DNA of 64,000 nucleotides from Candidatus Terraquivivens tengchongensis (lineage in GTDB: Archaea; Thermoproteota; Nitrososphaeria_A; Caldarchaeales; Wolframiiraptoraceae), in assembly GCA_023261845.1 (NCBI GenBank), contig JALNJZ010000002.1, forward strand, positions 128,001 to 192,000. The letters are read 5' to 3'. Shown here piece after piece: positions 1 through 64,000 of this stretch. The notes below the pieces were generated by a model. That model did no database searches, was not told the DNA's origin, and was given only the letters and a program-made list of their open reading frames with translations. Positions within the stretch are counted from its first letter, which is position 1, and each line of letters begins with the position of its first letter. The position numbers and the translations under genes were made by a program.

Positions 1-2
1 AC

Positions 3-410
3 AACTATGAAATATTTCAAATATTCGTAAAAGCAAAGAAGACTGGTATAATAATAGTCGGTGGGGGAGTTCCGAGAAATTATGGGCAACAAATACCGGT
101 CATAGCAGAGGTTTTGCTAAAAAAGCCGGCCAGGGTTGACATGAGGCTTGGACACGAATACGGCATACTCATAACGACCGATGACCCAAAGTGGGGTGGA
201 CTTAGCGGTAGCACATTCTCAGAAGCAATATCATGGGGTAAATATTCAACTGAAGCACGTAAGGCAGAAGTTTATTGTGATGCAACGATAGCTCTTCCAC
301 TCATAGTAGGCGCTACCATTCAGAAGATCGGCAAGCAGTTGGATGCGAAACCAAGATGTAAATTTATTTGGGAAGGCGATGTACTAAAGGAGATAAAACT
401 TGAGAAATAA
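3..410 (+). CDS. dys: Deoxyhypusine synthase, C-terminal part (5' end outside window)
   Basis: Open frame from position 3 gives KKTGIIIVGGGVPRN...GGLSGSTFSEAISWGK...EVYCDATIALPL, the DHS signature motifs. Confidence 0.9.
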   Translation, partial: NYEIFQIFVKAKKTGIIIVGGGVPRNYGQQIPVIAEVLLKKPARVDMRLGHEYGILITTDDPKWGGLSGSTFSEAISWGKYSTEARKAEVYCDATIALPLIVGATIQKIGKQLDAKPRCKFIWEGDVLKEIKLEK

Positions 411-565
411 TTGAAGAATGGCCAAGCATTGTAAGGGACGTCTCGGTAATTTTCAGACATTATTGATATAAGTATTATGATAATTCCACAGTATGATGAA
501 TGATTTTGTGTAGAGTGTTTATGACGAAGGGTTATTACCATCTGCACGATTAAATAACCTGCCTC

Positions 566-988
566 ATGAGCTTCAACAGGCGTAGGGTTAGGCTGGAGCT
601 GTTTGACGAGAATGGCGATAAGGTTACGTTGATATTTGAGGGCAGACTGACAAGAGATAAGATAATACAGCTCGCCGACTTTATCGAACTCTATGGTGGT
701 GCTGAGGTTACTCAACCACAGGTCGTTGAAGGAAGCAAACTTGTCAAGGTTTTGAAACTCGTTGAGCGGTACTTCCCGTTCAGCTACTTCTCTTCAAAAG
801 AGGTCCAAAGGCTTTATGAGGCTGAGTACAGAGAGCCCATAAGTCTGAGCACGGTCTCAACATACCTTTCACGTTTAGCTAACAGAGGTGTGCTTGAAAG
901 GACCGGAGGAGGAAGTCAAGTTAAGTACAGGCTACTCAGACCTTTACACTCAGAGATAGGTGACGTTGAAGCCGAAGGATCTCCATAA
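566..988 (+). CDS. Winged-helix DNA-binding protein, uncharacterised
   Basis: C-terminal wHTH-like segment SSKEVQRLYEAEYREPISLSTVSTYLSRLANRGVLER followed by a wing hairpin. Confidence 0.65.
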   Translation: MSFNRRRVRLELFDENGDKVTLIFEGRLTRDKIIQLADFIELYGGAEVTQPQVVEGSKLVKVLKLVERYFPFSYFSSKEVQRLYEAEYREPISLSTVSTYLSRLANRGVLERTGGGSQVKYRLLRPLHSEIGDVEAEGSP

Positions 989-993
989 TGTTA

Positions 994-1674
994 TTACGAG
1001 GCTTTAGATACAACTTCCCTACAGAACGTTATCAGCTCTGTTAAAGATTCAAAGGCCCTTCCTACGTCGCTTGGCTTTATCACAATTATAGTATCCGTAT
1101 AGCAGCTGATTATCTCATCGATGTTTATGCCCCTCCTCGATATCTGTTGTAGGATCGTCGCTATGCATCCAGGGGTACTAGAGACTTCTTTCGGACTTTT
1201 TACTATTATTGCGGCCATGTTCGCATCCTCATAGATTATGTCTTTCGAAAGGAATTTGGAGACTATCTTTTCATGCAGGCTACTATCATAAACTAAAGTA
1301 ACCGTGGACAACCCCTCGAGAACCTGAACAAAGCCCCTTTGATACCTGGATACGATATTCCTTGAAGCTTTAAGGATTTTTGCACTCCTTCTTAGCGAGA
1401 GTCTCGCGACATCTGTCCTGACGTTAACAGTACTTTTTGCAATAACATATGCGACGTTAAACGGTATCGTACTGTAGGTTCCCCTTAACCTTTTTAAAGC
1501 CGTAACTATAGTGTCCAAGCTAACTCTATCCCCAACCAACCTTTCAACGGTAGGTCTCAGAAACCTTGCGATTGCTGACAGGTTTACATAACCTCTCTGA
1601 AGACCGTCCTGGAGCGGGGCATCAACATCAATCAAGTGTCTAACAATTTGGGTTATTGACCTATTTTGGTACAT
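994..1674 (-). CDS. ACT-domain protein (N-terminal helical/HTH-like region plus C-terminal ACT-like domain), putative amino-acid-sensing regulator
   Basis: Likely start ATG 1674 (MYQNRSITQIVRHLID..GYVNLSAIARFL); C-terminal TPGCIATILQQISRRGINIDEIISCYTDTIIVI is ACT-like. Confidence 0.7.
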   Translation of the reverse strand: MYQNRSITQIVRHLIDVDAPLQDGLQRGYVNLSAIARFLRPTVERLVGDRVSLDTIVTALKRLRGTYSTIPFNVAYVIAKSTVNVRTDVARLSLRRSAKILKASRNIVSRYQRGFVQVLEGLSTVTLVYDSSLHEKIVSKFLSKDIIYEDANMAAIIVKSPKEVSSTPGCIATILQQISRRGINIDEIISCYTDTIIVIKPSDVGRAFESLTELITFCREVVSKAS

Positions 1675-1681
1675 TTTTGTC

Positions 1682-1718
1682 CCAATTTTACCAAAATTGG
1701 ACATAATATATATTATGT
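1682..1718. promoter_or_regulatory. Two adjacent palindromes in the divergent promoter between the ACT gene and carA
   Basis: CCAATTTT-acc-AAAATTGG (1682-1700) and perfect 18-bp ACATAATATATATTATGT (1701-1718). Confidence 0.5.
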
Positions 1719-1800
1719 GCCGTCCCATCAGAATAATATGGAATGATCCAAACGAACCAACAACATGTCTCCTTAGACTTCTTTTCTGGGGTGGAGGGTG

Positions 1801-2904
1801 ATGTCTCACAATAAGAAGAAGGCTCTGCTGGTGCTCGAGGATGGGACCGTCGTACACGGTGAGGGGTTTGGGGCTTTAGGCGAAGCGATGGGTGAGTTGG
1901 TTTTTAATACTGGAATGACAGGTTACGTGGAGGCATTAACTGATCCATCGTATGCTGGACAGATTTTAATGATGACTTATCCACTTATCGGGAATTATGG
2001 TGTTTGTAGTGAAGACTACGAATCTGATGGAATAAAAGTAGAGGGTTTCGTGGTTAGGGAGTTATGTGAGACGCCGAGTAACTGGCGTTCAGAGAAATCT
2101 CTATCGGAATTTTTAGAGGAATACGGCATTCCAGGAATTCAAGGCGTCGATACACGAATGCTCACGAGAAAAATCAGAATTTATGGAACGATGAAAAGTA
2201 CGCTTATAGTCTACGAGGGGAACGACGAGCCTGACATCGATGAAGTAATTGAGAGGACGAAAGCACAACCAGCAATAACCGAGTTGGACCTCGTAAACAA
2301 AGTTTCAGTTTCTAAACCGACGTTTATAGAGGGCGGTGGAGACTTAAACGTTGTTTTAATCGATTGTGGAGTTAAGTGGAGTATAATCAGGCTTCTCAGA
2401 GAAAATGCAAACATAACCCTCGTACCTTACAACACTCCAGCCAAAAATATACTTGAATATGACCCTGATGGTGTTTTGATATCGAATGGTCCTGGAGACC
2501 CAGTTAGGGTCAAAGAAACCATAAACACCGCGAAAGAACTTGTAGGTAAGGTGCCTCTTTTCGGCATCTGCCTTGGGCATCAGATAATATCGTTAGCCCT
2601 TGGTGCAAAGACGTTCAAGTTAAAGTTCGGTCATAGGGGAGCAAACCAGCCAGTAAAGGATTTCGAGACTGGAAGGGTCTTCATATCAACCCAAAACCAT
2701 GGTTTCGCAGTTACCAAAGAATCCCTCAAGGATGCTGGGCTAATCCTTACGCAGATTAACCTAAACGATCACACGGTCGAAGGTGTGAAACATAAAGAGC
2801 TACCAATAAAGTCCGTTCAGTATCATCCTGAAGGAGGACCTGGACCCCATGACACGTACTTCTTCTTTGATGATTTTGTAAAAACGATGAAGGAGTATAG
2901 ATAA
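1801..2904 (+). CDS. carA: Carbamoyl-phosphate synthase small subunit
   Basis: [32 protein letters not shown], catalytic GICLGHQ, QYHPE. Confidence 0.97.
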
Positions 2905-2906
2905 AC

Positions 2907-5900
2907 ATGCCAAAGCGTGAAGATATACGTAAAATCATGATTATCGGCTCCGGCCCTATTGTGATCGGACAGGCATGTGAGTTTGATTATTCAGGGAGCC
3001 AAGCCTGCAAAGCGCTTAAAGAAGAAGGTTACGAAGTCGTATTGGTAAACTCGAACCCAGCAACGATAATGACGGACCCTGAGATGGCTGATAGAATATA
3101 CATCGAACCGTTGACCCCTGAAGTGGTTGCAGAAATAATTAAAAAAGAACTACCTGACGCTCTGCTCCCAACACTTGGAGGCCAGACCGGCCTGAACATA
3201 GCGGCAGAGCTTGCAGAAAGAGGCATTTTGGATGAATACGGTGTCGAACTCATTGGAGCAAAACTGGAAGCCATAAAGAAGGGAGAGGATCGAATACTTT
3301 TCAAAGAGGCTATGGAAAGAATAGGCCTTCCCGTTCCGAGAAGCTTTCCAGCATACTCCGTTGATGAAGCAGTCGAGATAGCCAATGAGCTAGGATATCC
3401 CGTCATCGTTAGACCTGCATACACCTTGGGCGGGACTGGTGGTGGAGTGGCTTACAACAGGGAAGAGCTGGAGCGGATAGTTGCCAGGGGCTTGACTCAT
3501 AGTCGTATAGGGCAAGTTATAATTGACGAATCCCTTATCGGGTGGAAGGAGTACGAGCTTGAAGTTATGAGGGACTTGGCTGATAACGTCGTAATTATTT
3601 GCTCTATAGAGAACATGGACCCGATGGGCATACATACAGGTGACAGCATAACAGTCGCGCCAGCTCAAACGTTAACAGATAAGGAATACCAAACTTTAAG
3701 GAACGCAGCCATAAAAATCATACGCGAGATAGGTGTCGAAACAGGCGGCTCGAACATACAGTTCGCAGTACATCCAGAAAACGGTCATTTTAAGGTCATA
3801 GAGATAAACCCAAGGGTTTCTAGGAGCTCAGCTTTGGCATCAAAGGCAACGGGATATCCTATAGCGAAGGTAGCTGCGAAACTTGCCATCGGCCTGTTAC
3901 TTGACGAAATTCCAAACGACATAACTAAGAAGACACCAGCATCCTTTGAACCAACGATAGACTACGTGGTAGTTAAAGTTCCTAGATGGCCTTTCGACAA
4001 GTTTCCCGAGGCCGATAAAACGCTAACAACACAGATGAAATCCGTCGGTGAGGTGATGGCAATAGGTCGCACCTTTGAGGAGGCTCTACAGAAGGCAATA
4101 AGGTCTCTGGAGATTGGAAGATACGGTTTGGGAGCCGATGGGAAAGATGAGGAAATGCCGGATGTGAAGACTCTTCGTGATTATCTCAGGATTCCTACAC
4201 ATAAGCGGGTATTTTACATCAGGCATGCAATAAAGCTCGGTATGAGCATCGATGAGATTTACGAGCTTACAAAAATCGATAGATGGTTCATTCGGAAGAT
4301 TAAGAACATAGTTGATATGGAGAACGAACTATCAAAGTATACGATTGAAACTATTCCAAAAGAGGTGCTTCGCAAAGCCAAGAAACTTGGCTTCTCGGAC
4401 AAACAAATAGCGTATCTATTGGGAACTGACGAGCTCACGGTCAGGGAGCTTAGAAAGAGAATGGGTATAATGCCTGTCTATAAGATGGTAGATACATGCG
4501 CGGCAGAATTCGAGGCAGAAACGCCGTACTACTACTCATGCTATGATGATGAGGACGAGATACGGAAGACTGAAAAGAAGAAGGTAGTCATACTTGGTTC
4601 AGGGCCCAACAGAATCGGACAGGGTATTGAATTTGACTATTGCTGCGTACACGCTGTTAAGGCATTAAAAGAGGAGGGTTACGAAGTTATAATGGTGAAC
4701 TGTAACCCTGAAACTGTAAGCACAGACTTCGACATTTCAGACAAGCTGTATTTCGAGCCCCTGACGTTCGAAGACGTGATGAACATAATTGAAAAAGAAC
4801 AGCCTGAAGGTGTCATTGTTCAGCTCGGAGGTCAAACTCCTCTGAACTTAGCTATACCTCTAGAGAAGCAGGGTGTAAAGATTCTTGGAACGACTCCAGA
4901 TAACATAGATAGGGCAGAGGACAGGAAGAGGTTTACTGAAGTTTTAGAAAAACTCGGGATACCCCAGCCACCTTATGGAACAGCCATGAACATAGAAGAG
5001 GCAAAGGAAGTTGCTAGAAAGCTTGGCTATCCTGTGCTGGTGAGACCGTCCTACGTCCTCGGGGGAAGAGCCATGGAAATAGTATACGACGAGGAATCCT
5101 TAATCAAGTATGTGAAAGAAGCGATAAAGGTATCGCCGGAACATCCAGTTTTGATAGACAAGTTCCTAGAAGACGCCATAGAAGCCGAAATCGACGCGAT
5201 TTCTGACGGAGAAAATGTGTACATAGGCGACATCATGGAGCACATAGAGGAGGCAGGAGTACATTCAGGAGATGCTGCATGTGTCCTACCACCTTACAGC
5301 CTTAGCAAAGAGGTGATCGAGACGATGAAGGATTACACGCGCAGAATAGCGAAGGAGCTCCACGTGGTAGGTTTAATAAATGTTCAGTTTGCGATAAAGG
5401 ACGGTAAAGTATACGTGTTTGAGGTCAATCCCCGTGCTTCTAGGACTGTACCATTCGTCAGCAAGGCTACCGGTGTGCCGCTGGCAAAGATTGCAGCGAA
5501 ACTTATGGTAGGTCATAGCCTCAGCGAATTTGGTTTGGGAGAGGAACCGGAGGTAAACCATGTAGCTGTGAAAGAAGCAGTTTTTCCCTTTGCAAAGTTG
5601 CCCGGTGTGGATGTTGTACTTGGACCCGAGATGAAGTCTACAGGTGAGGTAATGGGTATTGACAAAGATTTTGGAATAGCGTATTATAAGGCTGAATTGG
5701 CAGCGGATACGCGCTTACCAACCAAAGGGAACGTCTTTATAAGCGTGAGGGATGACGAAAAGATGCGCATAATACCGGTGGCTAAGAAATTAAAGGAATT
5801 AGGCCTAAACATTTTAGCGACAAAGGGGACCGCGGACGTGTTGATTGCCGCTAACATAGACGTTAAAGTAGTCCCAAAAATTGGCGAAGGTCGTCCAGAC

Positions 5901-6149
5901 ATACTTGACTACATAAAATCCGACAAAATAGACCTAATCATAAACGTCCCGAAAGGTAAGGGTTCCAAAGATGACGAGTTCCAAATAAGAAGGGCTGCAG
6001 TAGATCGTAAAATACCATACATAACGACGGTGGCAGCAGCTCAAGCTGCTGTTAAAGCTATTGAGAAAATAAAGAAGGAAGGCTCCTTTACCGTTAAGCC
6101 ATTGCAAGAATATCACACTAGGCTAATTGTAAAGAAAGCAAAAGCGTAA
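2907..6149 (+). CDS. carB: Carbamoyl-phosphate synthase large subunit
   Basis: [24 protein letters not shown], duplicated ATP-grasp domains, C-terminal MGS-like domain, 1080 aa. Confidence 0.98.
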
Positions 6150-6162
6150 ATTATCTACTTAC

Positions 6163-6882
6163 TTAGGCGGTCCGGTATAACTTTCTGAACGCCTTGTAAA
6201 GTGGTATCGCGATTGCTGTTCCTATTATCGACTGTCCAAGGTTCACGGGTATCTCGGCCAAAGCATAGACGCCCAAGAAGAACTGTTCATAAACGAAGTA
6301 CCCCGAAACCATAAGAAGTCCGCCAAGGAGTAAAGAAAGTATTAACCAGCCTTCGTATCCTTTCTCTTTAACGATGAAGTAAATCGGTGTAGCTACAGCC
6401 GCAGCCGCCAGACCGATCCATGAATAAGGCATGATTGTGAAAATGAATGATTGCGCCCCCCCACCGACCGGGAGTATAGAAACCTCCACTTCGCCGACGA
6501 ATAATGTGATGCCTATCAGAAGTATGAGCACAAAATATCCAGCGACGAGCGTATAGGATGCTACTGCAAGTTGCCATCCGCCCTTTTTCGGAACTTTCTT
6601 AATAAGGTAGCCTACAAGTGCACCTTCTGCTGCTTTTATTAGGAGTGTTGCAGGAGCATAGTAATAGTAGCCTAATGCTAAGTCAGCTAACATGGAACCC
6701 ACGCCGCCAGCAAATGCGGCTATTCCAGGCCCCATCGTAAGTGCCGTAAAGTATATCATCGTTTCACCTAGATTGAAGTAACCTCTGGTGGCTGGTACGT
6801 AAATCGATAGGACCATCGTGGCAACGGCTACCAGCGACGTAAAGACCGCGAGCTTTGCTACGATTATGCTGTAACGTTGCAT
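6163..6882 (-). CDS. ECF transporter S component
   Basis: PATRGYFNLGETMIYFTAL..GGVGSMLADL..APATLLIKA..EIPVNLGQ motifs, polytopic membrane protein; likely start ATG 6882. Confidence 0.8.
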   Translation of the reverse strand: MQRYSIIVAKLAVFTSLVAVATMVLSIYVPATRGYFNLGETMIYFTALTMGPGIAAFAGGVGSMLADLALGYYYYAPATLLIKAAEGALVGYLIKKVPKKGGWQLAVASYTLVAGYFVLILLIGITLFVGEVEVSILPVGGGAQSFIFTIMPYSWIGLAAAAVATPIYFIVKEKGYEGWLILSLLLGGLLMVSGYFVYEQFFLGVYALAEIPVNLGQSIIGTAIAIPLYKAFRKLYRTA

Positions 6883-6934
6883 AGCGAATTTTTGAGAAAC
6901 AAAATATATAAGTTTCAACCTATATATAGGCTAC

Positions 6935-8404
6935 ATGGTATTTAGGCTTTCATGCATAAAATGCGGAAAACATCTGGAAGAGAAAGAAAACCCGATACGT
7001 TGCCCAAGCTGCGGCGGTCAAGTACTCATCGATTACGATTATGAGCAGCTCTCATCCACTGCAAGCAAGGAGAAACTTGCAAAAACACCTCCGAATATGT
7101 GGAAGTACTCATTCCTTCTACCGCTTGTTGAGAACAGCTTTGTCGTATCCTTAGGCGAGGGCGGTACTTTTCTTCAGAAGGCTGAAAGGTTAGGAGAGGA
7201 GCTTGGAATTAAGAATGTGTATCTGAAGAACGAGACAGTAAACCCCACTGGTTCTTTCTTAGACAGGGGGGTTTCCATAGAGGTCACGAGGGCAAAGAAC
7301 AAGGGTTACAGCAGCGTCAAGTGCGCGAGCAGGGGAAACTTAGGTGCTTCAGCAGCTGCATACTCGGCTAAGGCCGGTTTAGGTTGCACGATTTACACGA
7401 CATTAGGCATCGAGTTAGGTAAGCTTTATCAGGCCATTGTTTGCGGTGCTGAGATAAGCTTTGTCAAGACATGCGACAATGCCATCAGAATGCTGGAACG
7501 TCCATATAAAGGAGAGTATGTAATATCCGTAACGAATCCGTTCTTTCTCGAAGGAATAAAAACTACTGGGTACGAGGTTTGCGAACAACTTGGATGGGCC
7601 CCTCCTGAATTTTTTATCGTACCTGTCGGTGAGGGTGGGCACTTATCAATGATATGGAAAGCTCTGAAGGAGCTAAGTTATGTTGGACTTATAAATGATA
7701 CACACTCAAAGATGCTAGGCGTTCAGGCTAAAAGCTGCTCGCCCATAGTTGATGCATTCGCAAAGAACCTTGACAAACCTGCAAAATCTAAGGATTTTGG
7801 GATGACGTTCCACGACATAGCGGTTAGACAACCCATGCTGGGGGAACTTTGCTTGAAAGCTCTGAGAGAATCGAACGGTTATGCCTTGGCAGTATCCGAG
7901 AGGAGAATACTTGAAGCCACGAGGCTTTTAGCCAAGTGCGAAGGAATTTTTGCTGAACCAGCAGCAGCCTCAACTATAGCAGCCCTTAAGATTGCTTTGG
8001 AAGATAGAATAATAGAAAGGTCCGATAAAGTTGTATGCATAATAACGGGTGCAGGTTTAAAGGATCCAGCAGCCGTCAAGAATCTGATAAAGTGCTCGAG
8101 CATGGGTGCTCCTATAACACTCATGCTCACATCCTCATTAGATAGCCGGTTAGGAAAGACGAAGCGCTTAATACTAAAAATTTTACAAAGACGTCCGAAT
8201 CATGGATATCTTTTATGGAAAACTCTTACGCAAGAATTCGGTTTGACAATCACGCTCCCCTCACTGTATCAACATTTACAGGAGCTTATGGTCGCTGGCT
8301 TGGTAACGGTCACACATGAAGGGGGGCCATCAGAAAGGAAAAAGAAGGTTTACGTTCTGACGAAGAAGGGAGAAGCAATTCTATCATCAAAACTCACGAG
8401 ATAA
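6935..8404 (+). CDS. Threonine synthase-like fold-type II PLP protein fused to a C-terminal PadR-type wHTH; PLP lysine replaced by Leu
   Basis: N-terminal CxxC..CPxC, SLGEGGT, NPTGSFLDRG (canonical SFKDRG), EGIKT, EGIFAEPAAA, ITGAGLKD; C-terminal HGYLLWK..SLYQHLQELMVAGLV..RKKKVYVLTKKG. Confidence 0.85.
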   Translation: MVFRLSCIKCGKHLEEKENPIRCPSCGGQVLIDYDYEQLSSTASKEKLAKTPPNMWKYSFLLPLVENSFVVSLGEGGTFLQKAERLGEELGIKNVYLKNETVNPTGSFLDRGVSIEVTRAKNKGYSSVKCASRGNLGASAAAYSAKAGLGCTIYTTLGIELGKLYQAIVCGAEISFVKTCDNAIRMLERPYKGEYVISVTNPFFLEGIKTTGYEVCEQLGWAPPEFFIVPVGEGGHLSMIWKALKELSYVGLINDTHSKMLGVQAKSCSPIVDAFAKNLDKPAKSKDFGMTFHDIAVRQPMLGELCLKALRESNGYALAVSERRILEATRLLAKCEGIFAEPAAASTIAALKIALEDRIIERSDKVVCIITGAGLKDPAAVKNLIKCSSMGAPITLMLTSSLDSRLGKTKRLILKILQRRPNHGYLLWKTLTQEFGLTITLPSLYQHLQELMVAGLVTVTHEGGPSERKKKVYVLTKKGEAILSSKLTR

Positions 8405-8447
8405 GCTTTATCAGATTTATTAACTGCTTTCCGTCGAGAATAACTGC

Positions 8448-8996
8448 ATGAAGATCGTCGTTGCGATAACAGGAGCCTCAGGCGCACCTATAGCTGAGAG
8501 GTTGTTAGAGGTCCTAAAAGCGGGTAAACACAAGGTCTACTTGATTCTTTCTAAGAAGGGTGAGGCACTCGTTCGGGCCGAAGCGAATTTGGAGAAGGTA
8601 AACTCGTATGCGGATAGAATTTTCTGGGAGGACGAACTCGAAGCCCCACTTTCAAGCGGCTCTTTTCCCATCGATGCTATGGTGGTCGTACCATGTTCCA
8701 TGAAGACGCTTGCAGCAATTGCCAACGGTATTGAGGAAAACTTGATCATAAGGGCAGCACTCGTTTCCCTCAAGCAGAAAAGGAAATTGGTCTTAGTGCC
8801 ACGTGAAACGCCTTTAGCCGAGCCGCACATCATCAACATGCTTAAGGCAGTCAGAGCAGGAGCTGTCATTTTACCGCCAGTTCTAACGTTCTACCATTCG
8901 CCGAAGTCCGTCCAAGACCTTATAGACTTTATAGTCGGGAGGGTGCTAGAAATCCTCGAAATCGAGCACAATTTATACAAAAGGTGGGGAGAATGA
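8448..8996 (+). CDS. ubiX: Flavin prenyltransferase UbiX
   Basis: AITGASGA, SSGSF, PCSMKTLAAIANG, LVPRETP, FYHSP. Confidence 0.95.
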   Translation: MKIVVAITGASGAPIAERLLEVLKAGKHKVYLILSKKGEALVRAEANLEKVNSYADRIFWEDELEAPLSSGSFPIDAMVVVPCSMKTLAAIANGIEENLIIRAALVSLKQKRKLVLVPRETPLAEPHIINMLKAVRAGAVILPPVLTFYHSPKSVQDLIDFIVGRVLEILEIEHNLYKRWGE

Positions 8997-10291
8997 GGGA
9001 TTTCCTGAATGAGCTTGAGAAGGAAGGAGAACTCATTAACATCGTAAGGCCGGTCTCGACGAAGTTTGAGGCAGCTGCGATAATGAAGAAGCTCGATGGG
9101 AAGCCCGTACTCTTCCACAAGCTCAAGGAGTGCGAAGGATTTAAATTGGTTGCAAACGTCTGCGGCAATAGGAGAATTCTTGCAAAAGCCCTAGGTGTAA
9201 GTGAAAACGCTATACTCAGGAAGTTGAATGATGCCATAGAAAACCCAAGTAAGGGTGAAATCGTTGAGGATGCACCGTGCCAGCAAGTGGTTGATCGAAA
9301 ACCTGACTTGAGAAAGTTACCTTTCCTGATCTTTGGCGAGCATGATGGTGGGCCCTACGCTACTGCCAGCATAATCATTGCTTATGACAGGGAGTATGGC
9401 TTTAACGCCAGCTTCCATAGATTGATGCTCATAGATAGGAATAAGGTTGTTGCTAGAATACTTCCAAGACATCTTGATGAGTTTATACGTAGAGGCAACA
9501 GAAATGTTGCGATAACTTTCGGGAACCATCCTGCTTTCATGATAGCGGCGGCCGTTAGTTGGAAGATAGGTATTAGCGAGTTGGACATAGCAAACTCGTT
9601 AAGAAAGATGAGGTATGCGAGGTGTGTGACGAATGAACTACTCGTGCCCGCAGACTGTGAGGTTGTGATGGAGGGTGTTGTGACGGATGAATTGGCTGAT
9701 GAGGGTCCAATATTCGACATAACGGGTACGTACGATGTTGTAAGGAAGCAAAGGGTCATCGAGATAGAGTGCGTAACGATGAGACGCGACCCAATATTTC
9801 AAGCAATATTGCTGGCGGGTAGCGAGCACAAAACTTTGATGGGTACGCCGAGGGAGGCGACGATCTATAAGGAGGTCGGGAAGGTCTGCGAGTGCCTAGA
9901 CGTCAGACTAACACCTGGTGGTTGTAAGTGGCTTCACGCTGTCGTAAAGATAAAGAAAAGACATGATGATGACGGTAGAAAAGCTATAGAGGCGGCATTT
10001 AGGGGGCATGGTAGCTTAAAACATGTGATCGTAGTTGACGAGGACATAAATATCGATGACCCGGTTGAGTTAGAATGGGCATTAGCAACGAGGGTGCAAC
10101 TGGACAAGCGCTTGGTGCTTAAGCCTAATGAGTACGGCTCCTCTTTAGACCCATCCGCTGACCAATACACCCGGAAGACATGTAAGGCTGGAATAGATGC
10201 TACGCTGCCTTTGGGTGCTGACTTGAAGCTCTTCAAAAAGGCTACAATACCCGGAGAGGAAAGTATAAAGATTGAAGATTACATAAAGTAG
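8993..10291 (+). CDS. UbiD-family prFMN decarboxylase, probably anhydromevalonate phosphate decarboxylase
   Basis: NASFHRL, EGPIFDITGTYD, KHVIVVDEDINIDD..EWALATRVQ, SSLDPS; operon with ubiX and AcnX subunits. Confidence 0.85.
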   Translation: MRDFLNELEKEGELINIVRPVSTKFEAAAIMKKLDGKPVLFHKLKECEGFKLVANVCGNRRILAKALGVSENAILRKLNDAIENPSKGEIVEDAPCQQVVDRKPDLRKLPFLIFGEHDGGPYATASIIIAYDREYGFNASFHRLMLIDRNKVVARILPRHLDEFIRRGNRNVAITFGNHPAFMIAAAVSWKIGISELDIANSLRKMRYARCVTNELLVPADCEVVMEGVVTDELADEGPIFDITGTYDVVRKQRVIEIECVTMRRDPIFQAILLAGSEHKTLMGTPREATIYKEVGKVCECLDVRLTPGGCKWLHAVVKIKKRHDDDGRKAIEAAFRGHGSLKHVIVVDEDINIDDPVELEWALATRVQLDKRLVLKPNEYGSSLDPSADQYTRKTCKAGIDATLPLGADLKLFKKATIPGEESIKIEDYIK

Positions 10292-10323
10292 CTAAAGACA
10301 GTAAAACCAATGGTGCAATCAAA

Positions 10324-11505
10324 ATGTATCTTTCAAAAGATGAAGAACGCATGCTGGTTGGCGAATTCGGATACGCCATGCAAAAGGCTATGGAGATACT
10401 CATAGCGCTTGGAAAAATTTACGACGCCGAGAAGCTAATTCCCATAACGAGCGCCCACATATCAGGCGTATCTTATGCCAACGTGGGCGAAGATGGACTA
10501 GAGTTTTTAGAAGAACTCGCATCTGATGGTAAAGTTCTCGTAAAGACGACACTCAATCCTGCAGGCATGGATTTGGACAGATGGAGCTTAATGGGTATTG
10601 ATAGAGAATTCGCGGAGAATCAGCTAAGGGTGATAGACGTCTACAGAAAGATGGGTGTAGAGGTAACCTGCACGTGTACGCCATACCTTGTCAACAACAT
10701 GCCCAAACTAGGCGACCACGTCGCATGGAGTGAAAGTTCGGCAGTAGTTTACGCAAATTCCGTCATAGGTGCTAGGACAAATAGGGAGAGCGGAATGAGC
10801 GCTTTGGCGGCAGCAATAACTGGTAGGACACCTCTTTATGGTCTACACATTAAGGATAACCGTCAACCGACTGTAGAGGTTAGGGTACCGCAGCCAGATG
10901 GAGAGTTCGGGTTTGCTTGTCTCGGTATGGTCATTGGAAGGCTTGTTGGCGATGGTATGCCCTTCATCAAGGGTATGTTTCATGCTGAGCCGGATGAATT
11001 AAAGGCGTTGGGCGCTGCGTTGGCTAGTGTCGGTGGTGTGCCCATGTTTCACATAGAGGGCATAACACCCGAGGCTAATGAATACACAGATCAGTCTATG
11101 GAGAAGCTCGTCGTTACAGAGGCTGACATAATGAGCATCAAGAAGGAGTATACAAGCGAGGCGGATCCGGACTTAATATTTCTTGGATGCCCTCATCTCT
11201 CACTTACAGAGCTTAAGAAGATCGCATCGGTTTTGATTGGAAAAAAGGTCAGAAAAAAACTCTGGTTATGTTGCTCTAAACACGTCAAATTGGAGGCGGA
11301 CAAGTTGGGCATAACACGGGCCTTAGAGGCTGCTGGTGCTACAATTGTATGTGATACTTGCCCGATAGTTGCACCCGTAAGGGATTTGGGCATATCAGTC
11401 GTTGCTACAAACTCGGCTAAAGGAGCATGGTACTCAAGAAACTTAAACAATTTTTCTGTGAAATTGCTCTCGACGGAAGAATGCCTCAGGGAAGCGACCG
11501 AATGA
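10324..11505 (+). CDS. Aconitase X large subunit (putative phosphomevalonate dehydratase large subunit)
   Basis: AHISGVSY, TCTCTPY, AWSESSAVVYANSVIGARTNRE, LGCPH, CDTC, TNSAK. Confidence 0.9.
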   Translation: MYLSKDEERMLVGEFGYAMQKAMEILIALGKIYDAEKLIPITSAHISGVSYANVGEDGLEFLEELASDGKVLVKTTLNPAGMDLDRWSLMGIDREFAENQLRVIDVYRKMGVEVTCTCTPYLVNNMPKLGDHVAWSESSAVVYANSVIGARTNRESGMSALAAAITGRTPLYGLHIKDNRQPTVEVRVPQPDGEFGFACLGMVIGRLVGDGMPFIKGMFHAEPDELKALGAALASVGGVPMFHIEGITPEANEYTDQSMEKLVVTEADIMSIKKEYTSEADPDLIFLGCPHLSLTELKKIASVLIGKKVRKKLWLCCSKHVKLEADKLGITRALEAAGATIVCDTCPIVAPVRDLGISVVATNSAKGAWYSRNLNNFSVKLLSTEECLREATE

Positions 11506-11903
11506 ACGCTATTCTAGAGTTAAGGGGCAGGGTTATAAAAGGAGGAAGGGCCGAAGGCGAAGCATTGGTCTCATCGCAACCGATATCCTTCTACGGAGGC
11601 ATTGACCCTGACACGGGAATAGTTAGGGAAAAGGGGCATGAGTTGGAAGGCAAGAGCGTAGCCGGAAAGGTTTTAATCTTTCCGCATGGGAAAGGTTCAA
11701 CTGTCGGTTCCTACATAATTTACAGGTTGAAGAAAAAGGGCGTAGCACCGAGCGCGATAATAAATCAGAGATGCGAGCCTATAGTTGCCGTTGGTGCGAT
11801 AATAAGTGATATACCTACGATTGATTGTGTTGACATCAGCAATTTTAAGAGTGGTGATTGGATAAAAATAGAGGACGGAAAAATAATTGTAGAACGGCGC
11901 TAG
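11502..11903 (+). CDS. Aconitase X swivel/small subunit (DUF126; putative phosphomevalonate dehydratase small subunit)
   Basis: GEALVS..ISFYGGIDPDTG..GKGSTVGSY; ATG 11502 overlaps the upstream stop (ATGA). Confidence 0.9.
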   Translation: MNAILELRGRVIKGGRAEGEALVSSQPISFYGGIDPDTGIVREKGHELEGKSVAGKVLIFPHGKGSTVGSYIIYRLKKKGVAPSAIINQRCEPIVAVGAIISDIPTIDCVDISNFKSGDWIKIEDGKIIVERR

Positions 11904-13036
11904 AGATCACCTATGAAGAACTCTCTGATCTTTTCAGCTATATAGCGTAAGTCATCAGTGGTTACTTTAGGATGTACTGGCAGGGAGAGCACTTCATCAG
12001 AAGCCTCTTCGGACACAGGTAATGAACCTCTCTGGTAGCCGTAAAGTCCCATGTAGAGTGGGTGCAGATGAACTGGGTTTGGCCAATAAATTGCCGCTTC
12101 TATACCGTTTTCCGTGAGATATTTTTGGAGCATGTCTCTCGACTTTTTAGACCCACCACCCCTAACTCTTATTGTGTAAACATAATGTGATGGTTTGACG
12201 TAGGAAGGAAAAGTTGGGGTGATGATGCTAGGTATGCCTTCGAGGTAATCCTTCAGGACTTCCGCATTCCTTGCCCTAATGGCATTTAGCTTCTCGAGCT
12301 TCGAAAGTTGTACAAGACCGATCGCGGCCTCAAATTCTGTCATCCTATAGTTCAGCCCGGGTATCACGGCCATATGCGCCTCTTCCTGACCATGTGTCCT
12401 GAAGAGCCTACACTTCCTGGCATACTCGGCGTCATTTGTAGTTATAATTCCGCCCTCGCCAGTAGTCATGTTCTTGCTGGCGAAGAAACTAAAGCATCCC
12501 ATATGACCGATGCTGCCGATCTTTTTACCTTTGTAAAGCGCTCCATGTGCCTGGGCAGCATCTTCGATAACTATCAGCCCTTTATCCTCAGCGATCTCCA
12601 TTATAGCATCCATTTCGGCAGGACATCCGTAGACATGCACAGGTATTACCGCCTTCGTGTTATCCGTTATAGCGTCTTGAAACTTTTCAGGATCCATGCA
12701 TAGCGTTTCAGGGTCTACGTCCACGAATACAGGTTTTGCGCCCTGGATAAGTACAACGTTTGCCGTAGCCACAAAAGTCATTGCAGGTATTATGACCTCA
12801 TCACCGTGTCCTATGCCACATGCTGCGAGGGCCGTGTGGAGGGCAGCAGTCCCAGAATTTACAGCAATTGCATACTCAACGCCGATGTATGATGCGAAAC
12901 TCCTCTCAAACTCACTAACTCTTTCACCGCTACCGTGCCATGTAGTGAGCATACCCGTCCTGAGAACCTTAGAAACTTCCTCTATCTCTGCTTCATCGAT
13001 TACAGGTTGGTTTATTCGAATCTTTTTATTGACCAA
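11900..13036 (-). CDS. DegT/DnrJ/EryC1/StrS-family sugar aminotransferase
   Basis: NSGTAALH, IEDAAQAHGA, FSFFASKNMTTGEGG, GLNYRM, LSLPVHP. Confidence 0.93.
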   Translation of the reverse strand: MVNKKIRINQPVIDEAEIEEVSKVLRTGMLTTWHGSGERVSEFERSFASYIGVEYAIAVNSGTAALHTALAACGIGHGDEVIIPAMTFVATANVVLIQGAKPVFVDVDPETLCMDPEKFQDAITDNTKAVIPVHVYGCPAEMDAIMEIAEDKGLIVIEDAAQAHGALYKGKKIGSIGHMGCFSFFASKNMTTGEGGIITTNDAEYARKCRLFRTHGQEEAHMAVIPGLNYRMTEFEAAIGLVQLSKLEKLNAIRARNAEVLKDYLEGIPSIITPTFPSYVKPSHYVYTIRVRGGGSKKSRDMLQKYLTENGIEAAIYWPNPVHLHPLYMGLYGYQRGSLPVSEEASDEVLSLPVHPKVTTDDLRYIAEKIREFFIGDL

Positions 13037-13376
13037 GTTCTCTTACACGCCCCAGACAACCTAGTCTAGAGATAGAGTTTCCCCAAATAAATTTAAGATG
13101 AAGCTTGGTTTACAAAATTGTCAATCACAGCGCCGTAGCTCTCGAGAGGTTTTCTGGGCGAAATCAATAATATGTAGGTATGTCCTGCATGTTGTCTAAG
13201 TATTTTAACCTCGACCTGATTGGTTAAATGTAACTAGTACCATCCATAACCTCAAAATTAGATGGGTTATCAAGATTGCGACCATAAATGGTACCAAAGC
13301 GATACAATTTCGATATCCCAAAAATGAGTAACGACAGCAATATCGAGAAGTCCACCTAGACACGTTGAGAAATTGT

Positions 13377-13481
13377 TGTGATATCACATAATGTTATCCA
13401 TATGTTACATGATCACAAATTCCACGGTTTACTGTTTTGTATTAAAAAACGAGTTAAACAAAGGAGTAAGATGACGTCACA
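13377..13481. promoter_or_regulatory. Cluster of short palindromes/TCACA motifs in a long AT-rich intergenic region
   Basis: TGTGATATCACA (13377-13388), TGATCA (13410-13415), TGACGTCA (13472-13479). Confidence 0.4.
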
Positions 13482-13592
13482 TAGCGTCAAGGTGCGTAAT
13501 ACAAAAAGACTATCGGAGCAACTCTCACAAGAAAATTATTAATTGTACACAATAATTCCAGTTTACAAAAGTGTAGACTAGGGTGATGCAAT

Positions 13593-13976
13593 TTGGATGC
13601 TACGCTCCTTGATGAGATGAAGCAGTATTGGGAGAATGACGTCATATTCAAGCTACTCAGCGAAAGGTGCTCTCTTACTAAGAAGCAACTCGAGACATTA
13701 TTGATAGATCTATTCTTGGAAAGCAAGGGCATAAAGCTTCCAGTAGAGGAGAAGGCAAAGCTTCGTGGGGTCTCGAAGGGCTCTTTTTTAAGAACCAAGA
13801 AACAAGCAATAGATAACATAACTAGGTCACTTTACACAGTATTGCTGCTGGGCTATCTTGGTCTTTTTGAATTGCCAACATACTCTTGGTTCTTGGAAGC
13901 CTCTGAGACCCTAAACGGCAGAAATCCCGAAGTAATAGCTAGCCTGCTACTTAGGCTTACGGAGGCGAAAAAGTAA
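13593..13976 (+). CDS. Hypothetical HTH-containing protein
   Basis: SLTKKQLETLLID..EEKAKLRGVSKGSFLRTKKQA resembles an HTH; GGGTGA RBS upstream of TTG. Confidence 0.6.
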   Translation: MDATLLDEMKQYWENDVIFKLLSERCSLTKKQLETLLIDLFLESKGIKLPVEEKAKLRGVSKGSFLRTKKQAIDNITRSLYTVLLLGYLGLFELPTYSWFLEASETLNGRNPEVIASLLLRLTEAKK

Positions 13977-13978
13977 AA

Positions 13979-14410
13979 ATGGACACATCAACGGCTGTCT
14001 TTATTGCATTGTTTTTTACACAAACAGCGATATTCTATATGCTATTACGTAGAGCTAGTACGCATACGAGAATGACGTCAAATGATGCAATCACAGATGA
14101 GCTGGTAAAGATAAAAGAAGCGCTCAGCAATATAGAGAATAGACTAAGTGCATCAAATTGCACGTTTAATGTTCCTGAAAAAGTAACGGAAGATGACTTT
14201 AACCAAACGTGTTATAGGGTGTTAGAACTTCTAAAAACAGAAGGCCCGTCCTCATCCTCAGAGCTTAGCGTTAAACTCAACCGAAGTCGTGAGCATGTTT
14301 CCAGAATTTTAAAGAACCTCTATACAAAGGGACTCGTCACAAGGACGGGTAAGCCCTTTAAGTATAGAATAACAGACAAAGGCCTTTTATTTCTGGAAAA
14401 CGCTGCATAA
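13979..14410 (+). CDS. Membrane-anchored winged-helix protein (N-terminal TM helix, short coiled coil, MarR/TrmB-like wHTH)
   Basis: TAVFIALFFTQTAIFYMLL hydrophobic helix; SSSELSVKLNRSREHVSRILKNLYTKGLVTRTGKPFKYRIT. Confidence 0.7.
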   Translation: MDTSTAVFIALFFTQTAIFYMLLRRASTHTRMTSNDAITDELVKIKEALSNIENRLSASNCTFNVPEKVTEDDFNQTCYRVLELLKTEGPSSSSELSVKLNRSREHVSRILKNLYTKGLVTRTGKPFKYRITDKGLLFLENAA

Positions 14411-14443
14411 GATTTTTTAGAAAGGGTTTAGCAAGATAAAGTC

Positions 14444-14564
14444 GGCTTGCCGGCCATAGATGGGGGGAAACGCCCGGACCCATTCCGAACCCGGAAGCTA
14501 AGCCCCCATCGCGTGGAAGTAGTCTGGTGCGAGAGCCCAGGCGAGAGCCACGTGCTGGCAAGCC
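14444..14564 (+). rRNA. rrf: 5S rRNA (stand-alone)
   Basis: GGCTTGCCGGC/GCTGGCAAGCC terminal helix, GGCCATAG, CCCATTCCGAACCCGGAAGCTAAGCC conserved 5S motif, ~121 nt. Confidence 0.95.
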
Positions 14565-14579
14565 ATTGTCCATTATATT

Positions 14580-16076
14580 TTAACGTTTCATGACCTGTAA
14601 CTGTAATGCATAAATCTGTTTTTCGTAAACCCTTCTAATACAGCCTGGGTCTGGCATTAGGTAATCTCCGAAATACCTGTAGGCCCTGGCCCTACAGCCG
14701 CCGCAAATGAACTTATATGAACATATCCCACACCCACCCTTCAGTTTATTCCTGTCCCTAAGCTCGTTAAGAACGCTTGAATTGAGCCATATCTTTTCGA
14801 ATCTTTCATGCCTTAGGTTGCCGAGCTTTATTGGCATGAAGACACACGGCTGTACGTCACCCTCAGGACTTATCGCCGCATAAACTCTGCCTGCGCCGCA
14901 ACCGCCAATGAACTCTGCAACTTCTGGTGTTATGCCAGGAATATTCGCATAGTGGGTCGTGGGAATTACGGGTTCAATACATGGAATTGTTAGGTTAGCT
15001 GCGCAAATCTCCTTCATAATTTCCTCTTTCATCTCCAGTCCAACTCTAGCAAACTGGGGCGCTGTTGTATAGATTTTTAACTTCTTGTTTTGAAGCATGT
15101 TGAAAACTAACCTCTTATACAAGTATCTCATAAGTTCTTCCCTTTCATACGGTGACGGGTCATTGTCTAAGATTCCCGTGGCCCTACCAGTCGGTATAAA
15201 ATTAAAACATATGAAATAGTCGGCCCCAAGTTCCTCGACAAAGTCAACCATTTTTTGTACCTCTTGTATGTTATGTTTGGTTACAGTTGTGGCAACGCCT
15301 ACCGTAACGCCCTCTTCTGCCAAGTATTTAATTGCAGAAACCGCTCTGTCCCAGCTATTAGGAATCCCCCTAAACTCGTCGTGCGTTTTTGGGTTTATCC
15401 CGTCTAGGCTTATTTCTGCATAGTGAATGGTTTTGGCGAGCCTCTTAGCGACATCCTTCGTTATGAGTGTACCATTTGAGGCAATCGTTACATACATACC
15501 ATGATCTCTTGCACTGCTTGCAACCTCGAAGAAATCTTGCCTAACAAGTGGCTCCCCTCCTGAAAATGCAATAGAAGTGACGTCTGCATCTGAAAGTTCA
15601 TTAACAACACGAAGCGCCTCGTTTGTCGTAAGCTCCGTTGGTAAGCTTACACTGGCGTTTTGATAACAATGTTTGCATCTAAGGTTGCATCTGTTCGTAA
15701 AGTTCCAAACGACAAAGAGCGGCGCACCTGTGACGAAAGGTTTCGTTGCACCAAACCAGGCCAAACCCTTTATAGTTGACGTCAGCCCCTTTCTCCAGTA
15801 CGATACGCTTAAAGCCTTGACCAATGCGTCTTGGTTAGCATTTAGTGCTTTCAAAGTGACAAAAGTAAAAAATTTAAGCGCAGAAACGATTGACGTACAT
15901 ACGATGCACTTCTTTTGTTTAATCCCTAAGCATTCATCGAAAAATATGTCTATGGGTCTCTTACCACACCTATTGCATTTTTCTAGACTCTTCTTTATTA
16001 ATGCTCTTGGCTGTGAACTTGAAAGAATAATGCGTATGGCATTGAAGCCAAGCGAAATCGGTACGCTACTCATCAA
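14580..16076 (-). CDS. Radical SAM/SPASM-domain protein with an additional Cys-rich N-terminus
   Basis: CNLRCKHC motif, FSGGEP, CGAG..PCVF..CGICSYKFICGGCRARA SPASM motif. Confidence 0.9.
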   Translation of the reverse strand: MMSSVPISLGFNAIRIILSSSQPRALIKKSLEKCNRCGKRPIDIFFDECLGIKQKKCIVCTSIVSALKFFTFVTLKALNANQDALVKALSVSYWRKGLTSTIKGLAWFGATKPFVTGAPLFVVWNFTNRCNLRCKHCYQNASVSLPTELTTNEALRVVNELSDADVTSIAFSGGEPLVRQDFFEVASSARDHGMYVTIASNGTLITKDVAKRLAKTIHYAEISLDGINPKTHDEFRGIPNSWDRAVSAIKYLAEEGVTVGVATTVTKHNIQEVQKMVDFVEELGADYFICFNFIPTGRATGILDNDPSPYEREELMRYLYKRLVFNMLQNKKLKIYTTAPQFARVGLEMKEEIMKEICAANLTIPCIEPVIPTTHYANIPGITPEVAEFIGGCGAGRVYAAISPEGDVQPCVFMPIKLGNLRHERFEKIWLNSSVLNELRDRNKLKGGCGICSYKFICGGCRARAYRYFGDYLMPDPGCIRRVYEKQIYALQLQVMKR

Positions 16077-16156
16077 GTTATTACAGGTTTTAGGAGTAAA
16101 AATAAGTTTTCCATATTTTTTAACGGTGAAAAATCTAATTAAAAAATAGAATGAAA

Positions 16157-16579
16157 TTAAATGATGGTTACGCTCTCTTCACGAAACTCCTTGTTTTTCT
16201 CATCAAAAATCCATGCAGTAACCTCTTTAGCCCCCTTATTATATATGGACACGATAAGGTAGCTCATGGAGGGCCAGGCGACTTCTGCATCGTAGGCCGA
16301 CGGTCTTGCGGGGTAGTCAGGATGGGAGTGATACACTCCGATGAGCATCAGTCCGTGCTTTTCAGCATCTTTCTCCACATTGTATATATCTAATGGGTCA
16401 ACCACATATCTCCTTCTCCTATCCCCCATGTAAACGTTTTTACTCCTGACAACTTTAGCAATAACTTTTCTTTCGTCTTCCTTTCTTCCTACCAGAAGCC
16501 CACAACACTCTTCAGGATAGGTCTCTAAAGCGTGCCTGATAACCTCATCCAGATCGGCTTTGCTTATTACGAGTGTCAA
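16157..16579 (-). CDS. Mec-like JAB/JAMM (M67) metallopeptidase
   Basis: YPEECCGLLVG, GVYHSHPDYPARPSAYD, SYLIVSI; adjacent to cysteine synthase. Confidence 0.88.
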   Translation of the reverse strand: MTLVISKADLDEVIRHALETYPEECCGLLVGRKEDERKVIAKVVRSKNVYMGDRRRRYVVDPLDIYNVEKDAEKHGLMLIGVYHSHPDYPARPSAYDAEVAWPSMSYLIVSIYNKGAKEVTAWIFDEKNKEFREESVTII

Positions 16580-16623
16580 CCCTTTAACGGAATGCTACAG
16601 TAATATATATTCTAAAATGTGGG

Positions 16624-17604
16624 TTATGTCTGGAACTCTTCCCTCCAGAAGCGCTCCTCAACATATCTCTCGCCTCCGTCAGGAAAGATGACTACCAACG
16701 TCCCCTCCTCTAACTCTCTGGCTATTTTTATACCGGCGGCGAGCGCGGCACCAGACGATATGCCGACAAGCATCCCTTCGACCCTTGCAAGCTTTTTGAC
16801 CATCTCATAAGCCTCACTCGTGGATACGCTTATACACATGTCGCTGAAGTTTTCATCATATATCTTCGGTTTGATACTCGTAGCCATATGTTTCAACCCC
16901 TCAATTCCATGAAAACCTGAATCTGGTTGAACCTCCACGAGCTTTATACCCGGATTAAATTCTTTTAACCTCCTTCCAACCCCCATGAGCGTTCCAGACG
17001 TCCCAACACCAGCAACAAAATGTGTCAACCTTCCATTAGTTTGCTTTATGATCTCAGGACCCGTCGTTGTGTAGTGAGCCAACCAGTTTGCTTCGTTGTC
17101 ATATTGATTCGCATAAAAGTATGCTTTTGGATCTTGTTCGTATAGTTCATGGGCTTTTTTAATTGCACCGTTTAACCCGTCAACAGGGTTTGTAAATATG
17201 ACTTCGGCTCCATAGGTCTTCATAATAGCGACCTTCTTAGTGTTAGCGTTCGCTGGAACCAGCATCTTGCATCTATAGCCGAGGGTCGCAGCAATCATCG
17301 AATAAGAAATTCCCATGTTGCCGGAAGTGGCATCGAGGATTGTTTTGTCAGGTGTTAGAGCCCCGTCCTTTATGGCACTTAAAATTATGTTCAGCGCAGC
17401 CCTGTCCTTGACGGAGCCTCCTGGGTTGAAAAACTCGAGCTTAGCGTAAATCTTAACACGATCCTTTACACCATATTGCGCTGGTAATTTTTCAATCCTA
17501 CAAAGTGGTGTATTGCCGACGAGTTTTAGAGGTTTATCATAAACCCTAAGATGATGCGTATTGTAATCGGCTTGGACCCATGAATTGAGTCGTTTAACCG
17601 ACAC
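16624..17604 (-). CDS. Cysteine synthase (CysM-like, PLP-dependent)
   Basis: VGNTPL, KLEFFNPGGSVKDR, DATSGN, GVGTSGT, IEGLKHM, GISSGA, FPDGGERY. Confidence 0.9.
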   Translation of the reverse strand: MSVKRLNSWVQADYNTHHLRVYDKPLKLVGNTPLCRIEKLPAQYGVKDRVKIYAKLEFFNPGGSVKDRAALNIILSAIKDGALTPDKTILDATSGNMGISYSMIAATLGYRCKMLVPANANTKKVAIMKTYGAEVIFTNPVDGLNGAIKKAHELYEQDPKAYFYANQYDNEANWLAHYTTTGPEIIKQTNGRLTHFVAGVGTSGTLMGVGRRLKEFNPGIKLVEVQPDSGFHGIEGLKHMATSIKPKIYDENFSDMCISVSTSEAYEMVKKLARVEGMLVGISSGAALAAGIKIARELEEGTLVVIFPDGGERYVEERFWREEFQT

Positions 17605-17684
17605 AAAAGACCAGTCGCCTCCTCTTTCATTGAGCCTTTAGCTCTCTGCCTAATAAACATACATTTGACCGAGTTCTGGTCAAT

Positions 17685-17993
17685 TCACCGCTTTTCAGTA
17701 GCTTTTTTCGCTTTCATTTTCATCTCTATGTTGGCAATCTTCTTCTCACACTCAGCTACAACAAACCTCTTTCGCGAGAAGACAAAGTGAAAGGCGAGTC
17801 CTATGCCCCAACCGAATAAAGGCCATACGAACCATATTGTCGCAGGAGATGTATAAAGGTTAATGAATACCAAGAAAACGTTAACTATTATATAGGAAGC
17901 TAAATGGGATAAAAAACCCCGATTGGCCTCCTCTAACTCGAACTCTATCCAAGCTTTCTTAAAATCTTCTAATGCCTCTTCGGATGCGTTCAT
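17685..17993 (-). CDS. 2TM-domain membrane protein
   Basis: GFLSHLASYIIVNVFLVFINL..WFVWPLFGWGIGLAFH. Confidence 0.8.
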   Translation of the reverse strand: MNASEEALEDFKKAWIEFELEEANRGFLSHLASYIIVNVFLVFINLYTSPATIWFVWPLFGWGIGLAFHFVFSRKRFVVAECEKKIANIEMKMKAKKATEKR

Positions 17994-18065
17994 GAAATCT
18001 AACAGGAATTAATCGGATAAAAGCCTTCTTGTTTTTATGGGGTATACAAATATTGCCTCCCACCC

Positions 18066-19197
18066 TTACTCATAACCAAATTGATAAAGTATCATAGAAG
18101 AGCTTAGGATTTTTGTTCGCATCTGAGAAGGGAGCAGGAAAGAATCTCCCGGTTTTATGTCACAACTCCTGCCTTCAACTTCGATTGTGCCGTTACCTTC
18201 GACAACAAAGCATATTAGCTCTTTATCCTGATTGGACGGTATGTATTCTCCGTTAAACTTAACAATATCGTGGAACAAGCGCATATAGTTCGGCGAGAGC
18301 CTCCCATAGAAATTTTGTCCGAGACTCCTGACCCCTTCAAGAGTCTTATACAAATCTCTTCCACCAATCTCATCGATATTGTTAAAGGTTTCTTCAGGAA
18401 AATCTTTCTCGATCAACTCTATGTCTTGGACAAAATCCCATGGTCCAGTCTCTTCAGAGCCGCATACGAATAGGAATTCAACTTCGCACCCCTCTTTATT
18501 TTTGAACCCATGGACCTGCCCTCTCTTTATATAAAGGATATCGGTCTGCGTGGTTCTAGATACTTTACCGTCAAGATAATGTAGCCCGTCTATGTATTCC
18601 GGTAAAAAGTGGTGCTCATCAAGAAAACGGTGGTAATGAAGTGGAGCTCTATCCTTTACCTTAACAACGTAAAGACCTATGAATTCGCTAGCAATCATTT
18701 TGGTAAAGTGTGAAATGGTGTTCTGGGACGTTTTTCCAGTTAACTATATATGTGCCGTTTCCTAATGTAATTTGTTCGACCGAACTCAGAAAGTTTTCAT
18801 GGATGTTTTTTAAGACCGCATGGTCGTCCTTTACAGAAGATAAATCATCCTCAACGAGGTTTAGGGCTTGAACGTATTGATGGAGCATTGGGAAAACTCT
18901 ATGATCTTTATACGCTTGGTGGTATCTTGCAGAGTGTAGCAAGGCAAGCCCCCTGAGAACGGTTTCGATGTCTCGTTTGTGAGCTTGTATCTCGCCTGCC
19001 TCTACCATCTTTTGGATTAGACTCATTATAGGTCTATAAACGTCCAAACTCCTAAAAGCGCTCACATAAAGCCTGGCATATTGAATTTGGTTTTTTACAG
19101 GCTTTAAGGTCCTAGAATTTACGAATTCTTCCGCAGCCTTTACGACATCCTTAAACTCTGCAGAACCCCTCATCAACGTTAGAATATTTATTGCCAA
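18066..19197 (-). pseudogene. Cupin-domain protein apparently split by a frameshift (ORFs 18688-19197 and 18066-18698)
   Basis: Cupin motifs PLHYHRFLDEHH and IKRGQVHGF; removing one base at ~18705-18707 joins the frames (HHFTL-TKMIASEF). Confidence 0.5.
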
Positions 19198-19236
19198 TTA
19201 AAAGTGTTTCATGAAAAACAATATAAAAAGAGATAA

Positions 19237-20127
19237 TCAATCAAACTGAACCCTTACGCCCTCTTTTCCACTTCTTATGATTTTCTCGAACTCTTGCATG
19301 ATCTTTTTAGTTATCGGTCCTGGTACCCCGTCCCCAATTTGTATTCCGTTTATTTTAACGACTGGCAGTATCTCAGCGCCAGTTCCTGTCAAGAAGACTT
19401 CCTCTGCAGTAATTAATTCAAAAGGTGTTATGTCCCTTTCTACAATCTCCATTCCGAGTTCACGTATCAACTTCATAACCCTCCTTCTTGTTACGCCGTC
19501 TAGGATGCCCGCTGTTGGTGGCGGTGTAGCTATAGCGCCGTTCTTAACGATGAAAAGGTTTGCCGCCTCTGCCTCCGAAACAAACCCTCTACTATCAAGC
19601 ATGATAGCCATATCGGCACCAGCCTCGATTGCCTCTAACTTCGCGAGTATGCTGTTGAGGTAGTTTAACGACTTAACTTCGTGTGTAGTCGCCGAGACTG
19701 AATCCCTTCTCGTTGATGTTATGATCGCGGATATGCCCCTCTCTTTAGCGACTCCACCTACCAACTGTATCTGCTCAACTATAATTATTATGCTTGGTTT
19801 GGAGCATTTTCTAGGGTCTAGGCCTAAGTCACCTACGCCTCTGGTCACGACGAGTCTAATGTAAGAATCCTTAACACGGTTCCTCTTAACGGTCTCGACA
19901 ACGGCAGCTATCATTTCCTCCTTCGAAATGGGTATGTTAAGTTTGATGAACTTTGCTGAGTTGTACAACCTGTCTATGTGTTCCTTTAACAGAAATATTG
20001 TGCCATCGTAAACTCTTATACCCTCAAAGACACCGTCCCCATAAAGTAACCCATGGTCGTATACGGAAATTTTTGCCTCAGATTTCGGATAAAACTTCCC
20101 ATCAATATAAACTAATGGCTCGCTCAC
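19237..20127 (-). CDS. ilvE: Branched-chain amino acid aminotransferase
   Basis: DHGLLYGDGVFEGIRVY, KSLNYLNSIL, GILDGVTRR, EVFLTGTGAEI. Confidence 0.93.
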   Translation of the reverse strand: MSEPLVYIDGKFYPKSEAKISVYDHGLLYGDGVFEGIRVYDGTIFLLKEHIDRLYNSAKFIKLNIPISKEEMIAAVVETVKRNRVKDSYIRLVVTRGVGDLGLDPRKCSKPSIIIIVEQIQLVGGVAKERGISAIITSTRRDSVSATTHEVKSLNYLNSILAKLEAIEAGADMAIMLDSRGFVSEAEAANLFIVKNGAIATPPPTAGILDGVTRRRVMKLIRELGMEIVERDITPFELITAEEVFLTGTGAEILPVVKINGIQIGDGVPGPITKKIMQEFEKIIRSGKEGVRVQFD

Positions 20128-20255
20128 ATCCGCTCACATATGCTGTTCTTACTTCATGTTATATAAATTGTTACATAACTTTACTACTCGGCCTTAGTGC
20201 AACTTGCATGATGTGCACTTTAAGACTTTTTAAATAATCGTGACAATAAAACGTT

Positions 20256-21056
20256 TTACATAACGCCTGGCGGTACGTCTGTTCTAGTTCTCGGTTGCTT
20301 GAATTCTTCAACTCTCTTAAGCGAGCTAATGTAGAACTCAACCTTCTTTACCTGCTCCTCGAGCCTTGTGTAGTCTAGATGTTCAATCCTCAAAGCGGCG
20401 GAGAGTCTTTTCAACACTTCTATTGAAGCCCTAGGTTGTGCTATATCAGGTCTTTCTATCTCTCCAAGAAAACACACGCCTTCGATATTGCGCTGTGCTG
20501 CCAAACCTAACAATAGGCCGTTAAAGCCAGTTATGTACCCTTCGCCCCTCATTTGTTGTGCCCCATAAGATTCTACCTCCTCGTTAAGCCTAGCGTCTGT
20601 TACAGCATAAAAAACCCTTGGCTCTGGTGCTGATACGCCGGTGTGTGCCGCTCCTAATGTGTATATTCTTCTAACACCTAAACTGACTGCTAAATCTAAC
20701 AAATCGTCACACAATTCATACAATACATGGGGGTCCTGAGGCTGATAAAATCCTGTAAAAACAGCAAAATCTCTTCCGCCCCAATACAGTTTGAAAGAAA
20801 ACCTTTCAAACTGTATAAGAGAATTTTTGTGAAGGACATATGGTGGCATATAATCTAGTATCTCTGCTATTGGTTCCATCTTCAATTCCTCTATGAGATA
20901 TGCTGCTGCAATACCGCCTACGTTGCCCATCCCAGGAAGCGCTGCGACTAACGATTTGACAGTGACTCCCTTTTTCAATACGTTCACTTCCAAGCCTATC
21001 TCGCGCCCTTTAGTAGGAACAACACGCGCTCCTAATAGAGTTTGCCTAAGAACCAC
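20256..21056 (-). CDS. PAC2-family proteasome assembly chaperone-like protein (start probably TTG 20993)
   Basis: ALPGMGNVGGIAAAYLI, IYTLGA, GYITGFNGLLLG. Confidence 0.8.
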   Translation of the reverse strand: MVLRQTLLGARVVPTKGREIGLEVNVLKKGVTVKSLVAALPGMGNVGGIAAAYLIEELKMEPIAEILDYMPPYVLHKNSLIQFERFSFKLYWGGRDFAVFTGFYQPQDPHVLYELCDDLLDLAVSLGVRRIYTLGAAHTGVSAPEPRVFYAVTDARLNEEVESYGAQQMRGEGYITGFNGLLLGLAAQRNIEGVCFLGEIERPDIAQPRASIEVLKRLSAALRIEHLDYTRLEEQVKKVEFYISSLKRVEEFKQPRTRTDVPPGVM

Positions 21057-21099
21057 TCAGCTAACGTTTATTAGACCCTTAACCTAGAAAAATGATGAT

Positions 21100-21432
21100 A
21101 TGGGGAAAAGGAAAATAGTGTCTGAATCTGACGTCTTGGAAGAGCCGGTGACCCCAGGGCCTGGAGACGTTTATGGTGTTGTCGTAAAGATGTATGGATA
21201 TGATAGGGCTTTAGTAGAATGCTCAGATGGAAAGCAAAGGTTATGCAGGATAAAGGGACAACTGAAAAGGAGAATATGGATTAAGGAAGGAGATTTGGTG
21301 TTGGTAAGCCCTTGGGAATTTCAACAAGATAGGGGAGACATTTTTTGGAGGTTTACTAAGAATCAAGCTATAGAATTAGCCAAGCAAGGTGCCTTGCCTG
21401 ACTTCCTTAAAGCCAAGATAGAGGCTGGTTAA
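21100..21432 (+). CDS. eif1A: Translation initiation factor aIF-1A
   Basis: CSDGKQRLCRIKGQLKRRIWIKEGDLVLVSPWEFQQDRGDI. Confidence 0.95.
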   Translation: MGKRKIVSESDVLEEPVTPGPGDVYGVVVKMYGYDRALVECSDGKQRLCRIKGQLKRRIWIKEGDLVLVSPWEFQQDRGDIFWRFTKNQAIELAKQGALPDFLKAKIEAG

Positions 21433-21456
21433 AAGCTTACGTATGGTGAAGCTTTT

Positions 21457-22245
21457 CTGAACTCTGATAAAATTGAGAAAAAGCTCAGGAGAAAAGAATT
21501 CAAGGCAGATAGGGAACAAAGATATCTGCATAAAAGGTCAGAACTTGATGAGGTTCTGGAAGAGGTTTTTGATAGACTTACGCTCATGACGATTTATGAT
21601 TTGATGAATGCCGGCGCGCTGTTAGAGTTTTATGGTGTAATTAGCGCTGGAAAGGAGTCGAGGATATATCTAGCAAAAGGTCCTGAGGGTTTCATAGCCG
21701 TAAAGATCTACCTGATAACTAGCGCGGAGTTCAAGAAAACTAGGATGACTTACGTGGCACATGACCCGAGGTTTAAAAGAATTCCGAGCGACTTTAGGGA
21801 CTTCATTTATCTTTGGGCAAAGCGCGAATTTGGAAACTTGAAAAAAGCATATGAGGCTGAGGTTCCAGTACCTAAACCATACTTCGTGGAAAATAACGTT
21901 CTGGGCATGCAATTTCTAGGAAAGAACGGAACAAGGTATCCAACATTGGAAGAGGTTGAATTGGAGCCTAACGATTATGAGAAGATTTATCCGCTGATTC
22001 TTGAGAATATGAAAAAGCTTTACCAAAAAGCAGACCTGATACATGCAGATATGAGCCAATATAACGTATTTGTTACGGATACCTTATCGATCTACTTCAT
22101 AGATTTGTCCCAGGCGGTCCACACTTCGCACCCCTTAGCCGAAGTGTTTTTGGAAAGAGATGTAAAGAACATCACAAAATTTTTCGAGAAAAAAGGGATT
22201 AATGTCAAACCTCCAGAAGAGGTCATTAAGTGGATAAAATCCTAA
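21457..22245 (+). CDS. rio1: RIO1-family serine kinase (start probably upstream of 21586, possibly CTG 21457)
   Basis: EEVFD in the upstream in-frame extension, ISAGKES, AVKIY, WAKREFGNL, LIHADMSQYN, FIDLSQAV. Confidence 0.9.
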   Translation: MNSDKIEKKLRRKEFKADREQRYLHKRSELDEVLEEVFDRLTLMTIYDLMNAGALLEFYGVISAGKESRIYLAKGPEGFIAVKIYLITSAEFKKTRMTYVAHDPRFKRIPSDFRDFIYLWAKREFGNLKKAYEAEVPVPKPYFVENNVLGMQFLGKNGTRYPTLEEVELEPNDYEKIYPLILENMKKLYQKADLIHADMSQYNVFVTDTLSIYFIDLSQAVHTSHPLAEVFLERDVKNITKFFEKKGINVKPPEEVIKWIKS

Positions 22246-22250
22246 AACCT

Positions 22251-23813
22251 TTACGTAAAGCTTTCCTGTTCTTCTAATTTTATCTTTTCCATAATGTCAG
22301 GGGTCACGCCCATCTTTTTCAGAAGCTTCGTAACGTCTGGAGGCTCCTTCCTATCTATGAGCTCTGCTGAAAATTTTGCTATCTTTGGAAGGTATTTAGC
22401 GTATATGCTCAACCTCTTTATTGCGACGGTACGTTTCTCAACTTTTATTAGATAACGCTTAAGCTCTCTGGCACATTCCCTTATTGCGATTATAAGCTCG
22501 CGCTCAATTTCCGGTCTATCGGCTATTGCCTCCTTGCCTACGGTCTTGTAAGGAATTTTCAGAGAACATATATGCGTGACAACAACAAGTGGTGCAACTT
22601 TTGGGACATTATAATTATTCCAATCAATTCTTTCAGATACTACTTTCCATACAACGTCAGCTCTTTCATCGTAGAGGAGCGGTATTTTATTCGCAAACCT
22701 GTATATTTGTATATTCTCGCTTGGCGGTATCTTGCCACCATATGCTATTGCAACTTCTACTATGAACGGAAAGCCAGAATAGGACTGTGGTGGTCTTTGG
22801 ACAACGTAGAGGAACTCCGGCATCAGTATTGCCCTAATGCCCGCCTCAAGCAAATCCTTGCCTATTGGACTGAGGGGGGTCGGGTCTGGTGCCCTGAACT
22901 TTTTATACCTTTTGATGGCCTCTACGAGCGCAGTAAGCTGATCATGATTTAATTCCTTTGGGTTTGCTGTGTGCGCGAGGCCAGCCAGCTCTAGAACTTC
23001 TCTTGCAGTTTTAGGGCCAACGCGCTGGAAGCTGGACGTCAAAAAGGATAAAAGAGTTTCAGACTTTGTTGCGGATATCAGCCGCTTCATGGTTTCTACA
23101 TCAACTCCTACTGGATGCGGTAGCGCCTCTTTTGGAGGTTCTGGTACCTTTTCGGCAACCCTTGGGAAGTAGTATAACCTGCCCTTAGGGTCGATGAACG
23201 TCAACGAAGCATTCGGGTTTGCAATGGCAGTATTTCTGAAGTACTCGACTATCTTCGCCTTGCTATTGGTGTAATCCGTCTCGAGATAATAATCTATTAT
23301 CGTGCCCCTCCAATTATCGTTATTTTTATGAACTTTATGATCGAGCACTATAGGTTTATTCTCAACGATGTCAATTCTCAAAACGAACTCATGTATGTCC
23401 CCATCTTTACAGGATATAACAGTCACTGGTCTGTTGGTTGTAATTTGGCCGTACAATAACGCCATTGTACCACCAAGCCCAAAAGTTCCACGCGATTGAC
23501 GGTATCCGTACTTGCTTCCGTAAAATACGGTTGCAAAGGCGTGTGGTATGTGTTCCGCATCAACACCTATCCCGTTATCTTTAACCCTCAACCTGAAAAT
23601 TTTAACGTCTTCAGAGCTGCCCTCACCCACCTCTTGTAGCTCAACGATTACCTCAGGTAAAATCCTTCCTACTTCACAGGCATCAAGCGAATTTTCTACG
23701 AGTTCTCTGATTGATGTATAAAGAGAACGGCTAGGATTTGTGAATCCAGCAATATCTCTATTACGGTAAAAGAAATCAGCGGGCGATATTTTCTCGAATT
23801 TTACCTCTGCCAA
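22251..23813 (-). CDS. top6B: DNA topoisomerase VI subunit B
   Basis: SPADFFYRN, RELVENSLDA, DNGIG, QSRGTFGLG (GHKL ATPase), RFANKIPLLY; TTG start after GGTGA. Confidence 0.95.
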   Translation of the reverse strand: MAEVKFEKISPADFFYRNRDIAGFTNPSRSLYTSIRELVENSLDACEVGRILPEVIVELQEVGEGSSEDVKIFRLRVKDNGIGVDAEHIPHAFATVFYGSKYGYRQSRGTFGLGGTMALLYGQITTNRPVTVISCKDGDIHEFVLRIDIVENKPIVLDHKVHKNNDNWRGTIIDYYLETDYTNSKAKIVEYFRNTAIANPNASLTFIDPKGRLYYFPRVAEKVPEPPKEALPHPVGVDVETMKRLISATKSETLLSFLTSSFQRVGPKTAREVLELAGLAHTANPKELNHDQLTALVEAIKRYKKFRAPDPTPLSPIGKDLLEAGIRAILMPEFLYVVQRPPQSYSGFPFIVEVAIAYGGKIPPSENIQIYRFANKIPLLYDERADVVWKVVSERIDWNNYNVPKVAPLVVVTHICSLKIPYKTVGKEAIADRPEIERELIIAIRECARELKRYLIKVEKRTVAIKRLSIYAKYLPKIAKFSAELIDRKEPPDVTKLLKKMGVTPDIMEKIKLEEQESFT

Positions 23814-23909
23814 TTTTATCACCGTTCTTGGATTTGTATCACGAATATTGTTATAGACTGCTACGCAATTTGTGCACAGCGCCTATTTTATCTTTCCCTA
23901 GGAATAACC

Positions 23910-24506
23910 CTATAGTTTAAATCCAGGCATAAACTTCCCCGCTTTTCTCTTCCGGGCATATTCGTCAAGCATCTTATATGCCACGCTGTGCGGTGAGCCG
24001 GTTATCAGCCTTATCACGGCCTCTTTAGCAGCTTCAACATCCTGAGGATCTCCTATTATCGCTACTGTATCTCCGTATATTGACACTAATGCGTGAGCAT
24101 TTTCTTCGATTATTTTTCTCGTCTTTCCTTCAGTTCCTATAAGTCTGGCCCTAACCCTAACCAGGTCATTCACATTCTTGCCGATGAAATCTTCTAAATG
24201 CACGATGTCTAGCACCACATTATCTTCAAAAAGTTTGAATGCCCTTTCTGGTGAAAAGCCTCTTCCTATTGCAACTACAACGTCACGGGCTTTAAACATG
24301 GCTGCCGGATCTCCTCCTTCGTTTGGGGACTTCGCAAGTTCTATTGATACGACACCATATTTGCTATCAATCGTGAGCTTCACGCCTAGCTTTTCCTCTA
24401 TTGTCTTCTTCACAGAACCGTTAACTCCTATCAGTACGCCTATTCGGTCTTTAGGTATGGTTACCGTAAGGATTCCATGCTTCAATTCTGAATTATCGGA
24501 ATACAT
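23910..24506 (-). CDS. KH-domain rRNA-processing protein (Pno1/Dim2 family)
   Basis: IPKDRIGVLIG, AIGRGFSPERA, RLIGTEGKTR, GSPHSVAY. Confidence 0.9.
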   Translation of the reverse strand: MYSDNSELKHGILTVTIPKDRIGVLIGVNGSVKKTIEEKLGVKLTIDSKYGVVSIELAKSPNEGGDPAAMFKARDVVVAIGRGFSPERAFKLFEDNVVLDIVHLEDFIGKNVNDLVRVRARLIGTEGKTRKIIEENAHALVSIYGDTVAIIGDPQDVEAAKEAVIRLITGSPHSVAYKMLDEYARKRKAGKFMPGFKL

Positions 24507-24559
24507 TCCGTCATGTTTCCAAGAAATTTAGTATTATATAAACAACAACTTGATTTCCT

Positions 24560-25318
24560 TCAGAAAACGACTTCTGAAGGAAATACGGTTATTCCGTTTT
24601 GTGTTATCTTAAACGGCCTAGGTTGTATGTCATGGTTCACACCTCTCATTTTCTCAATCATTAAAACATAAATGACGCCGCCGACTCTAATAAACCTCTG
24701 TAAAAGTATTACACCATGAGCGACATATTCTTCGATCTGATACTTCCTCTCAATTGACGATTGTGCAAGTTCCGAAATCACCAGTGTCGTGCACTCAAGT
24801 GGAGCGATACCCTGGATTAAGTTAAGTATGCTCTCTCTCCTTTCCACTTCGTCTGGATATTGTAATATGAATGTCGAGAGGGAATCTATAACGAGTCTTT
24901 TAGCATTTACCCTTCTGCATTCCTTTTTTATCTTTTCTATCAAAGATATGAGTTGGAATTCTTTGCTTCCAATCGGTACCTCACCCATCTTGATACTCTT
25001 CGATATGAAACGTACTGGCGAAGCATCAATTATAGCAATTTTACCCTCTCTCTCCAATTTATCTAAATCCCAACCAAACCTCAGCATGTTAGACTTAATC
25101 ATTTCAGGATCTTCTTCAAGAAGCACTAAGACACCATTTTCACCAAATTTAACGGCACCGTTATAAAGGAACTGGACACCAAGTGTCGTCTTACCACAAC
25201 CCGGTGAACCAAGGACTAGCACCATGTATCCTTTTGGTATGCCCTGCCCTTCCAACATAGCATCGATGCCATCTATACCTGTACGGGTGTATGCTCGCAA
25301 ACTAATCACCATATACAT
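24560..25318 (-). CDS. Single-domain KaiC/RAD55-like RecA-superfamily ATPase
   Basis: Walker A GSPGCGKT, LEE, Walker B RLVIDS, IEKMRG. Confidence 0.9.
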   Translation of the reverse strand: MYMVISLRAYTRTGIDGIDAMLEGQGIPKGYMVLVLGSPGCGKTTLGVQFLYNGAVKFGENGVLVLLEEDPEMIKSNMLRFGWDLDKLEREGKIAIIDASPVRFISKSIKMGEVPIGSKEFQLISLIEKIKKECRRVNAKRLVIDSLSTFILQYPDEVERRESILNLIQGIAPLECTTLVISELAQSSIERKYQIEEYVAHGVILLQRFIRVGGVIYVLMIEKMRGVNHDIQPRPFKITQNGITVFPSEVVF

Positions 25319-25424
25319 ATAAAAGTTATTTTTAAATTTAGCTATTTAACACTACCTCCGCCTAGTCTTTCTTGTGGGCGCTTTTCACACTCATCAATAT
25401 GTTCCTTCTCAAATGGGTACATCT

Positions 25425-25595
25425 CTACCCCTTCGGACGACCCTCAAGCTCTTTTAATGCATCCGAATTGTCCACTTCAATCACCACTGGCCCGATGTAG
25501 TCACACGAAGAGCACTGATACAACATTCCTGCATATCCGCCCAAGTATAAATTAATCCTATCGCTTTTGCAGATAGGGCATATTAGGGTTTTCAT
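25425..25595 (-). CDS. Small zinc-ribbon protein (56 aa; below ORF-track cut-off)
   Basis: Manual translation MKTLICPICKSDRINLYLGGYAGMLYQCSSCDYIGPVVIEVDNSDALKELEGRPKG*; two CxxC pairs; starts 3 bp after the Lrp stop with GAGGAG upstream. Confidence 0.75.
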   Translation of the reverse strand: MKTLICPICKSDRINLYLGGYAGMLYQCSSCDYIGPVVIEVDNSDALKELEGRPKG

Positions 25596-25598
25596 ACA

Positions 25599-26042
25599 TC
25601 AGAACTCCTCTTTGATCGTAAGAAATGATGCGCATGTCATGCTCTTCCCAACACCTTCAATAGCCCTGAGCTTGTCTATAACGAGCTCGCCTATCGATTG
25701 TATTGACTCCCCTCTTACCTTCAAAAGTATGTCCCACTCACCGGATATCAGATGAACCTCATGAACGTCGGGCAGTGTTGCTATATATTCACCAAGCTTT
25801 TTTTGAGAAATGTTCGCTCCTGGAAGAAAGGATATTAACACGAACGCCGTCGCTGGCTTGCCGAGCTTCGAGTAATCCGGCATTATGGTGAATTTTTTAA
25901 TTATCCCTTTACTCCTTAGCTTCTTTATCCTCTCCTGAACAGTCGTCCTCGGCATGTTGAGCTTCATTGCAAGCTCCGAGACGCTCTGGCTTGCATCCTC
26001 AATAAGCTCATTTAATATCTTCCAATCTTTTTCGTCCATCAT
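25599..26042 (-). CDS. Lrp/AsnC-family transcriptional regulator
   Basis: MDEKDWKILNEL..SELAMKLNMPRTTVQERIKKL..GII; VHLISGEWDILLKV RAM domain. Confidence 0.93.
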   Translation of the reverse strand: MMDEKDWKILNELIEDASQSVSELAMKLNMPRTTVQERIKKLRSKGIIKKFTIMPDYSKLGKPATAFVLISFLPGANISQKKLGEYIATLPDVHEVHLISGEWDILLKVRGESIQSIGELVIDKLRAIEGVGKSMTCASFLTIKEEF

Positions 26043-26130
26043 GTCATTATAAAATAATGTTAACGGTTGCTTTTGGTTCTTACTCTTATGATGTTTATTC
26101 GTTAAGAACTGAATTAAAAGTAAAGGAAGT

Positions 26131-26946
26131 TTAGCTGACGCTGGAGGCCTGTGCCTCCTTCCAGATAAGTATTATTGCATACTCTCTAGGTATGCCCTTA
26201 GACTGCATAATGGTCTCTATATTCCTCTGCAAGGATTCATCAACCCTTGGGCCAAACTTCGCTCCATGCTCTTCTTTTAACTCTTCGTAGAGTTTGTCAG
26301 CAAGCTCGGTGTACGTTGTTAAAGAATAAATTTTTTTCGGCAACTCAGAAATCGTTCTAGCCATTTCTTCCAGTTCTCTAATCTTCTTTTTCTTCTCAGA
26401 AAGTTCTTGCCTAAGGATTGTGACCTTTGCCTCTAAGCTTGCTTTAAGCTCTTGAGGCACGGACACGTTCGAGCTTTCCTTATATTTCAGCGTATCTAAC
26501 TCAACGATCGAGATACATAATTCCGTCTCAATATTCGAAAATTCAGTCTCCAATTTGCTCTTAGCCGCATTAATTTTTTCAACTAAAGACGCCGACTCAC
26601 CAACTATTTGCTCCCTCATCGCGTTCCATCTTGCCAAAACCTCTCTAATGGTTGCAATACTGATGTCCTGTTCCAGAAGCATCTTTTGGAATATTTGCTC
26701 CCGTATCTTTACTTCTTGTATCTTTGACATGAGAGCGTCATACCTATCAAAAGCTTCTTTAACTATTGAAACCTCAAGGTCCTTAGGTGGTACGATACTC
26801 TCAGGTGGTTTTTCTTGCAACTTTGCTTCTGTTTCTATAGTGCTTACTTCAGGCTCTAGCTGAGGAACTTCCTCTACTATGTCCTTCGGCATTTTTTCTT
26901 CTTTAAACTTTATAACTATCTTTTTTGGCATTATAGAACCTCCCAA
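26131..26946 (-). CDS. Coiled-coil protein directly downstream of the JAMM gene (possibly CdvA-like)
   Basis: Long heptad-rich helical region after an acidic/Pro-rich linker; 35 bp downstream of the JAMM gene on the same strand. Confidence 0.65.
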   Translation of the reverse strand: MGGSIMPKKIVIKFKEEKMPKDIVEEVPQLEPEVSTIETEAKLQEKPPESIVPPKDLEVSIVKEAFDRYDALMSKIQEVKIREQIFQKMLLEQDISIATIREVLARWNAMREQIVGESASLVEKINAAKSKLETEFSNIETELCISIVELDTLKYKESSNVSVPQELKASLEAKVTILRQELSEKKKKIRELEEMARTISELPKKIYSLTTYTELADKLYEELKEEHGAKFGPRVDESLQRNIETIMQSKGIPREYAIILIWKEAQASSVS

Positions 26947-26981
26947 TCAAATCCCAGTTTTTTAAGAATCCACATATAATT

Positions 26982-27611
26982 TCATCCCTTCTTATTTGGT
27001 AGAAGTTTCTTGGTTTTGCTAAAAAACTTTACTATAGAGTCAATATCAAGCATTTTGGTGGTGCTGCCCTTCGCATCTTCGTTAGTAGCGGGTTTTTTGG
27101 GAATCAAATCAATCATTTGGAGACCGATTAGTGTGCTTTCAAGGACTTTATGCCGCTGTAAACCGAGTGTGAACCTTACGGGCACAACTTTTTCATTTTT
27201 ATCTATTCTAAATACGCCGATCTTGAGGTCCGAAACTTTCCAGCTGGCACTAAATTGCACAGGGTCTATGACCAACGCTATGGCCTTAGGAAACATAGCC
27301 TGGTAGGCTTTTTGTGTCTCAATATCTATGGGTGACATAAAGACGTTTAAACCGGGATGCGAATGGTACCAGCCAACTATATACAGGTCTGGAATATTCT
27401 CTACCAAGACTTCGGCAACCAGGGCCATAACGCTCTCCTCAAGCTTAACGTATGCGGGTGAGCTTTGTTGAAGACCCGTAACAGCATCCCAGACTTCAAC
27501 AACGTCCGATACGACTTTTCCTACCATTAACCCTGCGACTTCTTGATTAAGGTTGCTAATGGAGTGATGAAGTATCTTACCAAGAGCTAAGGGATAAATA
27601 CGTGCCCTCAT
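26982..27611 (-). CDS. rpn11: Rpn11-like JAMM/MPN+ deubiquitinase / pro-ubiquitin maturase
   Basis: EVAGLMVG, VGWYHSHPGLNVFMSPIDIETQ (E..HSH..S..D), ALVIDP; divergent from ubiquitin. Confidence 0.92.
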   Translation of the reverse strand: MRARIYPLALGKILHHSISNLNQEVAGLMVGKVVSDVVEVWDAVTGLQQSSPAYVKLEESVMALVAEVLVENIPDLYIVGWYHSHPGLNVFMSPIDIETQKAYQAMFPKAIALVIDPVQFSASWKVSDLKIGVFRIDKNEKVVPVRFTLGLQRHKVLESTLIGLQMIDLIPKKPATNEDAKGSTTKMLDIDSIVKFFSKTKKLLPNKKG

Positions 27612-27805
27612 GGAACCTGCATATTAATGCTTAACCATATTAATTAACGTTTGAAACGACCAATGAGGTTGCCAAATAGCCCTTAGCGTAATGCGCCCAA
27701 AATATATGGGAATTCCCGGCGTTGTTTGCACGTAACCCCCAATCGCTTTAAAAAGTTAATACTTAAATACGTTACAAGTAAAGTGCCGATGGGGGTTAAC
27801 GACTT

Positions 27806-28087
27806 ATGAAAATCAAAGTTATACCTGCGGTTGGTGGCGGTAGCCCTCTAGAATTGGAGGTATCACCAAACGCAACAATAGGGGCAGTTAAGGCGAAAAT
27901 TTGCGCGATTAAGAAACTTCCACCAGACACCACGTACCTAACCTACAAGGGTAGGGCCTTAAAAGAAACGGAAACACTCGCAAACATAGGCATATCAGAA
28001 GGCGACAAATTGGTCATCATAACGAGAACAGTGGGGGGTGACGCTTCTGGAGACCTACTCAGAATTACCCGAACCTCTGTGGAATAA
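27806..28087 (+). CDS. Eukaryote-like ubiquitin precursor (78-aa mature Ub ending TVGG plus 15-aa propeptide)
   Basis: Beta-grasp pattern LELEVSPNATIGAVKAKI..LTYKGRALKETETLANIGISEGDKLVIITRTVGG; very similar, from recall, to Caldiarchaeum ubiquitin. Confidence 0.95.
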   Translation: MKIKVIPAVGGGSPLELEVSPNATIGAVKAKICAIKKLPPDTTYLTYKGRALKETETLANIGISEGDKLVIITRTVGGDASGDLLRITRTSVE

Positions 28088-28553
28088 AAGACTGGCCGTA
28101 GAGTATAGGTTAATGCAGGAGCGTGACCCTCCGTTATTCGATATAGTTGATGGTGATCTGACACACTATACGGGCGTGATAGTAGGCTCCGGATACTACG
28201 AGGGTGGGTACTTTAAGGTAGAGATAAAAATACCAAGGGCATACCCATACGTGCCGCCTGATGTTGTCTGGCATACAAGGATATGGCATCCCAATTTCAC
28301 AGACGAAGTCCCTGCTAGGATATGCGAATCCATTTTCAAAGATGATTGGAGACCTGGATTGTACCTCGTGAACATCATCGAAGCTCTCCAAAATCTGTTA
28401 GCCAACCCAAACCCGGATGATCCGCTCAATTCGATAGCCGCTTATGAAATGAAGTATAGACCTGATGTTTTTTTAAATAGGGTTAGGTACTACATACAGT
28501 TATACGCAACCCCAGAAAAGCTCTTTGAGAAAAAGTTAAAGTGGCGAATATAG
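28038..28553 (+). CDS. Ubiquitin-conjugating enzyme E2
   Basis: GYYEGGYFKVEIKIPRAYPYVPP, WHPNF..RICESIFKDDWRP (HPN plus catalytic Cys), LLANPNPDDPLN. Confidence 0.95.
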   Translation: MTLLETYSELPEPLWNKRLAVEYRLMQERDPPLFDIVDGDLTHYTGVIVGSGYYEGGYFKVEIKIPRAYPYVPPDVVWHTRIWHPNFTDEVPARICESIFKDDWRPGLYLVNIIEALQNLLANPNPDDPLNSIAAYEMKYRPDVFLNRVRYYIQLYATPEKLFEKKLKWRI

Positions 28554-28713
28554 CTAAAATTTCGTTTTCCACAATCTCGTGGAGCGTAAGATACAGGAGA
28601 GTAGAATTCCTAAAATACATCTACAATGGATATGCACTAAAAGGGTTTACAAGACCCTATTCTAGAGGATAATAAACATTATTATATCGTTTTAGCAGAC
28701 TTTCGAGCTGTAA

Positions 28714-29901
28714 ATGGAGCCGTATCTGCTGGAAAGATATGATAGACAGATAAGAATCAGCGGATGGGATCAGTGGAAAGTATCGAACTCAACGGTCTTA
28801 ATAGCAGGCGTAGGCGCAACGGGTTGCGAGTTAGCAAAGAACCTTTGCCTTGCAGGAATAGGTAAGCTGATCTTAGTTGACAACGATGTGATCGAGCTCT
28901 CGAACCTTAACCGCCAAATGCTTTTTGACGATTCTGATATAGGTTCACCGAAAGCTATAATTGCCAAAGAGAAGCTCCAGAAGATAAACCCCTATGTTAA
29001 GGTTGATGCTTACTATGAGGACATAAGAAAGTTTGACGAATCTATGTTAAAGAACGTGGATGTGTTTTGTTCTTGTCTAGACAACTGGGCAACGAGAAGG
29101 TGGCTCAACTCGCTTGCCGTCGAGCTTAAGAAACCACTCGTGGATACAGCGATCGAAGGTCTTTATGGGAATGTACAGGTTGTAATACCAGGAGAAACCG
29201 CATGTCTTGAATGTCATGGTGATGCCTTAATCCCTAAGGACACACAATTGGCTGAATGTACACTTAGAAGGCGTAAGCCAGAGGACTTGGCTGAGGACTT
29301 AAGGAAAAACAAAATCGAGATGCCCTTTGAACTTGTTAAAGAGCTGTTCTCTATGGGTATAAAAACGATTTATGACCTGAAATATACGCCAATAGAAAGG
29401 TTTCAAAAAGAAGGTAGTAAGATTTCCGAGGAGATACTCAGGATAAGGGATCTTCTAAAGCCCAAGCTACCGGCAATTCAAGGAGGAGCATCGGTCATAG
29501 CAGGTGTGGCATCTTTAGAGGTACTGAAAATAATACATGGTGGAAGCATTGGAAAGGTAGCGAAGCACCTAATAGTCTACGATGGCGTATCACAAAGGTT
29601 AACTAAGGTCACTCTAAAAAGAAGAGAAGACTGCTTTGTTTGTGGCGATATTATGCAAGGAAAACCAATCGAGATAACGGTTAGTCCTGACGACTATATA
29701 TGGAACTTAAAGGAAAAGATAAGTACGTTATTCAGCATACCAGATCCCGAAATCCAGTATAAAAAGTGGATATTAAAAGACGAACAAAAGTTATCGGAGA
29801 TAAACATTAAAAGCGACGACATACTATATATCCACACGAGTAGGCGGTACGTGCCAATACCCATAAAGGTGAGCCTTATTGAAAATAGTAGTGGGACATG
29901 A
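28714..29901 (+). CDS. Ubiquitin-activating enzyme E1 (ThiF/MoeB adenylation domain, Cys domain, C-terminal ubiquitin-fold domain)
   Basis: RYDRQI, GVGATG, DNDVIELSNLNRQ, Zn CLEC/CFVC, putative catalytic ECTL, C-terminal Ub-like ITVSPDDYIWNLKEKI..LKDEQKLSEINIKSDDILYI. Confidence 0.93.
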   Translation: MEPYLLERYDRQIRISGWDQWKVSNSTVLIAGVGATGCELAKNLCLAGIGKLILVDNDVIELSNLNRQMLFDDSDIGSPKAIIAKEKLQKINPYVKVDAYYEDIRKFDESMLKNVDVFCSCLDNWATRRWLNSLAVELKKPLVDTAIEGLYGNVQVVIPGETACLECHGDALIPKDTQLAECTLRRRKPEDLAEDLRKNKIEMPFELVKELFSMGIKTIYDLKYTPIERFQKEGSKISEEILRIRDLLKPKLPAIQGGASVIAGVASLEVLKIIHGGSIGKVAKHLIVYDGVSQRLTKVTLKRREDCFVCGDIMQGKPIEITVSPDDYIWNLKEKISTLFSIPDPEIQYKKWILKDEQKLSEINIKSDDILYIHTSRRYVPIPIKVSLIENSSGT

Positions 29902-29908
29902 GGTTTGT

Positions 29909-30109
29909 GTGGGCAAGTGGATCTGGACAAAGGTTAAGACTGTGAATAGGGTGTGCCCGGTTTGCACTTCCGAAATTGATGAAGGTGCGGCTACAACAAC
30001 GTGCCCCCATTGTGGTTCCGTGGGTCATAAGGCGTGTTTTGATAGTTGGTTAAGTATAAGGAATGCGTGCCCGATATGTAAGAGACCAGTATTGGAGATG
30101 GTGTTATGA
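29909..30109 (+). CDS. Small RING finger protein (E3 ligase)
   Basis: CPVC-x12-CPHC-x4-H-x2-C-x3-W-x6-CPIC; likely GTG start 29909 after GAGGT. Confidence 0.9.
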   Translation: MGKWIWTKVKTVNRVCPVCTSEIDEGAATTTCPHCGSVGHKACFDSWLSIRNACPICKRPVLEMVL

Positions 30110-30417
30110 GCGAGGAAGAAGAGTTTGTAATAGATCTCGAGTATGTCGATACGCCTAGCGGAAAAGTGGCATCACTCAACACCGTCAAGAAATTGGCTGA
30201 AGCAATTTCTATAGTTCACGAAGAAGCTGAAAAACTATCAACCAAAGTCCTTTCTCTCGAAAGTAAAATACCTGGTGCTGATTTATTAAATAGGTTAGAG
30301 AGTAGGTTAGCGGCTTTGGAGAAGGGCCAAGATCAGATACTTGCACATATAGACTCGTTAATAGAGGCCTTTAACAGTCTCATAGAAACTTTAGAGAAAA
30401 CATTGAGAAAGGATTAA
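30106..30417 (+). CDS. Small coiled-coil protein, last gene of the Ub-E2-E1-RING run
   Basis: ATGA overlap with the RING stop; heptads LLNRLESRLAALEKGQDQILAHIDSLIEAFNSLIETL. Confidence 0.75.
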   Translation: MSEEEEFVIDLEYVDTPSGKVASLNTVKKLAEAISIVHEEAEKLSTKVLSLESKIPGADLLNRLESRLAALEKGQDQILAHIDSLIEAFNSLIETLEKTLRKD

Positions 30418-31253
30418 GGAGTAAGTATAGCTTTCCTGAATTCTCCTACCAACTTCTCCAGACTCGCCTTCCGCTCCGTAAGCTCGTTTATATCGTTTAA
30501 CAGCTCTGCTTTCTTTACCTCTAACCTAGAAATTTCTTCGCTCATCTCCCGCATCCTATTTTCTAACTCACGTGTCATCTCTTCGCGCTCCTTTATTTTC
30601 ATAAGAGCGTCCGATAACTCCCTCTCCCTTTTTGCGATCCTTTCAAGTCTTATCTCTTTTAGCTTAAACATGCGGTTTATCTTATTTACCTCTTCGTCAA
30701 TCTTATGTAGCATTCCCTCTAACGATACCAAGTAACGCTGGGATAGGTCTTTAAGTTCCGCCTCTATTCTGTTTTTCTTCTCTTCGAGCTCCCTAACATA
30801 CGCGTCAAAGTTTGATAATTTATGCTCCTTCTCTTCAAGGTCCGCCTTCCACTTCTTCAACTCGTTTTTGAGAATCTCGAGCTCACTCTTTTCTTTAATT
30901 AACTTCTCTACATCTTCTCTAAGCATTGCTCTTTCTCGTGAGAGCAGCTCTAAAACATCATTAAGACCTTCTTTGATGGAATCGAACCATTCTTTATATT
31001 CCTTTATAACTTTCAACTCCTTAACGATACTTTCTGCGCTTTCTGCTGCTTCGCTTACTCTTGCTAAGAATTCCTCCGGGAATGTTCTTTCTCGTGAAAG
31101 TTCCTTAACATTTTCTGAAATTTCGATAAGTGTTCTCTCAAGCGAACTAACCCTTCTATCCATTTTCTCTTCGAGTTGGAGCCTAAGTTCCTCTAACTCT
31201 CTTCTAAACTCATTAAGGATCTCTTCTTTGGACTTTCCTCCAAGAAAACCCAT
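30414..31253 (-). CDS. Long coiled-coil protein
   Basis: 279 aa, E/K/L/R-rich continuous heptads, N-terminal MGFLGGK. Confidence 0.75.
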   Translation of the reverse strand: MGFLGGKSKEEILNEFRRELEELRLQLEEKMDRRVSSLERTLIEISENVKELSRERTFPEEFLARVSEAAESAESIVKELKVIKEYKEWFDSIKEGLNDVLELLSRERAMLREDVEKLIKEKSELEILKNELKKWKADLEEKEHKLSNFDAYVRELEEKKNRIEAELKDLSQRYLVSLEGMLHKIDEEVNKINRMFKLKEIRLERIAKRERELSDALMKIKEREEMTRELENRMREMSEEISRLEVKKAELLNDINELTERKASLEKLVGEFRKAILTP

Positions 31254-31378
31254 TTTGGTTCACGAAAGTTTGTATAAAGCTCATATAAAAGCATACAGGG
31301 CATAAGCGAGGGTTAATTTTAAAATTAAGGTTACAATTAAAATATTTAATAAACAAGAAAAACTAACAAGAAGGTTGA

Positions 31379-32074
31379 GTGGTGGGTTTGGCGGTTTCAT
31401 CCCAAGCAGTATTGGGGCGGTTTTTTAAGCTAGCGTTGATTGTGACAGGAATAGGTGCGATCCATATCCTCACGCTATTCATGTCTTGGTACACGGTCGT
31501 GTCAGATACGATAACCACAACCACCATACAGGGATATGCCATCGCTGAGTCTCTTTACATGTCAATCGCAGGGGGTATAGTTTGCGGAATTGCTCTTATA
31601 CTGTCCTCCACTTCATCGAATATAATAACTGCGAAGTGGCTCGTCGGAGCTACTGCACTTGTCGGAGCTCTTCTCGCAATAACATCACCAGCTTATACGC
31701 ACTTCATAGTAATACCTGCGCTACAGGCAAAGGGGTATTTAGAAATAGGAATATTCATGTCATACTTTTCAGCAATAGCGATGTTTGTCCCTGCCGCCAC
31801 TATAATAGCAACACCCATTAGGGTCGAAGTAGCACCTCACGTCGGGCCTCCTTATCTTGGGACTTCAGCCCCGATTGTTGAGGAAGCTGTTGAACTGACA
31901 CATGTAATCGATATACCTCCCGGTGCTATTTGCGGGATATGTTACCAAGAATTGGACCCAGAAACCACCATGATGTGTAGCAATTGCCAGACGATGTTTC
32001 ATAAAGGTTGCATCGATATCTGGGTAAACTTAAACGGTACGTGTCCAAGCTGTAAGAAGCCCGTAGTCAGATAA
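31379..32074 (+). CDS. Multi-pass membrane protein with C-terminal RING finger (putative membrane E3 ligase)
   Basis: About 4 hydrophobic helices, then CGIC-x11-CSNC-x4-H-x2-C-x3-W-x6-CPSC. Confidence 0.85.
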   Translation: MVGLAVSSQAVLGRFFKLALIVTGIGAIHILTLFMSWYTVVSDTITTTTIQGYAIAESLYMSIAGGIVCGIALILSSTSSNIITAKWLVGATALVGALLAITSPAYTHFIVIPALQAKGYLEIGIFMSYFSAIAMFVPAATIIATPIRVEVAPHVGPPYLGTSAPIVEEAVELTHVIDIPPGAICGICYQELDPETTMMCSNCQTMFHKGCIDIWVNLNGTCPSCKKPVVR

Positions 32075-32116
32075 ACCTTTTTATATTAAACAAGTATTAC
32101 GTTTACCCTTAGGCGT

Positions 32117-33586
32117 ATGGAATCAACAACCTCGCTATACAACGAGATAGTCAGGCTGGCGCTCGAACGGAACTTCTTCTTCCCATCATCTGAGATATAC
32201 AGTGATGCACCCGCAGGTTTTTACGAATATGGACCGCTGGCAGTATCGATGAAGAACAAGTACATAGAGATATGGCGAAGAGAACTGATTAGAAGAGATG
32301 AGATGGTGGAGATAGACGGCTCTCAGATAATGCCGAAGAGTGTATTTATAGCATCTGGACATCTTGAAAGCTTCACCGATCCTATAACTAGATGCACATC
32401 ATGTAATGCCATCTTTAGAGCTGATAAACTACTTGAGGAAATCTTAGGATTTTCAGTGTCCGAAAGGCTGGCTACGGAGGAGATGGATAAGCTTATCTCA
32501 GAACATAATGTAGCCTGTCCAAAGTGCAAAGGCAAACTTGATAAGGTTTCAAAGTTTAACATGATGTTCAAAGTAAACGTTGGCGTGTCAGGAGATGAAT
32601 GTTACCTCAGGCCAGAAACATGCCAGAGCATCTTCGTCGATTTCCTTAGGATTTACAAAACGATGAGAAAGAAACTTCCATTTGCGATCGCACAATACGG
32701 TAAAAGTTTCAGGAATGAGATATCGCCCAGACAATCTCTGATTAGGCTTAGAGAGTTCTACCAGGCGGAGATCGAGGTATTCTTTAATCCGAAGAAGGCT
32801 AATGATTTACCAAAAGCACGCGAGTATGAGAATTATGTTTTAAGGTTAAAGCCTTTAGAGAAAGATGAGGTCATTAAAGTTTCTTGCAAAGAGAGTGTCG
32901 AGACGGGTCTCATCTCGAGCATGCTCGTAGCCTATTACCTTGCCCTCATCCAACGTTTCTACCAAATTGTAGGCATTGACATGGAACGATTCAGGTTAAG
33001 ACAATTGAGTGACGACGAAAGGGCATTCTATGCGAAGGAGGCATGGGATGTGGAAGTTTTGACGAGCATTGGATGGATAGAGCTTGTTGCCTGTAACAAC
33101 AGGACAGATTACGATCTCTCCGGCCACTCTAGAGTTAGCGGTCAAGATTTGAGCGTTTACGATGACGGTGAGAAAATCATACCACATGTATTCGAACTTT
33201 CCATGGGGGTTGACAGAAGTCTGTTTTGTATATTAGAGCATAGTTATACAAAAGAAAGCGATAGAACGTTATTGAAGCTTCCGCCTATGCTAGCACCAAT
33301 TCAGGTAGCAGTTTTCCCGCTTGTTACCAAGGATGGTTTAGACAAAAAGGCAATGGAGGTCTACGAAGCACTAAAGCTAGACTTTGATGCCATCTATGAC
33401 GATAGCGGCTCTATAGGCAGGCGCTACAGGAGACAAGACGAAATAGGCACACCGTTTTGCGTGACTATAGATTATCAAACAATGGAAAATGAAACCGTTA
33501 CAGTTAGGGATAGAGACACAATGAATCAGGAAAGGGTACCTATCAGGGACCTCAAAAGGTACCTCATGGAAAAGTTAAGATATTGA
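32117..33586 (+). CDS. glyS: Glycine--tRNA ligase (alpha2 type)
   Basis: SGHLESFTDP, YLRPETCQ, GKSFRNEISPRQ..RLREFYQAEIE, SIGRRYRRQDEIGTPFCVTID. Confidence 0.96.
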   Translation: MESTTSLYNEIVRLALERNFFFPSSEIYSDAPAGFYEYGPLAVSMKNKYIEIWRRELIRRDEMVEIDGSQIMPKSVFIASGHLESFTDPITRCTSCNAIFRADKLLEEILGFSVSERLATEEMDKLISEHNVACPKCKGKLDKVSKFNMMFKVNVGVSGDECYLRPETCQSIFVDFLRIYKTMRKKLPFAIAQYGKSFRNEISPRQSLIRLREFYQAEIEVFFNPKKANDLPKAREYENYVLRLKPLEKDEVIKVSCKESVETGLISSMLVAYYLALIQRFYQIVGIDMERFRLRQLSDDERAFYAKEAWDVEVLTSIGWIELVACNNRTDYDLSGHSRVSGQDLSVYDDGEKIIPHVFELSMGVDRSLFCILEHSYTKESDRTLLKLPPMLAPIQVAVFPLVTKDGLDKKAMEVYEALKLDFDAIYDDSGSIGRRYRRQDEIGTPFCVTIDYQTMENETVTVRDRDTMNQERVPIRDLKRYLMEKLRY

Positions 33587-33633
33587 ACAATTAGGATGAG
33601 AAAGGTTTAAAGCAATAATGTTTATTCTTAAAT

Positions 33634-34308
33634 GTGAACGACATGACTCTACCAAGGGATAGAGAAGAAGAATATAGTGCCAGGTTGCTCTCGCTACTAC
33701 AAGACCAAATTCGGAAGGTTATGGAGATGTCTAGGGCAGTCCTTTTGATGATAGAGGATATCATGAATGAAGTTCCCCTTAAAGACATAGAGGCCAGATA
33801 CGATGCAATCTTGAAACTTGACGATGAAGAACGGAACATTAGAAGGATGATAGAAAAGGACATTGCCAACATAGGTGCACTCCTAACGAGCAAGGAGGAT
33901 TTCATAAGACTGATGAATAGTCTCGATAAAATCGCTGACACATCAGAAGGAATTGCTTATAGACTCGTGAGTCTGATAAAGATGAAGTTCAAAATAAACA
34001 AAGACATATTCAAAGGAGTGCTCCAGCTAGGCGAGGCGGTTCATTCGATCCTCGGTAAACTAAGAGAAGCGTTGCTAAGCGTCGCACTTGATTCTGAGAC
34101 TTTCATGAAGAAGGTTGCGGAAATAGATAACGCAGAAAGAGAAATAGACGACATATACAGGAATTTAAGCCTTGTAATCCTTCAGAGCGATATGAAGGTT
34201 GGCCATATGTTCCTCATAAGGGAAATAGTGTCTTTGCTCGAAGAGATAGCGGACAAGGCTGAAGAATCCGTCGAAACATTAAGGACGCTCTCACTCACGG
34301 TGTTTTAG
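33634..34308 (+). CDS. DUF47/PhoU-like helical protein
   Basis: KEDFIRLMNSLDKIAD..EREIDDIYR..LEEIADKAE repeats. Confidence 0.75.
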   Translation: MNDMTLPRDREEEYSARLLSLLQDQIRKVMEMSRAVLLMIEDIMNEVPLKDIEARYDAILKLDDEERNIRRMIEKDIANIGALLTSKEDFIRLMNSLDKIADTSEGIAYRLVSLIKMKFKINKDIFKGVLQLGEAVHSILGKLREALLSVALDSETFMKKVAEIDNAEREIDDIYRNLSLVILQSDMKVGHMFLIREIVSLLEEIADKAEESVETLRTLSLTVF

Positions 34309-34878
34309 TTGACGCATACTTTAAACGATCAAGAGAAGATAGTTGCCGACCTCGTTCAAGACAACATAATAGTGTGGGATGTAAAGAAGGGGAGGGAGCT
34401 CTACAAGTTAGGATGCTACGGAAAACCACTCGGCATACCTAAGCCCAAGAGTTTCGAGTTTGACGCACCACTCATTTTAGACGTGATAGAAGCAGTTTAT
34501 TTGGTAGAGAAAGGAATCATCAGCGTTAAGAAAAACAACTCTTTGATGAAGTTGGATGAGCTGATAGAGTACGGAAAGAAGAATTATGAAAGGTTCGAGG
34601 AGAAGTATTTGGTGTACAAAGACCTGAGGGATAGGGGATTCGTGGTCACACCTGGCATAAAGTTCGGAAGCGACTTCGCGGTATACAAGCACGGCCCAGG
34701 AATAGATCATGCGCCCTTCATAGTCCAGGTCAAGCTCGAAGACGACGAGCTTTCGGCCGCGGATCTGATAAGGGCAGGCAGGCTGGCAACTACCGTCAGG
34801 AAGCGCTTCGTCATAGCCGTCCCGAATCTAATGGATAAAAAGGTCACGTACTTGGCGTTTGAGTGGTGGAAGGCTTAG
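34309..34878 (+). CDS. endA: tRNA-splicing endonuclease, catalytic subunit
   Basis: VYKDLRDRGFVVTPGIKFGSDFAVYKHGPGIDHAP, RLATTVRK (Tyr/His/Lys triad). Confidence 0.93.
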   Translation: MTHTLNDQEKIVADLVQDNIIVWDVKKGRELYKLGCYGKPLGIPKPKSFEFDAPLILDVIEAVYLVEKGIISVKKNNSLMKLDELIEYGKKNYERFEEKYLVYKDLRDRGFVVTPGIKFGSDFAVYKHGPGIDHAPFIVQVKLEDDELSAADLIRAGRLATTVRKRFVIAVPNLMDKKVTYLAFEWWKA

Positions 34879-34902
34879 AGGTCTTTTTGTATTGATGAAA
34901 AA

Positions 34903-34977
34903 CGGGCCCGGCGGGATTCGAACCCGCGACCCCCGACTTAGAAGGCCGGTGCGCTGTCCATTCTGCGCCACGGGCCC
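34903..34977 (-). tRNA. tRNA-Arg(TCT), no encoded CCA
   Basis: GGGCCCG acceptor stem, anticodon arm CCGGC-CTTCTAA-GTCGG, T arm GGTTCGAATCC. Confidence 0.95.
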
Positions 34978-35131
34978 TTTTACGTTGCGAAACACAATAT
35001 TTACGCTGTTTATGTTATGATGGTCGCTGCCTTATAAATATCCTTCTATGAACAGTTTTAGATGTTACTTTCTAAAAATTCGGAAAAATTTTGAAAAAGT
35101 TTTTAAGAATTATAAAGGATCAAAGCCCGAG

Positions 35132-35377
35132 ATGACGGATAAACCTGTTATCGAGACAAGATCGTTAGTAAAGATTTATAGAGCTGGTCCAGTCGAGGTG
35201 CCGGCCCTAGGGGATCGTGAAGAACGTAGAACTTCAGCTCTCTATGAGTCCTGTAATTACGCCTGAACTAATCGTAACTGCTTTACTGTTTGCCGTGTTG
35301 ATAGGTGCTTTAGCAGGGCTGTTGCCCGCATAGAGGATCACAAAGTTAACACCTGTCAAGCTTTACGATATGAATAA
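35132..35377 (+). pseudogene. Collapsed relic of a LolD/MacB-type ABC transporter locus
   Basis: ATPase N-terminus MTDKPVIETRSLVKIYRAGPVEVPAL followed by permease C-terminus ..LIGALAGLLPA*RITKLTPV/ALRYE* with a stop and a frameshift. Confidence 0.7.
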
Positions 35378-35553
35378 CACAATAGTATGACGATAACTCC
35401 TCAAAAGCCCCTTAGCAAACTATAAGGTCTGAGTTGGGGCTTTATATATTGAACATTAACTTCAGCCCCAGCTCTTTAATGACCGAATAAACCAGTTAAA
35501 GCAAAGTCCTTTTATACCAAAAGAATTATATAGGTAATACAGATGAAAAAATC

Positions 35554-36393
35554 ATGCCATATTGTCCCAAATGTGGGAGAGAGGTCTCTCCCGAAGATTC
35601 TTTCTGCAGAAATTGTGGCACCAGTCTGGTTCCTGTTGTTCAATACCCGCCCACACATCCAGTAGTTGCTCCACCACCAAAGTGGAGCAGGAGAAAATTC
35701 ATAGGAGCGGTGGTCGGCATATCAGCTTTGGCTCTGCTTGGGTTTTTTGCGTACCAACAATATGGAAAAGAACTGGAGAAACTTTTTGGTCAGGAGACCA
35801 CGACTACGACAAAGATTGTTACGACTTCGAAGCAGACGACAACAGCCCAACCATATGTTACTACAACAGCTGGCACTACTACAATAACGACCACTACTTC
35901 ACCGTATTCCACTACGACAACAACTACGACGACAACACCTGCTGTAGCATGGCCGAGGGACAAGCCTGAATGGATTGAAAGGGATTGGGAGGAAACAGTT
36001 TATCCTTACTTGGTTGCATACTGTCAAGCTGAGCGTGAAGCTGTTGAAACTACAGTGGTAAACGAAGGAAATGCTACCGCCTACTTTGCTGTATTAGAGC
36101 TTTATGCTCTAGGAAGATATCGTTTTGATGAACCCAACCGTCATCTAGACCACTCTCTAAGAGAGCTTGTACTCTTAAGACGTTTTTCAGGTATAGTCCT
36201 ACATCCTGGAGAGAGAAAGAATTTCCAATTCGTAATAGACGCTCCACCAAAGATTTACGACCCGGTCGTTTGGATATGTTATGACCCAATACTTGACCCG
36301 AAAGGATTTAGTGTAGATAGTAATGCTGAGCTGAGATCCGTAGTTCAAAACAGACATGTGGTTATACGAGGTCGATACGGAATAATTGGGTGA
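35554..36393 (+). CDS. Zinc-ribbon + TM + Thr-rich linker + extracellular domain protein
   Basis: YCPKCG..FCRNCG; SRRKFIG plus hydrophobic helix; poly-Thr linker. Confidence 0.75.
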   Translation: MPYCPKCGREVSPEDSFCRNCGTSLVPVVQYPPTHPVVAPPPKWSRRKFIGAVVGISALALLGFFAYQQYGKELEKLFGQETTTTTKIVTTSKQTTTAQPYVTTTAGTTTITTTTSPYSTTTTTTTTTPAVAWPRDKPEWIERDWEETVYPYLVAYCQAEREAVETTVVNEGNATAYFAVLELYALGRYRFDEPNRHLDHSLRELVLLRRFSGIVLHPGERKNFQFVIDAPPKIYDPVVWICYDPILDPKGFSVDSNAELRSVVQNRHVVIRGRYGIIG

Positions 36394-36399
36394 TTATAC

Positions 36400-38219
36400 A
36401 TGCCAAGGCAAGCCGTTCATATGATTGTTTTGGACGAAGTCATAAGTAGGCTTAGAGTAAGTACAAACCAAGCTGAAAGAAGGATTGGAGATTTGATGTA
36501 TAGAAATAGACAAGCGGCCGTTCTTGGGTGCATAGGTCCTGATATATTCTACTGTGCCCCAGACTTTAACATGATTGGTAAGTTAAGTAATTTCTATAGG
36601 AACTTTAACAACATCATAAATTTGTATAATACGATTGACTTAAAAATAAAGGAGGTTTTTACACTCTTAGGAAATCCTGTTGAAAACACTGTTGGAACAC
36701 TTCTGCCCTCAACGGTAGACATGCTCAAAAGGATTATTGAAGAGATAAAGAGGATGGTTGACCTTTTCAGTTCTATGTTAAATAAGGAACTCTTCAGTGG
36801 CGTTATTGACAGATTTAACCTTCTTGACAATTTATCAAGTCTTCCAAATCTAACGCATTTACTGTTTGATGATTTTATGCCTCCTATGCAGCTTGGTTTT
36901 GATGAAAGGCAATGGTACTGGTTTGATATGCTTCATTGTAGAGAAACTGGTACGTTTGCGAGAAATCTAATTAGACTCGCTGGAAACGATGAAACAAAGC
37001 TTGCGTATGCTTATGGGTACCTAACGCATATAGCAACGGATACGGTAGGTCATCCGTTCATAAATCAAATAGTGGGTGGTCCGTATCGTATGCATCCACA
37101 ACGCTATACCACATGTGAGATTTTCGTAGATTCTTGGGTTTTCTTTGATCGCTTTGGTGAAAGCATAAATACGGGACTCTTAACCAGCTAAACCTCCCCC
37201 AAACCCTTCCAAACGGAATAGCTGATCTTTTACATAGAGCTTTTATAGAGACCTACCAAAACAAATCACATCCATTAAGGATAAACGAAAGCCAAGGAGG
37301 ATTCTTAACGATTGATAATATCAGGTCAACATACGATATCTTTAGATTTAACACCGAGGTTCTTGGAGGCATAACCATAAAACCACCTACAGAACCATTT
37401 AGCGGAGTCCTAGAATTACTAGAAAGGGCACTTGAGAACTTTAAGGGGCCACCATCACCTCCTGAGATTGGAAGACTTTGCAGCATAGAAGAATTCTTCA
37501 GCTCCACGGATTGTATAGAAGGATTTTTCGAATCTATTACGGAATGGCTTGAGTACTTTGGAGAGCTAATTATATGGACAATTGAAACGATATTTTCTCT
37601 GATAGACTTTGTGCTGACAGCTCTGCTAAGCTTACCAATTGCCGTTTTGATGGCTATTCTGTATGGAATTCAATTGGTTATCTATAACCTCTACCGTCAA
37701 GCACGTTCGGTCTTGATGCAAGCTGGACTTCTATGCCCTGAGCCGGATGAGCTACAAACAAGTTATGGGACGAGCCTTGTAACACCTTGCTACTCTCGTT
37801 CATCACCTTTCAAGGGTTATCCACGCGTACACTCCCATTTATTACACAACATTTTATTCCCGAACACAACAGTCGAGGAGCCTGGAACTCTAAGCGCCTT
37901 TTATCAGAGGAATCAGAGTTCTACACCTAGGAAGTTTATTTATGAGGATAGCTTCAGTGAAAGTAACCTGATAGCCTATGCACGTGCTACCAATCCCAAG
38001 GAAACGCGAGATCTCCAAATGAAGGGGCGCTCTATAGGAAATGCTATAAGTTTCTCTTATTGGCTCATCGTAAACTCTTTAAACTCAAATTTAGAGAGTG
38101 TGGTTTACACCAATTGGAACCTGTTTTCTGATAGAGGTTACGGATACAAATGCTGGACAACGAAGCAGAGACTTAGCCATGATAGACCGGTGATGGTTTT
38201 AGACGAGACTTACGTCTGA
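36400..38219 (+). pseudogene. Zinc-dependent phospholipase C/P1-nuclease-like protein, frameshifted at ~37180
   Basis: N-terminal H, LGCIGPD, DMLH, GYLTHIATDTVGHP; the frame from 37179 reads open (LNQLNLPQTLPNG..) into ORF 37611-38219. Confidence 0.65.
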
Positions 38220-38478
38220 CAAACAATCCCTTGACAATGGTGTTTTAGTTCAACTTGGAAGTTTTGCTGTGGGTATTAGACTTGATTAAATGTCCGCCTT
38301 TTACCAATAAATCTGACACGCTGCAGAATTTCTGCAATAGATATATGATTACTTTTACGCGCTTTTATCAAGCATAACGCGGTACTCGTCAAATAAAAAA
38401 TATTCGATGAACATATACGGTATGAGTCATTGATCGCTATCAAACCTATATACTCGATAGTGGTCGGGATGTTTTAAA

Positions 38479-39690
38479 ATGCAGGGCTGGAAGCATCATC
38501 ACACTATATGGCTGACGATGATACTTGGATGGATATCGATATACATGATAAGGATGGCACCCTCAGCCTCTTTGGCAAGCATAAAGCATGAGTTTAACCT
38601 CTCATACACGGAGGCGGGCCTTCTTGTTACTGCGTATTTCTACACTTATTTCCTTGCACAGTTTCCTTCTGGATGGATGGGCGACAAATTCGGCCGAAGG
38701 CGCGTGCTGAGCTTGTCCAGTGTACTGTGGGGCATATTGTCTATCTTCACTGCCCTCGCAAATAACTTCCATCAACTCCTAGCGACAAGGATGGCAACTG
38801 GCGTCGCTCAGGGCTTGTACTTCGGTAACGACCGTCCCATAGTCGCGGCATACACGCCGAAAGGTAGTGCTGGAATAAGTCAAGGTATGTCCTTCATAGG
38901 CATAGGCCTCGGAACGGTCCTCGGTATGTACCTGGGCGGCCTTATAACGTCGTTGATGGGATGGAGGTGGATGTTCATATTCTTCGCTATACCCTCCTTT
39001 ATAGTCTCAATCATGATGTTTATGTTGCTCAAGGACGTCCCCTCGAATGGAGACAATGGCTTGAGATCTTTTTCAGAGTTGCTCAGAAATAGAGACTTCT
39101 TGCTTATGTGCCTCGCTGGCATACCGTGCATATATGCCTTCTGGGTCTTAGCTACATGGGCTCCGACGATGTTCATGGAGATGGGTATAGGTGATATCGC
39201 TATGTCGTCGTTGCTGGCATCCATCATAGGTATGGCAGCAGTTCCAAGCCTAATATCCATGGGCTACCTGAGCGATGCCCTAAAGAAGAGAGGCATAAGG
39301 AGGAAGCTGATAACAGTCTTAGATATAACGTTACTATCACTATTCTTATTCCTGTTCAGTTACGCCCTGTCTATAAACTCGAGCCCGATATTGCTGATAG
39401 CATTTTACGCGGTGATCAGTCTGCTTTACTGGGGTTTCATAGCACCGCTTTACGCCATGCTACAGGAGACAGTTCCTAGCAGACTTCACGGCACAGCCTT
39501 CGGTTTGATGAATGGTATACACTTCACCGGGTCGCTGATATCTCCTTGGCTTACGGGTCTGCTGAGGGACTTGACCGGCAACTTCGTCTGGAGTATTTAC
39601 ATACCTGCTACAATGTTGCTGTTCAGCTCCTTGATAATAGCTTCGGTATCACCGGCCTTTAGCTTCAAGGAGAAGACGACAAAACTTTAG
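38479..39690 (+). CDS. MFS transporter
   Basis: Motif A GWMGDKFGRR, about 12 TM helices. Confidence 0.92.
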   Translation: MQGWKHHHTIWLTMILGWISIYMIRMAPSASLASIKHEFNLSYTEAGLLVTAYFYTYFLAQFPSGWMGDKFGRRRVLSLSSVLWGILSIFTALANNFHQLLATRMATGVAQGLYFGNDRPIVAAYTPKGSAGISQGMSFIGIGLGTVLGMYLGGLITSLMGWRWMFIFFAIPSFIVSIMMFMLLKDVPSNGDNGLRSFSELLRNRDFLLMCLAGIPCIYAFWVLATWAPTMFMEMGIGDIAMSSLLASIIGMAAVPSLISMGYLSDALKKRGIRRKLITVLDITLLSLFLFLFSYALSINSSPILLIAFYAVISLLYWGFIAPLYAMLQETVPSRLHGTAFGLMNGIHFTGSLISPWLTGLLRDLTGNFVWSIYIPATMLLFSSLIIASVSPAFSFKEKTTKL

Positions 39691-39732
39691 CATGTTAGCG
39701 TAAGTTTTATAACTTCCACAAAAAAATTTAAG

Positions 39733-41262
39733 ATGAGAGTCATGTCGGCTGAGGCGAATTATCTTCTTTTAATGCCAGAGCATAAGTATCCCAGATGTTT
39801 TTGCACCGAAGAAGAAGTAATAATGGCTAAAAGGATACGCGAATTCGTTGACAAAGAAGTCTTGCCCAATAGACAGAATTTAGAGGGTGGGTGGCACCGC
39901 GATGAAGAGTTAGCACATAAGACGTTATTCGATCTGTATTACAAGTGCCATCAGCTAGGGTTAACTATCTCAAACTTACCAAGCGAATACGGCGGTCTAG
40001 CTTTATCACCAATAGTCAGGTACATGATAAATGAAGAACTGTCCCGTGGCGACGTCGGGTTAGCAACTTTGGTGGGTAAAACGCATTGGATAGCGTCGTT
40101 CATGTACAACAGGGTGCAAGTGAGAGAAGATTTGCTTGAGGAGTTTGCGCCCAAATTGACCAGCAATGTTCCGTACATCACATGCGTAAACATCAGCGAG
40201 CCGGAAGGCGGTGCGAATATAGAAGACCCGGCCTTAGAATTGAGGACCTTGAACACAGTAATCGCCAAAAAGGAAGGGGATTTCTGGGTGTTGAATGGGC
40301 ACAAGATTTGGCCCGGACCTGCCGCCGACCCTTCGTATTGGGATAGGTGGCATGAAAAATGGCCAGATAAGTTTGCCGGTCACCTCGGCTACTGGGTTGT
40401 TGTGACCGAGGATCCTAGCAGAGGTGAGGACGCAGCAGGTATGGTATATCATCCATACAATGCCGAGGGCGTCAGGTTTGGTCTACCATACAAAAAGTGC
40501 GGTCTATGTTGGACTGATGAAAACGTCGAGATATGGTACGAAAACGTTAAGGTTCCAGCCAAGTATAGGGTTGACGTCAAGCCGGGAAATGGTGCCAAGA
40601 TAATTCATGGGTATGTTATTGGACCGGGCAGGCTTGCTGCCGCCGCAAGGCTCACGGGAATTGCGACAGCATGTTTGGAGATCGCTCTGGAGTGGACAAA
40701 GAGCAGACAGATTGCAGGAAAACCCGTAAGGGAGAGGTCATACTTCGCATCCATTCTGGCTGACATGTACAGGATGGTTGACTTAGCTAGACAGTATTAT
40801 CTATCAGTCACTTGGCAACTCATGCACCCCGAGATATATGGTGAATCTTGGGAACCACACATGCTCGCAAAGTTTTCGACGGCGCGCTCTTTCGCTGGCG
40901 AAGCTGCTATGTTCTGCGCAAACAAAGCCATGGAGCTCATGAGCTCGTATGGTTACGTATTCGAGATGAACCTCGAGAAATATTATAGAGATTTCAAGAT
41001 CGTGCAAATGTGGCTTGGAGGTGCCCAGAGAGATAGGCTGGATATAGCACAAGGCTTGTATGGCCCGTTCAAGTGGGCTGGTTACGAAGATTGGTTAAGG
41101 GCGAGATGGCCGAAAAAGTTTGCTGACTTAAAGAATATAATCGAAAAGGAGATAGACAAGACACTCAACAGAACCTCGGGAAGTGAAAAAGAAGCTGAGA
41201 AGATAAGGAAAGAGTTAAGCAGGGACATGGAGTACGACATAGACGAGGCGACAAAAGGTTAA
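39733..41262 (+). CDS. Acyl-CoA dehydrogenase-family flavoprotein (atypical active site)
   Basis: PSEYGGL, EELSRGD, SEPEGGA, WVLNGHKIW, RQIAGKPV, YGY..EKYYRDFKI. Confidence 0.85.
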   Translation: MRVMSAEANYLLLMPEHKYPRCFCTEEEVIMAKRIREFVDKEVLPNRQNLEGGWHRDEELAHKTLFDLYYKCHQLGLTISNLPSEYGGLALSPIVRYMINEELSRGDVGLATLVGKTHWIASFMYNRVQVREDLLEEFAPKLTSNVPYITCVNISEPEGGANIEDPALELRTLNTVIAKKEGDFWVLNGHKIWPGPAADPSYWDRWHEKWPDKFAGHLGYWVVVTEDPSRGEDAAGMVYHPYNAEGVRFGLPYKKCGLCWTDENVEIWYENVKVPAKYRVDVKPGNGAKIIHGYVIGPGRLAAAARLTGIATACLEIALEWTKSRQIAGKPVRERSYFASILADMYRMVDLARQYYLSVTWQLMHPEIYGESWEPHMLAKFSTARSFAGEAAMFCANKAMELMSSYGYVFEMNLEKYYRDFKIVQMWLGGAQRDRLDIAQGLYGPFKWAGYEDWLRARWPKKFADLKNIIEKEIDKTLNRTSGSEKEAEKIRKELSRDMEYDIDEATKG

Positions 41263-41264
41263 CA

Positions 41265-41783
41265 TCAACCACAACCATATTTCCTTGCCCACCACTCCGT
41301 CCTAAACTCGCTTTTCGAGCAGTAGCTCGTGAGGATCTTAGCATGTCCGTTTTCCAATAATGCCGCATTCAGATTAACCCCTTCACAAATTACCTTTGCG
41401 ACGACTCTGTTGTATCTATCATAAGGTTGGCCATCGTCTTGGTCTGCTATAGCATGGGTTCCGATAGCACACACCATTTTCGTGAACTCTTTAGCCTCAT
41501 TATAACCCGACTCGTCCTTTTCAGGTGTATTCACTAGTGCGAGTCTTATCCTTATGCCGTCAATCTCTAACGTGTCACCATCTATGACGGCTGTAACCCT
41601 ACCTACGATGCAGAGAGCGCTCCCAGAACATATTTCAGTTTGGGGTGCGGATGTAGTTTGTTCCGTTGTGTTGGAAACAGTGGACTCTATAGCGCCGGGA
41701 ATACTGGATGTTATAGCGAACATTATGAGGTATATCGAGCAGGCCAAAATGATGAGAATTGATATCAATTTTACGAGCTTCAT
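41265..41783 (-). CDS. Thermonuclease (SNase-like) with N-terminal membrane anchor
   Basis: VTAVIDGDTL, IRLALVNTPE, DRYNRVVA, NLNAALLENGHA. Confidence 0.88.
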   Translation of the reverse strand: MKLVKLISILIILACSIYLIMFAITSSIPGAIESTVSNTTEQTTSAPQTEICSGSALCIVGRVTAVIDGDTLEIDGIRIRLALVNTPEKDESGYNEAKEFTKMVCAIGTHAIADQDDGQPYDRYNRVVAKVICEGVNLNAALLENGHAKILTSYCSKSEFRTEWWARKYGCG

Positions 41784-42470
41784 GCGTTCAACACCTTCTG
41801 TGTAACAGGTTCAGGGAAGTCAATGAAATCTGGATTCTTCCATATATAATGCTTTGGTTTCGTCTTGAATAGCGTAATTGCCTCTGCTAAATCTTCAAGC
41901 GAAAACTTCCCCTCTTTTATCCTTCTGGCTAAGCTCGGTTTTGTAAACCTTTCGCTTAATGAATTTTCGATGACCTCCGCAACTTCTTTAATCTGCTTTT
42001 TGCTTAACGCCCTAAGCCAAGATAGGTTATTCTTTTTGCTTTTCGAGAGTTCAACATTTAGCCCCATGCTCTCCAAAAACTCCATCACTCTCTGCTGCTG
42101 TTTATCAAATTCTCTCTCGTATATTATTTCTTTCATGCCAGCATGCTCAAAGAACGGGTTGTACTTTGCCATGACAGCTAACGTCTCGATGTAAGGAACG
42201 TTTACCAAAGGCATGGTCTCCTTAACGAGCTTTACGCCCAAGCCTATGCCGCGATACTTGGGCGCAACGACAACTCTCGCAATTCGTCTAAAGTTATCAT
42301 TTACGTATTTTATTGCTGCTTTGAGCCCATTATGCCGCATCATTTCTCTAATATGTGGTAACGCTATATTTCGCGGTTTTAGATTGAAGTATGACAAAAC
42401 ATATACTACCACGCCAGCAAGCTCGCCACGTATCTCTGCTTTGAATATGTTGGTAATACCAAACGGCCAC
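41780..42470 (-). pseudogene. 5'-truncated GNAT-family acetyltransferase (mobile-element type)
   Basis: IARVVVAPKYRGIGLGVKLVKET, ETLAVMAKYNPFFEHAGM; the upstream part of the track ORF is antisense of the terminase fragment. Confidence 0.6.
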
Positions 42471-42474
42471 GCCC

Positions 42475-42868
42475 TACAAGATTCTCGTCGACCAAAACGG
42501 GCGTTGGCGAATACGTTGCCGAGGACATGCTCAACGTCGGCATACTCAATTTGGAAGGTATCGTCCTTACTGGACCAAAAAAGCTTGAGATAGCGAGCTA
42601 CCTCAAACAAAAAATGCAGGAGAACTGCAAACAAGACAGCAAGGGGAAATGGTCTGGGACGTCTCGGTTACACATACCATATCCAGAGGACAACGAGCTC
42701 ACTAGGAGGATAATCGCCGAGCTAAACGTAGAAAAGTACACGTTGACGAAGGACGGAAACATAAAGTTCTACCATCAAGAGGGCACGCACGACGATGTTT
42801 TCTGGAGCCTCGCCCTTGCAGTTTATGCGAGTGGAAATGCCTATAGGATGAGTATAACGCCGCTCTAA
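42475..42868 (+). mobile_element. Fragment of a viral terminase large subunit (C-terminal nuclease domain)
   Basis: YKILVDQ/TGVGEYVAEDM (1-nt frameshift near 42496) and HQEGTHDDVFWSLALAVYA, typical TerL RNase H-like motifs. Confidence 0.7.
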
Positions 42869-42917
42869 CGATTTAAGAATTGCAAGAAAATGTAGGGGTG
42901 ATGAGCATTGGCAAAGT

Positions 42918-44069
42918 TTACATCAAACCGATCTGCTCCGCTATCAGCTGGGAAACGTCGACAACCCTTCTACCATTCTGTTGCGAAGACGCGACCTGCA
43001 ATAAGGTTTGAACACACGTCGGACATGCCGTCGTTATCACCTTTGCATTCGTAGATGCAAGCACCTCGAACCTCTTTTTGGATATGCGTTCTGCTGTGGA
43101 CGGGTAAGTAACCTTTAGCAGGCCCCCTCCACCGCAGCAATAGAAATATGAACCATTATTTTCAGGATATACTACATTCGCTATGCTACTTAGCACATTC
43201 TTTGGTTCCTTTACGATTCCGCATATTCTCGAAAGCTCGCAGGGCTCATGATACGTTACCGTTACGTCTAACCTCGGTATTTTCAGCCTCTCTTTCTCGA
43301 GACAGTTGTTAAGAAATTCCGTGAAATGAAGGACCTCAAAGTTAAGTTTTCTTCCAAGCAGCTTCGGATACTCATACTTCAGAGCTAGGTAACATCCTGG
43401 ACATCCGGTAACTACCTTCTTAGAACCAACAGAAGATATTTCCTTGATGTTGTGCTCTGCGAGGCTTTTCGCCTCCTTTAATGCGCCTGCGAGGACGAGC
43501 GGGTGCCCACAACACCATTCGTCCTTCAATACTGTCCAATCCTCATTTAAATAGTTCAGTATACCCGTCACGGCCTGCGCTATTGTCTGTACCATTCCTG
43601 AAAATGATGTAACGCATCCCACAAAATATACGAGGTCCGCCGAATCTTTGATTTTGACGTCAGCATCTGTGTACATTATCCAATCATTCCTAGATGCGTT
43701 GTCCGCTGTGTAAACGTTCTTATACTCAAGTATTGCGTTGGAAAACCTTTTTATGGTGTCGGGGACCATACCAAGCTCAAAAAGTTTCTGTCTTGCCAGC
43801 AAAGATACCTCTCCTATGTTTATGCCTTGAGGACACTTGTATGCGCAAGAGCAGCACGTAGAACATTTATAGAACTTCTCTGATAACTTGATTGTTGGTT
43901 GCAACTCTCCTTTCATAAGGGCTAAGAAAAGCGTTTTACGTCCGCGTGGGCTAACCGATTCATCATAGTTTTCTACCTCTACAATTGGACATATCGAGCG
44001 ACAGAAGCCGCAATGTTCGCAGAAGTTAAGCTTTTTAAGCACGTCTTCCGCAGTAATTTCAAGCGGCAA
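42918..44069 (-). CDS. Fe-S oxidoreductase, GlcF/HdrD-like (2x[4Fe-4S] plus CCG domains)
   Basis: CEHCGFCRSICP, CSTCCSCAYKCP, WCCG, GCPGC, YHEPC, CCGGGG, ACPTC. Confidence 0.88.
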   Translation of the reverse strand: MPLEITAEDVLKKLNFCEHCGFCRSICPIVEVENYDESVSPRGRKTLFLALMKGELQPTIKLSEKFYKCSTCCSCAYKCPQGINIGEVSLLARQKLFELGMVPDTIKRFSNAILEYKNVYTADNASRNDWIMYTDADVKIKDSADLVYFVGCVTSFSGMVQTIAQAVTGILNYLNEDWTVLKDEWCCGHPLVLAGALKEAKSLAEHNIKEISSVGSKKVVTGCPGCYLALKYEYPKLLGRKLNFEVLHFTEFLNNCLEKERLKIPRLDVTVTYHEPCELSRICGIVKEPKNVLSSIANVVYPENNGSYFYCCGGGGLLKVTYPSTAERISKKRFEVLASTNAKVITTACPTCVQTLLQVASSQQNGRRVVDVSQLIAEQIGLM

Positions 44070-44103
44070 TTTACGTCACTCATTACTTATGAAAATCTTC
44101 CAT

Positions 44104-45378
44104 TTAATTTACCTTACTTTTTAGACGATTTATCATCACCGAAAAAGCGAATGAGGTAGCGAACGAAGGAAGGCTTGCACCCAGTTCCGGTATTAACGTC
44201 ACGACCACGATGTAGGCTGCTATACCAAAGAACCAGGCCAGCATGTTATCTAGCCTTATAGCTTTAGCTTTTTCGTAAAACTCCTCCAGCGTGATAGAAG
44301 ACCGTCTCCTATTCACAAAGAACTCAGCCGAGACGACGCCGAGAAGTGGGACGAATAGGGCACCTATCATAAGCAGGAAGCTTTCGTACTCTACAAGAGG
44401 AACACTTATGGCAAGCGCTATACTAACGCCGGCCACGAGGGCTATAAACCTCCACTGTCTGACCTTCGGGAATATGTTCTGGAACGAGACGGCGGACGAG
44501 TATATATCAGCAAAGCAGTTATCAGTCTCGTCGACCAATATAAGCATCAGCGCAACCCATCCAAAGAATAAGGCACCTATGGATGCTACAACATCCTCTA
44601 TGCCCAAAAGCACGACTAATGCCGCTCCTAGGACGTAGAACCATGTGTTGGAGATCGTATATCCAGCGACAGTTCCGAAGAATGCTGAGTGAGGCCTCTT
44701 AGCAAACCTGTTATAATCAGATATCAGCGGCCACCACGATATCGGCATGACTATTACGAGGTCCAAAGCAAGGAGCAAAGGTATGGCGCTATCGCTACGA
44801 GAGAAGACCCAGCTCCAGAAGTCACCAGAACTGAATACATGATAGGTTATCCAGATCGTCGAGCCGTAGACCAACCATATCGCAACCCTCTCCAACCACT
44901 TCCTTACAACCACCAGAGGTCCGCCGAGCGCAAGTATCATGCACCAGACACCAAAGAAGACAACCCAGAAGCTGTAGGATATTGGGCCGAATATGCTCGA
45001 TGTTAGTAGCGTGGCTGCCTGCGCCATTATCATGAGCTCGAATGCAGTCCAGCCTATCAACTGCACGATGTTAAGTGTCGTCGGAAAGTAGGATGCCTTA
45101 ATGCCGAGCACAGGCCTTAGGCTTACCATCGTAGGCACACCGTACCTGCTGCCCACGATTCCAGGAAGCGCTAGCATGATGCTGCCTATTATGGAGCCGA
45201 ATAACGAAACGAGGAGCACCTCAGAGAATGAGAGACCTTTCAGCAACGAGCCAGCCAAGAGGACGAGTAGCCCGACACCCAAGCTCGACCAAAGGACGAA
45301 GTAGTCCAAGAATCCGAGAACCTTTGCATCCTTTGGTACAGGTTCAGTTCCCCACTCCGGTGGAAGTTTGACTTTCAT
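44104..45378 (-). CDS. NCS1-family purine/cytosine or hydroxymethylpyrimidine permease (CytX-like)
   Basis: LNIVQLIGWTAFE, MPISWWPLISDYNRFA, ADIYSSAVS; about 12 TM helices. Confidence 0.85.
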   Translation of the reverse strand: MKVKLPPEWGTEPVPKDAKVLGFLDYFVLWSSLGVGLLVLLAGSLLKGLSFSEVLLVSLFGSIIGSIMLALPGIVGSRYGVPTMVSLRPVLGIKASYFPTTLNIVQLIGWTAFELMIMAQAATLLTSSIFGPISYSFWVVFFGVWCMILALGGPLVVVRKWLERVAIWLVYGSTIWITYHVFSSGDFWSWVFSRSDSAIPLLLALDLVIVMPISWWPLISDYNRFAKRPHSAFFGTVAGYTISNTWFYVLGAALVVLLGIEDVVASIGALFFGWVALMLILVDETDNCFADIYSSAVSFQNIFPKVRQWRFIALVAGVSIALAISVPLVEYESFLLMIGALFVPLLGVVSAEFFVNRRRSSITLEEFYEKAKAIRLDNMLAWFFGIAAYIVVVTLIPELGASLPSFATSFAFSVMINRLKSKVN

Positions 45379-45480
45379 AGTTTATTCAACGAGACCGCTA
45401 CTGTGGGATTGTTATAAATGTTTTAATAAGCGGCTTATTGCAAAAATTGTTTGAAGTTGATACGAACGTGGTAACTGTCT

Positions 45481-46053
45481 TCACTCGACCTTGATGCTAA
45501 TACCCTTCGGCTTGCCCTTCTTCTTGTTGAGGACGACCTCCAAGACACCGTTCTTATACGTAGCCTTAGCACCCTCGGACTCAACCTCTTCTGGCAGCTC
45601 AACTTCTTTGTAGTACTTCCTCTCGGGCGTGTCCACCTTTATTATCAACGTCTTCTCGGTAACGTTCAGTTGGATGTCGTTCTTGTCAACACCAGGCAAC
45701 TCGGCTACTACCCTTATCACGTTCTCCTCGGGTATGACATCGACCAGAGGCTCCCTCTCGCCCTTGAGTTCTAACGGTCTTCTGCCGAGCCTAGGCTTTA
45801 TGTTGCCAAACTCTCTTATGATGGGCCTTCCATCGGGTCCTATTGTGATCGAGTAACCATAAACGAATGGACCTATAATCCTCTCTACGCCCTTCTCAGT
45901 CCTTCTCTCTTTTACGAGTTCTTTGGGAACCATCTCCTCGATCCTCTTGAACTCTTCCTCAAACTCCCTGAAGAAATCCTCCCAGTATCTCTCAAAAAAG
46001 CCGAAAGGGAAGCGTCTAAATCTTCTGAAAAATTCATCCCATTCGTTTGACAA
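45481..46053 (-). CDS. hsp20: Archaeal small heat-shock protein Hsp20
   Basis: GPFVYGYSITIGPDGRPIIREFGN, VAELPGVDK, ATYKNGVLEV. Confidence 0.95.
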   Translation of the reverse strand: MSNEWDEFFRRFRRFPFGFFERYWEDFFREFEEEFKRIEEMVPKELVKERRTEKGVERIIGPFVYGYSITIGPDGRPIIREFGNIKPRLGRRPLELKGEREPLVDVIPEENVIRVVAELPGVDKNDIQLNVTEKTLIIKVDTPERKYYKEVELPEEVESEGAKATYKNGVLEVVLNKKKGKPKGISIKVE

Positions 46054-46124
46054 AATAAAACCACCTCAAGTTAGTTAAAGTATATCCTCTCGTTAATAAA
46101 TTTAACTTAAAAGCATGAGGCTGC

Positions 46125-47150
46125 CTACCTTATACTGCTCGTCGCTTTAGAGAAGAATATCTTGATGATATCGGCCATCCTAACTTCGACACCTATGTGC
46201 CCCTCCTCGCGCTTCATGTAGCGAAATACTTTGAGCAACTTTGAGAAGTCTCTGGCAAAGCTAAACCTGCCGCTTATCTTATCCGCAACGACGTCAAATA
46301 CTTCTTTGTACGGAGAGAACCTTCTTAGAACCTCTGCGGTATATGCTTCTAGGTCTTGGACGTTCTTCAAGAAAATTTCAGCGCAGTAAAGGCTCGGTAT
46401 TATGCCCTCGCCGAGTACGGATAAAACCGTTCCTATGCTTTCGCCAACGCCCACGACCTTTCCGGCGTAGTAAGGCTGACACATCGGTGGCGGTGTTATC
46501 CTAAGAGGTCTGCCGACCCTTTTGACAATCTCGCCTCCATGCTCTCGCATGAAAGCGTCTAAGAAGTATCTCTGCCTTCCAAAGTAGTCCCCGCAACCAA
46601 CATGAGCGTAGGAGTCTCCAAGCGGGAAGAACCAGATGTAGCCAGCATTCATCGGCTTTATGTAAAAGTCATCTATCGGCATCTTGTTATACTTTACTTT
46701 GTACTCAAGCGTGTGGATTATGTAGTCTTTGCTGAGTTTTGGTAGCAGAGCCCTCGGGAACCCGGTCGAGTCTATTATGAGGTCGTACTCGTCATTAAGC
46801 TGCTCAGTGCTCTTGATGTGAACACCAAACTTTACGTTATGTCCGTCCACCAAGTCCCTTTCAAGGGATAGCTTATCGAACGTACATAGGCCTTTGAGCT
46901 TCATCCAGAAACGCGAGCTTCCGAGGTCAACGCACATCTCCTTGCCTTTGTAGAAGACATAATCTTCAAAGTTCAAGCCGACGGGCGAAAGGAGCTTCTG
47001 CATCTCGCTACCGGAGGTAGCCCACGCACAAGGCGGGTAGTAATCCGCGTAGCTGCACATCTCAAACCCGACGACCTCGTACTCAGTCGAGAGCCTGGAG
47101 ACAAGATAGGAGCCTGCCACACCAAGCCCGACGACGGCGATTTTACGCAT
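46125..47150 (-). CDS. FAD-dependent oxidoreductase, geranylgeranyl-reductase-like
   Basis: VVGLGVAG, GYIWFFP, GVGESIGTV..LGEGI. Confidence 0.8.
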   Translation of the reverse strand: MRKIAVVGLGVAGSYLVSRLSTEYEVVGFEMCSYADYYPPCAWATSGSEMQKLLSPVGLNFEDYVFYKGKEMCVDLGSSRFWMKLKGLCTFDKLSLERDLVDGHNVKFGVHIKSTEQLNDEYDLIIDSTGFPRALLPKLSKDYIIHTLEYKVKYNKMPIDDFYIKPMNAGYIWFFPLGDSYAHVGCGDYFGRQRYFLDAFMREHGGEIVKRVGRPLRITPPPMCQPYYAGKVVGVGESIGTVLSVLGEGIIPSLYCAEIFLKNVQDLEAYTAEVLRRFSPYKEVFDVVADKISGRFSFARDFSKLLKVFRYMKREEGHIGVEVRMADIIKIFFSKATSSIR

Positions 47151-47247
47151 GGTCCGGCGTGAAATTATAAATTACCACCTTAAATTTTTAAATCGAGATA
47201 AAACATTTTAATAGACGAATTCCGAGATTACCCCTAGAACTTCATGC

Positions 47248-47334
47248 GGGCCCGTAGCTCAGCATGGTTAGAGCGGCAGTTGTCGGCCGAGGCTCATAAC
47301 CTGTAGGTCCTGGGTTCGAGTCCCAGCGGGCCCA
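47248..47334 (+). tRNA. tRNA with CAT anticodon, probably tRNA-Ile2, carrying a 12-nt intron at position 30/31
   Basis: GGGCCCG/CGGGCCC-A acceptor, D arm GCTC/GAGC, anticodon stem GCAG^G/CCTGT with loop CTCATAA, T arm CTGGG-TTCGAGT-CCCAG; 75 nt after removing 47280-47291. Confidence 0.88.
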
Positions 47335-47379
47335 TAACTTCATTATGTTTTTAATGCCGGTCATCTACCTTGACCTTGT

Positions 47380-48143
47380 ATGAAACCTAGTGTTTTTGTG
47401 GGCTGTTGCGGCTGGGCTATAAAGGGTGGTAAGCAAGCATACTATAACCGCCTTAAGACGATAGAGCTCCAGGAGACTTTTTACAAGCTACCAAAGCTGG
47501 ATACTGTAAGGAAATGGAAGGAGTCGGCACCAAAGGACTTCATCTTCAATATGAAAGCTTGGCAGGTGGTAACGCACCCCCGAGTAGTGCGACTTGGAGA
47601 AAGGCAGGCATCAAGGTTCCGGAGGGTGTAAAGGAAAATTATGGAAACCTAAAACCAACGAAGGAGAACTTCGAAGCTTGGAACAAGACCGTCGAGGTGG
47701 CGAAAGTTATCGAAGCGGCTGTCGTTGTGGTACAAACACCGCCTTCGTTCGGTTACACCGAGAAGAACTTCGAAAATGTAGATAAGTTCTTCAGCAAAAT
47801 ACAGCGTGAATGTTTCGAGATAGGCTGGGAGCCAAGGGGCAGCTGGCGCGAGAAGCCGGACGCGGTTAAGGAGCTTTGTGAAAGGCACAGCTTGATACAT
47901 ATAACGGACATATTCCGCTGGAGACCCGTCCGCAAACATAAGTTGTTCTACACAAGGCTGCACGGTATAGGTAGCGGTGAGGTGAACTATTCATACAAGT
48001 ACACGGACGACGACTTGGCCAAGCTGAGGCAGATGGTCGCAGATGAATCAGAAGGTAGGGATGCGTGCTACGTGTTGTTCAACAACATTTCGATGGCCGA
48101 CGACGCTTTGAGGTTCAAGCAACTTTTAGAAGCATTTATTTAG
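47380..48143 (+). pseudogene. DUF72-family protein split by a frameshift in a C5 run (47577-47581)
   Basis: VGCCGW, IELQETFY, KAWQVVTH in the first frame; PSSATW..QTPPSF, WEPRG, RLHG, YVLFNN in the second frame. Confidence 0.75.
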
Positions 48144-48158
48144 CTGTATGCACGCCTT

Positions 48159-49598
48159 ATGGGAAGGCAAGGATTAATGGCCGAGTACGAAGACCTAGTC
48201 AAAAGGATACTGAGAAGGAGACCGGAGCTTTCCGAGGAAGAGTTAGAGAAGAAGGTAGAGGAGAAACTGAGAAATTCGCCGATGCTTAGCAAGCTTGGAG
48301 CACTTCTGCTCTTGGCAGATGAGTTAGGGGTTCTTGAGACGCCAGGATGTTCTGCATCAACTTTTGATACGAGCGAATTTACAAGAATATCGTCGCTTGT
48401 CTCAGGGCTGAACGACGTCTCGCTCTATGTCAGAATTATAGCAGTCTCACCACTCGTCAGGCTAAACGGTAGGTCCGTCCTAAGGATGAAGGTCGGCGAT
48501 GAAACGGGTAAGACATCGGTCGTTGCATGGGAACAGAAGGCGGAGGAGCTAGCGACTATAGGACTATCTCCCGGCATGGTCGTCGTGATTATGCATGCCT
48601 ACACGAGAAGCGGTCCTGATGGCAAACCTGAGATACATATAGGGAAGAATAGCTCAGTAAAGGTCGTTGAAGACTTGGGAACCCTGCCGCATGTCGAGAG
48701 CTTCTTCATTCCGGCAAGCAAGGCCTCAAAAACCGAAACGTTCGATATAAAGGGGACGCTCGTCATGACTGGCGAGCTAAGGTCCATCCAGACAAAGTCT
48801 GGTACGGTGAGCATGGTTGAGGCGTTTCTGGCCGATGAATATGGTGAGGCCATTTTGGTAGCGTGGAGGGATAAGGTGGAGCTGATAACGAATACCGCGC
48901 CCGGAACAGAACTCATGCTAACCGACGTCAGATTCAAGGGAGGACAGCTCCAGACAACCATTAGGACATGTATCGCTAAAGCTGCCAAAAGTAAACTGGA
49001 CCTATCAAAGTTGATGACAGAATCCAAGAGGTTGATGAACAACAAGGTCCTTAGGGTACTTGATGTGATCAAACAACGAGACTTCATAGTGTTCATAGTT
49101 TCTGAAGGTGTATGGGTTTATAGACTTCTAAGCAGTTCGCTGGTCGGCGTTGATGTTAAGAAAGGTGATGCAATCCGTGTAATCAAAGGCTTCGTGTCAG
49201 AGAGGAATGGCAGGAAGACGATTGTAACACCAGAATATGGGGTAATGGCGGCAACGGATGAAGATGCAAGAAAGGTTCCGATGGTTGATAGAAAGAGAAG
49301 GCTTGCAGATATAAGTGGTGAGGAGTCTGACATAATAGTCGAGGGAATACTTCACACGAAGACCCCGCTGGGAGCTGTCGAGACGAAGTTCGGCAGGGCT
49401 GAAAAGATAAGCTTCTGGTTAAGGGATGGCGAGACTACGGTGCTCTGCTCAGCGTGGAGGTCTAAAGCTAGGGAGATAGATTCCATACCGATAGGTAAGC
49501 GGATTCAGTTGCGCTGGGTCAGGGTCAGGCAGAACGTCTTTGGCGAGCTTGAGATAGCCGTTGAAAAGGATACAAAGGTAGTCGTGCTGGAAGCATGA
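48159..49598 (+). CDS. Replication protein A-like multi-OB-fold ssDNA-binding protein
   Basis: GALLLLADELGV N-terminus; repeated OB motifs VGDETGKTSVVAW, LADEYGEAILVAW, LRDGETTVLCSAW. Confidence 0.8.
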   Translation: MGRQGLMAEYEDLVKRILRRRPELSEEELEKKVEEKLRNSPMLSKLGALLLLADELGVLETPGCSASTFDTSEFTRISSLVSGLNDVSLYVRIIAVSPLVRLNGRSVLRMKVGDETGKTSVVAWEQKAEELATIGLSPGMVVVIMHAYTRSGPDGKPEIHIGKNSSVKVVEDLGTLPHVESFFIPASKASKTETFDIKGTLVMTGELRSIQTKSGTVSMVEAFLADEYGEAILVAWRDKVELITNTAPGTELMLTDVRFKGGQLQTTIRTCIAKAAKSKLDLSKLMTESKRLMNNKVLRVLDVIKQRDFIVFIVSEGVWVYRLLSSSLVGVDVKKGDAIRVIKGFVSERNGRKTIVTPEYGVMAATDEDARKVPMVDRKRRLADISGEESDIIVEGILHTKTPLGAVETKFGRAEKISFWLRDGETTVLCSAWRSKAREIDSIPIGKRIQLRWVRVRQNVFGELEIAVEKDTKVVVLEA

Positions 49599-50236
49599 GA
49601 CCGATACTCCAAGTCGCTCTGGATTTTACGTCCCTTGAAGAAGCGTTTCGGGTTGCAGAGGCCGCCGTGAACGGAGGCGCTGACTGGCTCGAGATAGGTA
49701 CGCCGCTGATAAAGTCCGTGGGAATCAGTGCCGTGAAGACCATAGCAAAACGCTTTCCGAAAATTACAATCGTGGCGGACATGAAGACCGTTGACACAGG
49801 CTATCTTGAAGCTCGAATGGCAGTAATCCATGGAGCACGCGTAGTTACGGTGTTAGGTCTAGCATCTGACAGGACTATCAAGGAAGCGGCGGATGCGGCG
49901 CATGAATATAACGCCAAACTCATGGTCGACTTGATGCTGGTCAGAGATTTGCGGAAGAGGGCTGAGGAAGTCGTAGCCTTAGGCGCAGACTATGTGCTGT
50001 TGCATATCGGGAAGGACGTACAAAAGGACGGTTTGACACCGCTCACACTGTTAAGGGAAATCGCAAACGCTGTTGACGTTCCTGTTGCGGTCGCGGGCGG
50101 TCTGTCAGCGCTGACAGCTCCGATGGCCGTTAAGGCAGGAGCAAAGATAGTCGTAATCGGTAGTGCTATATCCAGCGCACCAGACCCGGAAACGGCAACC
50201 CGAAAGATCAGGGAAGCGCTGGACTCTGCCATTTAA
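49595..50236 (+). CDS. 3-hexulose-6-phosphate synthase-family protein
   Basis: LQVALD, WLEIGTPLIKSVG, VADMKTVDTG, VAVAGG. Confidence 0.88.
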   Translation: MRPILQVALDFTSLEEAFRVAEAAVNGGADWLEIGTPLIKSVGISAVKTIAKRFPKITIVADMKTVDTGYLEARMAVIHGARVVTVLGLASDRTIKEAADAAHEYNAKLMVDLMLVRDLRKRAEEVVALGADYVLLHIGKDVQKDGLTPLTLLREIANAVDVPVAVAGGLSALTAPMAVKAGAKIVVIGSAISSAPDPETATRKIREALDSAI

Positions 50237-51084
50237 ATAAAAGAGCGCTGCTCAAGAAGCTTATATGCCTCTTCGTACAACCTCTGCCCGACCTTAGCCC
50301 TACATGTTCTGAAGATTTCTTCGAGCTTATTCACATCTCCCTTCTTGATGAGTTTGACGATTTCGTTAAGTCTTTTCACGTAAAATGAGAAAACTTGAAA
50401 CGCATACGGATTCAGCTTGAATGCCGAGATAATAAGCTCAGGACTCTCCGATAGCGACGTTGCCGCCGAAAGTATCTGGAGTTTGAAGGTAGTGCCCGAG
50501 AGTTTCTTTGCTTCTCTGAACATCCCGCTATTCATGTTGAAAATCAGCGATACCGCTAATACATGCGATAGGGAGATGACGTGCGCCATAATCTTGTCAT
50601 GCGTCCTCCAATCGACGACGACAAAGTTCGCATCACTGAATAAATTCTTCGCTATGCGAAGCTCAGAACGTCTGCTCTTTATTGGTACCAATGCCATGAC
50701 TTTTCCTTTCATGTCGCTTGCACCAGGTCCAAATAGTGGGTGGACAGAAAGTAGCTTTGCATGTGTGCGCCGCGACCTCTTCAGAACCTTAACTACATGT
50801 GCTTTTAATGATGAGACTTCCACGATAACGCTCCCCTGCTTTGCGTACCTTAAAACATCCTTGATGACAGATGCCGTAACAGCCAACGGGACGGCGACAA
50901 GCGTGACATCCGCATCGTGTACAGCACTCTCGATGTTTCTGCTCATGCTTGCTCCAATTTCTTTTACTAACTTGAATGCTGCGCTTGGCCTTTTATCGAA
51001 GACTTTCACCTCGTCCCCCCTTTTGTAAAAATAATTAGCAAACCAGCTGCCCATCCTTCCGGCTCCGATAATTGCTGCCTTCAT
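50233..51084 (-). CDS. tyrA: Prephenate/arogenate dehydrogenase
   Basis: IIGAGRMG, EVSSLK, SVHPLFGP, HDKIMAHVISLSH. Confidence 0.85.
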   Translation of the reverse strand: MKAAIIGAGRMGSWFANYFYKRGDEVKVFDKRPSAAFKLVKEIGASMSRNIESAVHDADVTLVAVPLAVTASVIKDVLRYAKQGSVIVEVSSLKAHVVKVLKRSRRTHAKLLSVHPLFGPGASDMKGKVMALVPIKSRRSELRIAKNLFSDANFVVVDWRTHDKIMAHVISLSHVLAVSLIFNMNSGMFREAKKLSGTTFKLQILSAATSLSESPELIISAFKLNPYAFQVFSFYVKRLNEIVKLIKKGDVNKLEEIFRTCRAKVGQRLYEEAYKLLEQRSFI

Positions 51085-51136
51085 ATGTTTCCAATATCTA
51101 AAGAGAAATTAAAACTAAATAACTTTCCCTACCGGT

Positions 51137-52549
51137 TTAGGACATGCTACTAAGGAACTCGCCTATCCTCTTTACGCCCTCTAGCAGGACTTCTTTTGGT
51201 TGTCCAAGTGATATCCTAAAGTAGTTGAAATAGTTGCCAAACGCGCCACCAGGTGCTACGCTCACGTTCTTATTCTCTAGGAGCTTCACGGCAAATTCCG
51301 AGCCATCAACACCTTTTACGTCAATCCTCGGGAAAACGTACATGGCACCATCCGGTTTATAGAACGTTAGGGGTAAGGGCTTAAGAGCCTTACACACAGC
51401 TTCAGCCCTATCTTTCATCACCTCTGAGTTCTTCTTTGCCTCATCCAAACACTTCAACGCCTCGATGGCGGCATACTGTATGAACTCTGGGATACAAGTT
51501 ATTAGTGTGGACTGTATTGTGGCCATCTTGTTCGTTCTATCGAGGTCTGAGATGGTGAACCCAACCCTAAAGCCGGTCATGCCCCAGCTCTTGGAGAAGG
51601 ACGATATCAGGACGTAATTCACGTCAGGATAGTTAAGGACCGTGTTGTGCTCCGAGCCTGTAAAATTGTAGTCCGCATAAACCTCATCACTTATCAACGT
51701 CAGCTTCCTGTCTTGTGCTATCTCTACTATTCCCTTGAACGTCTTTTTGTCTAAAGCCTTGCCGGTTGGGTTGCACGGATAGTTCAGGATTATGGCCTTC
51801 GTGGCCGCGCTTATCTTTTCGTTAAGCTTATCAAGATCTGGCTCCCAACCATCCTCTAACCGTGTCTCCAACACGATTGGCCTCCCACCCACGTACCTGA
51901 CGCAAGGCTTGTAGATTGGCCATGATGGGTCGATAACTATAACCTCATCACCAGGCGATACTGTTGATGCAAGGGCTAAGTATACGCCGAATGCGCCGCC
52001 CACCGTGGCTATCACTTGGTCCGCCCTGGCATCTGCGCCGTACCTCATCTTCACGTAATCGGCGATTGCCTGTCTTAATTCCTGCTTTCCTTTCGGTTCC
52101 GTGTACCTTGACCTCCCTGCCTTCATCTCTTGGTATGCCCTTTCCACAACGGTGTTTGGTGCCCTGAAGTCAGGCTCACCTACGTCCATCCTGATGACCT
52201 TTACACCTTGCCTCTCGAGGGCCTCCGCCATCCTAGCTATGTCCCTATGCGTAAGGACTTTCCTTTCTGGTGGTTTTGGTTGAACCTTGGTGCACTCTTC
52301 GATGAGTAGCGTTGTTAGCTTTTGTGCAAAATCCTTTTCTATGCCGAGGTTCAGGGCCTCCTTGGTGATAGCTTCTCTTAACGCCCTCTCGATACTCGGA
52401 TCCTCAATGCTTAGACCCTTTGCTTGCTTCAGCTTGCCTACCTCAACACAAAGGGACTGCCGCCTTGCGATGAGCCTGAGAATTTCTTTAGTAACCTCCA
52501 AAACTTCACTCCTTAACTTATCAAGCTCGCTCTCTTTCGCACAGGACAT
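51137..52549 (-). CDS. Chorismate mutase (AroQ) - class I/II aminotransferase fusion
   Basis: LDKLRSEV..LIARRQSL..VGKLK..IEDPSIE; NYPCNPTG, ISDEVY, SFSKSWGMTGFRVG. Confidence 0.88.
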   Translation of the reverse strand: MSCAKESELDKLRSEVLEVTKEILRLIARRQSLCVEVGKLKQAKGLSIEDPSIERALREAITKEALNLGIEKDFAQKLTTLLIEECTKVQPKPPERKVLTHRDIARMAEALERQGVKVIRMDVGEPDFRAPNTVVERAYQEMKAGRSRYTEPKGKQELRQAIADYVKMRYGADARADQVIATVGGAFGVYLALASTVSPGDEVIVIDPSWPIYKPCVRYVGGRPIVLETRLEDGWEPDLDKLNEKISAATKAIILNYPCNPTGKALDKKTFKGIVEIAQDRKLTLISDEVYADYNFTGSEHNTVLNYPDVNYVLISSFSKSWGMTGFRVGFTISDLDRTNKMATIQSTLITCIPEFIQYAAIEALKCLDEAKKNSEVMKDRAEAVCKALKPLPLTFYKPDGAMYVFPRIDVKGVDGSEFAVKLLENKNVSVAPGGAFGNYFNYFRISLGQPKEVLLEGVKRIGEFLSSMS

Positions 52550-52740
52550 TTTACTTCATGAATAACGGCTAACTCATGTATTTAAACAATAAGCTTAAAT
52601 TAACTGAGTTGCTTTCACGTGCGTATTATGAATATTAAACTTTTCTATGAGCGAGCTAAGGAAGCATCTCACCACATTTGAGCAATTGACGCTGGAATGT
52701 CTAACACGAACTCCCTACGCTTAAGTGTTGTCTTCTATGC

Positions 52741-54888
52741 TCAATGTGATTGTGAAGCGTTCAGTGCTTTCAAAACCACCTTTACATCGGCGGCAAGGAC
52801 TGGGGGGTTATAGTCGCCAACGCCGTAAACGAATAGCGGGTTTATATCGACGTCTTCTATCTCTGGGAAATCTTCGGCAAGCTTTGCGATTCTAATGATT
52901 ATCTCCTTAACCTTTTCCTTATCCGAAGGCTTCTCGCCCCTTATGCCCTCGATGAGTTTTGAAGCTTTAGTCTCGTTTATCATCTCTTCTGCATCTTCCT
53001 TTGTTAGCGGCGTGACCCTGAAGGCCACATCTTTGTAAAGCTCTATAAGGGTACCGCCGCTTCCGAACATTATCAATGGACCGAAGGTAGGGTCTCTATG
53101 CATACCTATGGCTGTTTCTCTTCCTTGGGGAACCATCTTCCTAACTATTATTCCTCTTATCTCAGCGTTTGGTGCTTTCTCCTTCACGTTCTTCATGATC
53201 TTTTCGTATGCCTGCCTTACCTCATCTTGGCTCTTAATGTTGAGTATTATTCCTCCGACATCGACCTTGTGGAGTATGTTTGGAGACTCCACCTCTAAGA
53301 CTACGGGGTATCCGACACTATTAGCCGCTTTTACAGCATCTTCTACAGTATTCACTCTAACCTTATCAACTACAGGAATTCCGTACGATTTTGCGACCTC
53401 AGCCGCCTCAGAGGGTAGGAGTATGTTTCTTTTCTCCTCTATTGCTGCCTTTATTATTTTCTCTGCCCTGCTCTTATCTACCTTAATCTCTTTCATGTCC
53501 TCTTCTTTGTTTTTCTCCAAGAACCTGCGATACTTTAGTAGTTGACCTATGGCAGAAACTGCCTTCTCAGGTGTATCGTATGCTGGTATGCCGTTCGAAA
53601 TGAGCATCCTCATAGCATCCTCGCATTCTTTCCCTCCAATGAAGCATACGGTTATCGGCTTTTCTTTGCCCACAGAACTCTTCGCCCTTATGATAGCGTT
53701 TGCTACATCCGCCGGGTCGGTTTGTGCTGTGTGACAGTATAATATTATAACGTTGTTGACCCTATCATCTTCTAGAAGTGTTTTTAGTGCTCCTTCGTAA
53801 TCGCTCGGAGATGCCATTCCAGTTAGGTCGACTGGGTTGTATACGCTACCAAAAGGAGGCATGAACTTCCTAAGCTTCTCTGCTAGGTCATTCGGAATAT
53901 CCATGAGCTTTACTTTAAATTCTTCTGCCGCATCTGTTGCCATAACGCCAGCTCCGCCTCCGTTTGTTAATATTACAGAATTTTCGCCACGGGGTAGTGG
54001 AAGCAAATTAAACGCCACAGCCCAGTCGAAAAGCTCGATTATTGTAGGTGCCCTTATTATCCCCGCTTGTTTAAAAGCTACCTCATAAGCTATGTCTGAA
54101 CCAGCTAAGGAACCAGTGTGAGACCTTATTGCCTGTGAAGTTCTTTCTGATTTTCCTGGCTTTAGCACTATTATCGGCTTCTTTTTGCTCACTTTCTTAG
54201 AAACTTCCAGGAACTTTCTTCCATCTTCCACTCCTTCTAAGTATAGGGTTATAACCTTTGTATATTCATCGTCCCCAAAGTATTCTATAAAGTCAACTTC
54301 GTTTAGGTCTGCTTTATTACCCATGCTGACTAAGTCGGACAGTCCAATTTGCTTTAATGAAGTCCAGCCAGCTAAACCTATTGCCAGAGCTCCGCTTTGG
54401 CTAATGAATGCGATGTTCCCTTCCTTAGGCAATTGCTGTATAAAGCTTGCGTTTACCTTCTTTACGGTATCTGCTACCCCAATTATGTTCGGCCCTAAAA
54501 TCCTTGCACTCCCTTTCCTTGCAATTTCAACAAGTTCTAATTCTTCTTTCACATTGCCTATTTCTTTAAAGCCTGCAGAAATTATGGCGATTGCTTTAAC
54601 GCCTTTTTCTACGCACTCTCTGAGTACCTGCGGCACTGCTTTTGCTGGAACGGCTATGACCGCTAGGTCAACGTTGTGTGGAACATCTTTGATGGACTTG
54701 TAGCACTTTAAGCCTAAAATTTCGTCCGCGTTTGGATTTATAGGGAAAACTTTTTCTCTTGAAGGAGAAAATCTCAAGAGGTTCTTTACTATAGCATGAC
54801 CGATTTTATTGGGTTCTCTCGCCGCTCCTATGACGGCTATGCTGTCTGGTCTAAGAAGTTTAGTTATAACTTCACTCTGCTCGCTCAT
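52741..54888 (-). CDS. ADP-forming acyl/acetate--CoA ligase (fused alpha-beta)
   Basis: IAVIGAAREPNKIG, ISAGFKE, RILGPN, SQSGAL, SHTGSLAG, TNGGGAG, NPVDLTG, ATP-grasp DINP. Confidence 0.93.
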   Translation of the reverse strand: MSEQSEVITKLLRPDSIAVIGAAREPNKIGHAIVKNLLRFSPSREKVFPINPNADEILGLKCYKSIKDVPHNVDLAVIAVPAKAVPQVLRECVEKGVKAIAIISAGFKEIGNVKEELELVEIARKGSARILGPNIIGVADTVKKVNASFIQQLPKEGNIAFISQSGALAIGLAGWTSLKQIGLSDLVSMGNKADLNEVDFIEYFGDDEYTKVITLYLEGVEDGRKFLEVSKKVSKKKPIIVLKPGKSERTSQAIRSHTGSLAGSDIAYEVAFKQAGIIRAPTIIELFDWAVAFNLLPLPRGENSVILTNGGGAGVMATDAAEEFKVKLMDIPNDLAEKLRKFMPPFGSVYNPVDLTGMASPSDYEGALKTLLEDDRVNNVIILYCHTAQTDPADVANAIIRAKSSVGKEKPITVCFIGGKECEDAMRMLISNGIPAYDTPEKAVSAIGQLLKYRRFLEKNKEEDMKEIKVDKSRAEKIIKAAIEEKRNILLPSEAAEVAKSYGIPVVDKVRVNTVEDAVKAANSVGYPVVLEVESPNILHKVDVGGIILNIKSQDEVRQAYEKIMKNVKEKAPNAEIRGIIVRKMVPQGRETAIGMHRDPTFGPLIMFGSGGTLIELYKDVAFRVTPLTKEDAEEMINETKASKLIEGIRGEKPSDKEKVKEIIIRIAKLAEDFPEIEDVDINPLFVYGVGDYNPPVLAADVKVVLKALNASQSH

Positions 54889-55073
54889 TTTTCTTTTCCC
54901 GGGGGATTCTCTGATAAAGGCTTTATTTTAGGACTACTGTGGTATTAATGAGTTAAATATAAGTGTTTCATTTTTCCCGCAAATATGAAGGTTTATAGAA
55001 ACATCTGTACAAAATTTATGCGTACCCATCTTTCGGCGCACTTAACATAAAAATTTGATAAACATTATTAAAT

Positions 55074-55718
55074 ATGCGCTCCGAAATCAACATGGTGCGC
55101 TTGGGAAATACATCGTTGTTGGGAAGAAAAGGAAGGAAAATCTTCGAAGAAGCAACGGGTAAACTCATTGGCTACATGGCCAGACATGATGTAAGTCCTA
55201 CCGCATTGAGCTTTTTCGGACTCGCCTTAGCCATCGTATCAGCCGTTCTTTACGTTTTAGCTGCCAACGTACGCGAGTTTATAATCTTGGCAGCCGTCGT
55301 TTTATTAATATCTGGGTTCTTCGACGCAATAGACGGTGCAGTCGCAAGAGCCTCGGGCAAAGTTACCGCCTTTGGCGCGTTCACGGACTCCATGTTTGAC
55401 AGGATAGGAGATGCAGCACTAATCATCGCGATAACCCTTGCAGGTTTTTTGAACGTCCTGTTAGGCATGCTCCTGCTGTTATCTTCATACTTGGTAAGCT
55501 ACTCGAGGGCAAGGGCGGAGGGCCTCGGCATCGAGATGAAAGGTGTAGGACTCTTTGAGAGGGCTGAGAGAATTCTTGTGATCTTTGCAGCATCTATAAT
55601 TGAATACTTCTTTCCCCGCACCATGATGCTAGTCTCTGCCGTGCTGATAGTGATAAATGTCTTGGTAATCATCCAAAGAGTTTTACACGTGAGGTCTAAG
55701 TTGAAAGAAAAATGCTGA
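55074..55718 (+). CDS. CDP-alcohol phosphatidyltransferase (archaetidylinositol phosphate synthase-like)
   Basis: DAIDGAVAR..GAFTDSMFDRIGD, SYSRARAE, GLFERAER. Confidence 0.9.
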   Translation: MRSEINMVRLGNTSLLGRKGRKIFEEATGKLIGYMARHDVSPTALSFFGLALAIVSAVLYVLAANVREFIILAAVVLLISGFFDAIDGAVARASGKVTAFGAFTDSMFDRIGDAALIIAITLAGFLNVLLGMLLLLSSYLVSYSRARAEGLGIEMKGVGLFERAERILVIFAASIIEYFFPRTMMLVSAVLIVINVLVIIQRVLHVRSKLKEKC

Positions 55719-55719
55719 G

Positions 55720-56052
55720 CTAAACGGGAACGAATGTTATTTTACCATCCTTAAATTGCAACTCGTAAATGTAGTTTACCTCGAGCTTCACGTTGAGCAT
55801 TTCGTACTCTTCCTCCGTAAGGAAGAGCGTCATCTTCGGTATAATGAGCTCCCTCGCATGAGGTAGCAAGCCCATAGATTGCATCTGAAGGAATACGCCC
55901 TGCATCAACCTTTGTAGCATTAAAGTCTCCTCAGCAAGCACGCCGGTCCTTTCACTTTGTCGTCTGACCTCGACCAACTCTATTATTCTCCCAGGCCTAC
56001 CCGTCTCTGGATCGTTGGTGCTGGAAATCCTGTAAACCTTTACCAGAACCAT
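55720..56052 (-). CDS. Arcadin-1-like protein
   Basis: DP..G..IELVE N-terminus and PKMTLFLTEEEYE..EVNYIYELQFKDGKITF, matching the arcadin-1 pattern from recall. Confidence 0.7.
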   Translation of the reverse strand: MVLVKVYRISSTNDPETGRPGRIIELVEVRRQSERTGVLAEETLMLQRLMQGVFLQMQSMGLLPHARELIIPKMTLFLTEEEYEMLNVKLEVNYIYELQFKDGKITFVPV

Positions 56053-56104
56053 TTGGCAATAAGATGAAGACAGAAGTATATTAGTTTGTCGAGAATGTAT
56101 GCTG

Positions 56105-58195
56105 CTATGCGATATCCCTCTTCAGTAGTATCTTCACGTCAAAGGCCATACAACCACTTTCGTAGACGAATAGTGGGTTTATGTCAACATCGCTTATAAC
56201 ATCAAAGTCCAGCGCCAACTGGTTCACCGCTGCCAATACGTTCTTCACGGAGTCCACATCCTTCCGAGGGCCCCTAAAACCTTTCAATACCTGATAGACC
56301 TTCGTCTCACTCATCATCTCATCCACGTCAACATCAGTTAGTGGTGCGACCCTGAAGGACACGTCTTTGTAAAGCTCTACCAGAACACCTCCAGAGCCGA
56401 ACATAACGAGCGGTCCAAAAACTTCGTCTCTATGCATCCCCACAGCAACTTGTACACCTTCTTTAACGAACGACCTAACTACGACACCTTCTATCCTAGC
56501 GCCCGGACACCTTTCCACAACGGACTTGATAATTTCATGATAGGCATGCTCCAGCTCTTTACTGTTTTTTATATTGAGCTTTATCGCTCCTATGTCAGTT
56601 TTGTGGAGTACATCTGGGGATTCGACTTCAAGGACAATGGGGTATCCTATACTGTCCGCAAACCCAATAGCCTCTTCCAAGCTTTTTGCGACATTCTTCT
56701 TCGGTGCGGGTATACCATAGAGTCTTGCAACCTCGCACGACTCGGATTGTGTTAAGTTCCTCCCTTCTTTAATGGCTCTTGCTATAATTTCGTGTGCCCT
56801 GTCCTTTTCTCTCTTAACCTCAAGATGCTTGCCCGCCGGTCTGCTCTTATAATAAACGTACTTGTACTTCGTTGCGATAGCTGCTGCCGCCCTTTCTGGT
56901 GTATCAAAGGTAGGTACGCCGTTTTTTATGAGAAACCTTGTAGCATCATCACACTCCTTACCACCTATAAATGCGGAAACAATTGGCTTGTTTTTTCCCA
57001 CTTCACTTACGCAGCTTGCTATCGCCTTGGCAACATTCATGGGGTCAAGTGTGGCTGGATGTGAAAAAAGTGTTATAACTACATGAACTCTTTCATCTCT
57101 CAGTAAGACCGAAAGGGCTCCATAGTATTCTTTCTCCGTGGCCATTCCCGTCAGGTCTATCGGGTTGAGGACCGAGCCGAAACTTGGCATCCACTCTCTA
57201 AGAGCCAAAGCCAAATCATCGGGGATTTCCATCAAATGGAGCCCCAAATCCTCACAAGCATCAGCGCACATTATGCCTACACCGCCACCATTCGTCACTA
57301 TTACAACATTCTCACCCTTTGGGTCTGGTAGCATCGCCAAAGACAATGCGTAGTCAAAAAGCGTTCGTATATCGCTCGCCCTTATGATGCCACACTGCTT
57401 GAACGCTGCATCATAAGCGACGTCTAAGCCTGCTAGCGAGCCGGTATGCGATCTTACAGCCTCAGCCGCCTTTTTTCCCTTCCCCGCCTTCAGAATGATT
57501 ATGGGTTTTTTTCTACAAACTCTCTCGGCAACTTCCATGAACTTTTTCCCATCCTCAACACCCTCCATGTAGAGCGTTATGGCCTTCGTGTGAGGGTCTT
57601 TAGAGAAGAACTCAATAAGCTCACACTCATCTATATCTGCTCTATTCCCCAGGCTTATGATATCTAAAAGACCGATGCCCTTCACTTTAGTCCAAGTTAG
57701 TAGACCTGCCGCTAGGGCACCGCTCTGGGATATCATTACAATCTCTCCCTTCTCTGGAAGATAAGGCAGAAAGCTTGCATTCAAGTTAACTACCGTATCT
57801 ATCAAGCCCACTATGTTAGGTCCTAGAACCCTCACACCGCCTTTTTTTGCAATCTCTACTATCCTCTTCTCAGCCTCAACATTCCCAACCTCTCTAAAGC
57901 CAGATGATATGATGGCCGCAAACTTTACGCCCTTCTCGACACAATCCTCAATAATCTTTGGAACGATGTTAGCAGGTACAGCAATCACCGCCAAGTCGAG
58001 TTCAGATGGTACTTCTTTCAGGTTCGCGTAACACTTGAGACCAAGTATCTCTTCAACATTCGGGTTTATTGGAAAGACCCGCTCCTTCGGAAAACCGTTA
58101 TCAATTATGTTTTTAAGTATCACATGGCCGATCTTAGTTGGCTCTCTCGAGGCACCAACGATGGCCACGGTGCGGGGCCTTACGAGGTACTCCAA
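56105..58195 (-). CDS. ADP-forming acyl/acetate--CoA ligase (fused alpha-beta), second paralogue
   Basis: VGASREPTKIG, ISSGFRE, SQSGAL, SHTGSLAG, TNGGGVG, NPIDLTG, DINP. Confidence 0.93.
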   Translation of the reverse strand: MEYLVRPRTVAIVGASREPTKIGHVILKNIIDNGFPKERVFPINPNVEEILGLKCYANLKEVPSELDLAVIAVPANIVPKIIEDCVEKGVKFAAIISSGFREVGNVEAEKRIVEIAKKGGVRVLGPNIVGLIDTVVNLNASFLPYLPEKGEIVMISQSGALAAGLLTWTKVKGIGLLDIISLGNRADIDECELIEFFSKDPHTKAITLYMEGVEDGKKFMEVAERVCRKKPIIILKAGKGKKAAEAVRSHTGSLAGLDVAYDAAFKQCGIIRASDIRTLFDYALSLAMLPDPKGENVVIVTNGGGVGIMCADACEDLGLHLMEIPDDLALALREWMPSFGSVLNPIDLTGMATEKEYYGALSVLLRDERVHVVITLFSHPATLDPMNVAKAIASCVSEVGKNKPIVSAFIGGKECDDATRFLIKNGVPTFDTPERAAAAIATKYKYVYYKSRPAGKHLEVKREKDRAHEIIARAIKEGRNLTQSESCEVARLYGIPAPKKNVAKSLEEAIGFADSIGYPIVLEVESPDVLHKTDIGAIKLNIKNSKELEHAYHEIIKSVVERCPGARIEGVVVRSFVKEGVQVAVGMHRDEVFGPLVMFGSGGVLVELYKDVSFRVAPLTDVDVDEMMSETKVYQVLKGFRGPRKDVDSVKNVLAAVNQLALDFDVISDVDINPLFVYESGCMAFDVKILLKRDIA

Positions 58196-58249
58196 TCCTT
58201 TTCACGAAAGTCTGGACGTTTTACGGCTATAAAAACTTCTTAAGGATTT

Positions 58250-58687
58250 TTACTCCTCTCCTCCTCCCGCCTCTTCTTCCAAACTTTCAATGTAACGTCT
58301 ATATTCCTCCGAATCCATTAACTTCTCAAGTTCATTCGGGTCAGAAATCTCTACCTTTACTATCCAACCGTCTTCGTACGGTGAATCGTTTATCAGCTCC
58401 GGTTTATCGATTAGGTTGCTGTTTACCTCAACTATTTTTCCTGTAACTGGAGAATACACTTCCGATACAACCTTCACAGACTCTATCGTACAAAGTGTAT
58501 CTCCCTGCTTAAGCTTCTGGTTGACATTCGGCAACTCGAGGTACATTATATCGCGTAGCTTCTTCTGCGCATAGTCCGTTATGCCGATCATCGCTATTTT
58601 TTTCTTGACTAACTTAATCCACAAGTGGTCCTTGCTGTACATCAAGTCCTCCGGTATTTCAAAACTTTCAGACACGTACGGTTCCAC
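58250..58687 (-). CDS. gcvH: Glycine cleavage system H protein / lipoyl carrier
   Basis: YSKDHLW, GITDYAQ, IESVKVVSEVYSPVTG, INDSPYEDGWI. Confidence 0.93.
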   Translation of the reverse strand: MEPYVSESFEIPEDLMYSKDHLWIKLVKKKIAMIGITDYAQKKLRDIMYLELPNVNQKLKQGDTLCTIESVKVVSEVYSPVTGKIVEVNSNLIDKPELINDSPYEDGWIVKVEISDPNELEKLMDSEEYRRYIESLEEEAGGGEE

Positions 58688-58733
58688 CTAAAGCGCCCGC
58701 AATAGAATCTTATATTTAAAATTTCCTAAGGCC

Positions 58734-59096
58734 TTACTTTAGCATCTCGCTGAGCCTTTTATACTCGCCCTCCTTATAAAATAGGATCTCGGTCTCAAGC
58801 TTTACCCGCATGCCCAACCTTCTGAATAACTGGAGGAGCGTCCCTCCATCAATCTTATCCTGTAGAGCACCCTTATCCGCCAACTCGACCAGTTTGTTTA
58901 TCACAACCTTTGTCTGTTCAGGGTATTGCTCTAGGGCGGCGTTAAGCACTTCTTCTGCCCTATCGCCAAGGAACGGCCTAAGCTTTTCCATGGGTCCTTC
59001 TGCGGTCTTAGTCTGCTCAACCTTTTGAGCACTCTGCATCAGCTGGCGTAACCTTCTCATCTGTATCCTCTTAAGTTCTAGGTCATCTCCGGACAT
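58734..59096 (-). CDS. PDCD5-like double-stranded DNA-binding protein
   Basis: DDLELKRIQMRRLRQL N-terminus, KIDGGTLLQLF. Confidence 0.65.
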   Translation of the reverse strand: MSGDDLELKRIQMRRLRQLMQSAQKVEQTKTAEGPMEKLRPFLGDRAEEVLNAALEQYPEQTKVVINKLVELADKGALQDKIDGGTLLQLFRRLGMRVKLETEILFYKEGEYKRLSEMLK

Positions 59097-59150
59097 AGCT
59101 AATACAGAAGTGCCATAATCTGCATATAGACTTTTCCGGCATCTAAAGCT

Positions 59151-60461
59151 CTAAGCGACCTTTTTCATGATGCTCTTAAGCGTGGAGATGTTAGTGAGGT
59201 AGCGTAGTCTCACGCCGATACTGTTCAGTCTCTCCGCCGCACCTTCTTCCCTATCGAATACGACGTAATATGCCAATACCTTTCCGCCTAACTCCGACAC
59301 GGCTTTTACACAAGCTTCCGCAGTCTCGCCCGTCGTCGTCAGGTCGTCAACACATATCACCTTATCGCCGTTTTGCACGACCCCCTCGACCCTCCTTCCA
59401 GTTCCGTAGCCCTTCTCTTTGTGTCTAACGTACACCAGCCCCTTGCATAACCTGTCAGCGACTATCGAGGCTATAGGTATGCCAGCAGTTTCTGTCGTGG
59501 CCACTTTATCGGCGTCCACGTTTCCTTCCATGCTTATCCTCACGAGCATGAGTTCAGCTATCTTACTTCTCGGTTCTGGGTGCGAGTAAAGAGCTCTAAT
59601 ATCAACATAGTAGTCGCTCTCCTTTCCGCTCGAAAGTATGAATGGCTTGTCTGGTGAGTAGCGGTAGACACCAGGGGTTCTGATAATTTCCAAGGCGGCA
59701 TTCATGCGTATCCAAGAATCGGTTAAGGTGTCCCTATACTCGGCCGCCACTTTTTTCGGCTCAGGCGAATCAACAACCGACCTGCCAATGTTCACTAGCA
59801 CATTCCAGCCACCATAAATGATTGCCTTCTCCAAGTCGCCGCCCTGCACACCTATGCCAGGGAAGAGGATTATAGGCCCTTCACCAACAACACTCCTTAT
59901 GGTGGCTATATCGTTCGCGGAGGCAGTCTCCGTTGCACTGACGACGAGACCGTCTGCTCCAGAAATTTTTGCATCTTCTGCAAGTATTTCAAAAAGCTTT
60001 TTACCACCCATGTCTAGCTTAAACAACCTTGCCGACTCGGGGTTAGATGGTAGGGTTACAGAAAATACGGCAAGCCCTAGGTCATGAGCCGTCTTGACAA
60101 CTTGACCGAGGTTTCCGAATATTGGGTTTACTGTAAGCCCATCATAGCCCATGTCCTTAACTATACTGATGCCCATGGTAGCCGTACTCGTTATGTCGGA
60201 TAACTTGCAATCGTATATCGTCAGTGTCCCGAGCGACTTGCAAAGCTGTGTAATCTCTTGGTGGTCCTCCATGCTCAAGTGTCTAGTGTAGTTCTCGTTC
60301 ACTTTGAAGGCTATAGCATAGGGCGCCGTCGACTCTACGAGTTGCTCCAACCTCTCTACGTACTCCTTTCTAGATTCTCCCCTCCTCTTCACGTCCAGTG
60401 AAATGCACATTATGCTGCCCTTTTGCCTCCTAAGCTCGGCGTACTTCCTCAAGAACGACAT
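59151..60461 (-). CDS. Bifunctional OMP decarboxylase - orotate phosphoribosyltransferase fusion (PyrF-PyrE)
   Basis: DCKLSDITST, FPGIGVQGG, NIGRSV; LSSGKESDYYVDIR, KEKGYGT, VDDLTTTGET. Confidence 0.9.
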   Translation of the reverse strand: MSFLRKYAELRRQKGSIMCISLDVKRRGESRKEYVERLEQLVESTAPYAIAFKVNENYTRHLSMEDHQEITQLCKSLGTLTIYDCKLSDITSTATMGISIVKDMGYDGLTVNPIFGNLGQVVKTAHDLGLAVFSVTLPSNPESARLFKLDMGGKKLFEILAEDAKISGADGLVVSATETASANDIATIRSVVGEGPIILFPGIGVQGGDLEKAIIYGGWNVLVNIGRSVVDSPEPKKVAAEYRDTLTDSWIRMNAALEIIRTPGVYRYSPDKPFILSSGKESDYYVDIRALYSHPEPRSKIAELMLVRISMEGNVDADKVATTETAGIPIASIVADRLCKGLVYVRHKEKGYGTGRRVEGVVQNGDKVICVDDLTTTGETAEACVKAVSELGGKVLAYYVVFDREEGAAERLNSIGVRLRYLTNISTLKSIMKKVA

Positions 60462-60551
60462 CAGCACACCATCTCTCTGCTCATATGTATGCAAGGTCCT
60501 TATATTATCTATGTTGGCATTACGGGACGTTATGTTATCGCAACTTAAGCC

Positions 60552-62000
60552 CTAAGAAACTGGCGACCTACCGAGTCTTACGTTTCTGAGCCTTATAGCC
60601 GGGCCACCGAACCAGACTGGCATGCTCTGCATAGGCTCGCTCTTACCACAATAGCCAGCATAGAATTTGACATCTTTACCGACGGCATCGATCGACGAGT
60701 AAAGACCCTTAGTGGTCAACTCGATGGTCGGATTCCTCAGCATGGACTCGAGTTTACCGTTCTTTATCAGATATGCCTCCAGTCCAACGTATCTTTGATT
60801 CCATCTTCTGTCGTCAATGTTCCACTCCATGTATGAGCTTATGTAGACGCCGTATCTGACACCTTCTATCAATTCCTCGAGCGAGTAGTCTCCGGGCTTC
60901 ATGTAAGTATTGGCCATACGCACTATCGGCTCGACGCCGTAAAAGCTCGCTCTCGACGATCCGTTGCTGAGCGTGCCAAACTCGGCAGCTGTTTCCCTAT
61001 TGTGTAGCAACTCGTTTATCCTTCCTTTATCGATGAGCACTCTCTCCTTAGCCTCGACACATTCGTCATCGTAAAGATAATAGCCGAATGAGTTCGGTAG
61101 CCTAGGATCGTCTACGATAGTAACATGCTCCGAGCCTATGTATTCACCGATAAGCTCACGGGTCACGTAGGTCTCGCCGCCTTGTGCCGCCTCCCTTCCA
61201 AGGACCCTATCGGCCTCTAGGGGATGTCCGGCAGACTCGTGACAGATTATTCCAACGAGCTCAGGTCCCAATACGACATCGAGCGTGTCTGTAGGTGGCT
61301 CTACAGCATCTGTCAGAATCTTGGCTAGCTTCCCCGCCTCTTCTGAAATCCTCTCGTCGAGGAGCCATCTCTCAACCCTTTCCCAGCCTCCAGACTCTCC
61401 TATGTTCTCGAACCTTTGAACGGTTCCCTTTCCAGCCTTCGCCGCGGTCAGCATGTAGGAGAACATGACTCTCGGTATATGGCTATGGATGTTTGACCCC
61501 TCGGACGTGATTATGTGCTTCTCGGTTATTAAGTAGCCGACGCTTAAAACCCTCGCTGGAAGCTTTACATCGTTTCGAGAAGTTGCTTCAACGCTCCTAT
61601 CATCAACATCCTTGAGCAGCTCGACCTTTGAGTCAGGGTCAACATATTCAGGCTTTACCCTCGGCTTAATCGCATAGTTTGCCTTTACAGTCTTTACTTC
61701 TGCCATTCTGATGGGGCTTTTGACAGCTTTTGAGGAAGCTTTTGCAAGCGTGATAGCTCTAACAACAGCATCTTTTACATCCGCTTTTTTTGTCAGGTTT
61801 GTTGAGGCAAACCCCATGGAGCCGGAAACTATGGCCCTTATAGACAGGCCCCTACTTGCGCCGAACCCAGGCGCCTCGGGCACGCCGTTCCTTAGCGTGA
61901 ATTCCTCAAAAATATCCGACTGATACCTTACCTCCGCATAGGAGGCGCCCAGTTTCATAGCATAATTGACTGCATAACTTAGAAGGTCCTCCATCACCAT
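60552..62000 (-). CDS. tldD: TldD-family metalloprotease
   Basis: HESAGHPLEAD, YLYDDECV, RMANTY, CGKSEPMQ, GGPAIR. Confidence 0.9.
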   Translation of the reverse strand: MVMEDLLSYAVNYAMKLGASYAEVRYQSDIFEEFTLRNGVPEAPGFGASRGLSIRAIVSGSMGFASTNLTKKADVKDAVVRAITLAKASSKAVKSPIRMAEVKTVKANYAIKPRVKPEYVDPDSKVELLKDVDDRSVEATSRNDVKLPARVLSVGYLITEKHIITSEGSNIHSHIPRVMFSYMLTAAKAGKGTVQRFENIGESGGWERVERWLLDERISEEAGKLAKILTDAVEPPTDTLDVVLGPELVGIICHESAGHPLEADRVLGREAAQGGETYVTRELIGEYIGSEHVTIVDDPRLPNSFGYYLYDDECVEAKERVLIDKGRINELLHNRETAAEFGTLSNGSSRASFYGVEPIVRMANTYMKPGDYSLEELIEGVRYGVYISSYMEWNIDDRRWNQRYVGLEAYLIKNGKLESMLRNPTIELTTKGLYSSIDAVGKDVKFYAGYCGKSEPMQSMPVWFGGPAIRLRNVRLGRSPVS

Positions 62001-62033
62001 GGCTCAACATTCCAAAAAATCTTTAATTAATTT

Positions 62034-62303
62034 TTAAACCCTTTTTGGGAGGAATTTCTCCTGCTCTTTATCCCTTATGCTGAGTATGGCTTGGGCTCTA
62101 TGTAGCAACAGCCTAGCTTTTTGGTAGAGGCTCTTAGCCTGCTCCATCTCGCCTTCTGTAAGCTTCTGCTTGAGCATGAAATCTTCCAACTTTGAACTTA
62201 TCTCCTGAAGAATCTCTACCACGAGCTCGAGCCTGCTCTCGCTCTCTACAGACATCTGGCAAAACTTCAGCTCCTCCTCGATGTCTGCCAGCACCGTACT
62301 CAT
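62034..62303 (-). CDS. Hypothetical helical protein
   Basis: 89-aa ORF filling the intergenic space, with GGTGG upstream. Confidence 0.55.
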   Translation of the reverse strand: MSTVLADIEEELKFCQMSVESESRLELVVEILQEISSKLEDFMLKQKLTEGEMEQAKSLYQKARLLLHRAQAILSIRDKEQEKFLPKRV

Positions 62304-62425
62304 GCGGGTTGACCCACCTTCAGTATAATTTCAAAACGTGTCTATTAAGAGTTTTTCTGATAATGTAACGTGGGTTGCAAAGCTTTTATAAACCTGCCCT
62401 ATCCATCCTCTGGTTAAGCACGGAC

Positions 62426-63145
62426 ATGATAGGCCAACCGCAACACATTAAATCAGCAAAAGGCGAAGTTGCAGAAAGGGTTGTGGTTGCAGGAGACCCG
62501 GCTAGGGTTGTTCAACTTTCTAGAATGTTAGAAAGACCAAAACTCGTTAATGAAAACCGTGGCTTTTTGACATACACTGGTTACTTTAATGGTACACCAA
62601 TAACGGTTTCTTGTCACGGCGTTGGCGGCCCATCGTCTGCGATAGTTTTTGAGGAGCTTGTCATGTTGGGTGCCAAGGTCGTCGTTAGGCTTGGCACGAC
62701 TGGAGCATTTTTAAAGCACATGAAGATCGGCGAGGTGGTCATTCCGACTGGGGCAGCATACTTAGGGGGAACGCTTGCGCAGTACGTACCCGATGCCCAC
62801 ATAACCCCTGTTCCTAGCTTTGACGTGACGAATGAGTTGGTTAATACCGCAAGGGAGGAGGGGCTGACGTACCACATCGGGCCTGTATTCTCGAGCGATG
62901 CATTCTACGCTGAGGACCCTGAGTTCGTCAAGAGGTGGTCAAGCAAAGGCTACATATCCGTCGAGATGGAGTGTGCAACACTCTTCGGCCTCGGGATGCT
63001 ACGTGGTGTTAAAACAGGTGCTATGCTCCTCATAAGCGACAACTTGGCAGAGATGACGCCCATGGTAAATGCTGAATATCTTAAGCCATACGTCGAGAAG
63101 GCAGGAAGGGCAGTCTTCAAAGCACTCCTGAGGATAAAGCTCTAA
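62426..63145 (+). CDS. Purine nucleoside phosphorylase (DeoD/UDP family)
   Basis: VVAGDPAR, HGVGGPS, RLGTTG, SSDAFY, VEMECA; likely start ATG 62426. Confidence 0.9.
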   Translation: MIGQPQHIKSAKGEVAERVVVAGDPARVVQLSRMLERPKLVNENRGFLTYTGYFNGTPITVSCHGVGGPSSAIVFEELVMLGAKVVVRLGTTGAFLKHMKIGEVVIPTGAAYLGGTLAQYVPDAHITPVPSFDVTNELVNTAREEGLTYHIGPVFSSDAFYAEDPEFVKRWSSKGYISVEMECATLFGLGMLRGVKTGAMLLISDNLAEMTPMVNAEYLKPYVEKAGRAVFKALLRIKL

Positions 63146-63909
63146 GATACGCTCTCCAAAACCGACTTGAGCGACGTCACGAAGTCTGACACTTTTTTCT
63201 TCGCAACACTAGCAGTATTATCCTCTATTATATTGACTAGCTCGCTACCTACGACTATTCCGTCAACCATACCTACTAACGTCTTCGCATAGGACAGGTC
63301 TCTTATACCGAAACCAGCCACCAAAGATGTATTGCCGACCAGCCCCCTGACTCTTGTAATGGACTTAGCAGGATCTATGTAAGCTACTTCGCCCGTAACC
63401 GACGATATGCCGATATAAACAAATACTGGATTGTAGCTCGCCATAATCTTGATTGTATTATCTGGATAATTGTAGCTCGCGAAGAACAGTTTTTCGAGAT
63501 TTACGGTGTCGCAGGCTTTTGCATATTCGTCCAAAGCCGAAGGACCAACCATGCCCAAGTCCGGTATTAGCGCACTAGAAGCTCCAGTCTCTGCGACCGA
63601 ATGCATAAACTCCGTTAACTGTCCAGCGGTATTCAGATAACACAACAGTATTTTCGTTGCGTTAACGTTTTTAGCAATATCTAGCGCCATGCCCTTATCT
63701 ATACCCTGCTCCTTTACTCTCCAATAAGATAGCCTTATGCTCGTGCCGTCATAGATGGCGATTTTAGGTGGTATGCCAAGTTCAAGTATATCAGCACCAG
63801 AACTTTTGAGTATATCACAATATTCCATGAATGCATCAGGTGTCGGATATCCCAAAGTCATGTAGGTTATAAGACATTTCTTCTTTCTCGTAATTTCTCG
63901 TATGTTCAA
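63142..63909 (-). CDS. trpA: Tryptophan synthase alpha chain
   Basis: YMTLGYP, ILELGIPP..YDG, LIPDL, AGFGI, DGIVVGS; TTG start overlaps the trpF stop. Confidence 0.85.
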   Translation of the reverse strand: MNIREITRKKKCLITYMTLGYPTPDAFMEYCDILKSSGADILELGIPPKIAIYDGTSIRLSYWRVKEQGIDKGMALDIAKNVNATKILLCYLNTAGQLTEFMHSVAETGASSALIPDLGMVGPSALDEYAKACDTVNLEKLFFASYNYPDNTIKIMASYNPVFVYIGISSVTGEVAYIDPAKSITRVRGLVGNTSLVAGFGIRDLSYAKTLVGMVDGIVVGSELVNIIEDNTASVAKKKVSDFVTSLKSVLESVS

Positions 63910-64000
63910 CAAACCTCGCACCGTTTTGCATTCTTTACGAATTCAAAAATCTTTTTTCTGTCCTTTATACCGGGACTGACCTCTACACCGGACGATACGT
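63906..64000 (-). CDS. trpF: Phosphoribosylanthranilate isomerase, C-terminal end (rest outside window)
   Basis: Manual translation VSSGVEVSPGIKDRKKIFEFVKNAKRCEVC*. Confidence 0.8.
   Translation of the reverse strand, partial: VSSGVEVSPGIKDRKKIFEFVKNAKRCEVC

Follow-up and report, generated by a model that had tools for sequence, protein, structure and literature searches.

The question raised by this locus is what a protein with the fold of threonine synthase (ThrC) does once it has lost the Schiff-base lysine and carries a DNA-binding domain at its C terminus. The gene concerned (6935..8404, + strand) lies in a window of 64,000 nucleotides, by which we mean the whole stretch of Candidatus Terraquivivens tengchongensis DNA that was analyzed, and the database name for its product and the relatives thereof is threonine synthase. 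A reading made without database searches, which we call the sequence-only reading, had instead taken the product for a pseudo-enzyme reused as a one-component sensor of PLP or another B6 vitamer, of phosphohomoserine, or of threonine, with candidate targets on either side of the gene.

The only long reading frame across 6935..8404 is an open reading frame of 489 amino acids on the + strand, in whose product three parts can be distinguished. The N terminus presents a four-Cys zinc ribbon (C7, C10, C23, and C26; 6953..7012, +), with a weak Pfam match to DUF7129 over residues 7 to 30; in alignment A1, comprising 53 fusions, conservation is complete for C7, C10, and C26 and at least 90% for C23. 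It is followed by a ThrC-like fold-type II domain (residues 71 to 372; 7145..8050, +), which corresponds to Pfam PALP (E value, 6e-63; 213 bits) and is the proposed ligand-sensing domain. The third part is a PadR-type winged helix-turn-helix (wHTH) (residues 413 to 483; 8171..8383, +), which covers positions 1 to 73 of the 75 of profile PF03551 with 44.6 bits (cut-off, 27; E value, 1.5e-11). Its recognition-helix motif reads LYQHL in the window protein and (V/I)YQHL in most relatives, and in alignment A2, made of 43 C termini, the Y, the H, and a G are invariant, with the Q and the L conserved at 90% or more. The AlphaFold2 model (mean pLDDT, 90.1; pTM, 0.81) presents helices and a two-strand wing in residues 408 to 485, and its best Foldseek matches in the PDB are the threonine synthases 6cgq, 2zsj, and 2d1f (target-normalized TM, 0.85 to 0.88), which are also the entries matched by sequence (2zsj at 4e-58). 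Judged from these assignments, the product of the reading frame is a putatively inactive ThrC copy fused to a DNA-binding domain.

Leu109, encoded by the TTA codon at 7259..7261 (+), takes the place of the PLP Schiff-base lysine; in the HMMER alignments, the leucine of NPTGSFLDRG pairs with the lysine of NPTGSFKDRG in 2zsj, 6cgq, and 2d1f. Since all six of the closest orthologues (79 to 99% identity) read NPTGSFLDRG, the substitution is neither an error nor a chance event. Furthermore, the motif is visible in 118 of 121 proteins (the query and its 120 best hits), none of them with lysine, the other three being unresolved by pattern match. Among the 71 fused representatives in which the site is covered, 69 lack the lysine, with mostly aliphatic residues in its place (L in 21, I in 20, V in 8, R in 7, M in 5, T in 4, and N, A, F, and S once each), and two (P0168 and P0187) keep it, whereas it is kept in 75 of the 78 unfused relatives. 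As for the three unfused relatives without lysine, two are short (306 and 362 amino acids) and the third (519 amino acids) is almost unaligned over the wHTH region. When the columns conserved at 80% or more in the 75 Lys-bearing unfused relatives are considered, K109 is the sole one lost in the fusions. The rest of the predicted cofactor framework is retained, with N103, P104, T105, F108, D110, R111, G134, N135, G232, G234, T371, G372, G374, and K376 kept at 86% or more, and no compensating conserved lysine was found in the fusion family. The protein is, by sequence assignment, a member of a large archaeal family, a relative being present in at least 594 species genomes.

The same genome encodes a canonical ThrC with NPTGSFKDRG on another contig (C11; 325.6 bits), so that the regulator is a paralogue alongside a normal enzyme. 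The two share the same type of N-terminal ribbon, most framework residues are kept, and the fold is common to the regulator and to threonine synthases in general (TIGR00260 and PRK08197; 2zsj, 6cgq, 2d1f, and 1uim), the identity to the solved enzymes being 34 to 36%. Different from ThrC, however, the regulator features Leu in place of Lys109, an added C-terminal wHTH, and a second replacement: the Arg of the NPxR(I/L)EGQKT motif, which is common to 2zsj, 6cgq, 2d1f, and the genome's own ThrC (NPWRLEGQKT) and which we take to bind the substrate phosphate, is Phe204 here and F, L, Y, or I, that is, hydrophobic, across the fusions. The sequence-only reading was thus accurate on the leucine and its codon, and its proposal of a pseudo-enzyme reused as a one-component regulator is supported by a lysine loss that tracks the fusion in its homologues, by the canonical thrC found elsewhere in the genome, and by the lack of a compensating conserved lysine.

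The main candidate target is the gene on the other side of the shared promoter region, an ECF S-component gene (6163..6882, - strand) whose product matches PF07155, the Pfam family of PdxU and PdxU2/HmpT, with 86.8 bits (cut-off, 26.7) and is the proposed B6-vitamer importer. Because it starts at the ATG at 6882, a start conserved in relatives, the intergenic gap is 6883-6934, i.e., the 52 bp to a divergent S-component gene that had been claimed. In the part of PMC9997740 drawn on here, the B6 importers PdxU and PdxU2 are assigned to PF07155/COG4720, and prokaryotic B6 transporters in general are described as poorly known. Matches of the S-component to NCBIfam are weak and below threshold, and an Atlas search with it returned generic names only. 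The window genome holds two further PF07155 genes and two EcfT genes.

Of 80 related loci, 59 have a PF07155 S-component no farther than 600 bp from the fusion gene, in three arrangements and across Aigarchaeota, Bathyarchaeia, Nitrososphaeria, and Asgard lineages. All 12 loci from the family to which the window belongs show the adjacency, as do 9 of 13 from weaker subfamilies, the Arg-type clade included, where a double ABC ATPase is often present. For the other 21 loci, tblastn detected no S-component within 600 bp; eight of these are cut by contig ends, two have a match 1.3 to 2.9 kb away, and one (L031) carries a divergent PF07155 gene detected by Pfam alone.

Within the 52-bp gap, the element GAAAC-N11-GTTTC (6896..6916, unstranded) surrounds a TATA-like ATATATAA (6904-6911), and we infer that it represents one TATA box with two BRE-like arms, a putative bidirectional promoter about 26 to 28 nt from both starts. 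Between the shared TATA element and the start codon of the regulator sits the perfect 12-bp palindrome CCTATATATAGG (6919..6930, unstranded), the proposed operator, which ends 4 nt before the ATG and is conserved across phyla; in relatives, ATATATAAG is found about 7 nt upstream of it. The palindrome has a single exact copy in the window, which is also the sole one in the 1.22-Mb genome. Of 93 distinct loci, 27 carry its strict form in the 100 nt upstream of the fusion gene, the remaining approximately 1.10 Mb holding a single further match, and a search of 59 of the other loci revealed no shared palindrome (4- or 5-mer inverted repeats with a spacer of 0 to 10 nt, in at least eight loci). Copies with one mismatch number four in the genome versus three for the reversed control, two of them inside open reading frames, and none lies beside a B6-related gene that would represent a further regulon target. 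As regards expression, metatranscriptome contigs from one data set partly cover the S-component gene (6656-6818), the fusion gene (7372-7623), and ubiX, too thinly for a call on transcription or start sites, and raw RNA reads amount to a single read pair (8033-8460) in one run and none in two others.

Downstream of the regulator, from 8448, lie genes for UbiX, UbiD, and AcnX, the mevalonate genes that had been named as a second target. Only 8 of the 80 anchors have UbiX in the vicinity, three of them directly downstream, its adjacency is limited to close relatives, and no palindrome is present in 8405-8447; we therefore rejected the mevalonate operon as a conserved target, while the S-component gene, with its adjacency in 59 of 80 loci, is supported as one.

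The case for a link to vitamin B6 also draws on other genomes. pdxS, with or without pdxT, adjoins the fusion gene in ten of them: Pfam places it on the same strand in L073 and L108 and divergent in L088 and L092, with pdxT following pdxS in L073, L088, and L092, and in the other six (G078, G125, G132, G358, G371, and G438) adjacency was judged by coordinates. Moreover, the palindrome is also upstream of the fusion gene in four loci (L088 to L091) in which the divergent gene is pdxS. In the window genome, which is 99.4% complete, we found no PdxS, PdxT, or PdxJ; Archaea are reported to use the PdxS/T route only, according to the part of PMC9997740 drawn on here. The genome nevertheless encodes PLP enzymes (ThrC, a second PALP protein, and DegT). 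The search for a B6 salvage kinase returned a 450-amino-acid ThiD-type fusion as the sole Phos_pyr_kin match above the Pfam cut-off, a second match being weak, and one small PNPOx_N protein is present.

Among 351 genomes of the window's phylum, PdxS occurs in 15 of the 100 with a fusion among the matches listed versus 153 of the 251 others, and among 151 Asgard genomes it occurs in 10 of 85 versus 17 of 66, fusions being likewise those among the matches listed; for both cross-tabulations, we classified the listed matches ourselves, the fusions came from the best 150, so that weaker ones were possibly missed, and the genomes are related, hence not independent. PdxS was not found in 183 of the 351 genomes and in 124 of the 151. 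Both PdxS and a fusion, not side by side, are present in 16 genomes (9 of the window's phylum and 7 Asgard). In the family to which the window belongs, the fusion occurs without PdxS in genera g1, g2, and g4, whereas genus g3 lacks the fusion and carries PdxS in 7 of its 9 genomes; genus g5 (10 genomes) has neither.

Taken together, these observations suggest that the protein is probably a regulator that senses B6/PLP and acts on both B6 uptake and its own gene. The ThrC-like domain, which would no longer be able to form the PLP Schiff base, would bind a B6 vitamer noncovalently, most likely PLP, although a hydrophobic residue beside C4' may suit a vitamer other than the aldehyde form. The PadR winged helix would then bind CCTATATATAGG in the shared promoter region, presumably as a dimer, because the candidate operator is palindromic. 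As the TATA element and the start of the regulator gene flank the palindrome, binding should repress that gene; with respect to the S-component gene, the site lies 37 to 48 nt upstream of the start, just beyond its BRE/TATA, from where the importer gene may be either activated or repressed. Through the importer, B6 would reach an organism for which no PdxS, PdxT, or PdxJ was found. The wider hypothesis, that the fusion family is the missing B6 regulator of Archaea, in which a Lys-less ThrC fold binding PLP noncovalently switches a PadR domain on a CCTATATATAGG-type operator and governs import (PdxU-like ECF) or synthesis (pdxST) depending on the lineage, is one to which we give slightly better than even chances.

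Three other explanations have to be weighed against a B6-responsive regulator. The protein could still be an enzyme, independent of the lysine or with a new substrate, with the DNA-binding tail merely carried along; its NCBIfam match to TIGR00260 (191 bits; cut-off, 167.1), the conservation of most fold residues, and the two fused representatives that keep the lysine agree with this. PRK05638 (442 positions, titled threonine synthase) aligns to residues 5 to 484, the wHTH included. However, the scores for PRK08197 (299; cut-off, 303) and PRK05638 (271.2; cut-off, 421) remain under their cut-offs, and the replacement of the lysine by mostly aliphatic residues, with no substitute lysine and with a normal ThrC at hand, makes an enzyme highly improbable. 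We consider it very unlikely, if slightly less so, that the protein senses threonine, O-phosphohomoserine, or another amino acid and controls amino acid transport or metabolism or the downstream mevalonate pathway genes. The descent from ThrC would fit such a role, as would an APC-type permease divergent from the fusion gene in two loci (L021 and L059), a canonical ThrC-like gene two genes away in two others (L048 and L081), and the read pair across 8033-8460, a possible read-through into ubiX. Against it stand the neighborhoods, dominated by the vitamin-type S-component and pdxS(T), the restriction of UbiX to close relatives next to an intergenic region without the palindrome, and the loss of the motif Arg. 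Because this Arg is Phe204 here and hydrophobic family-wide, phosphohomoserine appears less likely as a ligand; threonine gains no support, and among the ligands of the sequence-only reading it is B6/PLP that the evidence favors, through the PdxU-family importer or pdxS(T) as neighbors, the undetected synthesis genes, and the negative association with PdxS.

It is also possible, albeit rather unlikely, that the regulator of the adjacent S-component senses a different cofactor or precursor, such as HMP-P or thiamine phosphate, whose shape is PLP-like, or a flavin. Since PF07155 also holds riboflavin-type and HMP-type (HmpT) S-components (Pfam name; PMC9997740, in the part drawn on here), the substrate of the importer is deduced from its context only. 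A PurM/ThiL/HypE-like gene accompanies the fusion/S-component pair in 23 loci, 3' of the S-component, and might hint at a phosphorylated cofactor of another kind; nine loci have a flavin-reductase-like gene nearby, and UbiX, downstream in the window, is an FMN enzyme. On the other hand, the neighbors scanned include no thiamine or riboflavin biosynthesis genes, the ten genomes with adjacent pdxS and the negative association of the fusion with PdxS direct the argument to B6, and the genome has two other PF07155 genes and, for flavins, a separate wHTH-riboflavin kinase fusion.

A B6-sensing regulator of this kind would be a functional analogue of the bacterial PdxR, a member of the MocR proteins, in which a GntR winged helix is joined to a fold-type I aminotransferase-like domain. 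There is no homology between the two, and the regulator gave no listed Pfam match to a GntR or aminotransferase class I/II domain. They share the combination of a sensor domain derived from a PLP enzyme with a winged helix, a regulon of pdxST and a PdxU-type importer (predicted here by gene neighborhood only), and a gene divergent from its target with a site placed, by our prediction, to repress the regulator's own gene. In contrast, the sensor of the regulator is of fold type II (ThrC-like), its DNA-binding domain is C terminal and of the PadR type, a zinc ribbon is present, and the Schiff-base lysine, which MocR proteins keep, is missing. The part of PMC5320631 drawn on here gives pdxST, pdxK, and pdxU as bacterial PdxR regulons and reports MocR regulators as absent from Archaea.

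With the PadR family, the regulator has in common the PF03551 winged helix and a palindromic candidate operator in its own promoter; however, typical PadR proteins are small and stand-alone, whereas here PadR is the C-terminal module of a 489-amino-acid fusion in which a distinct enzyme-like domain would serve as the sensor. Enzyme-derived vitamin regulators exist in Archaea, namely, RbkR (wHTH and CTP-dependent riboflavin kinase) and ThiR (DNA-binding domain and ThiN), which likewise couple the reused fold of a pathway enzyme, as cofactor sensor, to a DNA-binding domain and differ from the regulator in fold, cofactor, and DNA-binding domain. In the window genome, a gene for a wHTH joined to a CTP-dependent riboflavin kinase lies beside the canonical thrC. 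Our literature search, which covered PMC9997740 and PMC5320631 apart from their supplementary tables, found no paper on a ThrC-PadR fusion and no description of a B6-responsive regulator for Archaea.

If the proposed reading is true, it would mean that a PLP-enzyme fold was recruited as a cofactor sensor a second time and independently, and it would correct a systematic misannotation, in that hundreds of genomes carry a "threonine synthase" gene that cannot be one. The fusion gene would mark the archaeal B6 importer, and the PurM-like neighbor would become a candidate for the B6 salvage kinase. Furthermore, a dependence on external B6 would be suggested for many uncultured Thermoproteota and Asgard archaea, which may be useful when culture media are designed, and the regulator would offer a testable handle on B6 homeostasis in both groups.

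The gene at 6935..8404 (+) encodes a 489-aa product in which a PALP domain (residues 71 to 372; Pfam, 6e-63) is preceded by a zinc ribbon, recognized through a weak Pfam match (residues 7 to 30), and followed by a PadR domain (residues 413 to 483; Pfam, 44.6 bits against a cut-off of 27). In its NPTGSFLDRG motif, Leu109 (TTA codon, 7259-7261) aligns by HMMER with the Lys of NPTGSFKDRG in the solved threonine synthases 2zsj (E 4e-58), 6cgq, and 2d1f, which confirmed the sequence-only reading of a leucine at the Schiff-base lysine site in a protein with a PadR domain. Judged by the NCBIfam models, the protein sits near threonine synthase, with scores of 191 bits for TIGR00260 (cut-off 167.1) and 299 for PRK08197 (cut-off 303); PRK05638, a model of 442 positions titled threonine synthase, aligns with residues 5 to 484, winged helix included, with a score of 271 against a cut-off of 421. 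Furthermore, the AlphaFold2 model obtained from an alignment of 53 family members (mean pLDDT 90.1, pTM 0.81; confidence is low in a linker at about residues 380 to 410) found threonine synthases as its top Foldseek matches in the PDB (target TM 0.85 to 0.88).

The loss of the Lys is conserved in the homologous fusions. All 120 best matches in a collection of 5.8 billion proteins carry both PALP and PadR and, where a source name is given, are called threonine synthase; together with the query, the motif could be read in 118 of 121 sequences (pattern matching could not resolve the other 3), and Lys occurs in none of them, the site being occupied by I, L, V, M, T, S, or N. In the family alignment of 151 rows, consisting of the query and the 150 best cluster representatives of an exhaustive HMMER search, 73 rows bear the winged helix, and 69 of these are without the Lys (L in 21, I in 20, V in 8, R in 7, M in 5, T in 4, and N, A, F, and S in one each), two are truncated at the site, and two retain it. 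The Lys is kept in 75 of the 78 rows without a winged helix; of the three exceptions, two are short proteins of 306 and 362 aa, and the third, of 519 aa, has hardly any residues aligned at the winged-helix region. Of the positions at least 80% conserved across these 75 Lys-bearing unfused proteins, only K109 drops below 30% in the fusions, and N103, P104, T105, F108, D110, R111, G134, N135, G232, G234, T371, G372, G374, and K376 are retained in at least 86%. The Arg of NPxR(I/L)EGQKT, which we take to hold the substrate phosphate in threonine synthase, is present in 2zsj, 6cgq, 2d1f, and the ThrC of the same genome, and it corresponds to Phe204 in the fusion protein and to F, L, Y, or I in the family, so that two features defining ThrC membership, the Lys and this Arg, are missing. 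No column of the enzyme-like part of the family alignment combines Lys in 40% or more of the fusions with Lys in less than 25% of canonical proteins, and hence there is no compensating Lys at the family level.

A quick, unrooted FastTree of the enzyme-like part (140 rows) placed every unfused Lys-bearing protein to one side of a branch with support 92 and recovered a main fusion clade of 61 rows (support 99) and a smaller one of 10 rows (support 98) that contains the Arg-type proteins and the two Lys-bearing fusions; this topology is compatible with a single origin of the fusion followed by loss of the Lys. The two Lys-bearing representatives, P0168 (NPTSSFKDRS) and P0187 (NPTNSFKDRA), combine the winged helix with a retained Lys in a clade otherwise dominated by Arg at the site, and may represent an intermediate stage between the enzyme and the sensor. 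A canonical thrC is indeed encoded elsewhere in the 1.22-Mb genome (99.4% complete), where our search returned, on contig C11, a ThrC of 409 aa (325.6 bits) with the motifs NPTGSFKDRG, ASTGNTAAS, NPWRLEGQKT, and PVGNCGN. Immediately upstream of it (2640-3374 (-) of locus L001), we noticed a gene for a 245-aa protein that joins a MarR-like winged helix to a CTP-dependent riboflavin kinase domain, a second enzyme-derived regulator in this genome, presumably of the RbkR type.

Loci of relatives occur in at least 594 species genomes, and the best 80, which were used here, belong to Aigarchaeota, Bathyarchaeia, Nitrososphaerales, Methanomethylicota, and Thor-, Hermod-, Prometh-, Odin-, and Jordarchaeota, the closest being from Candidatus Terraquivivens (Aigarchaeota), at 84%. 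By tblastn, 59 of the 80 loci have a homologue of the ECF S-component gene no more than 600 bp from the fusion gene, and 61 have one no more than 3 kb away; among the 19 others, 8 are cut by contig ends, and one (L031) has a divergent PF07155 gene with an ABC ATPase, detected by Pfam only. ORF clustering of the same 80 loci placed the S-component gene downstream on the same strand in 29, divergent in 17, and convergent in 10, and in the window's own family it is divergent in 12 of 12 loci, with a gap of 54 to 216 bp. The S-component gene also adjoins the fusion gene in 9 of 13 further loci from weaker-scoring subfamilies; in the Arg-type clade, a double ABC ATPase comes after it. In a passage of PMC9997740, PdxU and PdxU2/HmpT, both PF07155 proteins, are given as two of just three characterised prokaryotic B6 transporters.

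Where the S-component gene is not adjacent, PLP synthase genes sometimes neighbour the fusion gene. In particular, Pfam matches place pdxS-pdxT after the fusion gene in L073 and divergent from it in L088 and L092, and coordinates indicate the divergent arrangement in genomes G078, G125, and G132; in L108 the fusion gene is followed by pdxS, and among Asgard genomes, again by coordinates, pdxS lies by the fusion gene on the same strand in G358, divergent from it in G371, and about 1.3 kb away in G438. The L073 record is titled Limnocylindrales bacterium, yet it has an archaeal-type fusion and pdxS-pdxT, and it may be a mis-binned contig or a case of gene transfer. Two loci have a divergent APC-type permease in place of the S-component or pdxS genes. 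In 23 loci (e.g., L030), the S-component gene precedes a gene of the PurM superfamily (AIRS plus AIRS_C; HypE/ThiL-like) that scores under every equivalog cut-off. This gene has homologues of 43 to 47% identity in the window's genome at C5:116884-117882 and C6:113272-114261, and its product is a candidate for ATP-dependent salvage of the imported compound.

Domain matches downstream of the regulator gene identified a UbiX-type flavoprotein (8448-8996), a UbiD family protein (8984-10291), and the AcnX large (10324-11505) and swivel (11427-11903) subunits, a set that presumably serves the archaeal anhydromevalonate route of the mevalonate pathway. Of the two targets proposed from the sequence, the S-component gene (6163..6882 (-)) is the likely one, being adjacent in 59 of the 80 loci, and the mevalonate operon is probably not controlled by the fusion protein, UbiX lying near the fusion gene at just 8 of 80 anchors. 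The surroundings also include the carbamoyl-phosphate synthase large subunit (2907-6149), a DegT-family PLP aminotransferase (11900-13036 (-)), and a second PALP enzyme (16624-17604 (-)).

The spacer between the start codons of the regulator (ATG at 6935) and of the S-component (ATG at 6882, opposite strand) measures 52 bp and contains GAAAC (6896-6900), the TATA-like ATATATAA (6904-6911), GTTTC (6912-6916), and the perfect palindrome CCTATATATAGG (6919-6930), whose single copy in the window (0.11 expected by chance) is also the only one in the whole genome. Of 93 distinct loci for which upstream sequence was available, 27 have its strict form, CCTA[TCA]AT[AG]TAGG, in the 100 nt preceding the fusion gene; among them are loci of Aigarchaeota, a Bathyarchaeon, Nitrososphaerota, and Thor-, Hermod-, and Prometharchaeota. 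This corresponds to 27 matches in 9,287 nt compared with 1 in the remaining 1.10 Mb or so, and even that one precedes a fusion gene, by about 106 nt. In four of the 27 loci (L088 to L091), the divergent gene is pdxS instead of the importer. The inverted repeat GAAAC-N11-GTTTC (6896-6916) flanks the TATA-like element and resembles two BRE-like arms. We infer that 6896-6916 could be a bidirectional promoter with BRE-like arms on each side of one TATA box, whose distance of about 26 to 28 nt from both start codons would imply that it drives two leaderless transcripts. The palindrome, between TATA and the regulator start, would be in a repressing position for the regulator gene; for the divergent gene it would lie just upstream of BRE/TATA, where archaeal factors can act either way, so that both activation and repression are possible.

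No match to PdxS, PdxT, or PdxJ was found in the window's own genome. A passage of PMC9997740 reports that Archaea use only the PdxS/T pathway; taken with the PLP-dependent enzymes (ThrC, the second PALP protein, and DegT) and the two EcfT genes that this genome encodes, external B6 and an importer are expected. Two more PF07155-type S-component genes are present (C9:76361-76732 and C12:167763-168137), the former about 1.6 kb from an EcfT (CbiQ) gene (C9:74161-74751). A sample of 351 genomes of the phylum, each at least 80% complete, was searched with the full-length family alignment, PF01680, and a C-terminal winged-helix alignment, a genome counting as fusion-positive when its winged-helix match fell in an open frame no shorter than 430 aa or, for a cut frame, had E of at most 1e-20. 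Among the matches listed, at least 100 genomes are fusion-positive, including all 85 with full-length matches, and PdxS occurs in 15 of 100 compared with 153 of 251 others, an odds ratio of 0.11 in which related genomes are non-independent, weak fusions may be missed, and the cut match G110 is left out. Within the window's family, the fusion occurs without PdxS in the genera g1 (7 genomes, counting the window's own), g2 (5), and g4 (1); g3 has PdxS in 7 of 9 genomes and the fusion in none, and g5 (10 genomes), contrary to this pattern, has neither. Moreover, pdxS adjoins the fusion gene in 6 of the 15 genomes having both. The association is weaker in Asgard, where PdxS occurs in 10 of 85 fusion-positive genomes compared with 17 of 66 others (151 genomes, at least 80% complete), and pdxS lies beside or near the fusion gene in 3 of the 10 having both.

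The comparative evidence supports well the proposal of a pseudo-enzyme regulator; B6 is the best-supported class of predicted ligand, and the regulator probably controls both the S-component gene and its own. The closest known system in function is bacterial PdxR, with which the fusion protein has no domain in common: its sensor is of fold-type II instead of fold-type I, its DNA-binding domain is PadR-type instead of GntR-type, and, unlike PdxR, it is without the Lys. According to a passage of PMC5320631, PdxR regulons contain pdxST, pdxK, and pdxU, and MocR regulators are absent from Archaea. Our literature search found no description of a Lys-less ThrC-PadR regulator. Among the sampled genomes, each at least 80% complete, no PdxS was found for 183 of 351 from the window's phylum and for 124 of 151 from Asgard archaea, and B6 dependence may be widespread in both groups.

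Follow-up and report, generated by a model that had tools for sequence, protein, structure and literature searches.

The ubiquitin locus of a hot-spring archaeon resembling Ca. Terraquivivens (Wolframiiraptoraceae, Caldarchaeales) contains nine genes, at positions 26131-32074 of the analysed DNA stretch of 64,000 nucleotides (the window), and to the five known ubiquitin genes it adds those of three helical proteins and of a second ligase, which is membrane-anchored. Among the helical proteins, CC2 is by profile comparison a member of the Asgard family asCOG005522 and not an anonymous coiled coil, an assignment that is new here. The reading that we favour, held at slightly less than an even chance, is that a eukaryote-like ubiquitin cascade of the Caldiarchaeum type lies within a conserved nine-gene neighbourhood which would supply its accessory parts. 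The accessory proteins are testable candidates as partners or targets of the ubiquitin system. The locus shows the following distribution:

26131-26931, minus strand: CC1, 266-aa order-specific protein, predicted helical bundle (start revised from 26946)
26982-27611, minus strand: JAMM, Rpn11-like deubiquitinase/pro-ubiquitin protease, assigned by PF01398, motif and orthologues
27612-27805, no strand: intergenic region between the divergent JAMM-CC1 and Ub-E2-E1-sRING-CC2, presumed to be a bidirectional promoter
27806-28087, plus strand: pro-Ub (PF00240), with 15 tail residues after the GG at 77-78
28038-28553, plus strand: E2 (PF00179), UBC fold with HPN...Cys, starting inside the 3' end of the ubiquitin gene
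28714-29901, plus strand: E1, ThiF fold, ubiquitin-like domain at the C-terminus
29879-30109, plus strand: sRING, small RING E3 of the srfp type, zf-RING_2
30106-30417, plus strand: CC2, 103 aa, asCOG005522 family, ATGA-coupled to sRING
30414-31253, minus strand: CC3, 279-aa order-specific predicted rod, convergent with CC2
31254-31378, no strand: AT-rich intergenic region between the divergent CC3 and mRING, as read in the sequence
31379-32074, plus strand: mRING, second E3; four hydrophobic helices, then a linker and the RING at the C-terminus

ORFs, Pfam matches and a motif check confirm the observation of the earlier note: the nine genes are real, and JAMM, pro-Ub, E2, E1 and the two RINGs retain their catalytic motifs intact. 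JAMM matches JAB (PF01398, 9.9e-20), shows an intact H-x-H-x7-S-x2-D motif and a basic, conserved C-terminal tail, and has orthologues that are 48-86% identical. Pro-Ub matches ubiquitin (PF00240, 2.2e-12). E2 matches UQ_con (PF00179, 4.6e-28) with an intact HPN...C motif; it is the only E2 of the genome and is present in 41/41 relatives, and in the phylum sample E2 was found in 35/35 genomes of the order and 4/216 others. E1 carries GxGxxG and two CxxC, and matches ThiF (1.7e-62) and, at residues 314-377, a ubiquitin-like domain (2.3e-7). The 76-aa sRING matches zf-RING_2 (2.3e-10) and shows a conserved N-terminal G-x-W-x-W region (G12 and W14 invariant in 21 sequences), which corresponds to the N-loop region of Asgard RING E3s. 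These features show a cascade with an Rpn11-like protease able to mature pro-Ub, one E1, one E2 and two paralogous RING E3s.

The ORFs of E1 and sRING overlap by 23 nt, the sRING stop overlaps the CC2 start through the ATGA that the earlier note had described, as confirmed in the sequence, and the stop codons of the convergent CC2 and CC3 overlap. Orthologues of the accessory ORFs, 24-40% identical, are spread over four families of Caldarchaeales, so these ORFs are real genes and not chance ORFs. The core had been likened to that of Ca. Caldiarchaeum subterraneum, and the published operon indeed shows the same five genes, order and overlaps, a JAMM divergent from Ub-E2-E1-srfp, a pro-Ub tail after the GG, a C-terminal ubiquitin-like domain in E1 and the same RING spacing (PMC3082918, PMC5654768, PMC6043591). 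The two organisms belong to different families, and the Ca. Caldarchaeum subterraneum record contains the same nine genes, with CC1, CC2, CC3 and mRING in the same places. In the available text of these papers (Nunoura 2011, PMC3082918; Hennell James 2017, PMC5654768; Fuchs 2018, PMC6043591) the five genes are covered; a figure legend labels their neighbours "hypothetical proteins", and Fuchs 2018 refers a single time to "a second E3 protein". Added here are the conservation of the accessory genes across the order, the module structure, the CC2 family, and the CC1 and CC3 fold predictions.

In CC2 an acidic N-terminus precedes a conserved, non-coiled, beta-type motif, [IV]x[ILV]x(Y)[ILV]xTPxGxV, and a coiled coil follows; its family is present in 35/35 genomes of the order. 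A profile built from Caldarchaeales sequences only matches Odinarchaeum WEU39992.1 in HHalign (95.9%, E 5e-9), which is the named asCOG005522 example in a Ub-RING-UEV-Vps23 cluster; in the available text of that paper the family is termed uncharacterized and carries no link to Caldarchaeales (10.1101/2023.07.25.550441). Matches to the family were found in 98 of 301 Asgard genomes, and in 61 of these the best E-value is about 4e-9 or lower. Among the 30 best Asgard loci, all show the TP motif, 21 contain a small RING within 1.5 kb of the CC2-family gene, and 26 contain a RING or core ubiquitin gene within the same distance. The Asgard Ub - RING E3 - asCOG005522 - UEV-Vps23 cluster also has a small G-x-W-x-W RING adjoining the CC2-family gene (10.1101/2023.07.25.550441), but at 130-190 aa its asCOG005522 proteins exceed the 103 aa of CC2, and in the Caldarchaeales locus UEV-Vps23 is absent and CC3 and mRING follow. 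A ubiquitin locus found here in Jord/Freyarchaeia likewise contains JAMM, Ub-E2-E1 and a 74-aa sRING, followed by a CC2 domain and a long coiled-coil protein. However, the CC2 domain, standalone in Caldarchaeales, is there the N-terminus of an AAA+ ATPase encoded directly after sRING and closest to the p97/Cdc48 D2 domain (HHalign of CC2 against this N-domain, 87%), the coiled-coil gene after it encodes a true SMC_N + hinge ATPase (PF02463, 1.8e-43), and the locus has an extra UBC/RWD-RING protein and no CC1. The CC2 family is found with the small RING in Caldarchaeales and in Asgard archaea alike, and CC2 is proposed as the partner of sRING. We infer that the bare 76-aa sRING would work with CC2, which may be an adaptor or first substrate through which sRING-dependent ubiquitylation is passed on to a reader or processor. 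In Asgard archaea this downstream element would be UEV-Vps23 or the Cdc48-like AAA+ ATPase that carries the CC2 domain, and in Caldarchaeales the lineage-specific CC3 rod, which never leaves sRING-CC2.

The second ligase had been described as a polytopic membrane RING, and this description holds: mRING is the only one of the nine proteins with hydrophobic stretches (four, by hydropathy), and its RING (zf-RING_2, 2.4e-9, residues 185-226) shows a spacing identical to that of sRING, C-x2-C-x11-C-x2-C-x4-H-x2-C-x10-C-x2-C. All eight Zn ligands are invariant in the mRING alignment, and the Ile and Trp of the positions that matter in srfp are retained, with Lys replacing the Arg (Hennell James 2017, PMC5654768). 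The genome contains only two RING proteins, both in this locus, and by its sequence mRING is a genuine paralogue of sRING. A full-length match is present in 40/41 relatives, and in the phylum sample the mRING profile matches 60/60 genomes of the order and 3/341 others, those three in the RING only. Eukaryotic polytopic RING E3s of the Hrd1 and Doa10/MARCH type combine a membrane-embedded domain with a RING in the cytosol, to which a soluble E2 is recruited; mRING, with its RING C-terminal after four helices, is like them in layout. Its four-helix anchor would hold the same RING in the cytoplasm, so that mRING would direct the single E2~Ub to the membrane or to membrane-proximal proteins. In the Jord/Freya RING of this type, whose RING domain is 42-46% identical to that of mRING, an M48-like HExxH domain replaces the four TM helices. 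The Asgard RING closest to mRING carries such an M48-like domain and no clear membrane anchor, so membrane targeting by mRING would be lineage-specific. Three flanking housekeeping proteins show one hydropathy window each above the threshold.

Of the three coiled-coil proteins that had been proposed, CC3 is a predicted rod and CC2 does contain a coiled coil, but CC2 also has its beta-type N-terminal motif and CC1 is a predicted bundle. AlphaFold2 predicts for CC3 (pLDDT 87) a helix at 9-53, a conserved Pro break and a single helix at 60-277, a rod of about 218 residues and about 32 nm, with conserved N- and C-terminal motifs; beyond Caldarchaeales no homologue was found, nor a match to a known domain or family. 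CC1 shows a conserved N-terminal motif of the MPKKIVIK type, an acidic disordered linker and a compact helical bundle predicted by AlphaFold2 (pLDDT 83, pTM 0.69) at about residues 55-270, in the numbering of the folded 271-aa ORF from 26946. A GGAGG 8 nt upstream of the ATG at 26931 and an N-terminus conserved from there make 26931 its likeliest start; the gene downstream of JAMM is real, and the gap between them is therefore 50 nt and not the 35 bp first given. CC1 is present in 41/41 relatives. In the phylum sample it was found in 35/35 genomes of the order and in 1/216 outside, that one weak and partial, and its relatives form 14 clusters only among 1.84 billion representatives; outside Caldarchaeales no homologue was found beyond the weak match, and no known domain or family was recognized in CC1. 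CC1 mostly stands second in the JAMM transcription unit and may be a helical-bundle partner of the deubiquitinase, possibly docking on the C-terminal helices of JAMM, without which catalysis still proceeds.

Each of the four accessory genes is present once per genome and almost throughout Caldarchaeales (synteny and occurrence counts refer to 41 relatives within the order, those of the phylum sample being separate). They are syntenic with the ubiquitin genes in an order-wide neighbourhood comparison, the property whose absence in relatives the earlier note had named as counting against its claim. CC3 and mRING are separated by no more than 3 kb in 34/41 relatives; they are far apart in one, on other contigs in four, and not available in two; E2 and CC1 are less than 3 kb apart in 21, 3-15 kb in six, more than 15 kb in two and on different contigs in 12. 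Modules survive when the locus breaks up: in Calditenuaceae the sRING-CC2-CC3-mRING module is about 85 kb from Ub-E2-E1, one genome is split in four (JAMM-CC1, Ub-E2-E1, sRING-CC2-CC3 and mRING-GlyRS), and in one genome mRING is apart from the sRING block. Unrelated neighbours are equally syntenic, namely GlyRS, PhoU-like and EndA genes by mRING, and DUF35, thiolase and HMG-CoA synthase genes by CC1, so adjacency alone is weak evidence for CC1 and CC3; and since Caldarchaeales is one clade, co-occurrence within it is not independent evidence. The ubiquitin system could consist of the RINGs and CC2 only, CC1, CC3 and the mRING beside GlyRS being functionally unrelated neighbours kept by slow rearrangement. 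We consider this possible, though rather unlikely: it agrees with the housekeeping synteny, with the lack of Asgard counterparts of CC1 and CC3, and, for four genera of the window's own family, with the departure of CC1 from JAMM along with a mevalonate-pathway block. However, CC3 is present in 40/41 relatives and in these adjoins sRING-CC2, within 3 kb of sRING, including every broken-up locus (the region is not assembled in the other one), JAMM and CC1 have relocated together in two lineages, and CC1, CC3 and the ubiquitin system share exactly the same narrow phyletic range. The earlier interpretation of a larger machine is thus partly supported, its observation being confirmed: order-wide synteny, CC2 homologues that neighbour the small RING of Asgard Ub/UEV-Vps23 clusters, and a genuine second RING speak for it, but the synteny also holds unrelated housekeeping genes, and a second E3 was already in print (PMC6043591).

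The helical proteins might be dedicated substrates and not adaptors, sRING mono-ubiquitylating CC2, CC3 or CC1 to switch or degrade them, in the way that the steadiness box of UEV-Vps23 is modified by the Asgard RING E3. This is unlikely, although Lys makes up 8.7-11.8% of CC1, CC2 and CC3, the Asgard sRING ubiquitylates UEV-Vps23, the product of a neighbouring gene, in vitro (10.1101/2023.07.25.550441), and a surrogate Rad50 was modified on coiled-coil lysines by the C. subterraneum cascade (PMC5654768). The AAA+-fused CC2 domain resembles a recruiting domain more than a degradation target, and one protein could be both substrate and adaptor.

To read the locus in terms of ESCRT or of membrane quality control is an interpretation. 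In the ESCRT reading, CC1 as a CdvA-like bundle, CC2 and CC3 would form an ESCRT-I/CdvA-like upstream module, and membrane ubiquitin marks written by mRING would lead to CdvB/Vps4. In a fold search of 48,161 chains the best match of CC1 is the S. islandicus CdvA filament (PF18822; PDB 9s9g), on whose helical domain it superposes with Z 11.9 and rmsd 3.4 over 130 residues, a Z within the chance range for helical bundles according to the tool's own note; its nearest language-model cluster has Pfam CdvA in 20% of members, with a score (0.77) that falls short of the lead threshold. In HHalign CC1 and CdvA reach 6%, which controls equal, CC1 has no match to the Pfam CdvA model, and the PRC barrel is absent from the predicted structure; CC1 was not assigned as CdvA. 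Canonical CdvA is found in 0/15 Caldarchaeales genomes and 76/106 others of the phylum sample, its absence from the order being also stated in PMC3082918 and PMC6053391. The genome contains two Snf7 genes and one MIT/Vps4 gene, and Asgard CC2 homologues adjoin UEV-Vps23, but the Snf7 and Vps4 genes are outside the ubiquitin locus and HHalign of CC1 against UEV-Vps23 gives 4-6%. This coupling appears improbable.

In eukaryotes, RING or SP-RING subunits dock on SMC arms. A corresponding action of sRING-CC2-CC3 on or with SMC/Rad50-type coiled-coil ATPases is very improbable, since the weak matches of CC3 to SMC and Rad50 coiled coils, the SMC gene after CC2-AAA+ in Jord/Freya loci and the modification of Rad50 in vitro (PMC5654768) stand against a CC3 of one straight predicted helix, headless and hingeless, that gives 3% with an Asgard SMC-like protein in HHalign, the same as the control, and against an SMC neighbour in one Asgard lineage only.

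Metatranscriptome contigs of at least 99% identity hint at expression of the locus, covering 27 of the 30 bins of positions 22000-36000 in one run in which DNA carry-over is possible. One contig, which is no proof of a single transcript, bridges CC1 and JAMM, and the deepest contig of that run contains sRING, CC2 and the 3' end of CC3.

The ubiquitin locus of the window shows nine genes: five core genes, encoding the deubiquitinase JAMM, the ubiquitin precursor (pro-Ub), E2, E1 and a small RING E3 (sRING) of the type of srfp, the small RING protein of C. subterraneum, and four accessory genes, encoding three helical proteins (CC1, CC2 and CC3) and a RING E3 with four hydrophobic helices (mRING).

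Genes of the ubiquitin locus in window coordinates, with Pfam matches
26131-26946, - strand: CC1, no Pfam match
26982-27611, - strand: JAMM, PF01398 (9.9e-20)
27806-28087, + strand: pro-Ub, PF00240 (2.2e-12)
28038-28553, + strand: E2, PF00179 (4.6e-28)
28714-29901, + strand: E1, ThiF (1.7e-62), ubiquitin-like domain at residues 314-377
29879-30109, + strand: sRING, zf-RING_2 (2.3e-10)
30106-30417, + strand: CC2, no Pfam match
30414-31253, - strand: CC3, no Pfam match
31379-32074, + strand: mRING, zf-RING_2 (2.4e-9, residues 185-226)

The ORF listing and Pfam agree on the genes proposed in the earlier note, a Rpn11-Ub-E2-E1-RING core with three coiled-coil proteins and a membrane RING, and the catalytic motifs described there as intact are all found. 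A script motif check shows the metal motif in JAMM, HPN...Cys in E2, GxGxxG and two CxxC in E1, and in Ub a GG followed by a 15-residue tail, i.e. the precursor form; sRING and mRING have in common the ligand spacing C-x2-C-x11-C-x2-C-x4-H-x2-C-x10-C-x2-C. JAMM is divergent from Ub-E2-E1-sRING, with overlapping genes, the stop of sRING and the start of CC2 overlap as ATGA, which is the coupling noticed before, and CC2 and CC3 are convergent with overlapping stop codons. The gap of 35 bp suggested between JAMM and CC1 is better given as 50 nt, the most likely start being ATG 26931 behind GGAGG. Among 20 fetched relatives the order Ub-E2 is kept in all 20 and sRING follows E1 in 16, JAMM being absent from two of these stretches and E1 from one. 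The core proteins show 47-77% identity to orthologues of family f4, and since sequential E1-E2-E3 transfer and Rpn11 processing are described biochemically for the C. subterraneum proteins in the accessible text of two papers (PMC5654768, PMC6043591), the window proteins would act in the same way. Judged from sequence, the locus encodes all parts of the cascade, among them a single E2 and two RINGs that are paralogues. JAMM ends in a Ser-rich basic amphipathic tail of ~25 residues (window 26982-27100) with the pattern ..S.I/V.KKFK.K.., conserved in orthologues even where CC1 has moved off, which could act as a helix for docking or for binding to membranes.

In mRING four conserved hydrophobic helices, in which positions of Gly, Ser, Pro, Trp and Tyr are invariant, precede a variable linker and the RING at the C-terminus (zf-RING_2, 37.8 bits, cut-off 27.3); its ligands C185, C188, C200, C203, H208, C211, C222 and C225 do not vary across 14 sequences. 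A Kyte-Doolittle scan shows four hydrophobic stretches in mRING, whose even number would place the RING in the cytosol of a membrane-inserted protein, and none in the other eight locus proteins. Positions I30, W58 and R69 of srfp, the E2-contact Ile and Trp and the basic linchpin, were found important in the available part of Hennell James 2017 (PMC5654768); their equivalents in the window mRING are I187, W215 and K226, a basic residue after the last Cys pair. By our own reading of the mRING alignment the Ile is kept in at least 90%, the Trp is changed to Tyr in 2/14 and the linchpin is non-basic in 4/14. The window genome contains exactly two RING proteins, both in the locus, and mRING very probably belongs to the ubiquitin system. 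Its profile matches 60/60 genomes of the order Caldarchaeales and 3/341 outside it, where the RING alone is matched, in unrelated TM-bPH-RING proteins. Proteins of this kind from other Thermoproteota (TM-bPH_2-RING, 308-312 aa; L064:6272-7210, L065:9099-10025 and L066:9090-10028) were dropped as comparators, because no gene for Ub, E2 or E1 was found beside them by BLAST.

CC2 shows an acidic start, a motif with invariant Y13, T16, P17 and G19, and then a coiled coil. The matches of CC1, CC2 and CC3 to Pfam, NCBIfam and PDB profiles were all of a generic coiled-coil kind and did not reach the cut-offs. A profile built only from Caldarchaeales CC2 aligns with WEU39992.1 over 47 columns covering the N-terminal motif and first helix (HHalign 95.9%, E 5.2e-9), and an exact look-up showed one of the Asgard CC2-like proteins to be this protein of Ca. 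Odinarchaeum yellowstonii, letter for letter. The seen part of a 2023 preprint gives WEU39992.1 as example of "an uncharacterized protein (asCOG005522)" in a Ub-RING E3-UEV-Vps23 cluster; since the profile matches the preprint's named example, CC2 is, by profile comparison, a member of asCOG005522. The widened family profile finds 98/301 sampled Asgard genomes at E <=1e-4; the 61 genomes with a best E of about 4e-9 or better (own table count) are the safer figure, given coiled-coil noise. Among the 30 best Asgard loci, viewed 1.5 kb either side, the TP motif is present in 30/30, a small RING in 21/30, a core Ub gene in 16/30 and either of the two in 26/30. Nine of these 30 show an adjoining E2-like protein of 249-272 aa, and the three scanned with Pfam matched UQ_con/UEV, one with a sub-threshold Vps23_core.

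A scan of E2 alignments also recovered Ub loci of Jord/Freyarchaeia with three RING proteins (L191:9659-15752; parallel loci L186, L192, L193 and L196).

Genes of the Jord/Freyarchaeia Ub locus
JAMM
Ub-E2-E1
UBC/RWD-RING protein, 286 aa
M48-like-RING protein (HExxH), 235-246 aa, its RING 42-46% identical to that of mRING
small RING, 74 aa, with a G-x-W-x-W N-terminal region
CC2-like N-domain with AAA ATPase, 459-463 aa
SMC_N and hinge protein, 831 aa, PF02463 (1.8e-43)

The first ~106 residues of the AAA+ protein match the CC2 profile with 4e-11 in hmmsearch of a three-sequence set and 1.6e-8 and 7.3e-8 per whole genome, and HHalign between CC2 and this N-domain gives 87% (controls 0.2-3%). 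The rest of the protein matches PF00004 (6.7e-26) and is closest to the p97/Cdc48 D2 domain (2.7e-48). A second Ub locus in the same genomes shows E1-E2-Ub-sRING divergent from a free CC2-like gene of 151 aa. Thus sRING and CC2 form a conserved gene pair, and the pairing holds across phyla and paralogous loci; CC2 is likely a component of the ubiquitin system. A single complex prediction of sRING with CC2 scored 0.12 (mark 0.32), which speaks neither for nor against the pairing. In one Asgard lineage the CC2 family has been taken up as N-domain by a Cdc48-like unfoldase, and this domain fusion hints at an ancient link of RING-dependent ubiquitylation to AAA+ processing or ESCRT-I. Three genes lie beside the second Jordarchaeia Ub locus (L199:4050-9043): the product of one (593 aa) matches DUF11 and, below threshold, an adaptor-complex medium subunit, and the other two encode a protein like ARPC4 (30 bits) and one with the GIFT domain of IFT52.

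The window genome has 1.22 Mb and is 99.4% complete. By E2 alignment of titled records, the closest relatives belong to Ca. Terraquivivens (90-95% E2 identity), Wolframiiraptoraceae (Wolframiiraptor, Geocrenenecus and Benthortus), Ca. Caldarchaeum, Pelearchaeum and Calditenuaceae, all Caldarchaeales. Conservation was read in 41 genomes, the window's own and 40 relatives, of four families and 11 genera. E2 is present in 41/41, CC1 in 41/41 as a single copy, and CC3 in 40/41, the exception showing a contig break there; the mRING profile matches 41/41, with full length in 40/41 and the exception fragmented at the locus.

Distances between gene pairs in the 41 genomes
sRING-CC3: <3 kb 40; 3-15 kb 0; >15 kb 0; other contig 0; not available 1
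CC3-mRING: <3 kb 34; 3-15 kb 0; >15 kb 1; other contig 4; not available 2
E2-sRING: <3 kb 29; 3-15 kb 1; >15 kb 2; other contig 8; not available 1
E2-CC1: <3 kb 21; 3-15 kb 6; >15 kb 2; other contig 12; not available 0

Maps drawn by BLAST on 20 of the 41 genomes and ten further stretches show how the locus breaks up. One Calditenuaceae genus contains sRING-CC2-CC3-mRING-GlyRS ~85 kb away from JAMM-CC1/Ub-E2-E1, and one genome shows four pieces: JAMM-CC1, Ub-E2-E1, sRING-CC2-CC3 and Lrp-mRING-GlyRS. In four genera of the window's own family CC1 is located 5-13 kb beyond mRING, where it travels with a DUF35-thiolase-HMG-CoA synthase-Lrp block. The 67 titled Caldarchaeales loci show sRING after E1 in 39, CC2 in 38 and CC3 in 38, and the remainder are Calditenuaceae-type loci or short contigs; this count leaves aside hits to the RING alone, RING hits within ORFs of >140 aa, and coiled-coil hits on less than half of the profile. 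L150, a record titled Ca. Caldarchaeum subterraneum, contains all nine genes in the window's order; therefore the published model organism shares the extended locus. A gene encoding an Lrp/AsnC-type regulator (window 25599-26042, - strand) adjoins CC1 in the window's genus, lies 2.7 kb from CC1 elsewhere and adjoins mRING in two Calditenuaceae genomes; its staying near pieces of the locus may be mere synteny.

Profiles other than that of mRING were compared in 35 genomes of the order and 216 outside it. CC1 is found in 35/35 and 1/216 (a weak partial coil), Pfam UQ_con (E2) in 35/35 and 4/216, and the wider CC2-family profile in 35/35 at full length and 26/216 (E 1e-8 to 1e-4). All but one of these 26 matches start at profile position >=12, with the N-terminal motif missing or cut short, and they are coiled-coil noise. 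Against 1.84 billion representative proteins the CC1 profile finds only 14 clusters at E <=1e-30, below which the matches fall off steeply into fragments and coiled-coil noise. Caldarchaeales are one clade, so that the co-occurrence counts as a single evolutionary observation, and housekeeping genes are also kept in synteny across the order. In a less probable reading CC1, CC3 and the place of mRING are a matter of neighbourhood only. The CC2 family accompanies the small RING E3 both in Caldarchaeales and in many Asgard lineages.

To our knowledge, no physiological partners or substrates of archaeal ubiquitin are known. In the scheme that we prefer, sRING, a bare RING whose N-terminal region is conserved, would use CC2 as adaptor or first substrate, CC2 would work together with the CC3 rod in Caldarchaeales, mRING would bring E2~Ub to the membrane, and CC1 would be the partner of JAMM. 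The C-terminal helices of the C. subterraneum JAMM are given as dispensable for catalysis in the accessible text of Fuchs 2018 (PMC6043591), and would therefore be free for docking. The scheme as a whole is held with slightly more doubt than belief. Less probably, the accessory helical proteins may instead be dedicated substrates.

Coupling to the ESCRT or Cdv machinery is a further, improbable reading. The earlier note took CC1 for a coiled coil; AlphaFold2 (pLDDT 83, pTM 0.69) predicts instead a six-helix bundle at residues 55-270, preceded by a conserved MPKKIVIK-type start and a predicted disordered acidic stretch. Foldseek against PDB found nothing at E <=0.001. In an exhaustive VIA search of 48,161 chains the top match of CC1 is the S. 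islandicus CdvA filament (Z 11.9, rmsd 3.4 over 130 residues, within the grey zone for helical bundles), and the ESM Atlas lead (score 0.77) is a cluster of which 20% of the members carry the CdvA Pfam family. The weak genome hits of the Pfam CdvA model (PF18822) lie elsewhere, none on CC1, and an N-terminal PRC-barrel was not found in CC1, whose N-terminus is predicted disordered. HHalign of CC1 with CdvA gives 6%, like controls, and as CdvA or Vps23 domain CC1 reaches 4-8%, no better than controls, in a test of little power because the positive control (CdvA against the C-terminal part of Vps23, 8%) also failed. CC1 is not classed as CdvA, since the fold match is in the grey zone, HHalign is like controls and Pfam shows no match. 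Canonical CdvA is found in 0/15 Caldarchaeales genomes and 76/106 other genomes of the sample; its absence from the order agrees with the available text of Nunoura 2011 (PMC3082918) and Hua 2018 (PMC6053391). That CC1 is part of the ubiquitin system is possible, with the balance somewhat against it.

CC3 is predicted by AlphaFold2 (pLDDT 87) as two helices, 9-53 and 60-277, parted by a break where a Pro is conserved, which would make a rod of roughly 32 nm by our own estimate. Both termini are conserved, and their motifs presumably resemble the ends of ESCRT-III. As an ESCRT-III/Snf7 protein CC3 was rejected, the model being one straight 218-residue helix with no helical-hairpin core; Snf7 is not among the 25 families commonest in a Pfam scan of 16 CC3 members (E up to 1), nor among the 21 Pfam hits of the first member. 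An ESM Atlas search with CC3 returned only its own unnamed cluster. We slightly favour CC3 as part of the ubiquitin system. It is improbable that the locus is a ubiquitin-coupled starter of membrane remodelling outside Asgard, in which mRING would write Ub at the membrane and CC1 (as CdvA/Vps23-like bundle), CC2 and the CC3 rod would form an ESCRT-I/CdvA-like upstream complex handing marked sites to CdvB/Vps4; if true, the interplay of ubiquitin and ESCRT would be older than the TACK-Asgard split. A link to SMC proteins, suggested by the SMC_N neighbour in the Asgard locus, is very improbable. CC3 is not classed as an SMC or Rad50 protein; it shows only coiled-coil-level matches to SMC/Rad50 far below cut-offs, without head or hinge, and aligns as an arm of that neighbour with 3% in HHalign, equal to the control.

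Eighteen public runs from ten studies contain the stretch or part of it, 15 of them with at least half of its words; nearly all are labelled hot-spring metagenomes and one is a metatranscriptome. Contigs of the latter (>=99% identity) cover 27/30 bins of 22000-36000, with uneven depth (0 to 39.8) and possible DNA carry-over. The RNA-library contig 26078-27070 bridges CC1 and JAMM, as a contig and not as proof of a single transcript, the deepest one (29891-30777) contains sRING, CC2 and the 3' end of CC3, and another lies inside mRING. The RNA runs X20 and X21 show next to nothing on the stretch, which is no evidence of absence.

The five-gene core was already known (PMC3082918, PMC5654768, PMC6043591), and in the accessible parts of these sources and the preprint a second E3 is mentioned once (PMC6043591) and asCOG005522 once, as uncharacterized and in Asgard only. 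The order-wide nine-gene architecture with the coiled-coil genes was not found in the available text of PMC3082918, PMC5654768, PMC6043591, PMC4327156, PMC6053391, PMC4681859, PMC11354881 and the preprint, with flanking genes perhaps in Supplementary Fig. 1/Notes of PMC5654768; nor were the link of CC2 to asCOG005522 and the AAA+ fusion found in the same text. According to the seen part of PMC5654768, reconstitution of the C. subterraneum cascade made use of a surrogate substrate that came from a different organism. The locus now names four conserved single-copy candidate partners or substrates encoded together, and since the cascade already works in vitro, these hypotheses are directly testable with recombinant proteins.

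Other systems and genes were met during the searches. L115-L118 and L197-L198 (Thermoproteota, Bathyarchaeia) show a different archaeal Ub operon type, in the order Zn-ribbon/B-box-like protein with C-terminal TM helices, TM-anchored JAB protease (212-525 aa, some with weak below-cut-off Ig-like matches), Ub whose end is at or near GG, E2, E1 carrying its Ubl domain at the N-terminus, and small Zn-ribbon/B-box-like protein; it provides an independent example of an archaeal Ub locus with components anchored in the membrane. In the Calditenuaceae-family genome G034 a second E2-like hit, considered as UEV-Vps23, turned out to belong to a different system: L232:4232-5531 contains a fused Ubl-E2 protein (272 aa, GG between the domains) overlapped by an ORF whose translation reads the JAMM signature H-x-H-x7-S-x2-D, and its flanks, labelled from reading of the sequences, show three helical proteins and a FlaI/VirB11-like ATPase. 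By these translations, the order contains this as a second system, of prokaryote type. When the window genome is searched with the Asgard AAA+ protein (E <=1e-10), the matches are only two double-ring ATPases like Cdc48/VAT (732 and 736 aa) and a Vps4-like protein, with no PAN-type single-ring ATPase among them. At 34381-34714 of the window one DNA contig and one from the RNA library lack 332 bases of an EndA-like gene, which is probably due to another organism or a repeat, because the short side has only 23 letters. A tRNA-Arg(TCT) gene is located behind the endonuclease gene (34903-34977, - strand), where a DNA run shows a depth spike.
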